Source of the DNA: an uncultured Acidobacteriota bacterium
GTDB lineage: Bacteria > Acidobacteriota > Blastocatellia > RBC074
Length of the DNA stretch: 64,000 nt
Direction of reading: 5' to 3'
Assembly: GCA_963796275.1 (NCBI GenBank)
Contig: CAWCKY010000004.1
Span: 736,001 to 800,000, forward strand
Below, in pieces: positions 1 through 64,000 of the stretch. The notes below the pieces were generated by a model. It was not told where the DNA came from. It did no database searches and saw only the letters and a program-made list of their open reading frames with translations. Positions within the stretch are counted from its first letter, which is position 1. Each line of letters opens with the position of its first letter. Position numbers and translations under genes: made by a program.

Positions 1-75
1 ACAATTTATACGAATTATCTTATACGAATTTGCCATTATCCATTCCTTTCCTTTCTATACCGATTACTAACTCAA

Positions 76-200
76 CCAAATCGCGTGCCAATCATTCTGA
101 TCGTTCAAATGTTGTTGTAGCTCGATTTAAGATAATGATTCAGGCTCAAACGCATCACCCGTGGTGCATTTCCGGGAATGGTGTTTCCCATTATCCGATA
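76..200 (-). promoter_or_regulatory. sigma54-type promoter (TGGCACGCGATTTGG at 76-90) with paired upstream enhancer sites (163-200), facing a gene left of the window
   Basis: TGGCA...TTGG with 10 nt between GG and GG; same architecture and spacing as at 9276, 36890 and 61037. Confidence 0.65.
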
Positions 201-212
201 AGCAGGTTTTTC

Positions 213-242
213 TTGCCGAAGCCCGTCAAATCTATATACAAT
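213..242 (+). promoter_or_regulatory. sigma70-like promoter TTGCCG-N18-TACAAT
   Basis: Equivalent TTGCAC-N18-TAAAAT precedes the paralog at 23855-23884; both are followed by GCGTTAGGGTAAG. Confidence 0.5.
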
Positions 243-373
243 GCCCGCGGTGTTCGGCGTTAGGGTAAGCGATCGATCTTTCGACTCACAAAGTACCCAC
301 TTAAATGGTGAAGCGGCCTCGGCGTAATTTCTTATTCTTCATCCGAGATGCTCAATATCCAGGAGCGGCGTCA

Positions 374-1474
374 ATGTTCAGCCTCACGCGCATCTTCCTA
401 ACCGGCGTCATAAATTTGCTATTTTTCGTCATCGTTTGCGCACAGAGTCCCTCGGTGCGCACGGCCTCGATCAGCGGGCGCGTCGCAGTCGGTGGGAAGC
501 CGGCAGGCAATGCCAGGGTGACTGCAGTCGAGGTCGAACCGAAAGTTAATGGCGCCAGAACCATCCAAGCTAATGGGCGCGAGGTCGTCGATCGGCTCGG
601 GTATAAAACTACGACCGATGCGGATGGCAGCTATCTTTTTACAAGCCTGCCGGCGGGGCGATATAAGATATCGGCAATGACACCGGCGTACCTGCCCGAG
701 GATAGAGATCAGCTGGACACTGGCGAACGACAGATAACTTTAGACGAAGGCGAAGCCCGCAAGCAGGTGGACTTCGCCTTGATACGCGGCGGAGTGATTA
801 CGGGGCGTGTGACCGATGCCGAGAGCAGGCCCCAGATCAGGGTGCGCGTCAAGTTGACCCTATTGCTCGATAATGGGCAAGAAAACGAGGTTTGGCACGA
901 AAGGCAGACGTTTACAACCGATGACCGCGGAATCTATCGAGTCTACGGCCTGCGAGCGGGACGATATATCGTCGGCGCGGGAAGCGAAAACATATCCAAT
1001 GGCAAAAAGTTTGAACTGACCTATCATCCGAACACGACCGATGCGGCACAGGCACGGATCATCGAGGTGAAAGAGGGGGGCGAGGTTGAGGGGATCGATA
1101 TCAAACTGAGGAATGCCGAAAAGACTTATGAAGTCGTGGGCCGGCTGATCGATGCGGAGACCGGAAAGGCAGTCCCGGAAATCAGAGTCTTTTGCCATAA
1201 GGTGACGGGGCCGGAAGATAACTCCGGGGGTAGCACCGTGTCGAGCGCGTTAACCGACATTCAGGGCAATTTTCGCATTACCGGAGTGAGACCAGGTAAA
1301 TACAGAGCGATATTGTGCTGGTGGGATGGAGACAATCCCAGCAAGCTTTACGACTTGAATATCGCCGATGCCGACCCGCAAATAGACTCGCCGCGTATGC
1401 GATGCCGGCTCGCCCTCCAGCTTCGCACCCACGCTGAACGGGCCTTGCCGCTGGGTGTCAGGTCCAAATGCTGA
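374..1474 (+). pseudogene. Carboxypeptidase regulatory-like domain protein, 3' truncated at about 1345
   Basis: AGGAG RBS before ATG 374; signal peptide; ISGRV/GGVITGRV/TDDRGIYR repeats; colinear with 23973..25658 up to about 1340, then runs into the antisense of the next gene. Confidence 0.75.
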
Positions 1475-2068
1475 CGAGACATCGCCGATCCGGACACGCG
1501 CGTCAACTGCGTAGCTATTCCCTTCCGGCAACCGAAGAGTGATCTCGCCGATGCTCGCGGTCGCCTGGATGTCGCCGGAGACGTTGGTGACACTCACTTC
1601 GCCGATGCCATGCTTGATAAACAGCGTGCTCTGGCGTGGTACCCTGATGATGTAGTTGAGGTTGAGATTGGTCTTCCCGCGAAACATCCGCGCCGGCGTC
1701 CACGACGGATATTTTGTATATATAACCAGCATCGCGTTTTCTTCAACCAGCTCCATCGCGACTTTGACCCGCTCCAACTCCTTTCCCGCTTTAGCGAGGT
1801 CCTTTGGCTCGTACTTCTTCTGGGTCTTCTTCGTAACAGTCAGCTCGACTTCATCTTTGTCCCAACCCTCCACTTTGACCGAACCATAGGAATCTACAAT
1901 CTGAATCGTGCCCTTGGCGCCGAATTCAAGACTCTGTTTTGTAGTTGACTCCGCATCGCGCTTTTCGACGGTCTGGGCAGGAGATGATGGACAGAGCGCC
2001 AGCCAACAAAGGAAAAGAAAAATCTGGGAGATCATTTGGCGGTTGATTCGCATAACTGATTGCTCCAT
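1250..2068 (-). CDS. DUF4097-like (adhesin-type beta-repeat) exported protein
   Basis: Signal peptide; GSVKVEGWDKDEVELTV, IRVP, GEVSV..VSGDI, GEITL repeats; last ~30 residues are read-through into the antisense of the opposing gene. Confidence 0.7.
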   Translation of the reverse strand: MEQSVMRINRQMISQIFLFLCWLALCPSSPAQTVEKRDAESTTKQSLEFGAKGTIQIVDSYGSVKVEGWDKDEVELTVTKKTQKKYEPKDLAKAGKELERVKVAMELVEENAMLVIYTKYPSWTPARMFRGKTNLNLNYIIRVPRQSTLFIKHGIGEVSVTNVSGDIQATASIGEITLRLPEGNSYAVDARVRIGDVSSAFGPDTQRQGPFSVGAKLEGEPASHTRRVYLRVGIGDIQVVKLAGIVSIPPAQYRSVFTWSHSGNAKIALNVG

Positions 2069-2099
2069 TGCATATGGAAAGCTGTAATAAAGTTCTTTC

Positions 2100-2186
2100 A
2101 GCCCGGTAACTACTTCGTAAACATGAAGTTTTTTATGGATTTCCGGGCCCCCTAAAAAACATGGTTTACGAAGTGTTTACCGGGCT
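2100..2186. repeat. 87-bp imperfect inverted repeat (MITE-like hairpin)
   Basis: AGCCCGGTAACTACTTCGTAAACATGAAGTTTTTTA pairs with TAAAAAACATGGTTTACGAAGTGTTTACCGGGCT. Confidence 0.75.
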
Positions 2187-2256
2187 ATCCGAATTGCAAC
2201 GTGTTCCGGTCTTGCCTGCTACAATTACGCAACAATGGAATGCGAAAGGTGCAAAT

Positions 2257-4713
<2,457 letters not shown>

Positions 4714-4915
4714 AGGTACTCCTTGATAACAGCTTCTTGGGAAGAAGATTCATCACATATCCCGGAAATGTCGCTCACCTGCGCGCCCTAACAGGCCACT
4801 CCCGAAGACGGGTTGATCGGACAATTCAAAAGGATGAAAGTAGATGCCATTTCAGGGTTTGTTTCTGGTAATAATTTGATCTACTTCTCCGTGTTCCACG
4901 CGTTTCTTATTTTCC

Positions 4916-6289
4916 CTATTTCGCCGCCAGATCCAGCGCCATCAGGACGCGGCGATCCCGTATGTAGAGCGTCGAGCCTGAGAGAGTCGGGGGCGTCCAG
5001 GCCGTGCGTTGGAGCAGAGACTCCCTGGCCATCACCTTAAATCCTCCCGGCCCCAGTTCGACCAATGCCAGCGCTCCATCCTCGTCCAGCAGTATCGACT
5101 TTACGCCCACTCCCAGCAGATGCGCTTTCGCAAAGCCGCGTTCCTGCCAGACCACCTGACCGCTCCGCATATTCACGCACGTCATAAACGCAGGACCGTT
5201 ATAACCGCTCGATAGGTACAGATAATTGCCATTCCGGATCACCGTGCCGAAATGTGATTGCAGCTTCTGGTTGTACCACAGCTCCTTCACCGTCGTTTTT
5301 CCACCCGACTGATGCAACTCGAGCACGCGACTTCCGTGGTTGTATGCGGAGGAGATGAATAAGAGATTCCACGGCGCCCAGACCGGCGTGCTGACCGCTA
5401 TCCCGTGCTGCGTCGGGTGGGGATGCCGCCAAAGCAACTGGCCGTTATCCGGGCTGAAGCCGATCGCCTCGGAAGCCATCAGCGCGACTACCTGCGGCTG
5501 CCCGTCCACATCGATCAAGATAGGCGACGAATAGGCATTTCCTGAATCCATACTCTTCCAGAGGACCGAGCCATCGCTCTGTCGCAGGGCGAACGCCGCA
5601 CTGTTACGCCCGCCCGCCAGAAAAATCAGGGTATCCTTGTAAGGCAACGCATGGCAGGAATATCCGAAGACCAGATGCGTTCCACCGAACTCTTTATAAA
5701 TGTTTTTTGACCAGACGGGCCGCCCAGTATTTTTATCGAGAGAATGTATCTGTCCAATGCCGCTGGCCGTCACCAGCCTGTCCCCGATGACCTGCGGCAT
5801 CGCATACGGGCCAGGCCCAACCCCTTCGGAGTAAGCGTTCGTAAACGGAGCTTCGTATGCATACTCCCACACGGTCTTGCCCGTCCGCGCATCGAGCGCC
5901 GTGACGACATCCTTCGATCCTCGCCGGAAAGCGGTATAGAGCGTCGCTCCTTCGACGGCTACTCCCGAATAGCCGTCACCGAGATCGCGGCTCCAGAGCT
6001 TGCGCGGCCCCCCGGCCGGCCAGGAAGAAGGAAGCTCCGTAGCAGGCACGATGAAATCGCGCCCACGCCCGCCCCACAGAAGCCAATCGCCCGCCGGAGA
6101 GATTCTGGCGCCCGTTTCTGTTTTTTGCCGCGATTGGTCGGATACACGCGGTTTCTGACACAGAGCTTCAATCGGCCGGGCTAAGGTAAACAGCCCGACA
6201 CCTATAATCGCTAATAGTAATTGCGTTCCGGTTAGACTTGCGGCTCGAACGCCACGCTGGCATTGTTGTTTGTACAGCTCGTTGGTCAT
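4916..6289 (-). CDS. PQQ-binding-like beta-propeller repeat protein (BamB-like)
   Basis: DWLLWGG..RD, LWSRDLGDGYS, ALDARTGKTVW, WTPPTLSG.TLYIR; N-terminal hydrophobic segment; AAGGA RBS before ATG 6289. Confidence 0.85.
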   Translation of the reverse strand: MTNELYKQQCQRGVRAASLTGTQLLLAIIGVGLFTLARPIEALCQKPRVSDQSRQKTETGARISPAGDWLLWGGRGRDFIVPATELPSSWPAGGPRKLWSRDLGDGYSGVAVEGATLYTAFRRGSKDVVTALDARTGKTVWEYAYEAPFTNAYSEGVGPGPYAMPQVIGDRLVTASGIGQIHSLDKNTGRPVWSKNIYKEFGGTHLVFGYSCHALPYKDTLIFLAGGRNSAAFALRQSDGSVLWKSMDSGNAYSSPILIDVDGQPQVVALMASEAIGFSPDNGQLLWRHPHPTQHGIAVSTPVWAPWNLLFISSAYNHGSRVLELHQSGGKTTVKELWYNQKLQSHFGTVIRNGNYLYLSSGYNGPAFMTCVNMRSGQVVWQERGFAKAHLLGVGVKSILLDEDGALALVELGPGGFKVMARESLLQRTAWTPPTLSGSTLYIRDRRVLMALDLAAK

Positions 6290-6380
6290 ATGTGAGTCCT
6301 TTTCTATCGATGTTTCTCGATCATTGCCGCGAACGGTAGTAAGCGTAATTTCCACAAATGTCTCTTGTCCCCCGTCACAA

Positions 6381-8878
6381 TTATTCGGATCGCAGAGAGA
6401 TCATCGGATCAACTTGCGCGGCGCGCCTCGCCGGCAGATAACAGGCTGCGAGCGCCACGATCGCCAGCGACAATGCGACGCCAACGAACGTGGCTGGATC
6501 GGTAGAGCTCACGCCATAGAGCAAGCCCGACATCAAACGAGTCAGGGCGAACGCCCCGATCCAGCCTGTGCCGACGCCGGCGATGACGAGAACCATTCCC
6601 TGTCCCATTACGAGCCTGAGCACATTGCCAGCCCGAGCTCCCAGCGCGATGCGAATCCCGATCTCGTGCCTCCGTTGCACAACGGAATAGGAGACCACGC
6701 CATAGATCCCGACCACTGCCAGAACGGCCGCCAGGATCGATAGCAGGTTCAGCAGGAGCGCGTTGAAGCGCGGCCGCGCGAGAGCATCCGAGACGCGCTG
6801 CTCCATCGTCATCACACTCATGATCCCCTGGGCGGAATCCAGCGCGGCCACTTCGCGACGCGCCATCGCAATAAACGGCGTGGGATCGGAGTCGGTTCGA
6901 ACCGTCACATAAGCGAGCGGATAAGAGGATTGCCGGTATGGCAGATAGACATTCCAGCGAACCTCTTTCAGATCGCGCAAGCGCGCATCTCCCGCGACTC
7001 CGACGATCGTGCACCATCCCTGACCGCCGATATTGATGCGCTTGCCTATCGCATCGACTCCCGGAGCGAAGATGCTGCGCGCCATCGTCTCGCTGATGAT
7101 GACCGCCTGTGGCGCGTGCCCGTCATCATGCTCGGTGAACTCGCGCCCGGCAGTCAGCGGAACGCCGATCGATCGCATGTAGTGCGGCGTGATGTATTCG
7201 CAGTTCAGCACCGCATTGCGCGTCACCTCATCCGGCGGTTGCCCCTCGGCCAGAAATCGCGCATTCACCCCGATCGGCCCCTCCAGCGGGCGAATAAGGG
7301 CGGCGCCGGCCGCAACCACTCCAGGCTGCTCCTCGAGGCGTTCGAGCAGTTGCTGAAAGAAATCTCTGGACTTCTCGACGCCCGGGTATCTATCGCCATG
7401 CAATTGAAGTTGGAATGTCAGTACGTTGCGCGGATCGAATCCGAGATCGACCTGCTGTAGATTCAAGAAGCTGCGAGAAGCGAGCCCGGCGCCGATGAGC
7501 AGCATCAACGTTACGGCGATCTGAGCGACTACCAGAGCGCTGCGCAGGCGATTACCCCGCAGCTCTCCCCCGACCCTGCCGCCGCCGGCGTTGAGGGCAT
7601 CGCTGAGATTGACCTTCGAGGCGATGAGCGCCGGGGCAAGCCCGCAAACAAACGCCGACAGCAACGCGATGCCACAGGTGAAGAGCAGCGCCGGAAGATC
7701 GATCTCAACCGCCTCGATGCGCGGGATGTCTGCCGGGATAAAGCCGGAGAATAGATCTACCAGCCAGAAAGCCAGCAGAATTCCCAATCCGCCCCCGGCG
7801 ACCGCCAACACAATGCTCTCGCTCATCAACTGGCGTATGAGCAGACGGCGACCGGCTCCCAACGCAGCCCGCAACGCCAACTCGCGTCGCCGCGAGGTTG
7901 CACTGGCCAGCATCAGATTGGCGATATTGGCGCAGGCGATCAAAAGCAGCAGCGCCGTGGCAGACAGCAACAGATAGAGCGCAGGACGCGCGTCACCGAA
8001 GATATGGGTAGCCAGCGGCTTGATGACAGACCGCTCATCGCTCGCCTTCATCTCGGGATATTGGGCGGCAACCCGCTTGATGATCGTGTCGAGTTCGGCT
8101 TGCGCCTGCTCCAGCGTCACCGACGGTTTCAATCGCCCGATAACCTGGAGAAACCCTATGCGACTCTCGACCAGCGCTTTTCCGCTGGTGGCCGAGAGCG
8201 GAACCCATAGATCGATCCCTCTGGGAAATTCGAATTCCGGAGGCATCACACCGACGACAGTGAAGCCGATATCGCTGAGCGTGAGCGCCTGACCGGCCGG
8301 ATTGCGCCTCGCTGCCGCTTCCAATGACGCCTGAGTTCCACCATCGTTGAGCGTGATCATTTGCCCGATCAAATCGGGATCGGAATTGAATCGACTCCGC
8401 CACAGGCGATGGCTGATGACTGTCACACTCGCTGCGCCCGGACGATCTTCGCCTGCCGTGAAGGCGCGTCCCAAGATCGGTTTGACGCCAAGCGCGGGAA
8501 AAAATCAGACGAGACCCGGGCGCTCTGGATTTGCATGGGTTCACCTCGCCTTGTCAACGTATAGCCAAAGCCATAAACCGACGTAGTCATTGCCGCGAGA
8601 TGTTCAAAAACCTGACTTTGGCTTCGCCATTCGTTAGATTCCGGAATAGATAGTTCGACGAACGAATGGTTGGTGGTTGCCTCACTCTTCCACGCGACGA
8701 CCAATTGCTCCTGTTCGCTGAACGGCAACGGGCGCAAAAGTACCGCCTGCACCACGCTGAAGATCGCCGTGTTCGCTCCGATGCCGAGCGCCAGAGTGAG
8801 GACCGCGATCAGAGTGAATCCCGGTCTCTTCAATAAAACACGAACACCATAACGCAGATCGTGAAGGAAACTTCCCAT
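6381..8878 (-). CDS. ADOP-family ABC permease with one frameshift near 8497
   Basis: ORFs 8423..8902 and 6381..8474 join as DFFP[A][11 protein letters not shown] if one G is restored. Confidence 0.85.
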
Positions 8879-9101
8879 CAACCGCCTCCTCGGGAAAAGC
8901 ATGGAGTTTCGCCTGATATCTTTGAAAAATTAATTACATCCCGCCTTCCCGCCGCGTAGCGGTAGGCTGAACTTAAGTCGGCGTTTCAATGCCATGCCAT
9001 TACTCATCCCAGATATTTGCAGCACCCGAGTTCCATAGCCCGGAAAATATAACGGGCATTGAGTAGAATCGACCGTCGTGATGGTCACGGCATATAAAAT
9101 C

Positions 9102-9145
9102 AGCCCGCGAATGCGGGCGACAGAATAAAGCCCACTACGTGGGCT
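9102..9145. repeat. REP-like palindrome doublet, family A
   Basis: AGCCCGCGAATGCGGGCGACAG...AGCCCACTACGTGGGCT; related copies at 18771 and 41100. Confidence 0.75.
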
Positions 9146-9275
9146 GACTTCGTGCATAACTTTTGGTTATGACAAGGTTTTCAACGCCAAGTGGAACCCC
9201 ATGCGCTCATCATCGCTTCAGGGCACCCGACAACAGAAACGGCGCCTCCAGAAACTGTAAAATGTTTTATATAAA

Positions 9276-9400
9276 CCAAGTCGCGTGCCAACAATTCTCG
9301 CCGTTTAATTGTTGTTCCGGCTGGATTTGAACAAACGCTGCAGAGACAAAGCGGCTGTAAATTGTTCATTTGTGGGAATGTTTTTTCCCATTAACGACCA
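9276..9400 (-). promoter_or_regulatory. sigma54-type promoter (TGGCACGCGACTTGG at 9276-9290) plus enhancer (9363-9400)
   Basis: TGTTC-N5-TGGGAA...TTCCCA begins 73 bp from the -24 box; faces the ADOP starting at 8878. Confidence 0.65.
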
Positions 9401-9607
9401 CTGACCTTTCGGCCACATTGGAGTATCGGGCAGATGAAGGGGACCAACTTGAGCTACTTATGAAAGTATCTTGGTGCGGCCGATCAAAGCAACCAGCTGA
9501 ACACCACGTGCTATTGACATTCTATATGAGCAGGCCGTAGGCTCTCCTACAGAAAATCTGTAGGAGATGAAGATCGAGAGCGTGTTAGCAACAACCGAAA
9601 GGAAAAT

Positions 9608-12256
9608 ATGCCACTGACACGTCGCCTGACCAGCCTTTGGCGCAACCTGTTCCAGAAAGATCGACTTGATCGAGAGCTGGCGGAAGAGATTCGCGTTCAC
9701 CTGGAGATGCTCATCGATTTGAAGATCGAGGAGGGGCTCGATCCGGCGGCGGCTCGTCGCGCGGCCTTGATCGAGTTAGGCGGTGAAGATCAGGTAAAAG
9801 AACGCGTGCGGGAGGCAAGGATGGGGCAGCAATTGGAGGCATTGTTGCTCGATTTGCGCTTTGGCGCACGAATGTTACGCAAAACACCCGGATTCACGAT
9901 AATGGCTATCCTCATGTTAGCGCTGGGCATCGGTGCGAACACAGCGATCTTCAGCGTCGTGAACGCGGTCCTGCTGAGGTCGCTCCCCTATCGGGATACT
10001 GAACGTCTCGTGCTGGTCAGTTATACCTGGATGAATCTGGCAATCCACACCGCTTCGGTGGAGGAGTTTCTGGAATGGCGCGATCGGGAGAACGTGTTTG
10101 AACAGATCGCCGCGTATAAGCCCGATTTCATCGATCTGTCAGGAATCGGCGAACCGGAGCGGTTGGCTGCGGCACTGGTCTCCGCCCATCTCTTTGCGAC
10201 GCTCGGCGTCACGCCAGCGCTAGGTCGCGACTTCATCTCAGCAGAGGGCGAGGACGGCGGCCCGCCGGTTGTGATTCTGAGCGATGCATTGTGGCGGCGC
10301 CGCTTCGGCAGCGATCCGCAAATGATTGGCCGGGCGATCACGCTCGGAGGTCAAAGCCGGACAGTCATCGGAATCATGCCGCCTGGGTTTCGGCACCCGG
10401 AAGATACCGAGCTATGGATACCGCTCGCGATCAATCACCAACAATCCGCTGAGATATATGCGATCGGGCGCCTCAAGCGAGGGGTGACGCAGGAAGCAGC
10501 CAGGGCGGATTTGTCGGTCATTCTCGAGCGGCGGCGGCCGGTCTCTCCCCGCCGCTATGCGGACTCGCAGGTCAGGATAATCGGGCTGAACGAGAGCCTC
10601 GTCGCCAATGTACGTTTGTCCTTGCTGGTGCTTTTCGGAGCGGTCGCATTTGTTCTTCTCATCGCGTGTGCCAATGTCGCGAACCTGCTCCTGGCGCGTG
10701 CGGCAGTCAGACAAAAGGAGGTGGCGATCCGTGCGGCATTGGGAGCCGGGCGACTGCGCCTCGTGCGACAGCTACTGACCGAGAGTTTGATGCTCTCGCT
10801 TGCCGGTGGCACTGCCGGGCTGTTGTTGGCCCACTGGGTCGTCAAACTGCTCGTGTCGATGAGTCCAGCCGGAATCGTGCGCATCGAGGAGAGCGGCGTG
10901 GATGGCCGGGTGCTCGGTTTCACCTGTGTAGTGGTAGTTTTGACGGGCATTATCGTAGGCATCTTTCCCGCGCTGCAAACTTCGAAGACGGACATCAATG
11001 AAACGCTCAAGGCGCAGCCCGCGGCAGGAAGCCCACGATCCATGCGGGGCGTGGGCCGGGCGCTTCCGGCATTGATGATCGCCGAACTCGGGCTTGCACT
11101 GGTTTTACTCGTCGGCGCCGGGCTGATGATCAAGAGCTTCCTGCTTTTGATGACTGTTCCCAAAGGGTTTAATCCCGATGGCGTCCTGACGCTCAAGGTC
11201 GCGCCCAGCTTTGTCAAATACCCGAACGGATCGCCCCAACGCGGCGCGTATTACCAGGAAGTACTCGATCGCGTTCGATCCCTGCCCGGAATTCAGTCGG
11301 CGGGGCTGACCACCAACGTTCTCCCGTTCAGCGGAATACGCCGCATCGGATATTTTCAGATCGAAGGGCGAGCCACATTTAAACCGAGTAAGGAACACCT
11401 GGTCGCTCTCAGTTTCATCAGCCCCGATTACTTTCAAACGATGGGCATCCGGATTATTGCGGGGCGGCCATTCGATACACGAGATGGCTCAGCAGCGCCT
11501 AAGGTCGCAATCATCAGTCAAGAGATGGCGGAGCGCTACTTTCCCGGAGAGAGCCCGATCGGTCATCGGTTAGTCGGTGAACCGTTCTTGACGATTGTTG
11601 GAGTGGCGGAGGACGCGCGTCTTTATGGTTTGGAAAAAGAGATTTCTCCTGAATTTTATATTCCATACACACAAATTCTGAATGTGTGGGGAAACCTTCA
11701 TCTGGTTGTGCGAGCCGCCTCCAGTCTAAATAATCAAACCAATTCATCTGCCCTGGCAAATCGGGCGACCTCCATTCGCGATCAGGTGCGCGGTATCGAC
11801 CCGGGTGAGCCGGTCAGCCAGATCGTTACGATGGACGAACTCCTGTCGAATTCGGTCGCCGGGTGGCGCTTTCAGATGCTTCTGCTCGGAGTTTTTGCAG
11901 CGTTGGCCATGGTCATCGCGACGGTAGGCATTTACGGCGTCATATCGTATGCCGTCAATCAAGGAATGCGTGAGATCGGCATTCGGATGGCGTTGGGCGC
12001 GCAAGCGAGCGATATCGTGCGGATGGTGATCCGGCGGGCAATGGGTATCGCGTCGATCGGGGTGGCGCTGGGGTTGGTGGCGGCGCTCGCCCTGACGCGC
12101 GTGCTGAAGAATTTACTTTTCGGTGTCAGCCCGACCGATCCAGCGACCTTCGCGCTCATCGCATCATTACTGATCGGCGTCGCCCTGATTGCGAGCTATC
12201 TGCCCGCGCAGCGTGCGACCAAGGCGGATCCAACAACTGTATTGAAAAGCGAATGA
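9608..12256 (+). CDS. ADOP-family ABC permease with N-terminal permease-prefix domain
   Basis: [15 protein letters not shown]...[11 protein letters not shown] prefix followed by duplicated MacB/FtsX motifs; 882 aa. Confidence 0.95.
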
Positions 12257-12323
12257 TTATTCGGTGTGATTCACCGATGATTCATCTGTATGCGCCTCGA
12301 TAATTAGGTACTATTTTCGTCGG

Positions 12324-13103
12324 CTATTCCACAGACAATTTATCTGAAAATCCCAGTTTGCGCCCTATATCGCGACCCTTCACCGGGACCAGTTGCCTAT
12401 GTTCCAGATGCAATTGGGTAAATGCCAGCAACATCAGATAGACGGCGCTGAAGAGAAGCGTGAACAGTCCGGAGAAGGCAATAGTTTGTAAATGCTCCAT
12501 CGGATGAAACAGACCTGCCAGCAACCCGTAAAACAAACTTTTCGGATTGGCCAACACGTCCCAGCTATTCAAGCGCAGAAAGCGTCCGACGTATAAGCCG
12601 AAACCATTCAGCGCCAGCACTCCTACCACGAATAACCAGCTGGCCGCATCTCCCACCGCCCTACGTACCAATAACTGCATCAGAAACAGAGATACCAGGC
12701 CGAGAAAACATCCGGTCCAGGCGAAGGTTACCAGCGTGATGAGATCGTACCAGAGCGGCACGCCGGGGTACGGCCTTAGATGAATAATGTCTGTGACGAG
12801 ATAGGGCGCGTTGGGTAGAAATAGCAGCCAGAGCACCGAAAGACCGATGATCGGCGGCCATCGAAGGCGCGTCGGCCACCGGTTCAGATTGTACGCGGTA
12901 AAAGCGCCCAACGCCGGCAGCCACGCGAGAAAGAGATTCCAAACCAACCAGTTCTGCGCCGAGTTGCGGTAATGCCATGCACGCAGGACGAGCAACCCGA
13001 GGCAAAGCGCAGTCGCGAATCCGAGCGAGGCGAGCACTGTCAGTTGTCTTTGGTAGCTTTGATAATCGGCGAACGAAGAAGCAAGTTTGAAACGTGTGAT
13101 CAT
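12324..13103 (-). CDS. DUF1361-family membrane protein
   Basis: WNLFLAWLP, WLLFLPNAPYLVTD.IHL, GRFLRLNSWD motifs. Confidence 0.85.
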   Translation of the reverse strand: MITRFKLASSFADYQSYQRQLTVLASLGFATALCLGLLVLRAWHYRNSAQNWLVWNLFLAWLPALGAFTAYNLNRWPTRLRWPPIIGLSVLWLLFLPNAPYLVTDIIHLRPYPGVPLWYDLITLVTFAWTGCFLGLVSLFLMQLLVRRAVGDAASWLFVVGVLALNGFGLYVGRFLRLNSWDVLANPKSLFYGLLAGLFHPMEHLQTIAFSGLFTLLFSAVYLMLLAFTQLHLEHRQLVPVKGRDIGRKLGFSDKLSVE

Positions 13104-13112
13104 ATAGAGCTA

Positions 13113-13185
13113 TTCTGTCATCACCGTTTCATTTGTGCCAGCACCATTTTCCGGTATCTTCGCTGCCATACTCATCATGCACGCC
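13113..13185 (-). pseudogene. Relic 3' end of an acetamidase/formamidase gene
   Basis: CTGTCATCACCGTTTCATTTGTGCCAGCACC... closely matches the stop region of 27952..29253 (CTGTCATCACCGTTTAATTTGTGCCAGCGCC...). Confidence 0.6.
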
Positions 13186-13255
13186 CTGGGCACGGCCATG
13201 GGCATGCCCTGGACAAAGAACATAAAACCGACAGACACAATACGGCAAACGCCTA

Positions 13256-16200
13256 TTAATTAACGTATGGAATGGTAATCAATGATTGTTGTCCGTTGGT
13301 CATGCTCGCACTGGTCCGCAACTGGATTGCCTGCGTGCCCAGGACCGCCCAAACCTCGATTCGCACTCTCCCGTTGGTCAGATTGGCAAAGCTGCCGCTG
13401 GCGGACAGCAGCCCGTTCGCATGCGTATATGCCTCCCAACCGCTTATGTCATTGGTAGCGAAATATCGATACGTCTCGACCCGGTCGAATGTCCCATCTC
13501 CGGTGAAATCGTAGCTGACGCGTACCTGGACGGCATCTCCCACGTGGGCGCCGGGATCTACATAGAGCGTGAACTGGGTACTCCGAGTGGGATCGAAAGC
13601 GGCAGTGAGACCGCTGACCGTGTAAACCAGCGAGTTTGCGGGCATTCCGTCGTGATTGGCTCCACCCGCGCCGGGAATAGTATCGGTCAGGGCGCCAGCG
13701 CCAGGTGTCGCGGAGAGCTGACCGGATGTGCCCACCGCCGCACCGTCGAGGACGTAGAGTGAGTTTGAGAAAGCTGTCCCTCCCCCGCTCACCTGCACGT
13801 TATCGAAAGATGAGGCATTCAGGCACCCGGCGGCATGGCTCGTCACCGCCAGACCGATGAAGACCTGGGCAGCCATGCTGATCGTGGTCGTTCCCACCTG
13901 CGTCCATGTCGAGCCATTCGATGACCTGTGGGCCGTGATTGTGTTGCCGCTGCGATTGAGGCGAACCCAGGCTGGAACTCCTGATGCCCCGCCTGAAGTG
14001 TGGGTGCTCAATCCGTTGGTCGACGTTCGCTGCTGGAAGGCCAGCCCATTGCCGGGAGTTACAGACATAAGCGCGTGTTTGGAGCCGGATGCCAGCGACT
14101 CACGGATCATGACTCCAGCCTTCGCCCATGGATCCGTACTTTGCACAGATGTCACCCTGGCGACTATCTGACCGTTTCCGATCAAGGACTGGTAGACGAA
14201 CTGAAAGCCATCTGCCGTTCCCCAGATATCGGCCCCCGCCCCCCTGACGGTGAAGGTGCCGGAGGAGTGGCTCGCAGATCCGGCCGCCCCCGTTGAGCCC
14301 ACGTCAGCGTTCTGCCAGAGGCTGGGCAGTCCCCCGCCGCCGCCGCCGCTGGGGAGCGTAGTGGCTCCGGCCTGGTTCGATGGAGAAGATGAACCCGCTG
14401 TGTTGACCGCCGTCACTCGGTAGAAGTATGCCGTCGACGCGGCCAGCCCTGTGTTGGAGTAAGCGGTTCCTGTAATCCCGCTTGCAATCTGGTTGCTGGG
14501 CGATGGAGTGAACCCGCTGGCGGTGCCGCGGAAAACGTTATATGTCGCCCCCGACGTCGCCGATGCCGTCCAGGTCAGATTGATCGATGAACTGGAGACC
14601 GCGACGGCGCTCAGGTTGGCTGGCGGTGACGGAACCGATGGCTGAGATGCGCCATTATCCGACACCTGCGCTCCCGCCGGAACAGTGAGCGAGGCGCCAT
14701 CAGAAAAGTTCACCGTGACGCTGCTCCCGCTGGGATTGAATGCCACATGGGTCACAACACCGGAGCTCGGATTTCTAAAGACTGCGTAGAATGGCCAGTC
14801 GGCTGTCACCGCGGTGTGAACGCGTCCCAGAGCCGCTAAACTCTGAAGCCACGCATACTGGTGCGCCCGCGTTTCACCATCTTCCGTAAATGTGGTGTTG
14901 TTCCAACGATTGATCGCATCTGCCGGATCGAAGAAAGCTTCATACATTTGCATCAGGTCTGGCCAGTCCGGGAGTCCGCCTCCGCTCAAGTTCAACACTT
15001 CGTTGAAATTCCTTTGGCTGTACGCCGGATCGCGTCCCAGGTAGAGCGAGGCCCCGGTGAAGGGCAGGAACTGTATCCCGTGCGCGAATCCGGGCTGTGC
15101 GCCGAACCAGGTCGCCGTATCAGATTTCGCATCGAATAGGTTCGTGATCTGTGTCCGATTGAAACCCGCCGGGAATGTGTTCACCGAGCCGGCGTTAAAC
15201 CAGTAATAGAATGCCGCATTGGTCTCCTGCGTGTAGAGCCAGATCCCGGCGTCACGCAGCTGTGTGTTACCCGTGAGCGCACCGAACATTATCATGCCGG
15301 CCCACGCGTTGATCGCCTCTGAGGTCGATTCCTCATTGCCTCCATCTCCGAAGGGCGCCTGCCCCGATGCCCACGAATGGCCCGCGTAGACATCGAAATT
15401 GCGCAAGAAGGGAAACAGGCTGTCGCCCCGTTCGATACTGGCGATATCGCGAAGGAGCAGATCGACCATCCCGCCCCAATTGTTCGATGAAATCCAGTTG
15501 CGATCGTAAAGCCCCACCATTGCTGCCGCTTGAATCCAGTAGCCATAATGAAAATGGTGGTCGACCAGCGCGGTGTCGCTGCCGAAACTTGCCGGATATC
15601 CGATCAGGCTACCCCAATTATCATCGTAATAGAACAGCCTTGTACTCTTGCCGTTGGCATTGAACCAGCTCTGCAACTGTCCCTTGAGGCTGTCGAGCAA
15701 ACTGTTGAATGCATTCTGATCGCTCGCTTGAGCGATGGGAAGCAGTTGGGCGATTCGATTCAGCTGCTTGCCCAGGAAATAGGTATCCCCGGCTGTGAAA
15801 TGATTGCCTTCATTGACCACGCTGTTGAGCAAACCCTGCAGGGTGGCTGCGTTGTAGTTGGCTGTCCGCGGCAAATAGGGGAGGATGCCGTTGAAGGTGT
15901 CGACGGTCGTAAAGGAGGTGCTGCTCAAGACCCTCATCGGGCCACGAGGGCTGGCATAGGTGAAGGCGGTATTGATGGGTCCCTGCAGGGCTGCATATTG
16001 ATGGGGATACAACGCCATGAGAAAGCCCTGACTCACCCCGTCCATCGATTGCGTTGTGACGGTGTAGGTCGTGCTCACCCGGCTGTTGTTCTGATCGTAA
16101 TCCCAACTGACGGCCGTATCGATCGGGAACGAGAAGGCTCGGCTGGCGAAAGTGCTGAGCGCCGATTGATTGGGCAGAATGGCCAGAGAAAAATAGGTGG

Positions 16201-16873
16201 CACCGCCCGCCAGGTGGCAGGTCAGAGTGGTCGTACCGATTCCACTCCAGGTGCTGCCACTCGGACCAAATAGTCCATAATTGTTGCCGGCGATGCTGAC
16301 GCCGAGAATGTTGCCGTTATTGGCGAAGATCGTGGGCTGACCGCTAAACGTGACCGTCGGGTTGCTGCCATTCGTCCTGACATAAACGAACGGCATGCCG
16401 CGGCCGACGCGAGTCGTCATGGGCCCGAAATTGAAATCGACTGCCCAATCACTGAAGTCGCTAACATTCACCACTCCGGCATTCAGACCCGTCACACCCA
16501 CCGTCAAATCCGGCTGAAATGGCTTATTGAACCAGGTCCCATTATTGTTGACGGTCGGATAGTATCCGGCAACTAATCCGTTTGCGGTCACCTGAATCGA
16601 GAGCGGCTCCGGAAACATGTAGATCGGGCCGGGAGCGAATCCGAGCGGGCTCCAATACTTAGAAGTCCAAAACTTGTGGGTCGGAATCGCGCCCCCATGT
16701 GTTTGATAGATCGTGCTCTGAGGAGCCGCCGCTCCCGCCGGCACCACCGTCGTATAGCTCCCCGCACCCGCTCCCACCGTCTGAGCGCTGACTGTGCCGG
16801 AGCAAATCCATAATGTTAGAAATAGCAAAGCAGACCGGCCGATGTTAAATGGGACAAAGTATCGCTGATGCAT
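13256..16873 (-). CDS. Secreted GH81 endo-1,3-beta-glucanase with FN3 and C-terminal beta-sandwich modules
   Basis: Signal peptide; DHHFHYGYW, GHSWASG, NEESTSEA GH81 motifs; FN3 (PANLSAVAVSSSSINLTW...YFYRVTAVN); GADIWGTADGFQF / WAKAGVMIRE module. Confidence 0.9.
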   Translation of the reverse strand: MHQRYFVPFNIGRSALLFLTLWICSGTVSAQTVGAGAGSYTTVVPAGAAAPQSTIYQTHGGAIPTHKFWTSKYWSPLGFAPGPIYMFPEPLSIQVTANGLVAGYYPTVNNNGTWFNKPFQPDLTVGVTGLNAGVVNVSDFSDWAVDFNFGPMTTRVGRGMPFVYVRTNGSNPTVTFSGQPTIFANNGNILGVSIAGNNYGLFGPSGSTWSGIGTTTLTCHLAGGATYFSLAILPNQSALSTFASRAFSFPIDTAVSWDYDQNNSRVSTTYTVTTQSMDGVSQGFLMALYPHQYAALQGPINTAFTYASPRGPMRVLSSTSFTTVDTFNGILPYLPRTANYNAATLQGLLNSVVNEGNHFTAGDTYFLGKQLNRIAQLLPIAQASDQNAFNSLLDSLKGQLQSWFNANGKSTRLFYYDDNWGSLIGYPASFGSDTALVDHHFHYGYWIQAAAMVGLYDRNWISSNNWGGMVDLLLRDIASIERGDSLFPFLRNFDVYAGHSWASGQAPFGDGGNEESTSEAINAWAGMIMFGALTGNTQLRDAGIWLYTQETNAAFYYWFNAGSVNTFPAGFNRTQITNLFDAKSDTATWFGAQPGFAHGIQFLPFTGASLYLGRDPAYSQRNFNEVLNLSGGGLPDWPDLMQMYEAFFDPADAINRWNNTTFTEDGETRAHQYAWLQSLAALGRVHTAVTADWPFYAVFRNPSSGVVTHVAFNPSGSSVTVNFSDGASLTVPAGAQVSDNGASQPSVPSPPANLSAVAVSSSSINLTWTASATSGATYNVFRGTASGFTPSPSNQIASGITGTAYSNTGLAASTAYFYRVTAVNTAGSSSPSNQAGATTLPSGGGGGGLPSLWQNADVGSTGAAGSASHSSGTFTVRGAGADIWGTADGFQFVYQSLIGNGQIVARVTSVQSTDPWAKAGVMIRESLASGSKHALMSVTPGNGLAFQQRTSTNGLSTHTSGGASGVPAWVRLNRSGNTITAHRSSNGSTWTQVGTTTISMAAQVFIGLAVTSHAAGCLNASSFDNVQVSGGGTAFSNSLYVLDGAAVGTSGQLSATPGAGALTDTIPGAGGANHDGMPANSLVYTVSGLTAAFDPTRSTQFTLYVDPGAHVGDAVQVRVSYDFTGDGTFDRVETYRYFATNDISGWEAYTHANGLLSASGSFANLTNGRVRIEVWAVLGTQAIQLRTSASMTNGQQSLITIPYVN

Positions 16874-16947
16874 GGTTCCTCCTGATTTTCGTTAATTGAC
16901 GGTGGTTGATGTCGGTGGTTGATGGATACATCCTCGTCGTTCTTAAT

Positions 16948-17031
16948 AGTGACAGGTGACAAGTGACAAGAACTATTTTTATAATGCCGATCTAATGCCG
17001 CGACGAAAATGTATCGCATAAATGTATCGCA
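16948..17031. promoter_or_regulatory. Cluster of direct repeats in a divergent promoter region
   Basis: RGTGACA x3 (16948-16968), TAATGCCG x2 (16982-17000), AAATGTATCGCA x2 (17007-17031). Confidence 0.5.
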
Positions 17032-17157
17032 CACGAACATAACTATGTGGATGCAAGAACTGTCAACGACATTACAGTTACGTAACAGATAGAAAACAGT
17101 TATGAAGTGACAATTACGGATAAAAACACGGCAATTTAACTCTGGAATGACAAATAT

Positions 17158-18501
17158 ATGTTGACAGCAGGGATAACTGGCGCAGCCTCTCCGGCGCCGA
17201 CGGCTCAGGAGATTAGGGGCCTGCTGGAAAGAATTCTCAGCAGCAAACAATTCGCTAATGCGCCGAAGAAGCAAAAATTCCTCCAGCTGATCTGTGAGAC
17301 ATACATGGCGGGGCGGGCGGATGAGTTGAACGAGTATCTGATTGGGTACGAAGTATTCAATCGTCATGACACTTATAATCCTGCGCTCGACCCGATCGTT
17401 CGCGTCGGGGCTCACGAGTTGAGAAAGAAACTGGAGCATTACTACAAGAGCGAAGGGAAAAATGACGAGATCCTACTTGAAATTCCGGTCGGGAGTTACA
17501 TCCCTATCTTCACTCGGCGTCCCCTAGCATCGGAAACGATCGAGCCTGCCCAAGCGCCCAGTGCTCCCCCCGTTTCACCCATACGCCTCGGGATGTCCTG
17601 GTTCACCTTGATCGGTTTGGCATTTATCCTTTTGATCGTGGCGGTCATCTTGCTGGCATCCTCCAACCGGCAGTTACGACAGCAAATTAAAGAAGGTGTT
17701 CCGCCGAAGGAACTCACGGAGAATTATCGTCTGATCTGGGAGCCTTTCTTGAAGGATGGGTCTCCGACCCTGGTTGTGCTGAGCAATCCCACCGTCTATC
17801 GTTTTTGGAACAAGGCTGATCCTGACTCTTTGTCCTCCATATCCATAAATCTCACGGCGGCAGAGACCGCCGCTTTGGCAAAGACGCTCGGACGCGAACA
17901 ATTTGCCCTGAAGAATAATCTGCTGCCGCGGCTCGTACCCTCCTCCGACGAATATACCGGCCTCGGTGAGGCTGTCGGGCTCTATCGAATCGCTACGCTT
18001 TTCACGGGAATCGGCCGGAATATAAGGCTGAAGCAGAGCCGGACAGTCAGCGCCGAAGACTTGAAGAATAACCACGTAATTATGTTGGGAAGTGTCTGGG
18101 TCAACGAATGGTCGGGGAAGGTCTCGATCAAAGAAGATTTCGTTAGCAGCGCGGGCGGGACCATCCTGAACAAGAATCCGCTACCGGGAGAGCAACGAGA
18201 ATACAGCGCCAAATTCGATGGAACGACCGGTAGGCTGATCGAAGACTATAGCTTGATCACCATCAAGCCCAACATCTCGGATAAGCATACGGTTCTGGTG
18301 CTGGCCGGCACTCACAGCGAGGGGACTGAAGCTGCAGCCGAGTATTTAACCGGCGAGGATCGTTTAGCAGCCCTCAACCAACGGCTACTCGCATTTGATC
18401 CCACTCCCCCTAAATACTTTCAGGTCTTGCTTAAGGTCGCCATCGATAACGGGATTCCTACCACTATCTCGACCGTAACAGTTCACAAACTTCACTACTG
18501 A
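17158..18501 (+). CDS. Membrane-anchored putative regulator (N-terminal winged-HTH-like domain, one TM, extracytoplasmic domain)
   Basis: LERILSS..F, LNEYLIG.EVF.R, DPIVRV....LRKKL..YY, IP.GSYIP.F; TM WFTLIGLAFILLIVAVILLA. Confidence 0.7.
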   Translation: MLTAGITGAASPAPTAQEIRGLLERILSSKQFANAPKKQKFLQLICETYMAGRADELNEYLIGYEVFNRHDTYNPALDPIVRVGAHELRKKLEHYYKSEGKNDEILLEIPVGSYIPIFTRRPLASETIEPAQAPSAPPVSPIRLGMSWFTLIGLAFILLIVAVILLASSNRQLRQQIKEGVPPKELTENYRLIWEPFLKDGSPTLVVLSNPTVYRFWNKADPDSLSSISINLTAAETAALAKTLGREQFALKNNLLPRLVPSSDEYTGLGEAVGLYRIATLFTGIGRNIRLKQSRTVSAEDLKNNHVIMLGSVWVNEWSGKVSIKEDFVSSAGGTILNKNPLPGEQREYSAKFDGTTGRLIEDYSLITIKPNISDKHTVLVLAGTHSEGTEAAAEYLTGEDRLAALNQRLLAFDPTPPKYFQVLLKVAIDNGIPTTISTVTVHKLHY

Positions 18502-18717
18502 TTGAGAAATCAGACAAGAGCCATCGGCTCTTGCCACAATGTTGACCAATATCAGTTTCGTATTTCATGCACACAGCTACTGCGGTATTCAGACGGAGAA
18601 GTAGATATCAATATCGCATTCCAGCCGCATTAGCCTTTAGGAGCGCAGCGATTGCGCTGCAAGGATTGAGCTTAGCCCGGCCTTGATGGTTTTTGAAAAA
18701 ATAATCTAACCATAATG

Positions 18718-18756
18718 CATTACCTAAATGCATTACCTAAACAATCATTACCTAAA
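18718..18756. repeat. Three direct copies of CATTACCTAAA
   Basis: Copies at 18718, 18731 and 18746. Confidence 0.8.
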
Positions 18757-18770
18757 CTTTCGTCGAAATG

Positions 18771-18975
18771 AGCCCACGTAGTGGGCGATAGCATAAAGCC
18801 CGGGGTGGAGCCGAAGGCGTAACCCTGGGTTGGTCAACACCAAATCGCACGAGCCCACGAAGTGGGCGACAGACCTCGAATTTGCGCGCCTTGATCCCGA
18901 ACTCAGCCGCCCGTTTCACGTCACGAACCATATATTTATGACGCACTCAGACTTCGCCTCCACCCTGGGCTGGGC
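18771..18975. repeat. REP/BIME-like cluster, family A
   Basis: AGCCCACGTAGTGGGCGA, AGCCCGGGGTGGAGCCGAAGGCGTAACCCTGGG, AGCCCACGAAGTGGGCGACAG, TTCGCCTCCACCCTGGGCT. Confidence 0.75.
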
Positions 18976-19996
18976 TATATTCGCGTCTTGTCTGGGTGCA
19001 GCGTCAGTCCGGCTTGCGCCGTCCATTGCTGCACCAGCTCCAAGGCGTTTTGGGCTTCAGCTTCGCTGCGGCACAGGATCACGAAGTCATCGGCATAGCG
19101 CACCATCTCGAATCCGGCCGGCTTGCCATCAGCTGGTCCAGCGGATCGAGATAGATGTTAGACAGCAGCGGACTGATCACTGCTCCTTGCGGCGTCCCTG
19201 CTTCTGGCTTCCAGCTCTTCGCCAGCTCGCTCCAGGACTCCCTGTTTGAGGATACTTGCTGATCAAGCTCCAGCACTCGCCCGTCAGCGACCTTCTCCTC
19301 ACTCGCGGCATCAGCAACTGCTCGTGCGGAATCGTGTCGAAGTAGCTTTTCAGGTCGGCGTCGACGATCCACGTGTATCCTTCCTTGAGCAGTTGATCCA
19401 CTCGTCGCAGCGCATCTTTGCAGCCTCGTCCGGGTCGGAACCCATAGCTGTGTTCGGCGAAGTCCCGTTCGAAGATCGGTTCGATGACGTGGCCGCAGCG
19501 CCGTCTTGCACCACTCGGTCGCGCACCGTCGGTATACCCAGCGGTCGCTTCTCCCTGCTTCCTGGCTTGGCGTATCCATTCCCGCCGTACTCGCTTGCGG
19601 TTGATAACTCCCTTCCTGCAGCTGTTCGCGACAGTTGCTCAGGTTCTGCTTCCAAGTCTGCTGCTCGAACATCTCTATCGTCTGATGGTCTACTCCGGCC
19701 GCTCCGTCGTTGGCTTTCACTTTCGCAAACGCCGCCGCTACAGCATCCGCGGCGCGTACGACCTTATCTATCAGGCTGAACCATTTGCCTCCTTTTACCC
19801 CCTCTTCGAGGGCCGTCAACATCCGTTCCGTCCAGACCGCAGGTTCGACCCAGCCCAGCGGGCGCTGGATTTCTCCGGCTTGTTTAGCTTCTCAGGCACT
19901 GCCGCCGGTCTGTGTTTCCTTCGTGTCGGTCGTTCACGTCTCCACCTTCCTGCGCTCCCTTCGCTCCACTCCCGTTACGGAGCTTCATCGCTACTG
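18976..19996 (-). mobile_element. ltrA: Degenerate internal fragment of a group II intron (part of the ribozyme plus RT to just past YADD)
   Basis: ERMLTALEEGVKGGKWFSLIDKV, RPLGIPTVRDRVVQ, DADLKSYFDTIPH, GTPQGAVISPLLSNIYL, RYADDFVILC, LHPDKTRI in shifting frames; GTAGCGATGAAGC..GTAAC..GGAGCGAAGGG ribozyme segment; no maturase X domain or D5/D6. Confidence 0.85.
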
Positions 19997-20180
19997 TCGC
20001 GCGCTTCGCGGCCGATTCGGCGGCAAAGATGAGATGGAAAGATTATTTTTTCAAAGACCATCAAGACCGGGCTAATCCTCAATCGCCGCTATTGCGGCTT
20101 AGGAAATAACTCTTTATGCAACTGAAAAACGCTATTAATCTATAGCTGAGGAAAATCGGCACATCGCAAAACAGCGTTAA

Positions 20181-21398
20181 TCACATGAAATTCCGCGTAT
20201 GCAATCCAGCAAGCTCTGCAGCTTCCGCATCGCCGAATCCCAGCTTCTCCAACCGCCCCTTACGTCCTGCGTGCATTTCAGTCTTCAACATTTGCACATG
20301 AGCATAGCCGGCGGCAATATCCTGCGGTCTCCACGACCCCGCCGCCAGCAGAATCAACGCTTCAAACACCTCTTCGTTCAGTCCAGCAGTCTGGGCCAGC
20401 GCCTCGTGCCGCCTGGTGATGGCCATCGCCAAACGCTCGCGTAACGCGGGGTCACCCGCGAGCTGGTACTGCAAATGGCCGACGCCGAATGCCACGTGGC
20501 GTGCTTCGTCCTGCGCCACCAACCGAACGATCTCGCGCGTGAGCGGATCGGGCGCTCGTCGTTCCAGAAACCAGAGCAGGTTCAGAAACGTCCCTTCGCC
20601 CAGCACCGAAAGCAGAAACGATGCTAGCGCGAAGTCCGGCTCATCCAACAGCGTCTTGAGCGATTGCTGCCCGCTTACTGTAGATAAGCCCAGCTCTCTG
20701 CCGCGCAACGCCGCGCGGCGCGTGAAGACCTCGACGTGGCGTGCTTCATCCGCGATCTGTATGGCGAGCAATTGCAGGACTTCCCGAAAATGCGGATGAA
20801 TTTGGGCTATGAAGCGGGCCGGCACCTGCAATGCCGCATTCTCGTTCTCGATGAGATAGGTCATCACCTGGACGACCGCCTGCTCCACCTCTTCATCAAG
20901 CTCGAACGGCTCATCCCATTTAATCGCGGTCTGTGGATTCCATTGCGCAGCAGCCGCCTGCGCATAAAGTTTCGGGGCATTCTCGGCCCAAACCTGCTCT
21001 TTCGTCTGAAGAACATAGTGAAAAGCCGGCCCACCTGCTTCGACCGCGGCCCCGCGTGCGGCGAATCCCCAGTTGGCCGGCGGAGTCGCATTCACCGCAC
21101 CATCCACCCGCGCGTCGGCCCAACCCGCTCGCTCGGCCTGCCGCCAGCGCCCGTCCGCCGCGGCTCCGCGCACAATCCAGGCGACGAACCGATCATCTCC
21201 ATCCACATATTCATGCCCCTGCGCACGACACCAGCCGCGCAGATGCACGGCAAAATCCGGAGCGGCGGCGCGCACGCCGAGCCTGCCGCCGGCGGGCAAT
21301 TCGCGCAAGGCCCTTTTGAGAAGCATATGCGCGCCGGAGGCGAATGAGAGCGCCTCAATATCGATAATCCGAGATGGTGATGTTTCCGTGGTCGTCAT
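20181..21398 (-). CDS. TusA-like N-terminal domain fused to a ferritin-like di-iron domain
   Basis: LKRALRELPAGGRL.V...WCRAQGH (TusA/SirA pattern); ENE, DEARH, GEG, DEARH carboxylate di-iron ligands. Confidence 0.8.
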   Translation of the reverse strand: MTTTETSPSRIIDIEALSFASGAHMLLKRALRELPAGGRLGVRAAAPDFAVHLRGWCRAQGHEYVDGDDRFVAWIVRGAAADGRWRQAERAGWADARVDGAVNATPPANWGFAARGAAVEAGGPAFHYVLQTKEQVWAENAPKLYAQAAAAQWNPQTAIKWDEPFELDEEVEQAVVQVMTYLIENENAALQVPARFIAQIHPHFREVLQLLAIQIADEARHVEVFTRRAALRGRELGLSTVSGQQSLKTLLDEPDFALASFLLSVLGEGTFLNLLWFLERRAPDPLTREIVRLVAQDEARHVAFGVGHLQYQLAGDPALRERLAMAITRRHEALAQTAGLNEEVFEALILLAAGSWRPQDIAAGYAHVQMLKTEMHAGRKGRLEKLGFGDAEAAELAGLHTRNFM

Positions 21399-22236
21399 AA
21401 AACTTCAACTCCTCCACGGCCCGTTCTAGCATCTGATAGCCGGTAATGCGCCCGGGCCTCCACGCCTTCAATCCCTCCAGGTCAAGCAGCGGGCGAACCT
21501 CCGCATCATCGTAAGACATTCCCAGCAACAACTCGCGAAAGCGGTTCATAGGTTCGCGCGGCGCGTCATCGAGCGCGGTGAAATTGCAATGATCGTATGG
21601 AGCGGTCTGTGCCAGCACGCGCGTCGCTCCCGCCGGCAGCGTCCCTTCGTTGATAAATAGCAGGTGATTAGCGTCGATCATACAGGCAGCATCCACAGCG
21701 CCGGCAATCAGGGCGCGCGCTGCATCGCGCTCTCCTCCGATGTGATCTCCGTGTTTGCCGACCAGCATGTCATAGCGCACCACTTCGCAATCGACAAAGG
21801 GGTGCCCCCCATTCGCCCGCAAGTGAGAGAGCGGCAAAAGCGTGGCCTGCGGCGAATCTAACGCGCCGACGCCGATCTTCTTTCCCTTCAAATCTGCGAT
21901 GGATTGAATCGGTGAATCCGCTTTGATCACGATGACCGAAGTCAGGTTCTGATCCGTATCGCGCATCGCAATAGCTTCGGCTCGCTTCCCATGCGATCTG
22001 GCCAGCCGTTCCGCTCGCACCCACGCCAGCGGCGAGTTCCAGGCGATATGGAAGTGCCCCGCGAGATGCGCCTCGACCTGGCGCTCATAGTTTGAATAGA
22101 GCACATAATCAAAGGCCAAACCGTTTTTATTGAACCATCCTTTAAATCCTTCCCAGATAGTGACCACTTTCGGATCGTAAGCAACAGCACCAAGTATCAA
22201 AGTTTCGTTATTCATAATAAATTTGTGGTTAACCAT
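21355..22236 (-). CDS. PhnD/SsuA/transferrin-fold (PBP type II) protein without a signal peptide
   Basis: SVIVIKADSPIQSIADLKGKKI, DSPQATLLP; no hydrophobic N-terminus; overlaps the next gene by 44 nt. Confidence 0.8.
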   Translation of the reverse strand: MVNHKFIMNNETLILGAVAYDPKVVTIWEGFKGWFNKNGLAFDYVLYSNYERQVEAHLAGHFHIAWNSPLAWVRAERLARSHGKRAEAIAMRDTDQNLTSVIVIKADSPIQSIADLKGKKIGVGALDSPQATLLPLSHLRANGGHPFVDCEVVRYDMLVGKHGDHIGGERDAARALIAGAVDAACMIDANHLLFINEGTLPAGATRVLAQTAPYDHCNFTALDDAPREPMNRFRELLLGMSYDDAEVRPLLDLEGLKAWRPGRITGYQMLERAVEELKFYDDHGNITISDYRY

Positions 22237-22280
22237 AATTTCAATGAATTCAAGAGAAATCAGAGCTCAACCGACAATCA

Positions 22281-23420
22281 TTAAAAAAGCGGCAGGCCCG
22301 TTAGCGACTTGCCGATGAAATCGTAGAGCGCGTCCGCGGTCGGAGCCATGACGACCGAGGCGCGCGCATCGCGAAAGTTCCGCTCCACGCCGATTTCCTT
22401 TCGGAATGCCGCGCCGCCGCACAGCCTCATCGCGAGATCGGTAACTTCCGTGGCGATCTCGCCTGCTGCGGCTTTGCTTTCGAGCACCCTCATCATCGCG
22501 TCCGCGCGTCCGCTTGCGAGCGCGGCGAGCGCGTCATCCAACAATGCTCGCAGGAGGTCGACCTTGATCTTCATCTTCGCGAGATATGCGCGATTAATCG
22601 GCTGGTCGGCCAGCGTCTGGTTGAGGTGCTCATAACGCGTCGTCGTCAGGTGTGTGATGGTCTTCTGGAGCGCCGCCTCGCTGATGCCGAGCGAAATGGA
22701 CGCGCTCATCAACTGAAAATAAGGCAGGACGGTTCCCATCATAATCTCGAAGCCCTGCCCATCCGCGCCGAGTATCGCATTCGCGCCGACGATCACGGCC
22801 TCCGCCTGCACGGGCGACGAGTGATTGCCGCGCATGCCCATTCCGTTAAAAGGCGCGTTGATGCTCAATCCCGCGGCATTTGCCGGCACCAGCCAGATCG
22901 TGCTCGCGCCATCGGCCGCTAACGGCTTACTCGACCAGACGTACGAATCGGCCTGCCCGGCGGATGTCGCCCAGCTCTTCTTGGCGTCCAGACGCACGCC
23001 GTTATCCGCTCTGATCGCCGTGCTCAGCGGCGCCCAGAATTGGCTGCGCGAACCGCTCTCGGAGAAAGCGAGCGTAGTGATATGTTGGCCGCGCGCTACG
23101 TCTGCACGCACGTCGCGCGGGCCGAACGCTTCGATGACGGCCGCGCCGCAATAATGCATGCAAACGATCATCGCCGTCGAAGCGCATTCGCGGGAGATGC
23201 GCTCGACCACCTGCACGGCGGCGCGATGTCCTTCGCCCAGACCGCCGATATTCTTGCTGCTGATAAGACCCAGCAGACCGGCTTGTCCCATGGCCGTCAG
23301 CGCGGCGCGCGGAAAAGCGCCGGAGCTATCTGTTTCAGCGGCCGCAGGCGCGATGATTTCTATTGAAATGCGCTCGATTAGCTCGAGCCAGGAAGGTGCA
23401 TTCGTGGCTACCATATACAT
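22281..23420 (-). CDS. Acyl-CoA dehydrogenase-superfamily flavoprotein, non-canonical
   Basis: LAFSESGS, KSWAT, GMRG, ERNFRDAR motifs; MAPT in place of IYEGT; GGAGG RBS. Confidence 0.9.
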   Translation of the reverse strand: MYMVATNAPSWLELIERISIEIIAPAAAETDSSGAFPRAALTAMGQAGLLGLISSKNIGGLGEGHRAAVQVVERISRECASTAMIVCMHYCGAAVIEAFGPRDVRADVARGQHITTLAFSESGSRSQFWAPLSTAIRADNGVRLDAKKSWATSAGQADSYVWSSKPLAADGASTIWLVPANAAGLSINAPFNGMGMRGNHSSPVQAEAVIVGANAILGADGQGFEIMMGTVLPYFQLMSASISLGISEAALQKTITHLTTTRYEHLNQTLADQPINRAYLAKMKIKVDLLRALLDDALAALASGRADAMMRVLESKAAAGEIATEVTDLAMRLCGGAAFRKEIGVERNFRDARASVVMAPTADALYDFIGKSLTGLPLF

Positions 23421-23696
23421 AACCTCCGCCCGGATAGACTGATGTCTTGTTGTATAGCTCTGGCTTCGGAGCCCACGCGCTCCCAGGAGGCGAGTGACTA
23501 ACGAAGGCAGGAGAATCGCATCACGTGCGATTGTGGATTAACTCATCGGTAGAATCCCATATGATTCCTTTATTCGTACTTAAAGTGGATGAGAAGTGAT
23601 GGTATACGAGAAGAGTGTGAAAAACAAAAAAGCCTGGATCGTCGCGTTGAATTAGCCGTATATCTTTGGCCTTTGCAAAATAAATGCAACACCATA

Positions 23697-23780
23697 AATC
23701 CCCCCCGAGGTAGTCGGTCGATCGTTAAGTCCCAACCTAACTGATCCTCTTTTCACCAATCCCGCCCATTCCGTCGGTGG
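23697..23780. repeat. REP-like element family B (degenerate)
   Basis: AATCCCCCCGAGGTAGTCGGTCGATCGTTAAGTCCCAACCTA matches 44724-44767. Confidence 0.7.
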
Positions 23781-23854
23781 TTTTCGTGAAAGATGCTGCT
23801 TCACGCGAAAATTCAGGCAATGATAAGCCTACTACCTAACGCCATATTTTTTTC

Positions 23855-23884
23855 TTGCACCTGTGGTAAAAACCTTTGTAAAAT
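23855..23884 (+). promoter_or_regulatory. sigma70-like promoter TTGCAC-N18-TAAAAT
   Basis: Position and spacing conserved with 213-242. Confidence 0.5.
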
Positions 23885-23972
23885 TATCGAGTTGGAAGGC
23901 GTTAGGGTAAGTAATACGTTCTTTTCGATTCGCTCGAGATCATTTCAAATCGAACTCTTCGTCTGAGGAGCC

Positions 23973-25658
23973 ATGTCAATGATTCACCTCGCACGCATCA
24001 TTCTTCCCGGCATCATCAATTCACTATTTTTCGCCGTCATCCTTGCCCAGAACCCGTCTGTGCGCACGGCCTCGATCAGCGGGCGAGTGACGGTCGATGG
24101 AAAGCCGGCGCCCAACGGCCTGGTGACCGTGGTCGAGGTCGATCCCAAAATAGAAGGCGCTCGCATCATTCAATCGAACGGCCGCGAAGCCGTCGATCGG
24201 CTCGGATATAAAGCCACGACCAATGGGGATGGCAGCTACCTTCTCACCGGCTTACCGGCAGGACAATTTAGAATTTCGGCTTTATCGCTTGCATACGTAC
24301 CGGATGATAAAGCTCAGGATGAAGCAGGCACAAAACAGATAACGTTGGACGATGGCGAAGCACGCGAGGATGTGGACTTCGCGTTGATACGAGGCGGGGT
24401 GGTTACGGGCCGCGTCACTGATGATGAGAACAGGCCTCAGATCGGGAGGACTGTCAGGTTGACCCTTCTGCTCGACGATGGTCAGAAAAGAGAGGTTTCC
24501 CGGAGAAGAGGACAATCGTTTGAAACCGATGACCGCGGCGTTTTTAGAATCTACGGCCTGCGAGCAGGACGATATATCGCCAACGCGGAAGCCGAGAACT
24601 ACAGATTGGATGGTAAGAAGTTTGAACTCACCTATCATCCGAACACGGCCAATGAAGAGCAAGCACGAGTCTTCGAGGTTAAAACTGGGAGCGAGATTGC
24701 GGGCATCGATATCAGGTTGGTGAATCTCCCGAAGACCTATGAGATCCTGGGCCGAGTGACTGAAGCTGAGAACGGAAAGCCAGTCCCGCAAATCAGGGTC
24801 TATTGCAGAGCGGTGACGAAGCCAGAGGATATATATGGCAACGGTGTGTCGGACGGGCTAACCGACCTTCAGGGCAACTTTCATATGGCCGGTTTGAAAC
24901 CGGGTAAATATAGAGTCGTCTTGAACTCTAGGAATTCTGATCATCCTTTCTATGGCGAGGGTAAATATTTCGAGATAAATAGCGAGAACGCCAGTGGAAT
25001 CGATTTTATAGTCAACCGGGGCGGCACAGTCAGCGGAGTGGTCGCATTTGAAGGCGGCAAAGACAGATCAATCGAAGCCAAACTCTATCAAACCCAGGTT
25101 TGGATGATCGTCACGCGCGATCTCGGTAAAGGGCCTAAGACGGAAGCAACAAATTTCTCACAGCTTTCTCCGGACGGGAGCTTTCACTTCATCGGATTAC
25201 CACCGGGAAAACTGCGTTTAGGTTTTTTGAACAGCAATGGCCCATTCTTCGTGCTTCGCGTTGAACGCGACGGTATCGTACAAACCGATGATATCAATGT
25301 CGGGCCCGGAGAGAACATCTCTGGAGTAAAGCTCATCACCGCGCACGGCGACGGAGTTATTCGCGGTGAGGTGAAAGTCACGGGTGGAACGCTACCTGAG
25401 AACTGCGATCTCTCTGTTATGGCCAGGCTGATCGGTCAAAGTTTCGGCCAGCCAGTGAGGGCCGACGGGAAGGGCAGATTTCTGATCGAGGGGCTACTAC
25501 CCGGCGAATATAGCTGGGAAATAAGTTACTCGCTTAAACCCGGAATGAGGACGACGCAGTCGGTTGTCGATCAAAATGTTTATGTCAGAAGCGGAGCCGA
25601 TACCACTGCCACCATTACACTGAACCTGAACGGTAAGATCAATAGAGCCGATAAATGA
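23973..25658 (+). CDS. Carboxypeptidase regulatory-like domain protein (exported, repeated beta-sandwich)
   Basis: GAGGAG RBS; signal peptide; repeated SGRV...GxF...GLPPGxY units; full-length paralog of 374..1474. Confidence 0.85.
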   Translation: MSMIHLARIILPGIINSLFFAVILAQNPSVRTASISGRVTVDGKPAPNGLVTVVEVDPKIEGARIIQSNGREAVDRLGYKATTNGDGSYLLTGLPAGQFRISALSLAYVPDDKAQDEAGTKQITLDDGEAREDVDFALIRGGVVTGRVTDDENRPQIGRTVRLTLLLDDGQKREVSRRRGQSFETDDRGVFRIYGLRAGRYIANAEAENYRLDGKKFELTYHPNTANEEQARVFEVKTGSEIAGIDIRLVNLPKTYEILGRVTEAENGKPVPQIRVYCRAVTKPEDIYGNGVSDGLTDLQGNFHMAGLKPGKYRVVLNSRNSDHPFYGEGKYFEINSENASGIDFIVNRGGTVSGVVAFEGGKDRSIEAKLYQTQVWMIVTRDLGKGPKTEATNFSQLSPDGSFHFIGLPPGKLRLGFLNSNGPFFVLRVERDGIVQTDDINVGPGENISGVKLITAHGDGVIRGEVKVTGGTLPENCDLSVMARLIGQSFGQPVRADGKGRFLIEGLLPGEYSWEISYSLKPGMRTTQSVVDQNVYVRSGADTTATITLNLNGKINRADK

Positions 25659-27412
25659 ATCGATCGATATACCTTTTCATCATCCTGCTTATGTTAATCG
25701 CCGGCACGGGAGCCACGAAGCCTGCCAGTGGTCGTAAAGACGAGCTTTTCCGGAATGGGGTGATCACGGGCCGTGTGATCTTGGAGGATGGAAGCCCTGC
25801 TGAAGGTGTGCGAGTCAGTATCATGAGAGTCGGTATAAAACAGACATCCTTGCATCATTCAATGCAAAACTTCAGCACCGACAGCGAGGGCAATTTTAAA
25901 GCGACGGGTCTCGTGCCGGGGGTTTACAATTTGTATGCCTCCCTCGCAGGGTACGTGACAGCTCCCACTCCTGGCGCATCGCCCCTACACCGCATCGGCG
26001 AACACGTGACGATCAACCTGGTTAAGGGTGGGGTGATCACCGGCGTCGTGACCGATGTGCGTGGCGAGCCGAAGATCGGCGAGTACGTCTACGCGTGCAG
26101 GGTACGTGACGCCGAAGGGAGTCCTTTAATTGAGGGACGACGCACGTACTCCGTGGGTGCTAATACAGACGACCGGGGCATTTACCGCATCTACGGCCTC
26201 AATCCCGGCAGTTACATACTCAGAGTCAATGCTGGATTGGGCGCCTCTGCCGGAGGTGCTCAATTACAAAACGGTTCCCCGACCTATCATCCATCGTCGA
26301 CGCGCGGCGGCGCCACCGAAATTACCGTCGATGCCGGTGAGGAGGTCACCGGCATACACATTCAGTTTCGCAGTCAGCCGGGGTACGCGGTTACCGGGAT
26401 ATTTTCAGGTGAAATCGAGACGGATAATCCAGGCAATGGGCCGAGGGTGGCTTTGTTAAATATCAACAGCGGGCAGATCGAATCTGAAAGTTACGCCAGT
26501 AATTCGAATCGCTTTGTATTCTACGGCGTGCCGGATGGTGATTACGAAATATTCGCGCACCGGTATTCTCAATTGCGAGGCAATGCAGGCGCATCGTCGG
26601 TCCGCATCCAGGTCAGTGGCGCAGACGTGACCGGGATCGAACTCAAACTCTTCATGCTCAGTTCGATCAGCGGCCGCGTCTCGATTGAGCATTCATCAAC
26701 TTCCTGTCAGAGCGAAGAGAAGCTCGGGGTCGAAGAGCTATATCTGTCAGCCGAGAGTATCGAACCGAAGAAACAATCTAAAAACCCTTTCTTCGCATGG
26801 GATGATTACCGGTTCAATTCACGCACCGGAGTGTTGAATGAGAAGCGGGAGTTCGCTTTGAACAATCTCGAGCCGGGGCGTTATCGCATCGTGGCCGATC
26901 TACCCCGGGAGAACTGGTACGTTCGCGCCATCAATCAACCGGCGCCGGGAAAAACGAAAAGCCCGATCGACACTTCACGCGCCGGCATTGCGGTAAAGCG
27001 AGGAGAAAATCTCTCAGGGGTAGAGGTCATCGTCGCCGAGGGCGCCGCGAGTTTGAGCGGCCGCATCGTCTTTGCCGACGAACTTCAATCGAAAACCAGC
27101 GAGAGACCGCTATCGCGTTATCGCGTCCATTTAATCCCGGCGGAGAGCACGGCTGCCGAGAATCTCCTGCGATATTTCGAAACGCCCGCAGGTTCGGACG
27201 GAACGTTCGCCTTCAAAAAGCTGGCGCCGGGTAAGTATTGGATATTGGCGAAGCAGTTGCCCGATGGCGAGTCGGTTGAAGGTCAAACGAAGCCGGCGGC
27301 CTGGGATGCGGACGAACGCGCGAAAATGCGACGCGAAGCGGAGAAGAATGTTATTGAACTTCAGCCGTGCCATCGAGTGAATGACTATGTCTTGCGTGCG
27401 AATCTACGATGA
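25655..27412 (+). CDS. Carboxypeptidase regulatory-like domain protein
   Basis: ATGA overlap with the upstream gene; signal peptide; GVITGRV, TDDRGIYRIYGL.PG.Y, LAPGKYW. Confidence 0.85.
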   Translation: MNRSIYLFIILLMLIAGTGATKPASGRKDELFRNGVITGRVILEDGSPAEGVRVSIMRVGIKQTSLHHSMQNFSTDSEGNFKATGLVPGVYNLYASLAGYVTAPTPGASPLHRIGEHVTINLVKGGVITGVVTDVRGEPKIGEYVYACRVRDAEGSPLIEGRRTYSVGANTDDRGIYRIYGLNPGSYILRVNAGLGASAGGAQLQNGSPTYHPSSTRGGATEITVDAGEEVTGIHIQFRSQPGYAVTGIFSGEIETDNPGNGPRVALLNINSGQIESESYASNSNRFVFYGVPDGDYEIFAHRYSQLRGNAGASSVRIQVSGADVTGIELKLFMLSSISGRVSIEHSSTSCQSEEKLGVEELYLSAESIEPKKQSKNPFFAWDDYRFNSRTGVLNEKREFALNNLEPGRYRIVADLPRENWYVRAINQPAPGKTKSPIDTSRAGIAVKRGENLSGVEVIVAEGAASLSGRIVFADELQSKTSERPLSRYRVHLIPAESTAAENLLRYFETPAGSDGTFAFKKLAPGKYWILAKQLPDGESVEGQTKPAAWDADERAKMRREAEKNVIELQPCHRVNDYVLRANLR

Positions 27413-27543
27413 CCATCTTAAAAACCCCGGATCACGAACTGTTCTCCCTCTGCTTCACCGGCCAACTGCCAGTACTCCAGAGGCAATTGAGTGAAGCGTG
27501 TGCAAAATTAAAGTCCAACAGAATCAATCAATTGTCTCGTATC

Positions 27544-27687
27544 AGCGCCGGAGGCGCGTAATGTCTATAGTTCACGATCCTAACCATAACCCGAGCTCCG
27601 GAGGAGCGATATATGACATGTCGCTCCTCCGGAGCTCGTGAATCTTTGGTAATCGAATACTATAAACATAAAGCGCCTCTGGCGCTC
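27544..27687. repeat. REP/BIME-like nested palindrome, family C
   Basis: AGCGCCGGAGGCGC...GAGCTCCGGAGGAGCGA/TCGCTCCTCCGGAGCTC...GCGCCTCTGGCGCT. Confidence 0.75.
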
Positions 27688-27779
27688 GAAGATGTTGATT
27701 CCAATGAACTTTTATTTGCACTGTCTTAAATTGAGTAAAAGCCAGCAACAAAGGAAAGACACAACTGAACCTATTGTTT

Positions 27780-27948
27780 GGAGCTCCGCTTAAGCGGTCA
27801 GAACGATACGTGCGGAATGGAAAGACCGCGTAAACGCGGGACTCCAAACACAGGCTCTCTCAGTTCGGAGTTCACGCCTTCAGGCGGTCAGATCATCACG
27901 CGCGGAATAAAGAAGACCGCGTAAACGCGGAACTCCAAACACAGGCTG
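27780..27948. repeat. Two tandem ~90-bp REP doublets, family D
   Basis: GGAG...GCGGTCAGA...GCGGAAT...GACCGCGTAAACGCGG.ACTCCAAACACAGGCT occurs twice. Confidence 0.8.
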
Positions 27949-27951
27949 TCA

Positions 27952-29253
27952 TCACCGTTTAATTTGTGCCAGCGCCGTTTTCGGTATTTTCGCTACGATG
28001 CTGACTTGCGTGCCGACCAGATCGGCTACATCGTACCTCACCGCAAACCCCATGATCATCGCCGATTCAGTCGAATTCAGCTTGTAGTCGACTTCGAGCC
28101 AACGAGCCATATCGGTCGTCGCGCGCTCCAATGCCTGATCGAGCGAGCCTCCGATTCCGATCGCCATTATATATTCCGAGTTCTCGGCCCGCGGCGTGCC
28201 GATCGGTTTCTCAGAGATCACATCGACTGTGAATTCGAACTCCATCGAGGTTTCCAGCGCGTCCCCCGTCAGTTCGCCATCACCCTGCGCGGCGTGGCCA
28301 TCGCCCATGAAGAGCAATGCGCCTTCGTAGAATACCGGAAGATAGACTGTCGTACCTTCGCGAATCTGGTTGTAGTCCATATTGCCGCCGAAGACGCCTG
28401 AATCCCCCGTCCTGATCACATTTCCGCCCGGCGGGGCGACTCCCACGCAGCCGAGCATCGGTTGCAGCGGAACTGTGAAGCTCTTAAGTGGATCGGTCGG
28501 TTGTTCGAGATAAGCGATCCCCTTCTCTTTGTCGAGCTTCCAGCGGCTGTTGAAGTTCTGCGCGCGTTTCAGGTTCATCAAGTATCCGGGACCGAGCGCA
28601 TTGCCCACGATCCCCTGCCCGCTCTGCGCCCAGTCACGGTTGGTTCGAACGCGATTCAATTTGACCACCAGAGTGTCGCCCGGCATCGCGCCTTCGATGA
28701 AGAACGGGCCGGTCAACGGATTACCGCCCAATGATCGACGGACGGACTTTTCATCCGTGCCCCCGGCGTCGACGCTCCTGGTTTTCACTGTGTCGCCCGG
28801 AAATATCCGCAGCGCTGGCGCAATGGCATGAGAAAATGTGCGATGGAATTCGGTCGGAGTAAAAGTGTGGGTGCGCGGTCCGCCTTCCGGCCTGACCGCG
28901 GGCCGGCGTGCGCTCCACTGAAGCTTGATTCCGCCCCAGTCGCCATCGCCCTTCAGGGAACTGTCCTGAACTCGCCCCGTGTAGGTGGCCTCCACTCGCC
29001 CGTCGGGTGTCAGCCATTTCAATGTAATGACCGAATCGTCGATTGTGCCCTCGATCTTCGATGGGCCGGCGTTGCCTGTGATCTTGTTGTCTGTGACCTG
29101 CAAGTTCAGGTGGTGAGTGTGGGTTTCATCGTGAAATCGCTCGAACAAAATCCATGCTCCCGAGATGTCATCGCGTTTCGCGGCGGTCGACTGCGCAAGT
29201 GAAGACTGAGACATAAGACCGACCAAAAATAATGTACCCAGAATACGCAACAT
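27952..29253 (-). CDS. Acetamidase/formamidase-family protein with signal peptide and extra N-terminal domain
   Basis: NPLTGPFFIEGAMPGDTL, PMLGCVGVAP, GGNMD, GDGHAAQGDGE. Confidence 0.9.
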   Translation of the reverse strand: MLRILGTLFLVGLMSQSSLAQSTAAKRDDISGAWILFERFHDETHTHHLNLQVTDNKITGNAGPSKIEGTIDDSVITLKWLTPDGRVEATYTGRVQDSSLKGDGDWGGIKLQWSARRPAVRPEGGPRTHTFTPTEFHRTFSHAIAPALRIFPGDTVKTRSVDAGGTDEKSVRRSLGGNPLTGPFFIEGAMPGDTLVVKLNRVRTNRDWAQSGQGIVGNALGPGYLMNLKRAQNFNSRWKLDKEKGIAYLEQPTDPLKSFTVPLQPMLGCVGVAPPGGNVIRTGDSGVFGGNMDYNQIREGTTVYLPVFYEGALLFMGDGHAAQGDGELTGDALETSMEFEFTVDVISEKPIGTPRAENSEYIMAIGIGGSLDQALERATTDMARWLEVDYKLNSTESAMIMGFAVRYDVADLVGTQVSIVAKIPKTALAQIKR

Positions 29254-29273
29254 ATATCCACCTCCTCAAGAAT

Positions 29274-29339
29274 AGTTTTCAGTTTTTAGTTTTAGTTGGG
29301 CGGTCTCGATCGGCAACTAAAAACTAAAAACTGAAAACT
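29274..29339. repeat. Heptamer-arm hairpin element
   Basis: AGTTTTC/AGTTTTT units mirrored around loop GGCGGTCTCGATCGG; second copy at 43716. Confidence 0.85.
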
Positions 29340-29347
29340 GATTTAAG

Positions 29348-31834
29348 TCACTCTTCCCGCAGCGCGATCGTCGGGTCGAGCTTCGCCGCACGGAGCGCCG
29401 GCAATCCCGATGCTATTGCTCCTATGATCAAAAAGAGCATTGCCATTGCTGCGAATGTAACCGGGTCGGTCGCTTTGACTCCGACCAGCATGCTGCTCAT
29501 CGCGCGCGTGAAGCCGAATGCCGCGACCATCCCGATTGCGATGCCTATCATACTCAGGTGCAGTCCCTGTCCGACCACCAGTTTGAAGATGCTTTCCGGC
29601 GTCGCGCCGAGCGCCATCCGGACGCCGATCTCCGACGTTCGCTGCCGCACGACGTTCGACAACACGCCATACAGCCCGATGCTAGCCAGTAGCCCCGCGA
29701 TGACCGCAAAAACGCCGATGAGCAGGAGCGAGAAGCGCGTATTCGTCTGCGCCCGTTTCACCAGCGCTTCCATCGGCTGCATTTCGGTGATCAGCAGGCT
29801 CGGTCTGAACTTTGCGACCTCGGCGCGAATCGCCGCGGCGTACTGCGCCGGGTCGCCCTTGGTGCGAACACCCCAGTAGGTGGCCAGGCGTCTCATATTA
29901 AATCCATTGGTAAAATAGACCTGTTCGCGCCCGGGCTCAGCCAGCGTTGTTTGGCGCTGATGGGCGACGACGCCGATCACTTCGACCCATTGCGGCTCCA
30001 CTGAGGCAAAGCGTACCAGAATCCGCTTCCCGACTGCAGATTCGTTGGGAAAGGCCTTAGCCGCGAAAGACTGGTCGATGATCGCTACTTTCCTCTCCGG
30101 CGTATCGTCCGCTTCGGTGAATACGCGTCCAGCAATGAGCGGCGTGCGGAGCGTTTCGAAGTAACCGGGAAGTACGACCTGCCAATCAGCCGCCTGAAAC
30201 TTGCTCGGATCGGAGAGCGCCTCCGCCATACCCCATCGGAGAGGACTGAACCCTCCCGCAAGCGGGAACGGATAGGAGGCCGTCACGTTTTCGACGCCAG
30301 GCAGCGCGCTCAACCGCCCGTGGAGATCGCGCATGAAAGCGGCGCGCTCCTGCGGCTGGCTCAGATTGCCGGCGCCAAGCAATTGAAACGCGAGAACATT
30401 GTCCGGATCATAACCCAGGTCGATTCGCTGCAATGCGATGAAGCTGCGGATCATCAGGCCCGACCCGATAAGTAATATGAACGAAAGCGCCACCTCTGTA
30501 ACGACCACGGTATTGCGCAGCCATCGCCCGCCTCCCAGCCCGCCCGTGCGACCGATGCCGCGCAGGATGTTCATCACATCCGGCTTCGATGCCTGCAATG
30601 CCGGCGGGAGGCCGAAGATGACGGCCGCCGCCAGCCCCGCCAACGCCGTAAATGCGAGCACAACCGGATCGATCGTAATCGAACCGAGGCGCGGCAAGTT
30701 CGCGGGCGCGATGGCGAGCAGTTGACGGATGCCATACCACGCCAGTCCGAGTCCGAGGAGCGTGCCGGCTCCCGCCAGCAGCAAGGCTTCCACCAGCATC
30801 TGGCGGACCAGGCGCCACCAGCTCCCGCCGAGCGCCGCGCGTATCGCGAGCTCGCGTCGGCGCTGGGACGCCCGCACGAGCAATAGATTTGCCACATTCG
30901 CGCATGCGATGAGCAGAAGAAAGACCACCGCGCCGGTCAGGGCGAGGATGGCGGGTCGAACCTCTTCGACCAGATACTGATGCATCGGCTCCAACCGGAT
31001 ATGGAAGCCAGCGCCCTCCAGTATCGTGTCGCCCTTTCTTTTCTCAGCTCCGACCACATCGCTTTCGGCCTGCGCCTGCTCGATTGTCGCACCTTCTTTT
31101 AAACGGCCGATCACTCGATGAATTACCATGTACCGGTTGGCGGTATCGTAAGTGAGGCGTGCGGCATACCAGATGTCCGGCGTGCGTTCCTCATTCAGCC
31201 TTGGCGGAAGTAGCAGCTCGAACTCCGGCGCCAGCACACCCACGATCAGAGGGCCGCTGCTTCCGCCACTAAACATGCGGTTGCCGATAATGGCTGTACG
31301 CCCACCGTAGCGCTGTTGCCAGTATGAGTAACTGAGGATTGCGATGGTCGGCGTCCCTGGCACGACGCCCGCCTGTTGTTCCGGTTCTTGCGGAGGTGGC
31401 GGTTCACCATCCGCTTCCACAAAATCACGGCCAAAGGCTATTCGCGCGCCGAGCAGCCGGAAGAAGTTGGGCGTGACCGATGCAAAACTGATCTGCTCAC
31501 GCGTGCCATCCTCCTTTGTGATGGTGGTGCGGCTAGTATAGACGCCAGCTACGCTCTCAAACGTCGTCTTCGTCGCTTTGCGAAAGTCGATGAAATCGGT
31601 GTTTGAAAACCGCCAGTCTTTAACATTGCGCTTCCTCATTTCCACATCAGCAAATACCAGCCGATCAGGATTTTCATAGGGAAGCGGCCTGAGCAGCACA
31701 ACGTTAGCGACGCTGAAGATGGCCGTGTTCGCGCCGATGCCGAGAGCGAGCGTGATAATGGCGATCAAGGTGAAGGCCGGCGACTTCACCAGCATCCGTA
31801 CGCCGTAGCGCAAGTCTTGCCACAAGGTCTGCAT
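29348..31834 (-). CDS. ADOP-family ABC permease
   Basis: [15 protein letters not shown] start after GAGGAG; duplicated MacB/FtsX motifs. Confidence 0.95.
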
Positions 31835-31952
31835 ATTTCTCCTCTGGGAGGCGCCTGGGTACGCATCGCTCCAGCGTGCGGCGTTCCAGACGGCGGATTT
31901 ACACGTTTCACAATGAGGCAATGATCACAAGTTGGATAGTCGAGCCGCTCAC

Positions 31953-34355
31953 CTACTCATACCTCAACGCGATTATCGGGTCCACCTTCGTCGCCCGCCA
32001 GGCTGGAATCCAGCAGGCCGCGAGGGCCACGAAGGCGAGCAGCAGCGGGATGAAGACGAAAGTCATTGCATCGGTCGCACTTACGCCGAAGAGCAACGTC
32101 TTCATCAATCTGGTCAGCGCGAAAGACGCAATCAATCCGAGCGCCACACCAATCGCAGTCAAGGCCATCCCCCGCTTCACGACCAACACCAACACATCAC
32201 GCGAGCGCGCACCCAATGCGATGCGGACGCCCATCTCATGCCTGCGCTGCGTCACCGAGTAGGAGATCACACCATAGATGCCGACGCTCGCCAGAATCAG
32301 CGCCAGCGCGGCGAAGAGGGCGATCAGCGTCGCACCGAAGCGCTGCAGTGAGACCCCCGAGGCGAAGTGTTGCTCCAGCGCCTGGACCCTAACCACCGGC
32401 AGATCACGGTCGAGCGATCTGACCTCGTTGCGCACGGCCGTCGCGAGACTGAGCGGGTCGGTGGACTCGGTCTTGACGATGAGAAATACATTCCACGAGA
32501 TCGCCTGTATCAGCGGTTGGTACATCGCGGGTTGCGTCTCGTCCGCGAGCCCGTTGTACTTCACATCGCCAGCGACGCCGACGATTTGCCACCAGTCCCG
32601 TTGTCGCTCGTCACTCGTATCGATGCGCTTGCCGATTGGGTCTTCATTCGGGAAGAAGTGCCGCGCCATCGTCTCGTTGATAATCGCCACTTGCGAAGTT
32701 TCGCGGGAATCGGCGGCGCTGAAGTAACGACCGCGGCGCAGCGGGATGCTGAACGCACGGAAGTAATCCGGACTCACACGGATTATGTAGGCTATCGGCG
32801 GAGGTTGATTGGGAACCAGGGGTCGCCCTTCCATTTTGAAATCGTCCGAAAATTCCGTGCTGTCGGGTGGCAGACTGTTGCTCACAGCGACGTCGCGCAC
32901 GCCGGGCAGTGCCCGGATCCGTTCGAGCAGGAGCTGGTAAAATGTGGCTACCTGCTGTGGATCGGCATACCGTTGTCCACGCAGCGCAAGCTGCATCGTC
33001 AGCATGCGCTCAGTGTTGACGCCTGGATCAACACGCAACAACCGCCAGAAGCTTTTGACCAATAGCCCCGCGCCGATCAGCAGGACGACGGCCAGAACCA
33101 GTTCTGAGATCACCAGCAGATCGTGCCAGCGCCGCTTACCGCGACTCTCGGTAACGCTCCGCCCACCCTCTTTGAGCGCCTCGTTGAGACTGATCCGCGA
33201 GCTTTGCCATGCCGGCGCCAACCCGAAGAGCACGCCGGTCAGCAATGATACGAGGGCCGTCCAACCTAACACGCGCACATCAATGCCGGTATGCTCTAAA
33301 CGCGGAATGCCTTCCGGCGCCATCTTGAGGATCAGATCACCGCCCCAAGATGCAAAAAGCAATCCCAGCAGACCGCCGGCGAGCGCCAACAAGAGGCTCT
33401 CGGTCAAAAGTTGCCGGAGAATGCGGGCGCGTCTCGCACCGAGCGCGGCACGGATGGAAATCTCCTTCATGCGCGCAGCCGAACGAACCAGCAGCAAATT
33501 GGCGACATTTACAGCGGCAATCAGCAGCACTAGCGTCACTGCTCCCAACAACATGAGCAGGGGCAATCGCACCTCGCCGACGATGAACTCATCGACGGGC
33601 AGGACGTTGAAAGAGAGCTGCTGGCCTAAAAACCTCGATTTAAAGGCATTCACCGCCTCGGCGCGCGCCTGGTCGAGGTGCACCTCGGATTTCAAGCGCG
33701 CCACGCCTGTGAGAAAGTATGGTCCACGCCGGGTGGGTTGCTGTAACTGCAATGCGACCCATAACTCTACATCTTTATACGGGAAGTCGATGGCGGCCGG
33801 CATGACGCCGATGACGATGAAACTCTCGCCGTTAAGAGTGATCGCGCGACCTACAACCTGCGGATCGGCGGCGAAATATTTACGCCAGAAGCCATCGCTG
33901 ATGAGCGCGACACGCTGTGCGCCGGGTCGCTCTTCATCAGGGGAAAAAGTGCGCCCAAGCGACGGCAATATACCAAGGATGGAAAAGAAATTAGCGGTCA
34001 CGCCGACAGCCTGAACCCGTTCGGGCGTTTCGCCGCTCGTGTAGTTGAACATTATGTTTTGGAACGCGCCGATCTCCGCAAAGGATCGGCTCTGCGCCCT
34101 CCAATCGAGCAGATCGGCGACTGCGAGCGGCGTCCGGTCTCCACCAGCCGCCTCCGCCCCACTGTTCCAAGCCATCACCAGTCGCTCAGACTCCTTGAAC
34201 GGCAAGGGACGCAGCAGAACTGCATTCACCACGCCGAAGATCGCCGTGTTCGCGCCGATGCCCAGCGCCAGGGTGAAAACGGCAATCAATGTGAAGCCGG
34301 GGTTCTTCCACAACATGCGCGCCCCATAGCTCAAGTCTTGCATCAAGGATTGCAT
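31953..34355 (-). CDS. ADOP-family ABC permease
   Basis: MQSLMQDLSYGARML start after GGAGG; VDPIIALRYE end. Confidence 0.95.
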   Translation of the reverse strand: MQSLMQDLSYGARMLWKNPGFTLIAVFTLALGIGANTAIFGVVNAVLLRPLPFKESERLVMAWNSGAEAAGGDRTPLAVADLLDWRAQSRSFAEIGAFQNIMFNYTSGETPERVQAVGVTANFFSILGILPSLGRTFSPDEERPGAQRVALISDGFWRKYFAADPQVVGRAITLNGESFIVIGVMPAAIDFPYKDVELWVALQLQQPTRRGPYFLTGVARLKSEVHLDQARAEAVNAFKSRFLGQQLSFNVLPVDEFIVGEVRLPLLMLLGAVTLVLLIAAVNVANLLLVRSAARMKEISIRAALGARRARILRQLLTESLLLALAGGLLGLLFASWGGDLILKMAPEGIPRLEHTGIDVRVLGWTALVSLLTGVLFGLAPAWQSSRISLNEALKEGGRSVTESRGKRRWHDLLVISELVLAVVLLIGAGLLVKSFWRLLRVDPGVNTERMLTMQLALRGQRYADPQQVATFYQLLLERIRALPGVRDVAVSNSLPPDSTEFSDDFKMEGRPLVPNQPPPIAYIIRVSPDYFRAFSIPLRRGRYFSAADSRETSQVAIINETMARHFFPNEDPIGKRIDTSDERQRDWWQIVGVAGDVKYNGLADETQPAMYQPLIQAISWNVFLIVKTESTDPLSLATAVRNEVRSLDRDLPVVRVQALEQHFASGVSLQRFGATLIALFAALALILASVGIYGVISYSVTQRRHEMGVRIALGARSRDVLVLVVKRGMALTAIGVALGLIASFALTRLMKTLLFGVSATDAMTFVFIPLLLAFVALAACWIPAWRATKVDPIIALRYE

Positions 34356-34398
34356 CTTTCCTCCGAGTTGAGTTGTTATAACAAAAGCCATCCGGCGT

Positions 34399-36837
34399 CT
34401 ATTCGGACCTGAGCGCAATCATCGGATCCACCTTCGCCGCTCGCCGCGCCGGCAGCCAACAAGCCATCAGCGCGACGATGATGATCATCAAGGCCACGAC
34501 AACGAACGTCAGCGGATCGGTCGGGCTCACGCCGAACAACAACTTCTCCATCAACCGCGTCAACCCAACCGCGACCGCCAGGCCAAGCGCCAACCCGGTC
34601 GATGCCAGCTTCATTCCCTGCCCGACGACCAACTTCAACACATCGCGCCCGCGCGCGCCGAGCGCAAGACGAATGCCGACCTCGTGCGTGCGTTGCGCGA
34701 CCGAGTAAGACATCACGCCGTAGATGCCGATGCCCGCGAGCAGCGCGGCGACTCCTGCGAAGACCGCGAGCAGGAGAGCGCTGAAGCGCGACCTGCTCAG
34801 CGAGCGCGCCAGCCAGCCTTCCATCGTCCGCACGTCGGCGACGGGCTGTTCGGCATCGAGCGAGCGGATCACTTCGCGCGCCGGCGCGGCCAGGTTCTCG
34901 GCGTTGCCCGCGCCTCGCGCGCGAACGACGAGCGTCATATTCGTGTAGACAAGCTCCGGGTGCGGCCAGTAAGACATCGGCTCGGCGGGCGCGTCGAGCG
35001 TCTCGTGCTTCACGTCACCGACGACCCCGATCACCTCACACGGCAGGTTCTCGTCTTTCATGTCGATCGTGAGCCGCTTGCCGAGCGGGTCTTCTCCGGC
35101 GAAGTAGCGGCGGGCGAGGGCTTCGTTGATCACCACGACGTGGCGCATCGTTGCCGCTTCCTGCTCGGTGAAGAGCCGCCCGCGCCGCAGGGGGATCCGC
35201 ATCGCCTCGAAGTAATGCGCATCGGTGACCGCGACGCGCGTGACGTGATCCTGGCCTGCGGGCTGCTTGGGCTGTCCCTCAATGTCGAATCTCGTGCCCG
35301 CCGGCGGCGCGGCGAAGGGCAGGAAGCTGATAGCCCCGGCCGATTCTATGCCGGGCAGCGAACGCAGCTTCTCAACCGCTCGCTTGAAGAAGTCGATGCG
35401 CTGTTGATCCTGGGTGTATTTCGCGCCGGGCAGCGCCACACGCATCGTCAGCACTTTCGCGGCGTCGAAGCCCGGATCGACCCCTTGCAACTGCGCGAAA
35501 CTTCGTATCATCAATCCTGCACCGATGAGCAGCACGAGAGCGAGCGCGACTTCAGCCACGACGAAGGCATTACGTATGCCGCGAGCCCGCGCGCCTCCGA
35601 TGACGCCCTTGCCCTCCTTGAGCGCGTCGCTCAGGTTGAGACGCGACGTCTCGCAAGCGGGTGCGAGGCCGAAGACGACTCCAGTCAGGAGCGATACGCC
35701 GAGCGTGAAGAGCAGCACGGGTGCGCTGACCTTCACGCTTTGCAGGTTCACGAGGTCCGGCGGACTCAGGCTGACGAGCGTCTTCGTCCCCAACCAGGCG
35801 AGCAGCAGACCCGCAGCGCCTCCGAGAAGTGCAAGCAGCAGGCTTTCCGTAAGCAGCTGCCGCACAACGCGTGCCCGCCCGGCCCCAAGCGCGCTTCGCA
35901 CGGCGATTTCACGCTGCCGCACAGCAGCGCGCGCGAGCAACAGGTTCGCCACGTTTGCGCAAGCTATCAGCAGCACGAACGCGACGGCAGCGAGCAATAC
36001 GAGAAGAGCGAGGCGGATTTCGCCCGTCAGTTGCTCGCGGAGAGGGACAACATTCACACCCCATCCGGTATTGAACTCTTTGTACTGACTCTCGAGACGC
36101 GCACCGATATCGCTCATCTCGACCTGCGCCCGCTCGATGGTCACACCTGGCTTGAGTCGCGCCACTACACTCAGGAATCGCCCCTCCCGTCGAAGCATCT
36201 CATTCGTGAGCGCGAAGGCCGACCAGATTTCCGAGGCATTGCCCGTAAGCGAGCCTTGTTTGATAAACCAGCTGAAATCGGGCGGGAGGACGCCGACGAT
36301 GGTCGTCTCGTTGCGATTCAGGAGTATCTTCCGCCCAATTACTTCCGGGTCGCCATCGAAACGGCGCCGCCAGAAACCGTAGCCGAGCACGATGGTGCGC
36401 GGCTGACCCGGCTTCCCGTCGTCTGACGTAAACGTCCGGCCGATGATCGCGTTGACTCCCAGCACCGAGAAGAGGTTCGGGGTGGCGATTTGCGCCGCTA
36501 CCTCTTCAGGCTCGCCATCACCCGTCAGGACGTAGCTTCTGTCCGCGAACGCCGCAATATCCTCGAAGACGCCGTTCTGCGCACGCCAGTCGCTGTAGTT
36601 ACCCGGATTGACGACGTTCATCTGCCGGTTGCGAGGTCGATTGTGTTCCCATACCATCACCAGCCGGTCGGCGTCACGATAGGGCAAGATTTGCAGCATC
36701 ACTGCATTGACGACCGAAAAGATCGATGTGTTCGCGCCGATGCCGAGAGCGAGTGTGATGACGGCGATCAAGGCGAAACCGGGTTTCTTCCACAACATTC
36801 GCGCACCAAAACGCAGGTCTTGCAGGAAGGCTTGCAT
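34399..36837 (-). CDS. ADOP-family ABC permease
   Basis: [15 protein letters not shown] start; VDPMIALRSE end. Confidence 0.95.
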   Translation of the reverse strand: MQAFLQDLRFGARMLWKKPGFALIAVITLALGIGANTSIFSVVNAVMLQILPYRDADRLVMVWEHNRPRNRQMNVVNPGNYSDWRAQNGVFEDIAAFADRSYVLTGDGEPEEVAAQIATPNLFSVLGVNAIIGRTFTSDDGKPGQPRTIVLGYGFWRRRFDGDPEVIGRKILLNRNETTIVGVLPPDFSWFIKQGSLTGNASEIWSAFALTNEMLRREGRFLSVVARLKPGVTIERAQVEMSDIGARLESQYKEFNTGWGVNVVPLREQLTGEIRLALLVLLAAVAFVLLIACANVANLLLARAAVRQREIAVRSALGAGRARVVRQLLTESLLLALLGGAAGLLLAWLGTKTLVSLSPPDLVNLQSVKVSAPVLLFTLGVSLLTGVVFGLAPACETSRLNLSDALKEGKGVIGGARARGIRNAFVVAEVALALVLLIGAGLMIRSFAQLQGVDPGFDAAKVLTMRVALPGAKYTQDQQRIDFFKRAVEKLRSLPGIESAGAISFLPFAAPPAGTRFDIEGQPKQPAGQDHVTRVAVTDAHYFEAMRIPLRRGRLFTEQEAATMRHVVVINEALARRYFAGEDPLGKRLTIDMKDENLPCEVIGVVGDVKHETLDAPAEPMSYWPHPELVYTNMTLVVRARGAGNAENLAAPAREVIRSLDAEQPVADVRTMEGWLARSLSRSRFSALLLAVFAGVAALLAGIGIYGVMSYSVAQRTHEVGIRLALGARGRDVLKLVVGQGMKLASTGLALGLAVAVGLTRLMEKLLFGVSPTDPLTFVVVALMIIIVALMACWLPARRAAKVDPMIALRSE

Positions 36838-36889
36838 ATCATCCGCTCCAGTCGACAATAGTTGACAATATTAAATTCAAATATTGCAC

Positions 36890-37016
36890 CCAAATGCTAT
36901 GCCACATACGCGAGTATTGTTAATTCCTTTGACCGCTTAGCTTAGTTGTCGTACGTGGTCAGAAGTTCAGATGCCGGCTGTTCGGGATTGGGATTTGTTA
37001 TTTCGAAAACGGGAAA
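36890..37016 (-). promoter_or_regulatory. sigma54-type promoter (TGGCATAGCATTTGG at 36890-36904) plus enhancer from 36979
   Basis: 53 bp upstream of the ADOP start; TGTTC-N5-TGGGA begins 75 bp from the -24 box. Confidence 0.7.
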
Positions 37017-37048
37017 AGGTAGGAGCTCAGCAATCGATAGCAGAAACG

Positions 37049-37126
37049 AAAAAAGGCAAAAAGTCAAAAATTGGGAATTACTACATCTGACCCGTAGTAT
37101 TTCGCAATTTTGCTATTTGCCTTTTT
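37049..37126. repeat. Long imperfect hairpin downstream of the ompH-like gene (possible terminator)
   Basis: AAAAAGGCAAA...AAAATTG.GAA.TACTAC / GTAGTA.TTC.CAATTTT...TTTGCCTTTTT. Confidence 0.6.
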
Positions 37127-37138
37127 GATTCCCTAAAT

Positions 37139-37780
37139 TTAATTAGTCTTTGTGCCGGATGATGCAGTCGTACCGGCCGGATTGGTTTTGTTGTACTCCT
37201 TCATGAAATCGTCGGTAATGTCGGTAGCAGGGGCGGACCATAACATTACTCCGGCCTGAAATGATTGGCTGCCTTCCAACACCATGACGATTCCGTGCTG
37301 TTGGCTGTAGCTGGCGATATTTTTCTGTATTTTCTCGTAAACAGGTTGGGAGACCTCGCCGAACCGCCTCTGCGCGAAGGCCTCGAAATCTTCGGCCTGG
37401 CGTTTGAGAACCTTCTCCTTTTCCCCAGCGTCTTCCACCCATTGATTGCGTACTTGCGGGCTGACTGTGGTTCCCTGAGTTTGAATCTTATTTTTCAATT
37501 TGTTGAGCTCGTCATCCAGTGCTTGAATGTCTTTTCTCTTCGGCTCCAACTCGGCATTCAAAGCATCGAGCTTAACTTTGAGCTCATCGATGCCCTGGCG
37601 AAATTGACCGAAGAAGAGGATGGCGACTTTGCCATCGGCGCCCGTGCCGCCACCCGGCGCGCGGGTCTCTGCGGGCGGACTCGTGGCCGCCGGACGTTTG
37701 GGAGGCGCCGGTGTCTGGGCTATTACACATAATGCAAACAGGCTAGTTATCAATGACGCGAGGATCATTTTCTTCATCAT
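37139..37780 (-). CDS. skp: OmpH/Skp-family periplasmic chaperone
   Basis: Signal peptide; KVAIL, long coiled coil, GIVMVLE, DITDDFMK. Confidence 0.8.
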   Translation of the reverse strand: MMKKMILASLITSLFALCVIAQTPAPPKRPAATSPPAETRAPGGGTGADGKVAILFFGQFRQGIDELKVKLDALNAELEPKRKDIQALDDELNKLKNKIQTQGTTVSPQVRNQWVEDAGEKEKVLKRQAEDFEAFAQRRFGEVSQPVYEKIQKNIASYSQQHGIVMVLEGSQSFQAGVMLWSAPATDITDDFMKEYNKTNPAGTTASSGTKTN

Positions 37781-38091
37781 CGTTTATCCCCCTTAGAGGT
37801 ATTCTCAAATTCAATTGTATATTTTTCGATATAAGGCAGTCCCCAAACTTTGTCTGAGTGTTCCGGTTGTGGCGCCTCACCTAAGGTCCTTGACATGCAA
37901 AATCGCGTTCAGAACATACGCGAAATCAGCGACTTTCTGCTCGATTTGCTTCAGTCCGGCAGGTGTCAATTTATAGAACCCTATTGCGAAGAATATATTC
38001 GGCTTGCAAAGATGTCAATATCAGGTTGTGGCCGAATACGGTACTACAACTGCGCAAGTTATGCGCCGTTATAAGAACCTCATCGAAACTT

Positions 38092-39165
38092 TTACTTACC
38101 TGCTCGGTCAGTCTTAAAGATCGCCTTCGGAATCATCGCGTGGACGCCCTTAGTCCCATCCACCAGTTGCGTGATGCTCAAATCAGCCGCGACGCTCGCG
38201 AGCATATAGGCATCGTCGCGGGTGAGTTTCTTTTGATTGACCAGAAAATCTATCATCTCGCGCACCGCTATTTTGGTCGCCGCGGTCAGGTCTTCATCGA
38301 TTCCCATCGTCATAAAAGCTTTAGGGGTTTCGGCCCGCGGCCAACTGAGTTTCATGTCTTTCCGCACGATGAGCTGAAGCTTGCCGAAAAGCGAAGTTTC
38401 GAGCGCGGTGATGCAGACCTCGCCATTGCCTTGAGCGGCGTGGCCATCGCCGATCTGAAATAATCCCCCGCGCACGTGAATGGGAATGAAGAGCTTAGTT
38501 CCGGCGACCAGCTCTTTGTTATCGAGGTTGCCCGCGTGAATCCCCGGCGGGGCGCTGCTGATGCGGCCGCTGGCCTCGGGGGGCGCGACCCCCATACTGC
38601 CGAAGAATGGTCGCAGCGGGACCTCGATACCTTCACCGAAACGCCCGACCATGCGTTTTTCATCCAGGGGGATGATCTTAATATTCGAGGTCTGAAAATC
38701 TTCAGGCAGAAACCCGGCACCCGGTCTGAACGCTGTATATGCATAGGGAATGGCCAGCTTGATGGATTGGATTCGAACTTCGAGAACATCACCCGGTTCC
38801 GCTTCTTCGATATAGATTGGGCCGGTGAGAATGTGCCCGCCAGGGCCCTTGTCGGTCACGGTCGTGAAAATCTCGCGGAGAGATGTCTCGATCTCATCTG
38901 GTCTGACGCCGGCGCCCTCCAACCTCGGCGGCGTGGAGGTGATCAGGGTATGTACCTGTACGGTGTCGCCCGATTTGATGCGAAGCACTGGTGGCGTGGA
39001 AGCTGCATAGTAACCCCACGCGACCGTCTTGGGAGTCGGTTTCAATACGTGAGAGTTCCCTGCTGCCGCAGGCTTCTGCGCAAATGCACTTGCGGCAGAA
39101 AGAACGAGCGAGCATAACAAGAGAACTACTGAAGCGATTCGATTTAAAATTGTATCGTTTGGCAA
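38092..39165 (-). CDS. Acetamidase/formamidase-family protein with signal peptide
   Basis: GHILTGPIYIEEAEPGDVL, PFFGSMGVAP, AGNLD, GDGHAAQGNGE. Confidence 0.9.
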   Translation of the reverse strand: MPNDTILNRIASVVLLLCSLVLSAASAFAQKPAAAGNSHVLKPTPKTVAWGYYAASTPPVLRIKSGDTVQVHTLITSTPPRLEGAGVRPDEIETSLREIFTTVTDKGPGGHILTGPIYIEEAEPGDVLEVRIQSIKLAIPYAYTAFRPGAGFLPEDFQTSNIKIIPLDEKRMVGRFGEGIEVPLRPFFGSMGVAPPEASGRISSAPPGIHAGNLDNKELVAGTKLFIPIHVRGGLFQIGDGHAAQGNGEVCITALETSLFGKLQLIVRKDMKLSWPRAETPKAFMTMGIDEDLTAATKIAVREMIDFLVNQKKLTRDDAYMLASVAADLSITQLVDGTKGVHAMIPKAIFKTDRAGK

Positions 39166-39857
39166 TGGTCAGTCTCCCTTTTTTGTAATAATAAGGCGCT
39201 AGTATCGATGCAAAATAGCAAAGAGGCAAAGGTGTGAGGATCACGTAGATTTACATGAAGAATTTCCTGCGTCCCCTTGTCATGGTGACTACTTCAGCCG
39301 CCTATCTATTTACCCTGAAAAAGATTTTGCAGCTAGTGCTGGTGCGAGCCGAAAAATCTAAAATGCGAAACGATGTTTCTTCAACAATACTAGTGCACCA
39401 TTTCGCATATCTTCAAGCGGGCATCAATGCCCGGGTGATAATATTATTTGGCATTATTGCCTAAGTTCTTGATAGACGGCACTTGTGGTGTAAGGTAAGC
39501 GACGAACGAAGTATGTTATATAAGATGGTAAAAGTAGAGAAATGCTAATGGTGAAAAAAACTTATTGAACTACTCTTAAAGTAGAAGTATACTCCGCCAC
39601 GTACCTTCAGCGATACGGCTCGGCTTTATCGGCCAACAAAATACTTTTTACTTATAAGATAAAGCGAACTCAGAGGTTCCATAGATAGACCACTGTGATT
39701 GCCAGAGGCACGCATTGGATAGACGCAGTACTCTGGAAGGTATCACCGCGAGTTGTCATATGAAAACTATATCTACATCGTAATCGGCTCCCGTCGTAGT
39801 AACATCTTTGCTACGAAGTGGGCATTTCACAATTCACATTACTAATTAGGAGAGCGA

Positions 39858-41054
39858 ATGGCTAGGATAAACAGCACAAGCGCATGGCTCATGTTGTTTG
39901 GGATTGGCGTGGGAAATGTAGTACTCCTTCGGTACCTTGATATCAATTTGCGTAGCCTGGTTATATTCAACCTGATCATGTTTGGGTTGGTGATATATTC
40001 TTTGACCAAGCAGCCTAAGAAGCCGGAAACACCAAAACCGCAATGCCCCGGATTCAATCAAATCAACCTACAGCTGGAGGCGAAAAATTCAGAACCCAAA
40101 CCACCGCCACCGCCGCCACCACCACCCGGCATATATATAGTACTTAAATTTATATTTGCCCTTTCAGTAATAGTTAGTTTTTCGGTGGTAGTGGTGTTTA
40201 TGATGCGGGATTGGCTAAAATCACCCGTGTCCAACGAAAAAATAGAAAGTGCAGTCGCGGAAGCAAAGGGGAGGGCAATATACTGGCAAATGGAACCAAG
40301 TAATATATCAATCAAACCCGATTCGGTCTTTGATACGATACGTTTACAAGCTAACTTGGTGTCTAAAGGTTGCGCTGAAAAACCCAGAGCGCAATACATG
40401 CTAACAATCAGGGACATTTTCAAAGAGACCGTTTATCTTTTCGATCCCACCGAATACACCTTGAATATCGATGACGAGCTAACCAGATTTACCACAGCCG
40501 GTGTTTGCAATTACACCAAGAGATGGTACGACGGAAAAAAAATCATTCGTAGACCATTCAGAGATCCGTACCTAGATGACTATGACTACTGGGGTGAATA
40601 TCACCCCTACCATCTCGATACTTTGAAACTACCGGCCGGCCGTGTAGCTGTCGAATTAGTTTACATGCTAATGAAAGTAATACAGGCATCTGATTCATGT
40701 GTGGAAGTGTTAGTCAGGGGCTATGCCGACGGGCAAGATATGAAGTGGAAGAAGGCATTACGACCTGGAAAGTATCTCTATCGGGAGATTCAGACATACA
40801 ATCCTTATAATCCGGTATCGGATCAGGCCTTCAAGTATTCAGCCACCAAGGAGGTTTATCGGGTTGGCGAGGAATATAAAAACGCCGACCTTCCGAATCT
40901 CCGTGCGATGTTTGTGAAGGAAAATATCATAGTTCCTACCCTGACGGCCTGTAACAGTATGAACAATGTGCAGGTCTCTATCTTGAACGGGCACGATTTC
41001 ATCAGATTGAACCCATTGGAAAGAAAGGTACACGTTTATTTAATGGTATATTGA
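39858..41054 (+). CDS. Hypothetical membrane protein with polyproline linker and divergent OmpA/MotB-like C-terminus
   Basis: AGGAG RBS; three hydrophobic segments; nine-proline run; VLVRGYAD...N..L..LRA..V...ERKV; visibly AT-richer DNA. Confidence 0.6.
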   Translation: MARINSTSAWLMLFGIGVGNVVLLRYLDINLRSLVIFNLIMFGLVIYSLTKQPKKPETPKPQCPGFNQINLQLEAKNSEPKPPPPPPPPPGIYIVLKFIFALSVIVSFSVVVVFMMRDWLKSPVSNEKIESAVAEAKGRAIYWQMEPSNISIKPDSVFDTIRLQANLVSKGCAEKPRAQYMLTIRDIFKETVYLFDPTEYTLNIDDELTRFTTAGVCNYTKRWYDGKKIIRRPFRDPYLDDYDYWGEYHPYHLDTLKLPAGRVAVELVYMLMKVIQASDSCVEVLVRGYADGQDMKWKKALRPGKYLYREIQTYNPYNPVSDQAFKYSATKEVYRVGEEYKNADLPNLRAMFVKENIIVPTLTACNSMNNVQVSILNGHDFIRLNPLERKVHVYLMVY

Positions 41055-41099
41055 AATTCCATACCGGTGCTTCCGGAGAGATGCAGCGGTTCTTTCAAA

Positions 41100-41141
41100 A
41101 CCCGCGGATGTGGGCGACTAAATCGCCCACTACGCGGGCTA
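41100..41141. repeat. REP-like doublet, family A
   Basis: CCCGCGGATGTGGGCGA...TCGCCCACTACGCGGGCT. Confidence 0.7.
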
Positions 41142-41199
41142 ACTTCTTGCGAACCTTGAAATCGAGCCGGTCAATTTAAGATTGGTTGGCGAGTTGCTC

Positions 41200-43698
41200 T
41201 CATTCATGCCTGAGCGCGATCATCGGATCAACTCTCGTCGCCCGCCTTGCCGGGATCCAACAAGCCAACAATGCCACGAGCGCCAGCAGCGCGCCCACTC
41301 CCACAAATGTCAGCGGATCGCTCGAGCTGATGCCGTATAACAAGCTAGACAGGATGCGCGTCAAAGCCAGAGATCCCGCCAACCCGGCCACCATCCCCGC
41401 GATCACCAGGATAAGTCCCTGCCGGATCACCAACTTCAAAACATCTCGGCCCTGGGCTCCCAGCGCTATGCGGATGCCGATCTCTCGGGTGCGGCGGCTG
41501 ACCGCGTATGTCATCACGCTGTACAGCCCCATTGTCGCCAGAACCAGCACTAGCACGCCGAACGCCGTCCCCAGCCATGCGGCCAGCCGCGCCTCCCAAT
41601 ATGCATTTGCCAGATTCTGTTCGCCGATCTGCACTCCGAAGACCGGAACGCGCGGATCGAGCTGCGTGATCTCACGCCGCACGCCCGCGACCACTGATTT
41701 CGGTTCAGTACCGTCAGCAGCGTTGACGAGCAGCATCATCCGAAACTGATAACCTTCCTGGTCCTTGGGCAGGAAGAAGTAAGGGCGCGGACTCTCGTAG
41801 ATATTCTGGTAGCGCCCGTCTTTAGCGACGCCGACGATTTCGATCAGCGGAGGATTAGGCCCATGGTGGAAGCGTTTACCGAGCGCGTTCTGTTCATTGC
41901 CGTAAAGCCTGCGTGCGAATTCCTGATTGACTATCGCGACTCTGGGCGCACCGCCGTCATCTCGTTCGGTGAAATCGCGTCCCACCACGAGCTGCGTCCG
42001 CATCGTCTCGAAATATTTGGGAGCGATGACATTTGCCCAAGACGGCATCCCCTCATTCGACGGCAGATCACCTTCCCTGAAAATGGGGCCCCGCCATTGT
42101 TGGCCGTTGATGCCGAGAGGGATGTTGGAGACCAGCGAGGCTGAACGAACTCCGGGCTGGGACTCGACGCGACGCAACAGTTCATTGAAAAAACGCTTGC
42201 CTTCCGCCGCGCTGTAACCGAGCAGCCCAGGCCTGATATGCATACTGATCAGATTCTCGGCGCTGAAGCCGGGATCGACATTTTGTAATCGGATGAGGCT
42301 TCTGAGGAAGAGTCCGGCGCAAACCATTACGGTGATCGATATGGCGACCTGCGATATGACCAGCAGGTTGCGCAGATTCCAGCCGACCGCGTTGCTGTGC
42401 TGCAAATTACCCTGTCCTGAAGCAACTCCCTTCAACACGGAGACCAGATCGGTTCGCACTGCGATCAGAGCCGGCGCCAATCCGAAAATGACTCCGGTCA
42501 GCAGCGTGACGAGCAGCATCCATTTGAGAACGAACAGGTCCAGGCTGAAATTCAGATTGATCGGAGAAAAAAACGGTGGGAGCGAGGCTTGGATAAAATT
42601 GATTGCCCAGAGGGCGATCAAAAGCCCCAGCGTTCCACCCAGGCCAGCCAGCAACAAACTTTCAACGAGCAATTGCCGCACTATTCGCAGTCGCCCCGCG
42701 CCGATCGCCAGGCGAATGCCGATCTCCCGGCTGCGCGCCCCGGCTCGTGCCAGCAACAGATTGGCGATATTAGCGCAGGCAACCAGGAGAACGAGTCCGG
42801 CCACGGCCAGAGCGATCATTGAAGTGAACCGATAAGATCCGTAGTCGTCCCCCCATCGCCCCTGGGCATCAGTTACGACATTAACTTTCGTTTCCGCATT
42901 GGTATCAGGATAGATTCTTCCCAAATTTTCGGCGATGAGATTCAGATCTGCCTCAGCCTGTTTCATCGTCATACCGGGTTTGATCCGGCCGAGCAGGAAC
43001 AGGTTGCGGCACCCGCGTTTCGTCACACAATCCTCCGAGACGCCAAACCGCGTCTGCATCATCAGTGGAACCCAGAACGATATGCCGACGATAGAGTCCA
43101 CTCCCAGGAATCCCGGAGGAGCCACACCGATGATCGTGAAAGGGTGGCCGCTCAGATAAGTGGTTTTGCCGATGATAGTGGGATCAGAGTTGAAACGCCG
43201 CTGCCAGAGAGCATGCGCCAGCACGACGACGGGATGTGTGCCCTGGGTGCGGTCCTCTTCAGCCAGAAAAGTGCGGCCCATCGTGGCTTTGACTCCCAGC
43301 ACGTCGAAGTAATTGCCGCTGACGACCTCGCCCCAGACGGCCTCCGCCGGCCCGCCGCCGCTCACCTGCCGGCCAGCGCTGTCGCTGATCGCAGAGCTGT
43401 GCTGCTGTCTCGCCACCAATCCGGAAAGGACCCGGTTCTGTTCGCGTAAATCGATGTAATTGGGATACGAAAACACACCCCAAACTGCAGGATCTTTCCG
43501 GTTCCCGAAATACATCCGCACCACTTCTTCGGGAGCAGTTACGGGCAACGGTCGAAGGATATAGGCACTCACCGTGCTCAGAACTGCTGTGTTCGCGCCG
43601 ATGGCGAGCGCCAGTGTCAGCACAATTATCGATGTGCCCCCGGGGTTCTTGATCAATAATCGCGCGCCGTAGCGCAGGTCCTGCCATAGGGTGAGCAT
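41200..43698 (-). CDS. ADOP-family ABC permease
   Basis: [34 protein letters not shown]; 832 aa. Confidence 0.95.
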   Translation of the reverse strand: MLTLWQDLRYGARLLIKNPGGTSIIVLTLALAIGANTAVLSTVSAYILRPLPVTAPEEVVRMYFGNRKDPAVWGVFSYPNYIDLREQNRVLSGLVARQQHSSAISDSAGRQVSGGGPAEAVWGEVVSGNYFDVLGVKATMGRTFLAEEDRTQGTHPVVVLAHALWQRRFNSDPTIIGKTTYLSGHPFTIIGVAPPGFLGVDSIVGISFWVPLMMQTRFGVSEDCVTKRGCRNLFLLGRIKPGMTMKQAEADLNLIAENLGRIYPDTNAETKVNVVTDAQGRWGDDYGSYRFTSMIALAVAGLVLLVACANIANLLLARAGARSREIGIRLAIGAGRLRIVRQLLVESLLLAGLGGTLGLLIALWAINFIQASLPPFFSPINLNFSLDLFVLKWMLLVTLLTGVIFGLAPALIAVRTDLVSVLKGVASGQGNLQHSNAVGWNLRNLLVISQVAISITVMVCAGLFLRSLIRLQNVDPGFSAENLISMHIRPGLLGYSAAEGKRFFNELLRRVESQPGVRSASLVSNIPLGINGQQWRGPIFREGDLPSNEGMPSWANVIAPKYFETMRTQLVVGRDFTERDDGGAPRVAIVNQEFARRLYGNEQNALGKRFHHGPNPPLIEIVGVAKDGRYQNIYESPRPYFFLPKDQEGYQFRMMLLVNAADGTEPKSVVAGVRREITQLDPRVPVFGVQIGEQNLANAYWEARLAAWLGTAFGVLVLVLATMGLYSVMTYAVSRRTREIGIRIALGAQGRDVLKLVIRQGLILVIAGMVAGLAGSLALTRILSSLLYGISSSDPLTFVGVGALLALVALLACWIPARRATRVDPMIALRHE

Positions 43699-43715
43699 TG
43701 TTCCTCCTCAGAAGA

Positions 43716-43833
43716 TAGTTTTTAGTTTTTAGTTCAGTTTTCAGTTTTTAGTTGGGCTGTCTTGATCGGAAACTGAAAATGAACTGAAAACTAACTGCTA
43801 AAAACTAAAAACTGAAAACTGAACTAAAAACTA
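43716..43833. repeat. Heptamer-arm hairpin element, expanded copy
   Basis: TAGTTTT/CAGTTTT units mirrored around loop GGCTGTCTTGATCGG. Confidence 0.85.
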
Positions 43834-44661
43834 TTCTGGACGCGAAGCGTTTGCCCAGTGATGATCGACATCCGCGCCGCTCACGACCACGCCTTTAACA
43901 TCCCAACCGAGAGAGGCGCGAACTTCGGCCGCGCAATAACGCAGCGTCAACCCGCACCGCCGCCGATCCGAGTCGTTTGCCTCCGAGCCGTGCAGCAACA
44001 GATCGCTATGGAGCGATATCTCACCGGCGCGCAAAACGTTGTCTACCGGCGCGCCGATTGCGAGCGGGTCAACGGCGGTGTGGTCGAGCACGTTATCCTC
44101 GCTCTCCACGCTCGGCGTGTGCGGCAGCGGCCCGCGCAGGTGCGATCCGGGAATAAAGCGCATGCAGGCGTTCTCCGTATCGGCGTCATCGATCGCCAGC
44201 CAGACTGTCACGGTCTTCGAGGGCGTGAGCGGCCAGTAGATCGCGTCCTGATGCCATGACACGGCCTTGCCGTCGCGCGGCATCTTGCAAAAATAGTGCG
44301 AGCCCCAGCCGATGACGTTCTCACCCAGCAAGTCTTTGACATAGCCGACGATGCGCGGAAGCGTCAAAAGATCGTAAACAGCGCCGTATTTCAGATGAGC
44401 TGTGCTGATCGAATAACTGCTGCCTCCTTCAGCCAGGACGCCAGTAAGGATCGCGTCAAAATAGCGCCGGTGTTCGGCCATCTCGTCTTCTTTGAAGATG
44501 CGAAACCCGCTCAAGTAGCCGTCGCGGTTGAAGCCGGCTATCTCGGCAGAAGTGAGCCGCTGCGGGTTTGCGTTCTCGCAGGGGTGAAAGCGCAGATCGC
44601 GAGCGACTGTGCTCAGTTCTTCACTCTTCGGTGTGAGTCTGATAGTTGGTGATTTGCTCAT
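43831..44661 (-). CDS. Phytanoyl-CoA dioxygenase (PhyH) family Fe(II)/2-oxoglutarate enzyme
   Basis: WHQD, TVWLAIDD, IPGSH, LLHGS.AN.S..RR. Confidence 0.9.
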   Translation of the reverse strand: MSKSPTIRLTPKSEELSTVARDLRFHPCENANPQRLTSAEIAGFNRDGYLSGFRIFKEDEMAEHRRYFDAILTGVLAEGGSSYSISTAHLKYGAVYDLLTLPRIVGYVKDLLGENVIGWGSHYFCKMPRDGKAVSWHQDAIYWPLTPSKTVTVWLAIDDADTENACMRFIPGSHLRGPLPHTPSVESEDNVLDHTAVDPLAIGAPVDNVLRAGEISLHSDLLLHGSEANDSDRRRCGLTLRYCAAEVRASLGWDVKGVVVSGADVDHHWANASRPE

Positions 44662-44723
44662 TTCGGATTTCTTACGGATTGCTCAGCCAGATTACGGCAT
44701 TGAGTAATAAACGCAACCTCCCA

Positions 44724-44886
44724 AATCCCACCGACGGAAGTCGGTGGATCGTTAAGTCCCAACCTACATCCAACCGATCCTCTTCTCGCCAAATCCCACC
44801 GACGACAGTCGTGGATCGTTAAGGTACAGCCTTCACCGCCTCGCAGGCCGGGCTCTAAATATCCCACCGACGGCAGTGTATGGGAT
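44724..44886. repeat. REP-like cluster family B, three copies
   Basis: ATCCCACCGACGRMAGT at about 44725, 44793 and 44861. Confidence 0.8.
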
Positions 44887-45035
44887 ATAAGTTTGTTCCA
44901 AAAGTGATAGAAAGACCTGTTTCCGATGATTCAATGAACCCGCAAATTACGGCGATGAAAATGTTCTTCTTGCTCTACCAGGATCTAAGACCGTATTATT
45001 TTCTGCTCAATCAACAAGAACAAGAAGGGGAAGGA

Positions 45036-46064
45036 ATGACGAATAAAAAAATAAATAAAGTTATGAAACTGCGCCGCCTCGGTCGCAGCGGCCCCGAGGT
45101 GCCGGCGATCGGCCTGGGTTGCATGGGAATGTCCGATTTTTACGGTCCGGCGGACGAGATGGAGAGCATCGCGACGATCCACGCCTCGCTGGATGCAGGA
45201 ATCACGCTGCTCGACACGGGCGATTTCTACGGCATGGGGCACAACGAATTGCTGATCCGCGAGGCGCTGAAAGGCCGGACCCGCGAGCAGGTCATCCTCA
45301 GCGTCAAATTCGGCGCACAGCGCGCACCTGACCGTTCGTTCATAGGCCTGGATAATCGCCCAGCTTCCGTCAAAAACTACCTGGCCTACACGCTGCAGCG
45401 CTTGGGTACGGACTATGTCGACATCTATCGACCCGCGCGTGTCGATCCAAACGTACCTATTGAAGATACAGTTGGAGCCGTCGCCGATATGATCAAGGCA
45501 GGATACGTCAGATATCTCGGTCTTTCCGAAGCCGGCGCGGATACGATCAGGCGCGCTCACGCGACGCATCCGGTGGTCGATCTGCAGATCGAATACTCGC
45601 TGATCAGCCGCGACGTGGAGGGTCAGATCATCCCCACCTTGCGCGAGCTCGGGATCGGGTTGACCGCTTACGGCGTATTGTCGCGAGGCCTGTTGAGCGA
45701 AGGAGCTGCGCAGGGCGGCTCGGCCAGCGGTTTTCGCGCACACCTGCCACGATTCCAGGGAGAGAACCTGGCGCGTAACTTAAAATTGGTGGAAGCCCTG
45801 CGCATCATCGCCGCGCAAAAGAATGCAACTGTGCCGCAACTCGCCATCGCATGGGCGCTCTCTCGCGGCGAGGATATCGTTCCGCTGATAGGCGCGCGGC
45901 GCCGCGAGCGACTGGCTGAAGCGCTGGGCGCGTTAAGCATCGAACTTACGCCGGACGATCTCGGTCGAATCGAAGCCGCCGTGCCGCCGGGCGCGGTGGC
46001 CGGCGACCGTTATTCGGCCGAACAGATGGCGATGCTCGACAGTGAGCGCAGAGCCGCAAACTGA
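45036..46064 (+). CDS. Aldo/keto reductase
   Basis: IGLGCMGMS, LDTGDFYG, RYLGLSE, QIEYSL; start at 45036 or 45063. Confidence 0.9.
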   Translation: MTNKKINKVMKLRRLGRSGPEVPAIGLGCMGMSDFYGPADEMESIATIHASLDAGITLLDTGDFYGMGHNELLIREALKGRTREQVILSVKFGAQRAPDRSFIGLDNRPASVKNYLAYTLQRLGTDYVDIYRPARVDPNVPIEDTVGAVADMIKAGYVRYLGLSEAGADTIRRAHATHPVVDLQIEYSLISRDVEGQIIPTLRELGIGLTAYGVLSRGLLSEGAAQGGSASGFRAHLPRFQGENLARNLKLVEALRIIAAQKNATVPQLAIAWALSRGEDIVPLIGARRRERLAEALGALSIELTPDDLGRIEAAVPPGAVAGDRYSAEQMAMLDSERRAAN

Positions 46065-46092
46065 TCCCAAAGTTCGTCACAGTTCAATTTTC

Positions 46093-46605
46093 TTGCGTTA
46101 TGGTGTTCGAATATTGCTCAAGATAGTCCGGAAGTTACAGTTATCGCGATACTGATCCTGGCCTTGGGATCAACTCAAATTCGATAATACTAATCAGCGA
46201 ATCGATTTGGCATCAGCGATTGGTGGAATATGTGTTAACCGTTTTAGGTTTGGCTGCCGTCATTCATCGCGGTCATGGGGGCTATGGTATTATCAGTTAT
46301 CTGGTCGATAGCCAGAAGCATAAGATTGGGGTGCAAGTCGCCCTGGCCACTACGCGCGGCAACATCACCAGAACGGTTATGATCGAAGGTCTTTGTCCAA
46401 CCCTGGCAGGTATCGGTTGGGAATAGCTGGAGCTCTCGCTCTGACCAGCGTCCGCTCCGGCCTTCATTACAGTATCGATAAGATGAACCCTGATCCGATT
46501 GTAGTCAGCACAGCATTGCTTGCCGGAATCTCGCTGCTGGCTTGTTTCACGCCAGCGCGACCAGAGGACACAGAAGCCACGATAGCGTCATTACGACATG
46601 ACTAA
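46093..46605 (+). pseudogene. Decayed, internally deleted ADOP permease relic
   Basis: LRYGVRILLK...VIAILILALG N-terminal trace, then GYGIISYLV...KIGVQVAL and LLACFTPAR...SLRHD in broken frames. Confidence 0.7.
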
Positions 46606-46678
46606 GCGTGTATCGTTTCTTTAATTCACATCCGGCTCAAACTGATCTATATAATTCCTGAAATGGAGCGATAGATAG

Positions 46679-48325
46679 ATGGATAAAAACAGAATGAAAC
46701 ATCGAGTCATTATATTATCGGCCATTCTCATTTGTGCGTTTCTTCCGTTGCATACTGTGGTCAGTGCCCAGGAAGAGGCGGCGAGGAAAAAGATAATCGA
46801 TCAATATCAGAAGGCGATCGATATTATCCGTGAAAAATACGTTGACCAACTTGATGACGAGGCATTAACCACCTCATCGGTTCAGGGCATGCTCAAATCA
46901 CTCGATCCTCATTCTGATTACTTAGACAGCAAGAGCTTCAAGCGGTTCATGGAAACCCAGAATAGCGGGTATTACGGCATCGGCTCCTCCGTTAGGACGA
47001 TCAATCAGGCGACTTATGTTACTGAGCCCTTCAAAGGCAGTCCCGCATCCGGGGCCGGATTTCGCTATGGAGATCAGATCGTCGCCGTTGACGGCAAAGA
47101 CACCTCGACGTTGAGATCGGATCGCGTTCGTGATTTGTTGCGTGGGCCGCGCGGCACACAGGTGACGGTAACCGTGAAACGGCTCGGAGTTGCTGAACCT
47201 CTGACCGCGAAAATCACGCGCGATGATATTTGGCAGCCCTCAATCCCAAGTTTTTACCTGATCAAACCAAACATCGGCTACATCGGCCTGACGCGCGGCT
47301 TTCAATCCACAACGAACGAAGAGCTGGAGAAAGCGATGGCGATTCTTAGTAAGAAAGGAGCGGATCGTTTTATCCTCGACCTGCGCCAGAACAGAGGCGG
47401 TTACCTGGATCAGGCAATCCGCGTCTGCGATCAGTTCTTGCAACGAGGTCAGACTATCGTCTCAATCCGTGGACGCAACAGAAGCGAAAAGAATCAAACC
47501 GCCATCGCGGAGAATGGGACGACGGAAAATTTCCCGCTCGTCGTGATGATAGATCGATCTTCGGCATCTGCTTCGGAGATCGTCGCCGGAGCAATTCAAG
47601 ATCACGACCGTGGGCTGATTGTGGGCGAATCAAGCTTCGGTAAAGGACTCGTGCAAACTATCCACCGGCTGGCCAGCGGTGGCGGTCTTATACTGACGAG
47701 CGCCCATTACTATACCCCGAGCGGCCGTCTCATTCAGCGCGATTACTCGAAGGGCTCACTCTTCGATTATTACTATCGGCGCAATGCCGATGATAGTGAG
47801 CAAAATGCGCCAAATCGATCCGCTGACATGAAAAAGACCGATCTCGGCCGCACCGTCTACGGCGGCGGCGGTATTGAACCTGACATCAAAGTCGATAACG
47901 CGCCTCCGATTACACCGACGCAAGGCCGTTTGTACCAAGCTCTGTGCCTATTCGTACGCGAATTAGTCTCGGGTCAACTGGCAGGTTATCAGCAGTTCAA
48001 GATCAACGGCATCACCTACGACTATGAGATGAATGGAAACGAGTACATAGTCAACGATGATTTGCTGAAACGCTATCGCGATTACGCAGTCGATTTTTAC
48101 AAGAAGAATCCCGACTACTACATCACAACGGCAATGGTCGACCAAAATTTGGACTGGCAGCGTGACCGTATTCGGGAGGAGGTTTTATTGGCCGCTTACG
48201 GCAGCGATCGAGCGGAACAAGGGATGGCGTACCTGGATATTCAATTACAACGCGCGATATCTGAGATGCCGAGGGCCGCGGATATAGCAGTCCGATTCCG
48301 ACGTCGCGACACCAGACAAAGATAG
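46679..48325 (+). CDS. S41 carboxyl-terminal processing protease with PDZ domain
   Basis: Signal peptide; [41 protein letters not shown]. Confidence 0.9.
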
Positions 48326-48376
48326 GATATGAGGCTTCCTCCTGTTGCTAGACGACTACTGAAACAATGCCAAATG

Positions 48377-48409
48377 CTAGGACAGGGTGTTATAGGGACC
48401 CTGTTCTAG
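48377..48409. terminator. Hairpin between convergent genes
   Basis: CTAGGACAGGGT...ACCCTGTTCTAG. Confidence 0.45.
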
Positions 48410-48434
48410 TTATTTCGCATTTCAAATGATGTCT

Positions 48435-51400
48435 TCATCTGATCCTTTCCGCGTTTACGCGGGACCTCCTGACTACCATTTCGAGACCCGTCGCTTCCCC
48501 TTTGTCGTCCATAACGAACGTCAAATCCACATCTCTGAGTTTCAGGAAGAAGGACTTCTCCGATTGCGCGAAGAGTTCGGCTTTCGGGTCACCGGTGGAT
48601 TGAAAAAAAAACCTCTCGCCATCTCTGCTGATCGTGATCACCCGGCCCGGCTCGATCTCGTATTGCCCCAGGTATTTTTCGATAACCTTGGGATCGAGCT
48701 TGATCTCCTTGCGCGCCGCAGCGAGGCGCTCATCCAACCAGCGGCTGATGAAAGTGTGAGTTGCCCGCTCGGCCTCGTAACGATAATCTCCCGTCCGTTT
48801 GGCCATCTGTTCGATCTCGGCCTCGAATTGATCATTCGTCTGCGACCAGCGCGGATCGGGCATCGTACGGCCCAGCATATCTTCAAAAACAAAGATCCGC
48901 AGAAAACTGACGGCAAACGCCGATGAGATGGCACTGCCGCCGCCGAGCCCCGGGGCAGCCGCGCTCAGACCATCGCTGTTGGCCAGCAGCAGAAAGGTGA
49001 TCTTCTTCTCCGGGATCTTAAGATATAGAGCGGAAAACGAATCAGGCCAGTACCCATAATGCCAGATCAGTCTCAACCCTTTATATTGTTGACTGAACCA
49101 GCCCAACCCATAAGGCAGTGACTTACCGCTGGTCGACTCCGCGGGCGTCCAGGCGCGCTCCTGCGTTTCGGCCTTGATAAAAGCGTGACGATCGATAGCC
49201 GCATCGTACTTCGCCAAATCGAGCACGTTTGAAACCAGCCCGGCCGAAGCGCTGAGTCTCCTCGAAGGATAAGTCGTCTGGACCACTTCTTTACCGTACA
49301 GCCGATACGGCTTCGACAGTTTCGCGAGCCCGCCTTCGTATCGTCCGCCGTGTTCGGCATCGAGGAAGGCCCACCACTTGCCGCGATCGTCCAGGATGTC
49401 CTGCCCCGGCACCGTCGAAGACATCTCGACCTTGTCGAGGATGTTTCTGACCACCAGCTCACGCATGGATTTGCCCGAGACCTTCTCGATAACGTCCGTC
49501 AGATAAAAGAACCGGCCGCCGTCGTACCTATAATTTTCGCCCGGCGTATCGTGCGATGTGTGCGTGAAGACGTGCCTGACTTTGATCGAATCGTTCTTGA
49601 ACCTGGTCTGAAACTCGGGCGAGAACTTCGACATGGGTTCGTCGAGATCGAGTTTTCCCTGCTCGACGAGCTGCATTAGGACGGTCGACGCGAATGTCTT
49701 GGTGAGCGAAGCGATGCGGAAGTTCGTCTCCGGAGTAACTTGAGTCTGCTTCTCCAGATCGGCATGACCGAAGCCTTTCGCCCAGACCACCGTGTTCTCT
49801 CTGACGATCGCTGCCGAGAGGCCGGGAATCTGCAGCTTCACGCGCAACTCTTCGAGCTGTCTTTCGAAGCGCGCTGTCCGTTCCCCGTCTTTCTCTGCTT
49901 TTTGCGGTACCGCAGGAGGCCGCTTCCATTCCATGACCGCTCGTTGGTTCCGCAACTTTTCAGTGAGCGCCGCCCCATCGATCACCTGCACCGGCGACTT
50001 GTTTTCGATCGCCATTTTCGCCGCGACGCCCGCAGCCTGCCCGAGGATCATGTATACCGGTTCCATGCGAAGAGTCGAATAGGTCACGTGACTCGCCGAG
50101 AAACAGACGGGCACCAGCAGATTCCCAGCTTCGGTCTCTTTGGGCAACAGGATGCGGTACGGTATCTGATATGGCGTGACCGGCACTTCCATATTCCCCT
50201 CATTCTGCGCAACGCCATCGGGCGTGACATAGCGCTGAACATTGTGCGAATCGCTGTTGTACGAGCCCATCCCGATCGCGTCGGGTTTCATCAGTTCGCT
50301 CTGAATGTCTTTCTGAGTCATGACGAAATCGCCGACCATCCGGCGCGCTTCGCGAATGTAGAGCTGATAGGGCCAATTGTCGTTGTCTGCGAATTCATCT
50401 TTTACGGGACCATACTCCTTCAACTCATCCTGAGTCTGCGTCGGTACGCGCGGATCGGTCGCGAGGAAATATAGAAGGCCTTTCGTGTAATTGACGTGAT
50501 CCTGCCAGATTTCAGCTCGGCGCTTGTAACTCGCGTTCGGATAATCCCAGCTCTTTCCGATGTAATCGGTCGAGAAAGGGCCGTTATTATTGACGTCGAA
50601 TTTGTCCCTGGCGATTGCCCGCGGCGCCAGTATCTCGCCAACGCGCGGCGGCCTGCCTTTTACTTTTTGAAATTCGGCCAGGAAACGCGCCAGCAGTTCA
50701 AATCGCTTAGGATCGTAGTTGGACGGTTTCGCGAACGGCAGGCGGTTGTTCGCGCCCTTTGTGAAGATCATGCGAAAGTTGTATGCCTGAACCCTGCGAT
50801 CGCCCGCGCCGATCTCGCCCGGCGGCTCTTTCTGTACCTCGGACAGGAGCTTTTTCTTATCGTCATAAGCCGAGACGGGAAAATCGAATTGATGATTCTT
50901 ATCCTTCGGCCGAACGCCCGCTAGCGATTCGTTGTACTGGCTCGTTGATTCGCGCCCCCACGTGTAGGAGATGCCGGCTTGCGCCATCATATCGCCTTCA
51001 TAGGTCGAATCGACGAAAATCTCGCCGCGAAACCGCGCATCATTTTCCATCTGAAGTTCGGTTATCAGCATTCCCTGCTTCTTCACGCCGCCCTTCTCCT
51101 TCAAACGATGCCGCAGGAAAACCGAGATGGTCTTCGCCTCGGTTATCATTTCATTCAGGACTTTTTCGGCGATGTGAGGTTCGGGATACCACTCTATCTC
51201 TTTGCCGTAATGCTTGCCGAGCCGCTCGTAAAACTCGCGCGCATATCCCCCGATGGTCTCTTTCTTGCCGTGATCGGTCATGCTCAGACCGCCGGTCACC
51301 ATTCCGCCGAGATGCGCGGTCGGCTCGAGCAGAGCGACCTTCAGCCCTTCTCGCGCGGCCGAGACGGCGGTGATTACTCCGCCCGCGGTGCCTCCGTAAA

Positions 51401-51482
51401 TGACCACGTCAAATTTGGCGGATCGCTCTTGTGATGTAACGGTAAGAATGAATAGGAGTAGAGGAAATATTGACCAACGCAT
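48435..51482 (-). CDS. Exported FAD-dependent oxidoreductase fused to a beta-lactamase-fold serine hydrolase and DUF3471-like domain
   Basis: Signal peptide; DVVIYGGTAGG, DSTYEGD, YIREARRM, RMEP; then IPGLS, FRIASLTK, HYG; C-terminal YLGQYE module. Confidence 0.85.
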   Translation of the reverse strand: MRWSIFPLLLFILTVTSQERSAKFDVVIYGGTAGGVITAVSAAREGLKVALLEPTAHLGGMVTGGLSMTDHGKKETIGGYAREFYERLGKHYGKEIEWYPEPHIAEKVLNEMITEAKTISVFLRHRLKEKGGVKKQGMLITELQMENDARFRGEIFVDSTYEGDMMAQAGISYTWGRESTSQYNESLAGVRPKDKNHQFDFPVSAYDDKKKLLSEVQKEPPGEIGAGDRRVQAYNFRMIFTKGANNRLPFAKPSNYDPKRFELLARFLAEFQKVKGRPPRVGEILAPRAIARDKFDVNNNGPFSTDYIGKSWDYPNASYKRRAEIWQDHVNYTKGLLYFLATDPRVPTQTQDELKEYGPVKDEFADNDNWPYQLYIREARRMVGDFVMTQKDIQSELMKPDAIGMGSYNSDSHNVQRYVTPDGVAQNEGNMEVPVTPYQIPYRILLPKETEAGNLLVPVCFSASHVTYSTLRMEPVYMILGQAAGVAAKMAIENKSPVQVIDGAALTEKLRNQRAVMEWKRPPAVPQKAEKDGERTARFERQLEELRVKLQIPGLSAAIVRENTVVWAKGFGHADLEKQTQVTPETNFRIASLTKTFASTVLMQLVEQGKLDLDEPMSKFSPEFQTRFKNDSIKVRHVFTHTSHDTPGENYRYDGGRFFYLTDVIEKVSGKSMRELVVRNILDKVEMSSTVPGQDILDDRGKWWAFLDAEHGGRYEGGLAKLSKPYRLYGKEVVQTTYPSRRLSASAGLVSNVLDLAKYDAAIDRHAFIKAETQERAWTPAESTSGKSLPYGLGWFSQQYKGLRLIWHYGYWPDSFSALYLKIPEKKITFLLLANSDGLSAAAPGLGGGSAISSAFAVSFLRIFVFEDMLGRTMPDPRWSQTNDQFEAEIEQMAKRTGDYRYEAERATHTFISRWLDERLAAARKEIKLDPKVIEKYLGQYEIEPGRVITISRDGERFFFQSTGDPKAELFAQSEKSFFLKLRDVDLTFVMDDKGEATGLEMVVRRSRVNAERIR

Positions 51483-51934
51483 ACGCGCTCCATGGATCAA
51501 GTGAGGTTGATGGGGGCTGATAGAGAATACCGAAGAGAATATACGAAACAAACAAAAATAACGAAAACGATCGAAATTCTTCAACTTTTCCGATCCTAGC
51601 CGGATTTTGCCGGTACTTCTTTGTGAAGCGCTGAAGTCGGGCCCGGTAATAGCCAGAGGTTTCACCTCGCTACTCCACGGCTATTATCTCGTTGGGACTC
51701 TCACTTCAGTACGGCGCCTCATATTTTTAGGTCATCCAAATAATCCGGCGGGATGATCAACATTTCGTTCGTTTCGTAATCTATTTTCTTCTCGCTTCGG
51801 CCATTCAAACGGAAAGTAGCTAGAAAGTATACCGCAGCGCGAGTTGAATCAGACGGGCGAATTGCCCTGCGTCCTGACAATGCCGAAGTTAGCCGGATCA
51901 TTCACTTCTTATGTGACGCACCACGATCTGACCA

Positions 51935-53521
51935 TCAGGGATCAGTGGTGATGGTCCTATCTTCAATTATCAACCAGGCGCAGATCGCGCTGGCCAACGC
52001 CAGGCCGGAAGCGATCAGCATGACCAGGCGAAATCCGGCTACGAACGATTCGTTGACCGATCGTTTGATCCCGGCTCTCACATCGATATCGATCCCTTCC
52101 TGGATCTCCGCAGCAGCCAGCTTGATGCGTTGATCATCGAACTGTTGCCTGGCTTCGGGTGAGAGATTGATCACCACCATGTGCTGGTCGAGGGACCGGT
52201 TGAAAACGTCGAACATGACGAGGCCGAGAACTGCAATGGCCAATACTGCCGCAACTCGCGAAGCGGCATTGTTGATCCCAGAAGCGACTCCTGCCTGATC
52301 CCCGCCGACAGCATTCATCACTGTTGTCGTAAGCGGGGCAACGCTCACCGCCATCCCCAACCCGAGCACGACGACGGCCGGAAAGAATGTCGTCCAATAG
52401 CTGCCTCCGACTGATGGTAGAGCGAAGAGGGCGAGCCCCCCCGCCGCTATGATTGGCCCAATCACCAGCGGCGTCCTGGCGCCATAGCGTTCCACCAGGC
52501 CCCCCGACCAGCGCGACAATAGGAAGATCAAAAGAATAAGCGGTAAAGTGGCGGCCCCCGCCATCGTCGCCGAATAGCCCTGCACTTGAATGAGATTGAG
52601 GGGAAGGAAGAAGAGACCGCCGCTCAGCGCGCTGTAGAGAAACAGGGTCAACAGATTCGCTCCGCTGAAATTGCGCGAACGGAAGATACCGAGGGGAAGC
52701 ATGGGCGCTCGACTGTAAGACTCCAGCGCAAGAAACGCAGCCAACGCGATCATGCCCAGAAAGAGCGCGGTCATGACCACCGGATCGCGCCAGCCACGAT
52801 TCGATGATTCGATCAGCGCATAAACTACTCCGCCGAGTCCAACGGTCGCTGATACTGCCCCTGGCCAATCCAGCCTTACCGCCGCTTGCGGATTCCTGCT
52901 CTCCGGCACGTGCCAGAATGTCAGAACCAATACGATCAACGCGAGAGGCAGGTTGATGAAGAAGGCCCAGCGCCACGACGCCCGCTCTATCAACCAGCCG
53001 CCGATGACGGGACCCACGGCGGCCGTTATGGCAGTGAACCCGGACCACGTTCCGATAGCCCGGCCCCTATCCTTCTCGCTGAACGAGGCGCTGATGATCG
53101 CTAGACTTCCCGGCACAAGGAGCGCCGCGCCGATCCCCTGCACTCCCCGCGCGATAATCAATTGAAACACGTTGGGCGAAAGGCCGCACCAGACAGAAGC
53201 CGCTGCGAAAATGATCACTCCTGTCGCGTATATGCGTTTTCGACCATAAATGTCACCGAGCGACCCTCCGGCCAGCAGCAAAGCAGCCAGCAATAAAGCG
53301 TAGGCTTCAACAACCCACTGTACGTCAACGACTGTCGCATTGAGATCGGCTTGGAGCGCCGGGAGCGCTATGTTGACTACCGTGCCATTGATGAAGGCCA
53401 TGCCTGATCCGAGAATCGTCGTGGCCAATATCCACGGTCCGGCCTGTTTAGTGCAGGAAGCGACGGCCGGCGCGGAAAGAATCACCCCTTCATCGCAAGG
53501 TTGTCGGAGATAAATGCTCAT
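51935..53521 (-). CDS. MFS transporter, DHA2/EmrB-QacA type
   Basis: [36 protein letters not shown]. Confidence 0.9.
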
Positions 53522-53620
53522 TTGAAACGTTCATCTGACGCGAAGTAGCAGAGCAACAAAGCGCCCCTCTTTCTCCTTTGCGGCTTCGTGTCTTGCATCA
53601 AATCTTACTTTATCAGCGAC

Positions 53621-56054
53621 TTATTCGTACCTCAAAGCCACCATCGGATCCACCTTCGTCGCCCGGCGCGCCGGGATCCAGCAGGCTACAAACGCGACTC
53701 CGATAAGCAAGACCGTGATCGCCGCGAAGGTGATCGGATCGGTCGCGCTCACCTCGAAGAGCAGATTCTTCATGACGCGCGTCAGGGCGAGCGCCGCGGC
53801 CACTCCCAGTGCCACTCCGATCAACGCCAGGCTCATTCCTCGCCAGACCACCATCCGCAATACATCGCTCGCTCGCGCCCCCAAAGCCATCCGAATACCA
53901 ATCTCTTGCGTGCGTTGTGTGACCGCATAGCTCATCACGCCGTAGATGCCCACCGCCGCCAGGATCAAAGCGACCAGCGCGAACAGCCCGAGCAGGAGCA
54001 TATTCAACCGCTGCTGGGCCACTCTCTCCGACAAAACATGCTCCATCGTCTGGATGCTCGGGATCGGCAGATTGCGATCGAGCGACCAGACTGCCTCGCG
54101 CACCGCATTGCTCAACGCCAGCGGATCGCCCGTTGTGCGCAGCACCACCTCCATCGAACCGGACGGCCGCTGTGCAAGAGGCATCCAGGATTCGATCCTG
54201 ACCGGCTGATCCACCCCCTGCCGTCTGGTGTCGCGCACGACTCCGACGATGGTCATCCAGCGCGCGTTGGGACCCCCACCGCCGAACGTTAAACGCTTGC
54301 CGATCGGATCTTCGTTCGGGAAGTATCGTTTGACGAACGTCTCGTTGACGATTGTCACCATCGGAGTATCGCGCGTGTCCTGTGCCGTGAAAGCGCGTCC
54401 CTTCATCAATGGAATGCCCATCGTCTGAAAATAGTTGGGGTGCACGCGGTCGAATGGCAACTCGAGCGCCAGCTCGCTCGGGTCTCGCGGTCTGTTCTCG
54501 ATGGTGAAACCGGCCGAAGTAGCCAGCTTTCGCAGCATGATGTCGCTCGCGGCGCTGGCGCTCACGACACCTGGCAGCGCGGACAGACGCTCTTGCAGCC
54601 GTTCGTAGAACGAGGCGGCTTGCCCGCGTTCGCGATATTGCGACCCCCACAATGTGACCCGCAGCGTCAGCAGATGGTCAGACTTGAATCCGAGATCGAC
54701 CTGTTGCAACCGCCAGAAGCTGCGAACAAGTAGTCCAGCGCCGACGAGCAACGCCAGCGTCAACGCCACCTCGGCAACGATGAAGACTCCCCGAATCCGT
54801 TGCGCGCGCCGGCCGCCGCCGCCCCCGACTCCCGTGCGCCCACCTTCTTTGAGCGTATCGCTGAGTTTCACAAACGTCGTTTGCAGCGCGGGCACCAATC
54901 CGAAGATCAGTCCCGTAAGCAGCGATAGCCCAAGAGTGAACCAGAGCACGCGGTTATCGAGGCGAATATTTTCGAGCCGCGGAATGTTGCCCGGGCTGAG
55001 TTCGACCAGCAGCCGCAAGCTCCACCAGGCGAGCAACACACCCAGTGCTCCGCCCAGGATCGCGATGAGCATACTCTCAGTCAACAGTTGGCGAACGATG
55101 CGCCAGCGCCCCGCGCCCAGAGCCGCCCGGACGGCCACTTCGCGTTGCCTGACGGCGGCTCGCGCCAGCAGCAGATTGGCAACGTTTGCGCACGCGATCA
55201 GCAGCACGAACACGACCGCTACGAGGAGTATCATCAGGGCCCTGCGTATGGGACCGACGGTATTTTCGAGCACCGGAACGACGTTAACCCCATAACCCGC
55301 CATGTCCCGGAAACTGCTTCTCGATCTGACCCGCAACCAGATCCAGATCAGCCTGCGCCTGCGCGCGCGTCACTCCAGGTTTGAGACGACCGACTACCGG
55401 GAGAAAAAACCCGAAACGCGCATTATCCGACTTCATCCCCTCGTCTGGGGCCAGCGGCCCCCAAATCTCGGTCTTCTCGGGAAACTGGAATCCGGGTGGC
55501 ATTATTCCCACTACGAGATATGGCTGCTCGCTGAGCGTGATCGTCTTATTCAAAATTCCGGGCTCGCCGCCGAAGCGCCGCTGCCAGAGGCTGTAGCTCA
55601 AAACGACCACTCTATCCCTCCCAGGCGTCTCTTCCTCGACGGTGAAACCTCGCCCGAGCATTGGGTTCACGCCTATCAACTGGAAGAAATTGATCGATAC
55701 GGTGGCGGCGCGAATCTCTTCGGGCTCGGCGCCGGTTCCCGTGAGGTTATAGGCATCGGACGTCATCCCGGCCATCCCCTGGAAAGTTTTGTTCCGGTCG
55801 CGCCAATCGACGAAATTCGGATAAGAGGTGATATCGTCAGGGATTCCCTGGCGCTTGTTGTCGCACCAGACCATCGCCAGTTGTTCGGGATTCGGATAAG
55901 GCAACGAGCTCAGGATAACGCCATTGATGACGCTGAAGATGGCTGTGTTCGCGCCGATACCGAGCGCCAGCGTGAGGACGGCGATCAAAGCGAAGCCGGG
56001 ATTCTTCAGTAACATGCGGGCGCCGTAGCGCAGGTCTTGCAAGAGTGTTCGCAT
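53621..56054 (-). CDS. ADOP-family ABC permease with one frameshift near 55307
   Basis: ORFs 55284..56054 and 53621..55336 join as KQFPDMAGYG on removing one G from CCGGG. Confidence 0.85.
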
Positions 56055-56075
56055 AATTTCTCCTCAAAAGAAGTA

Positions 56076-56143
56076 TTTGAGATTTGAGATGTTCGATTCG
56101 CATGGATAAGCCAAATGCGCATCGAACATCTTAATTTTCAAAT
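56076..56143. repeat. Hairpin with ATTTGAG heptamers beside the RBS
   Basis: ATTTGAGATTTGAGATGTTCGAT...ATCGAACATCTTAATTTTCAAAT. Confidence 0.6.
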
Positions 56144-56197
56144 CGAACCCCCTCCTCCAATCCTGCCCTATTTTTTTCCGTCAACCGTATTACTTCT

Positions 56198-57788
56198 TCA
56201 TTCCCCTTTTCCGGAAAATTTTTCCGGCGGCCGACGATGCCTGGTCGCCCGCTCATAGGCATAAACGAACTTGATCAAATCCGGTTCGCCGAACTGTTTT
56301 CCCAGGAAAGTCAAACCCGCCGGCAATGAGTCATAGCTGAACCCCATCGGCACAGTGATCGCCGGGAATCCGGTCTGTGGCGAGAGCATCTGGCTATTGT
56401 CACCACCAGGGGCTCTGCAGGTCGCCCACTTTTCGCGGCGCATTGCTCCAGGTCGGATAGATGACCGCATCCAGCTTCTCCCTCTCCATCTCCTTAAGGA
56501 GAGCATCTCTAAAAGCGATGCTCCGCGGGTCGTGATACACGTCACGGCAGGGCGACTCCTGCGGCGTGGTCTGGACTGTCTCCTTCAGCCGTCTCTCGAT
56601 GTAAGGGGAATAGAGTCCCGACTCGACTATCGAGGTCAGGCTTCTGTACTTCGCATTCTCGCCCAATGAAGCCAGATAGTTGTTCACGTCGTAGTGAAAA
56701 GAGTTGCACCAGATATTCTTCGTCAACTGGTCGTAATTTGGCAGATCAAACGGGTCTACGATGATGGCTCCCTGCGCTTTCAGGTCTTCGATCGCTTTCG
56801 CCACCAGCTCTTTGATTTGGGGATCGGTTGTCTGAGCGTCGACGTATCTCCTGAATACACCAAGACGCGCTCCCTTCAGGCCGTTCGTCTTCAAGAACTG
56901 CAGATAGCTCTTCGGCATCCTGCCCTGGGAAACTTTGGTGATCGGGTCCGCCGGGTCATAGCCCGCGATGGCTTCCAGCACCCGCACTGCGTCCTCGACG
57001 GTGCGCGCCATCGGGCCGCCTATGTCGTTGCGCAAATAGAGAGGAACGATGCCGTCGCGGCTAGTGAGCCCCATCGTCGAGCGAATGCCGACCAGCGCGC
57101 AGTGAGATGACGGGCCTCTGATCGAATTCCCGGTATCCGTCCCCAACCCAACCACGCCGAGGTTGGCCGCCACCGCCGCCGCCGTGCCGCCGCTCGAGCC
57201 CGCGGGGACGCGCTCCAGATCGTAGGGATTGCGCGTCACGCCGGCGATCGAGCTCTCCGTCAGGAATGGACTGAAGGCCCATTCGGCCATATTCGATTTG
57301 GCCAGCACGATGGCCCCCGCTTCGCGTATCCGCCGCACCTGATATGCGTCATCGCCGGGAATAGAGCCCTTGAGCGCAAGCGAGCCCGCGGTCGTCTGGA
57401 GCCCCTTCGTATCGTAGTTGTCCTTGACGATCATCGGAATCCCGTGCAGCGGGCGCAGCTTCCTCGTTCGTTTAAATTCCTGGTCGAGTTTGTCCGCCTC
57501 CGCGAGCGCTTGCGGATTGACGATCACTATGGCGTTTAGTTTAGTGGATTGATCATAGGCTTCGATTCGCTTGAGATAGAATTCTACCAGTTGGCGGCTG
57601 GTGATCTTGCCGGATCTCATCGCCTGGTGGATTTCGGCGATCGTCGCTTCATACGGCTCGAATTTCATCTGATTCGGTTCGGACATAGGAAAAATCGGAA
57701 CCAGCAATGCAATCAAAGCTAACAATGATGACAATGATGCGATTAAGATCGAAGAAGCCGGCGATCTTCCAGATCGGGTTTTGTCCAC
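56198..57788 (-). CDS. Amidase-signature family protein (exported) with frameshift near 56410
   Basis: [26 protein letters not shown]; C-terminus continues GGDNSQ...PAITVPMG on removing one C from a C4 run; probable GTG start. Confidence 0.85.
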
Positions 57789-58039
57789 TGAGATACATCC
57801 TTTCACAGCAAATTTCTGGTCACAGCAATTTTCCGGGTTCTGAGGCTGCTGAAACGTATATCCTGTCCCCCTGAAACCGTGTAATTTTCCCAATCCGCTT
57901 TCTAAGCTATTTGAGTGGAATATAACATCAGAGCATGCGATTTTGGGATAGCGAAATCGTCGCGGACTCCCCCGATTTCCCGGTTGCGATGGAAATATCG
58001 TCGTTCCCAGACAACTACGCAGGAAAAAGAAGGAATGAA

Positions 58040-59797
58040 ATGAAAATCAACGCAATAGATCATATCCAACTGGCGATGCCGCCAAACCAGGAACAAAAAG
58101 CGAGAGACTTCTACGCAGATTTGCTTGGGTTAGCTGAGAAACCCAAACCGGATAACCTGGCCAAGCGCGGGGGTGTGTGGTTCGAACAAGGATCATTGAA
58201 AATCCATCTGGGGGTGGAGCAGGATTTCAAACCATCCACGAAGGCACATCCCGGATTACTGGTCGAGGGCCTGAACGAGCTGGTCGAGAAATGCGAGAGA
58301 GCAGGATATAGCGTGGTCAGTATTGGCCAGCTGGATGGGTACCATCGCTCGTTTGTGACAGATCCATTCGGCAATCGAATTGAATTGATGGAGCCGATCA
58401 TCATCGAAAAACATGAACAATCCCAGGCAATGGAATCCTCCTGGTCGCAATTGCTGAAATCGGCCGCCGAACGCGCCATCCGTTATCGCGAAAGCCTCTA
58501 TGAGCGTCGCGTCGCGCCATTACCGGAGACTCTGACCAGAGTTTCAGAACTCGGCGGCCCCCTTCCCGAACGACCGACGGATGCGGAATCGATTCTGGCA
58601 ATGCTCGACGAGATTGGCTCGCCGGCTACGGTCACGATGGCGGGCGGGCGTTATTTCGGTTTCGTCAACGGCAGCTCATTACCTGCGACCCTCGCGGCCA
58701 ACTGGCTGGCGGGGGCTTGGGATCAGAATGCCGGATTGAGCATACAATCCCCGATCGCCATCGCACTCGAAGAGATCGCTCTCGGTTGGCTGCTGGACGT
58801 GCTCGACCTGCCTGCGGAATGCGGCGGAGCATTTGTGACCGGAGCGACGATGGCCAATTTCACCTGCCTGGCTGCGGCGCGCAATTTCGTCTTGAAGAAT
58901 GCGGGATGGGATGTCGAAGCGCGCGGTTTATTCGGCGCTCCGGCGATCAATGTGGTCGTCGGCGAGGAAGTTCACCCAACCCTGCTCAAGGCGCTCGGTC
59001 TTTTGGGGTTGGGGCGCGAGCGCGTTTTGACCGTTCCGGCGGATGGGCAGGGGCGAATGCGCGCCGACGCATTTCCCAAACTGGCGAAGCCTGCGATCGT
59101 CTGCATTCAGGCGGGAAATGTGAACACGGGGGCCTTCGATCCCGCACCGGAGATATGCCCACTGGCTCGCCGGGCAGGAGCGTGGGTTCACGTCGACGGC
59201 GCATTCGGTTTGTGGGCGGCGGCGAGTCCAGAGCGAGCCGCACTCGTCAAAGGATTCGCTGATGCCGATTCGTGGGCGACGGACGCGCACAAATGGCTCA
59301 ATGCGCCGTACGACAGTGGGCTGGCTTTCGTCCGCTATCCCGAAGCTTTAAGCAATGCGATGTCACTCAGCGCAGCCTATCTTCCGACGGGTAATTCGCG
59401 GGAACCGATGCATTACAACCCCGAGGCATCACGCCGGGCGCGCGGAGTGGAGGTGTGGGCCGCGCTCCGATCGCTGGGACGCGCGGGATTGGCCGAGTTG
59501 ATCGAGCGGACCTGCCGCCACGCCAAGCGCTTCGCCGAAGGTTTTCGGGAAGCAGAGTATGTCGTGCTCAATGAAGTGGTCGTCAATCAAGTGCTGGTCT
59601 ATTTCGGCGATGAAGAGACCACGCGCAGGGTGATCTCCGGGATTCAGGAAGACGGAACGTGCTGGTGCGGCGGAACTGTCTGGCAAGGCAACCCGGCGAT
59701 GCGCATCAGCGTCTCTTCCTGGGCGACGACGGAGGAGGATGTGGAGAGGAGTCTGGCGGCGATGCTGCGCATTGCGGCCCGAGAGACCGGTCGCTAG
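58040..59797 (+). CDS. VOC/glyoxalase domain fused to a group II PLP-dependent decarboxylase
   Basis: [22 protein letters not shown]; then YFGFV, GATMANF, HVDGAFG, DAHKWLN (PLP lysine); one open frame. Confidence 0.85.
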
Positions 59798-60078
59798 GCG
59801 CTTACGCGGGCGTGCTTAGCCATATCTTGGTCTTTGAGAATTACTCGTACTAACGGATTTTGTGATGGCAGCATGTAACGTTGATGTAGCGTTTGCTAAA
59901 TCATTGAAATACACAATCGCTTGTCGATGAGATACAAGTAGAGCCGCAGCTGGGCACAGCGGTGAGCCTTTATTTTCAGTTTACCCGTACCAACCATAAA
60001 ACCCGTTAGTATCAGGAGAATTAATTATTTAATTACACCCATTACATCAAAGCTTTTTATTACCCAGATTTTCAGGAT

Positions 60079-60139
60079 GCCCCGACAGGGGTGAAACCGG
60101 GTTGAAACCCACGGCTATTATTTTTACCCCTAAACGGGC
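60079..60139. repeat. Degenerate REP-like element
   Basis: GCCCCGACAGGGGT...GGGTTGAAACCCACGGCTA...ACCCCTAAACGGGC. Confidence 0.5.
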
Positions 60140-60219
60140 ATTGATATCGTGATCTCTAATAGCGTGGAATTTGATTTATGACAAATCCCTCGGGATTATC
60201 AGCGCAACTCATCATTTCA

Positions 60220-60981
60220 TCACTCATGCCGCAGAGCGACCAATGGATCTACCGTCGTCGCCCGCCGCGCCGGCAGATAGCAGGCGAGCGCTGCCACGAC
60301 CGTCAATAACGACGCGATCGCCGCGAATATCACAGGATCCGTCGCGTTCACCTCAAACAGCATACTCGCCACCAGCCGCGTTAAGGCGAACGACATCGCC
60401 AGCCCGAACGCTACGCCAATCGCTACCAGTTTCATTCCCTGCCCGATTACCAGTTTCAACACATCGGCGGTCTGCGAGCCGAGCGCGAGGCGGATGCCGA
60501 TCTCACGAATGCGTTGGGTGACCACATAGGACATGACGCTGTAGATGCCGACGACTGCGAGCAGCAGGGCGATCCCTCCGAAGATGGCGAGCAGCACCGC
60601 CACCATTCGATCGTTAGCTAGCGCTGCCTCTTACACACCTCTCAGCCGTTCGGCTTCGTCGCCGCCGGTCAAGATAAGCATTCTCTCCGCATAAGCCGCG
60701 AGCCCGGAGAAAGCCTCTGCCTGATCTCGGAAGTCTACATAATCGAGGTAAGACGATGTGCCGTATGGCCCGCTGCTATAGTCGCTCGTGTAGACGGCGA
60801 CCAGTCGTTTCGGTTCCCTGACGCCTGGGATCGGACGCAGCACGAGCCCATTGATAAAGCTGAAGATCGTGGTGTTCGCCCCAATGCCCAATGCGAGGGT
60901 GATCACTGCAATCAACGTGAAGCCTGGATTCCTCACCAACATTCGCGCGCCGTAGCGCAGGTCTTGCCACATGGTCTGCAT
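60220..60981 (-). pseudogene. ADOP permease with a large in-frame internal deletion and a stop at the junction
   Basis: [15 protein letters not shown]...[20 protein letters not shown]...[10 protein letters not shown]. Confidence 0.85.
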
Positions 60982-61036
60982 AAGCTCTCCCGGGGTTATT
61001 CTGCAAGTTGTTTGCCCAGATATCTGACTCCCCAAT

Positions 61037-61162
61037 CCAATCACCGTGCCACACGACCAGAACTGGTCAAATATAAGAAGGCTCAACTTAAAGAAGTTCG
61101 CTCGGGCGAGGCTGTGATACAAGATGTCCGGTTTTGGGAACTCTCGATCCCAGTACCGGATA
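61037..61162 (-). promoter_or_regulatory. sigma54-type promoter (TGGCACGGTGATTGG at 61037-61051) plus enhancer from 61125
   Basis: 56 bp upstream of the ADOP start; TGTCCGGTTTTGGGAA...TCCCAGTACCGGATA begins 74 bp from the -24 box. Confidence 0.7.
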
Positions 61163-61209
61163 AACATCAACCACGAAAAGCATAAATCTTTGTGCCTTTT
61201 GTGGTTGAG

Positions 61210-61238
61210 TTGACGCTCAAAGTAGCCAAGAGTATGCT
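61210..61238 (+). promoter_or_regulatory. sigma70-like promoter of the cox operon, TTGACG-N17-TATGCT
   Basis: Near-consensus boxes with 17-bp spacer, about 125 bp before coxM. Confidence 0.55.
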
Positions 61239-61364
61239 AAGTTTGGTTGTCTACCTCTGGTACTTTTGTCTGTTCATTCTCCGTTTCTTCGGCTTTTAGC
61301 GCTAGCGAATAGAACAATGAAATAACAATGGGATAAAAATGAAATAACTGTTTCTTATAAAATT

Positions 61365-62240
61365 ATGATACCTCGCAGCTTTGAATATTCCGCACCCGGC
61401 ACGCTGGATGAAGCTGTCTCTCTCCTACAAAAATTGGGACCCGAGGCCAAGATACTATCGGGCGGCCAAAGCCTTATACCAATGATGAAGTTGAGGCTCG
61501 CTTCTCCATCCTACATCATCGACATCAACCGCATACCCGGACTCGATTACATCTCTGAAAATGGCGCCAGTGTTCTGATCGGCGCGTTGGCGAGGGAGAG
61601 CGATCTCGAGATCTCGCCCATAGTGAAATCGCGCTGTCCGATTCTCATCGACACATCCTTGGTGATCGCCGATCCGCTCGTGCGAAACCAGGCCACCATT
61701 TGTGGAAATCTGGCTCACGGCGACCCGGCTAACGACCATCCGGCCACGATGCTCGCTCTCGGAGCGGGGATCATCGTCGTTGGGCCACGCGGCGAGCGGG
61801 AGATACCGATCGAAAGCTTCTTCACCGGCCTCTTCTCCACCGATCTTCAACCGGAAGAGATACTCAGGGAGATCAGGATCCCGATTCCGCCGCCGATGAG
61901 CGGCGGGGTGTATCTGAAGCTCGAGAGAAAAGTCGGCGACTACGCCACAGCGGGGGTCGCCGTTCAGCTCACATTGGACGCCTCCGGCGCTTGCCGGAGG
62001 GCGGGAATCGGATTGACGAACGTCGGGTTCTCTCCTTTGAAAGCGAGCCAAACCGAAGTTTTTCTTGCCGGCAAATCGCTAGACCAATCCACGATCAAAC
62101 AGGCGGCTGAGCTGGCGGCGTCGGAATCACAACCGATCGACGACATCAGGGGGTCGGCGGAATACAAACGGGATGTCGTGCGAGTTCTCACAGCCAGGGC
62201 GCTCAACCGCGCATACGAGCGCGCAAAGAAAGGGGCATAA
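61365..62240 (+). CDS. coxM: Aerobic CO dehydrogenase medium (FAD) subunit
   Basis: LSGGQSLIPMMKLR, IADPLVRNQATICGNL, GSAEYK; adjacent to coxS and coxL. Confidence 0.9.
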   Translation: MIPRSFEYSAPGTLDEAVSLLQKLGPEAKILSGGQSLIPMMKLRLASPSYIIDINRIPGLDYISENGASVLIGALARESDLEISPIVKSRCPILIDTSLVIADPLVRNQATICGNLAHGDPANDHPATMLALGAGIIVVGPRGEREIPIESFFTGLFSTDLQPEEILREIRIPIPPPMSGGVYLKLERKVGDYATAGVAVQLTLDASGACRRAGIGLTNVGFSPLKASQTEVFLAGKSLDQSTIKQAAELAASESQPIDDIRGSAEYKRDVVRVLTARALNRAYERAKKGA

Positions 62241-62243
62241 GAA

Positions 62244-62732
62244 ATGGCGAAGATCGGCATAAGCGTAAAAGTCAACGGAGTCGAGCACAAGGCGGAAATC
62301 GAGCCCAGGTTGCTCCTGGTCCATTTCATTCGTGAAAACCTGCGGCTCACCGGCACACACATCGGCTGCGATACGAGCCACTGCGGAGCCTGCACCGTCG
62401 TCATGGACGGCAGGGCAATCAAGTCCTGCACCGCATTCGCAGTCCAGGCAGACGGGCGCGAGATACTTACGGTCGAAGGTCTGGAACAGGACGGCAAGCT
62501 GCATCCCCTGCAGGAGGGATTCTTTCAAGAACACGGGCTGCAATGCGGCTATTGCACTCCCGGCATGCTGATGACGGGATATGCATTCCTCAAGAGCAAT
62601 CTCAACCCGAGCGAGGGTGAGATTCGCCAGGCTATTTCGGGCAACCTGTGCCGCTGCACCGGGTACGTCAATATCGTAAAGGCATATCAATACGCTTCCG
62701 CAGAAGATACGCGAAGAGAGGGCGTGAAATGA
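62244..62732 (+). CDS. coxS: Aerobic CO dehydrogenase small (2Fe-2S) subunit
   Basis: [29 protein letters not shown]. Confidence 0.95.
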
Positions 62733-64000
62733 CGCCAAAAACACCAGCAGAAATCGGCGGCATGGGCCATTCGGTCAAGAGAAAGGAAGACCCGCGCTTC
62801 ATTCGCGGCAAAGGGAACTATGTCGACGACATAGTTCTGCCCGATATGCTCTATCTGGACATAGTCCGCAGCCCCTATGCTCACGCCACAATCAAAAACA
62901 TCGACACATCGAAAGCGCTCGCCATCCCCGGCGTGCTCGCGGTCATCACGGGCAAGGACCTCGACAAGTACAATCTCCACTGGATGCCGACGCTGATGTC
63001 GGACACGCAGATGGTGCTTCCCGTAGAGAAGGTGATGTACCAGGCGCAGGAAGTCGCGGCGGTTCTGGCGACGGATCGTTACATCGCCGCCGACGGAGTC
63101 GATGCCGTCGAAGTCGACTACGATCCCTTCCGGTGGTGGTCGATCCCAAGAAAGCGCTGCTCGCAGACGCGCCGGTCCTTCGAACCGATAAGCCGGACAA
63201 AAAAGACAATCACATCTGGCATTGGGAATGGGGTGATCGCGACAGCGACCGATCAGGCCTTCCGTGAAGCTGAGGTCACGGTCAAGGAAGAAATCTACAT
63301 CCCGAGGATTCACGTTTCATCGATAGAGACCTGCGGCTGCATCGCCTATTTCGACAAGGTCAAAGGGAAGCTGACCGTCTGGATGACTACGCAGGCGCCG
63401 CACGCCATCCGGACCGTCTTCGCCCTCGTCGCGGGTCACGTCGGATTGGCCGAGCACAAGATTCAGATCATCGCTCCCGACATCGGCGGCGGATTCGGGG
63501 GCAAGGTTCCGGTCTATCCCGGATACGTGATCGCCGTCGCCGCATCGGTGCTGACGGGTAAGCCGGTGAAATGGATTGAAGACCGGATGGAGAATATTCA
63601 GGCAGACTCGTTCGCGCGCGATTATCATATGAGCGCAGAGCTGGCCGGCAAAAAAGACGGGAAGCTGACTGCTCTCCGCATCAAGACGATCGCCGATCAC
63701 GGTTATACCGACGCCGCGGCGAACCCTTCGAAGTTTCCCGCGGGTCTATTTCACATCTGCACAGGGTCATACGATCTCAAGGCCGCGCACGTCGAGGTCG
63801 ATGGCGTCTACACCAACAAGCCGCCGGGAGGGATCGCATATCGCTGTTCGTTTCGGGTGACCGAGGCGGTGCACGCGATCGAGCGCATGGCCGACCTCAT
63901 GGCCCACGAGATCGGGATGGACGCGGCGGAGTTCCGCATGAAGAACTTCATCAAGCCGGAGCAGTTCCCGTACAAATCCGCGCTCGGCTGGGAGTACGAC
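62729..64000 (+). CDS. coxL: Aerobic CO dehydrogenase large subunit, form I (runs off the window)
   Basis: [32 protein letters not shown] at 63836-63856; ATGA overlap with coxS; compensating frameshifts at about 63127 and 63242. Confidence 0.92.

Follow-up and report, generated by a model that had tools for sequence, protein, structure and literature searches.

The window analysed here is a stretch of 64,000 nucleotides of DNA from an uncultured Acidobacteriota bacterium. Its minus strand carries three co-oriented open reading frames, encoding an ACAD-fold protein without the catalytic Glu (22281..23420, 379 aa), a leaderless PhnD/PtxB-fold protein (21355..22236, 293 aa) and a fusion of a TusA-like domain with a ferritin-like di-iron domain (20181..21398, 405 aa). 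The tight packing described in the original prediction, with a 44-nt gap followed by a 44-nt overlap, was found as claimed. The overlap between the second and third genes is real, since a GGAGGAG ribosome-binding site (21409..21415, minus strand), located within the 3' end of the second gene, lies 10 nt upstream of the third start at 21398 and homologues align from residue 1. For the first and second genes, homologues and ribosome-site spacing favour the starts 23414 and 22215, respectively, in which case the first gap becomes 65 nt. An Rfam search of positions 18400-24100 (E up to 1) matched no RNA element, and promoter and terminator counts around the trio were at chance level, with none on the minus strand.

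The three genes occur together in 28 of 31 close loci from six bacterial phyla, and in none of the 49 distant PhnD-like loci. A co-oriented ABC ATPase lies within 3.5 kb in 1/31 close loci versus 19/49 distant loci, and neither phnE nor any other phn gene was present among the 65 neighbours scanned. These counts agree with the original prediction, which had reported a trio free of ABC permease or ATPase, had proposed a search for its co-occurrence across phyla, and had named phnCE beside the PhnD-like gene as contrary evidence. NifS and SseA occur among the neighbours.

The ACAD fold of the first protein was confirmed by Pfam (E 3e-19). The catalytic Glu, which we take to be residue 376 in MCAD and 254 in IVD numbering, is lost family-wide; in the alignment, A359 stands at the former position and an invariant F235 at the latter. 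The FAD site appears to be kept, with S120, E121, K148, T152, G335, G336, R350, D351 and T361 all invariant; these residues presumably correspond to the FAD-site motifs of acyl-CoA dehydrogenases. The protein matches true acyl-CoA dehydrogenases (E 1e-52) more strongly than KijD3-type oxygenases (1e-27), and the best match of its C-terminal 70 residues is a type-2 ACAD (5gj7). A KijD3-type assignment through an M-x-P motif was unsupported, with 3m9v and 3mxl ranking low. Scores fall under all group D flavin monooxygenase cut-offs (SfnB, 102 of 431 bits; DszC, 60 of 850), and no flavin reductase gene lies within the operon. The best family by far is that of Rv1679 (NF049984), although the score of 395.7 bits stays below the cut-off of 600.

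The PhnD-type fold of the second protein was confirmed by Pfam (E 6e-31) and by a model with pLDDT 94, for which Foldseek returned PhnD/PtxB and related oxyanion-binding proteins (E 5e-22, TM ~0.7), AioX and ArrX among the matches. Its score against the Rv1680 family (NF049985) is 240.5 bits, below the cut-off of 400. Residues Y50, D93, S128, H162-G163-D164, E169 and H216-C217 are invariant in the family, the His216-Cys217 pair (codons 21586..21591, minus strand) in 39/39 sequences. Alignment to 5jvb places Cys217 at the position of PtxB Tyr208, the ligand-capping tyrosine according to PMC5700983, and thus at the spot to which methylphosphonate directs its methyl group in PtxB. Among the oxyanion ligands of PtxB, only Y55 and S130 are kept, as Y50 and S128; T131, S132 and the cap Y208 are replaced, and the equivalent of H160 is ambiguous between two alignments. 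Since only these two members of the ligand set are kept, oxyanion binding is uncertain as judged from the alignment. Thus, the window protein shares its fold, Y50 and S128 with PtxB, PhnD, AioX and ArrX, but differs from them in having neither leader nor transporter, an invariant Cys for the cap Tyr, an inserted H-G-D loop, the loss of T131/S132, and enzyme fusions in its relatives. No signal peptide or lipobox was detected in any of 35 PhnD-fold proteins; together with the single co-oriented ATPase in the close loci, this led to the rejection of a transport role.

The third protein consists of the TusA-like domain (21165..21374, about residues 9-78) and the ferritin-like domain (20244..20990, about residues 137-385), both assigned below Pfam cut-offs (TusA-like, E 1.6e-5). 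Its model has pLDDT 89, and Foldseek returned R2lox/R2 with a TM to target of ~0.6. The ferritin-like domain carries a putative E...ExxH...E...ExxH ligand set on a four-helix bundle (E184, E218, H221, E268, E298 and H301), which is invariant in 43/43 sequences and backed by the model and Foldseek. W153, D297 and H221 are likewise invariant and presumably match the electron-transfer triad of R2, with F225 at what we take to be the radical-Tyr position. R2lox, a Mn/Fe protein, and class I R2, the best fold matches, share all six ligand positions with the window protein; it differs in its identity of only ~20%, an R2lox NCBIfam score of 34.6 bits against a cut-off of 194, a predicted N-terminal docking domain and an invariant C-terminal tail. 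From the ESM Atlas came only unnamed relatives of the protein and a DUF455 cluster.

TusA sulfur carriers bear a persulfide Cys in an N-terminal C-P motif. Across 30 sequences, residues 1-56 of the TusA-like domain contain no Cys column, and C57 is present in 22/30; in place of the sulfur-carrying role originally linked with this fold, a docking surface is predicted. Specifically, docking of the third protein with the PhnD-fold protein scored 0.84, compared with 0.00 for the best of 3 controls (the docking-score mark was attained by 116/157 solved pairs and 2/215 mismatched pairs); the runs share at least 96% of contacts, with a partner pLDDT of 90. All confident contacts fall in residues 19-123, including invariant W56, R58, R84 and E120, with the TusA-like domain contributing most of the predicted surface and the ferritin-like domain making no confident contact. 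Interface conservation is 0.64 versus 0.51 for the rest on the TusA side, and 0.58 versus 0.62 on the PhnD-fold side; it adds little to the docking case, since the PhnD-fold side is no more conserved than its remainder. The prediction for the Cys-less domain, which has a fold in common with the TusA/YedF carriers, is thus that it docks onto the PhnD-fold protein rather than carrying sulfur. YedF itself is listed as a predicted selenium gene in PMC9312934. Taken together, the departures from family norms that had been pointed out in all three window proteins are family-wide, with the catalytic Glu, the signal peptide and the persulfide Cys all lost.

Elsewhere, an Rv1681-family radical SAM enzyme stands in for the di-iron gene. 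The radical SAM gene was found in 0/5 di-iron genomes and the di-iron gene in 0/4 radical-SAM genomes; in the tested genomes, the two are alternatives. Eight proteins have the binding protein fused in frame to a radical SAM domain, none of them with a TusA-like domain, and three have it fused to an FMO-type flavin monooxygenase. The radical SAM genes of two loci (L094 and L095) encode an N-terminal domain homologous to the TusA-like domain (E 1e-8 and 7e-8; L098, E 0.16). A general need for the TusA-like domain in all unfused systems was not supported, as there are stand-alone radical SAM genes of ~275 aa that do not encode it (L117, L119 and metagenome loci). Near some such genes, a separate TusA gene was seen.

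By profile comparison, the genes of the trio stand as sisters to the Rv1679–Rv1681 families, which are themselves uncharacterised. In the Rv1678-Rv1681 cassette (NF049986, NF049984, NF049985 and NF049973), as in the window, an ACAD gene comes immediately before the gene of a leaderless PhnD-fold protein that has the H-G-D and H-C motifs. The window differs in scoring under both cut-offs (396/600 and 240/400), in a di-iron instead of a radical SAM third gene, in having no Rv1678-type membrane gene, and in its tie to the selenocysteine trait, the mycobacterial-type sister genome G789 having no selD. L098 scores above both cut-offs (NF049984, 638 bits; NF049985, 493 bits), and the window's own genome contains no match to the Rv1681 radical SAM gene at E 1e-25. 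Literature searches returned no characterisation of the cassette and no characterised pathway matching the trio. The earlier statement that no system matches therefore stands as regards characterisation, but kin exist, in the sub-cut-off Rv1679 and Rv1680 profiles and the Rv1681-type radical SAM swap.

The trio is almost confined to selenocysteine-using genomes, with selD present in 37/38 trio genomes and selA in 42/45. The selenoneine (senABC) pathway was rejected, as senB occurs in just 4/45. Genes of the sel set lie within 8 kb of the trio in 4/31 loci versus 0/49 controls; in L122, selD, selA, selB and the trio are all co-oriented, and in L008 the trio is directly followed by selB. This adjacency spans Burkholderiales, Acidimicrobiia, Streptomyces, Acidobacteriota and the genome G757. 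In a Streptomyces sample, selD was present in 41/221 genomes, but in 5/5 of those with a full-length di-iron-type binding protein; in four of these five the distance to selD is 12-15 kb, and the four may represent one island. The trio is broken (L090) in G438, which is negative for selD and selA. The only genome with selD alone, G317, is a many-contig assembly whose selD has an in-frame TGA, and G789, with no selD match, keeps the module. Genome-level tests, in which related genomes are not independent, gave p values of 0.35, 0.021 and 0.001; they are weak because selD is common in the background (237/301 in the window's phylum and 234/331 in Actinomycetota, 71–79%), and adjacency carries the weight of the selenium link. 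No selenium gene adjoins the trio in the window. Selenocysteine inside the trio was rejected for the loci seen, since tblastn over 80 loci revealed no more than two stops, both away from the conserved Cys positions; in L101, a flagged TGA falls outside the aligned region. The self-contained oxidative pathway first proposed thus survives as a conserved, transporter-free oxidative module, but the genomes tie it more to selenium (selD/selA/selB) than to the sulfur chemistry then considered.

We consider it somewhat more likely than not that selenium is handled by the module in one form or another. A more specific reading, to which we give somewhat less than an even chance, is that the trio salvages selenium oxidatively from a methyl-selenium oxyanion and so feeds selenocysteine synthesis. 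The ACAD-fold protein would act as a heteroatom oxygenase, presumably of the MsuC/DszC kind, that converts methylselenol or a related compound to methylseleninate. Held in the cleft of the PhnD fold, this oxyanion would point its methyl group at Cys217. The di-iron protein, predicted to dock through its TusA-like domain, would together with the PhnD-fold protein cut the C-Se bond, the oxidant coming from the di-iron centre or, in sister systems, from a radical SAM enzyme, and the freed selenium would be handed to SelD. The scheme would resemble known chemistry in its logic only: MsuC, SfnB, DszC and KijD3 are ACAD-fold heteroatom oxygenases, and the C-P bond of methylphosphonate is cleaved by the radical SAM PhnJ or the di-iron PhnZ, so that a flavin step on the heteroatom might likewise precede radical SAM or di-iron bond breaking, while the trio belongs to none of these groups.

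Selenium salvage is supported by trio conservation, the missing importer and signal peptide, the selD/selA link, the docking score, the di-iron/radical SAM swap, the fusions and the position of Cys217. It is weakened by the high selD background, the di-iron domain lying outside the predicted interface, G789, the window trio having no adjoining selenium gene, the closeness of the ACAD protein to true acyl-CoA dehydrogenases with no operon flavin reductase, and ArsM-like, TIGR04282 and Acr3/ArsC neighbours in some loci. Methylated selenium is a tentative substrate candidate, with arsenic and protein maturation as live rivals. According to a 2016 review, methylselenol demethylation has no identified pathway (PMC5187540), and literature searches found no description of an enzyme freeing selenium from a small methylated compound. 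That the trio is the missing methylselenium demethylase, with an oxyanion-binding fold as catalytic His-Cys subunit, interchangeable di-iron and radical SAM partners attached either by fusion or by way of a TusA domain lacking Cys, and FMO-fused versions in microbial eukaryotes, is a bolder proposal that we regard as rather doubtful.

Among the alternatives, the di-iron or radical SAM protein could be a maturase or radical activator that modifies Cys217 or the H-G-D loop, the modified PhnD-fold protein being the catalyst, as formylglycine enzymes and anSME act on sulfatases, and R2 and radical SAM activases on ribonucleotide reductases. The predicted docking and the in-frame fusion would be expected if the substrate were a protein, R2lox and R2 are the nearest folds, W153, D297, H221 and F225 match the presumed R2 positions, and the selenium link is compatible. 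However, this would leave the flavoprotein and the FMO fusions unexplained, a 1:1 fusion fits turnover better than one-time maturation, and the di-iron domain makes no confident contact; we judge it unlikely. It is distinctly unlikely, in turn, that selenophosphate is consumed for a new selenium small molecule, bound by the PhnD fold and given its C-Se bond by the di-iron or radical SAM enzyme. Near-complete selD dependence, the phosphate-like ions bound by the PhnD fold, and glycosyltransferases and an epimerase in radical-SAM clusters speak for such a product, as does senABC, itself found by selD adjacency (10.1101/2022.04.13.486033); yet the trio's association with selA is as close as that with selD, the sole selD-only genome is the fragmented G317, and G789 is selD-negative.

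A methylated arsenic or sulfur oxyanion as substrate, with an indirect selenium link, is similarly improbable. It would accommodate G789, the NifS and SseA neighbours, AioX and ArrX among the fold matches, an ArsM-like methyltransferase in 5 metagenome loci with radical-SAM-type clusters, TIGR04282-family genes (labelled arsenosugar glycosyltransferases) beside radical-SAM-type systems, and Acr3 with ArsC near four Micromonospora loci. These four loci come from one genus, in contrast to the broad sel adjacency, and ArsM-like and DUF2064 genes occur in 0/31 close loci. Maturation or repair of formate dehydrogenase or another Mo/Ni enzyme, with the trio following selD only by way of these enzymes, is suggested by fdh genes adjoining the trio in L008, L020 and L093, hydrogenase and hyp genes in L003 and L007, and a Mo oxidoreductase in L018, but is very improbable given that the trio is absent from most selD-positive genomes (36/41 in Streptomyces), that L122 adjoins a GrdB-type selenoprotein and not fdh, and that the ACAD fold would have no evident role. 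Finally, an ordinary orphan phosphonate-binding protein beside an ordinary acyl-CoA dehydrogenase, as the folds suggest and as is assumed in the public annotation of Rv1680 and FadE16 (for instance in PMC8562490 and PMC11250799), is largely refuted by the missing signal peptides, the rarity of ABC ATPases (1/31), the loss of both catalytic Glu positions and the fusions to cytoplasmic enzymes.

Whatever the substrate, literature searches found no description of di-iron and radical SAM enzymes replacing each other on a binding-protein fold put to new use, with a TusA domain as the dock. New here are the predicted Cys-less TusA-like dock, the invariant Cys217 in place of the PtxB cap Tyr, and the binding-protein fusions to radical SAM and FMO enzymes. 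The module would also give a handle on the Rv1679-Rv1681 families. Under the salvage reading, selenium recovery from methylated forms becomes directly testable; the three proteins are soluble, an interface between two of them is predicted, Cys217 is a candidate catalytic residue, and non-pathogenic Streptomyces and Micromonospora can be cultured as hosts.

The three genes in the window all lie on the minus strand: the ACAD-fold flavoprotein gene (22281-23420; favoured start 23414), the PhnD/PtxB-fold binding-protein gene (21355-22236; favoured start 22215) and the TusA-like/di-iron fusion gene (20181-21398). The first two starts are favoured by ribosome sites and homologues, and a strong ribosome site marks the start at 21398. 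These minus-strand ORF coordinates bear out the spacing described in the original prediction. Within the 9.46-Mb genome, neither the binding-protein gene nor the di-iron gene has a second match, and other matches to the flavoprotein reach at most 26% identity. Among the matches listed, the closest homologues come from Blastocatellia. The trio is a genuine system, as yet uncharacterised, and represents a variant form of the catalogued Rv1679-Rv1681 cassette. In the literature on the gene names and on selenium with these folds, outside subscription journals and the selD-overlap table in the supplement of 10.1101/2022.04.13.486033, we found no account of the trio and no function for Rv1679-Rv1681.

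Scanning of genome contigs for binding-protein homologues gave at least 80 loci, those listed comprising 31 close (at least 57% identity) and 49 distant ones. All three genes are matched in 28 of the 31 close loci, whereas the di-iron gene occurs in none of the 49 distant loci (among the matches listed), so the co-occurrence across phyla that had been proposed as a check is found. The exceptions are L022, with only the binding protein, and L029 and L030, at contig ends; in several of the 28 (L001, L005, L007, L017, L019 and L025) the di-iron gene is fragmentary. The close loci listed belong to Acidobacteriota, Actinomycetota, Pseudomonadota, Planctomycetota, Chloroflexota and Myxococcota, and the module is patchy, being present in 8/301 genomes of the window's phylum, 7/221 Streptomyces and 14/331 Actinomycetota. 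A co-oriented ABC ATPase lies within 3.5 kb in only 1 of 31 close versus 19 of 49 distant loci listed, in line with the absence of an ABC ATPase noted originally. Beyond a single genus, no further gene family recurs next to the module. At locus L124 (genome G696, 3355-6657) the gene order is rearranged to di-iron, ACAD, binding protein. Two copies are decaying. Genome G438, which matches neither selD nor selA, has at L090 (4893-10562) a fragmented ACAD gene next to transposase-like ORFs and a frameshifted binding-protein gene; at L022 (7837-8846) nothing of the trio but the binding-protein gene and a remnant of 52 aa is left beside selD, selB and selA.

The best family of the flavoprotein is NCBIfam Rv1679 (396 bits against a cut-off of 600), and the FAD-site motifs are invariant across its homologues. 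In an alignment to short-chain ACAD, Ala359 occupies the position that we take to be that of the catalytic Glu and invariant Phe235 the alternative one, while Pro233 and Gln236 replace the Asp and Arg that presumably contact CoA. Since these positions are replaced, the sequence makes an acyl-CoA dehydrogenase role unlikely. Overall, true ACADs still give it a higher score than known oxygenases do, so an oxygenase role is one that we infer.

The binding-protein model (pLDDT 94) matches the folds of PhnD, PtxB, HtxB, AioX and ArrX, and all 35 homologues examined lack a leader. As aligned, Y50 and S128 retain two PtxB ligand positions, whereas PtxB T131 and S132 are lost, and invariant Cys217 aligns to PtxB Tyr208, described in PMC5700983 as a pocket cap pointing at the methyl of methylphosphonate. 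Invariant His216 and the inserted loop H162-G163-D164 contribute with Cys217 to a site that looks catalytic.

The third gene is swappable between the di-iron and radical SAM types. Specifically, an Rv1681-family radical SAM gene accompanies the same ACAD and binding-protein pair at L094, L095 and L098, and the enzymes of the first two carry a homologue of the TusA-like domain at the N terminus. Rv1681 has no match in five di-iron genomes, and the di-iron gene has none in four radical-SAM genomes, nor in G076, which holds neither gene. A radical SAM gene is present in four genomes whose binding-protein gene has no di-iron neighbour, one of which, G731, has a di-iron type at one locus and a radical SAM type at another. 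Eight proteins are in-frame fusions of the binding protein and a radical SAM domain, those with a named source being from Chloroflexi; their binding-protein parts share 62-67% identity with that of the window, and none has a TusA-like domain. In a quickly built tree of 59 binding-protein sequences, drawn with duplicates and four Micromonospora loci left out and no clade test, radical SAM partners fall at three places, one nested within di-iron types. Additionally, P0183, P0215 and P0252, two of them from eukaryotic transcriptomes and the third from a metagenome, join the binding protein to a monooxygenase of FMO type, although one has artefact-like ends. These three belong to one clade of homologues extended at the N terminus, part of them from eukaryotic transcriptomes, which also includes P0211 (partial) and the unfused P0173 and P0216.

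The nearest folds of the di-iron protein are R2lox and R2, and the six expected di-iron ligands are invariant in 43 sequences. The N-terminal TusA-like domain, unlike TusA, lacks a Cys at what we take to be the persulfide position. From the binding-protein fusions, docking of this domain on the binding protein was predicted before the pair was folded. The predicted pair scored 0.84 versus 0.00 for the best control; the docking-score mark, met by 116/157 solved versus 2/215 mismatched pairs, applies roughly to a pair of this kind. The runs share at least 96% of contacts (partner pLDDT 90), and all confident contacts lie within di-iron protein residues 19-123. The model thus supports, but does not show, binding between the two. 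Stand-alone radical SAM genes lacking the domain occur and speak against its being required everywhere. A 395-aa DUF455 cluster in the ESM Atlas, commonest in Campylobacterota, matches window 20184-21398 (0.93 by features) and is possibly a distant relative.

Among genomes with the binding protein, selD is found in 37/38, selA in 42/45 and senB in 4/45 (G304, one row of the alignments, is included in the genome counts). Those without selA are G317, which is selD-positive, G438, with the broken trio, and G477, a radical-SAM type with no ACAD adjoining its binding protein. The selD background is high in the window's phylum (237/301) and Actinomycetota (234/331), where 13/14 carriers have it, the exception being mycobacterial-type G789. 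In Streptomyces, selD occurs in 41/221 overall versus 5/5 genomes with a binding protein that is full-length and of di-iron type; in three of these five genomes the full trio was checked. With centre genomes excluded, Fisher p was 0.35, 0.021 and 0.001, values that overstate the association because related genomes are not independent. Adjacency is stronger evidence: 4/31 close loci contain selD, selA or selB versus 0/49 controls (among the matches listed), and at L122 selD, selA, selB and the trio are all co-oriented. In the window no selenium gene adjoins the trio; its genome carries selD with an in-frame TGA, selA, senB and tRNA-Sec on other contigs.

Metagenome radical-SAM clusters contain an ArsM-like methyltransferase with TGA and, directly after the Rv1681-like gene, an Lrp/AsnC-domain ORF of about 80 aa. 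The latter has an in-frame TGA at position 59 (61 in L156) in 11/14 copies (L126:3128, L127:2664, L130:1846, L132:3875, L133, L134, L137, L139, L141, L148 and L156) and Cys in three (L151, L152 and L154). A predicted hairpin starts about 13-16 nt past the TGA in 4/8 copies tested. The ORF is a candidate selenoprotein; the available text of a 2026 selenoproteome review contains neither 'Lrp' nor 'AsnC'.

Given a common mechanistic thread and the selenocysteine link, the module may salvage selenium from a methyl-selenium oxyanion, a reading we hold tentatively. A flavin heteroatom step by the ACAD fold or FMO would be combined with an oxyanion-type pocket placing a thiol over the substituent and with a strong oxidant, di-iron or radical SAM. 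The precedent is methylphosphonate, which either radical SAM PhnJ or di-iron PhnZ cleaves. Maturation of the binding protein itself would fit the predicted docking and the fusions, but is unlikely. Biosynthesis from selenophosphate is a weaker candidate still. Equally doubtful is an arsenic or sulfur substrate, towards which several neighbours point and away from which the adjacent sel genes do: TIGR04282-family genes within radical-SAM clusters and a TIGR04283 gene in G477, both labelled arsenosugar glycosyltransferases, Acr3 and ArsC within 8 kb in four Micromonospora loci, and, in some loci, NifS and SseA genes. Formate dehydrogenase and hydrogenase genes, also neighbours in some loci, would suit maturation of a metalloenzyme, which is quite improbable. 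Ordinary transport or beta-oxidation, for all the PhnD and ACAD folds, has hardly any likelihood next to the missing leaders, rare ATPases and replaced Glu.

Several loci show further arrangements. At L118 (2-8052), about 290 kb from the binding-protein gene of G477, an Rv1681-like radical SAM domain is fused C-terminal to a phosphoesterase-like domain; the surrounding cluster has MTAP-like, TIGR04282, TIGR04283 and FAD oxidoreductase-like genes. Metagenome loci L127, L128, L130, L133, L136, L138, L151 and similar ones hold a larger radical-SAM-type cluster of varying membership, including a second radical SAM/SPASM gene, TusA, DsrE, NUDIX, DinB, the TGA-containing ArsM-like gene, a DoxX-like membrane gene, DUF2064 and GT2. 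In 6/42 loci, ACAD and radical SAM genes occur with no binding protein in view. In the window, the trio is followed some 360 nt downstream by a frameshifted reverse transcriptase remnant (19079-19822, minus strand; weak RVT_1 match, no Rfam match), which from its sequence we take to be of group II intron type. Elsewhere in the window, 13256-16873 (minus strand) encodes a secreted-looking 1205-aa GH81 glucanase that carries fn3 and DUF1349 domains, and 9608-12256, 29348-31921 and 31953-34418 hold three long paralogous ABC permease genes that are MacB-like by sequence and do not belong to the trio.
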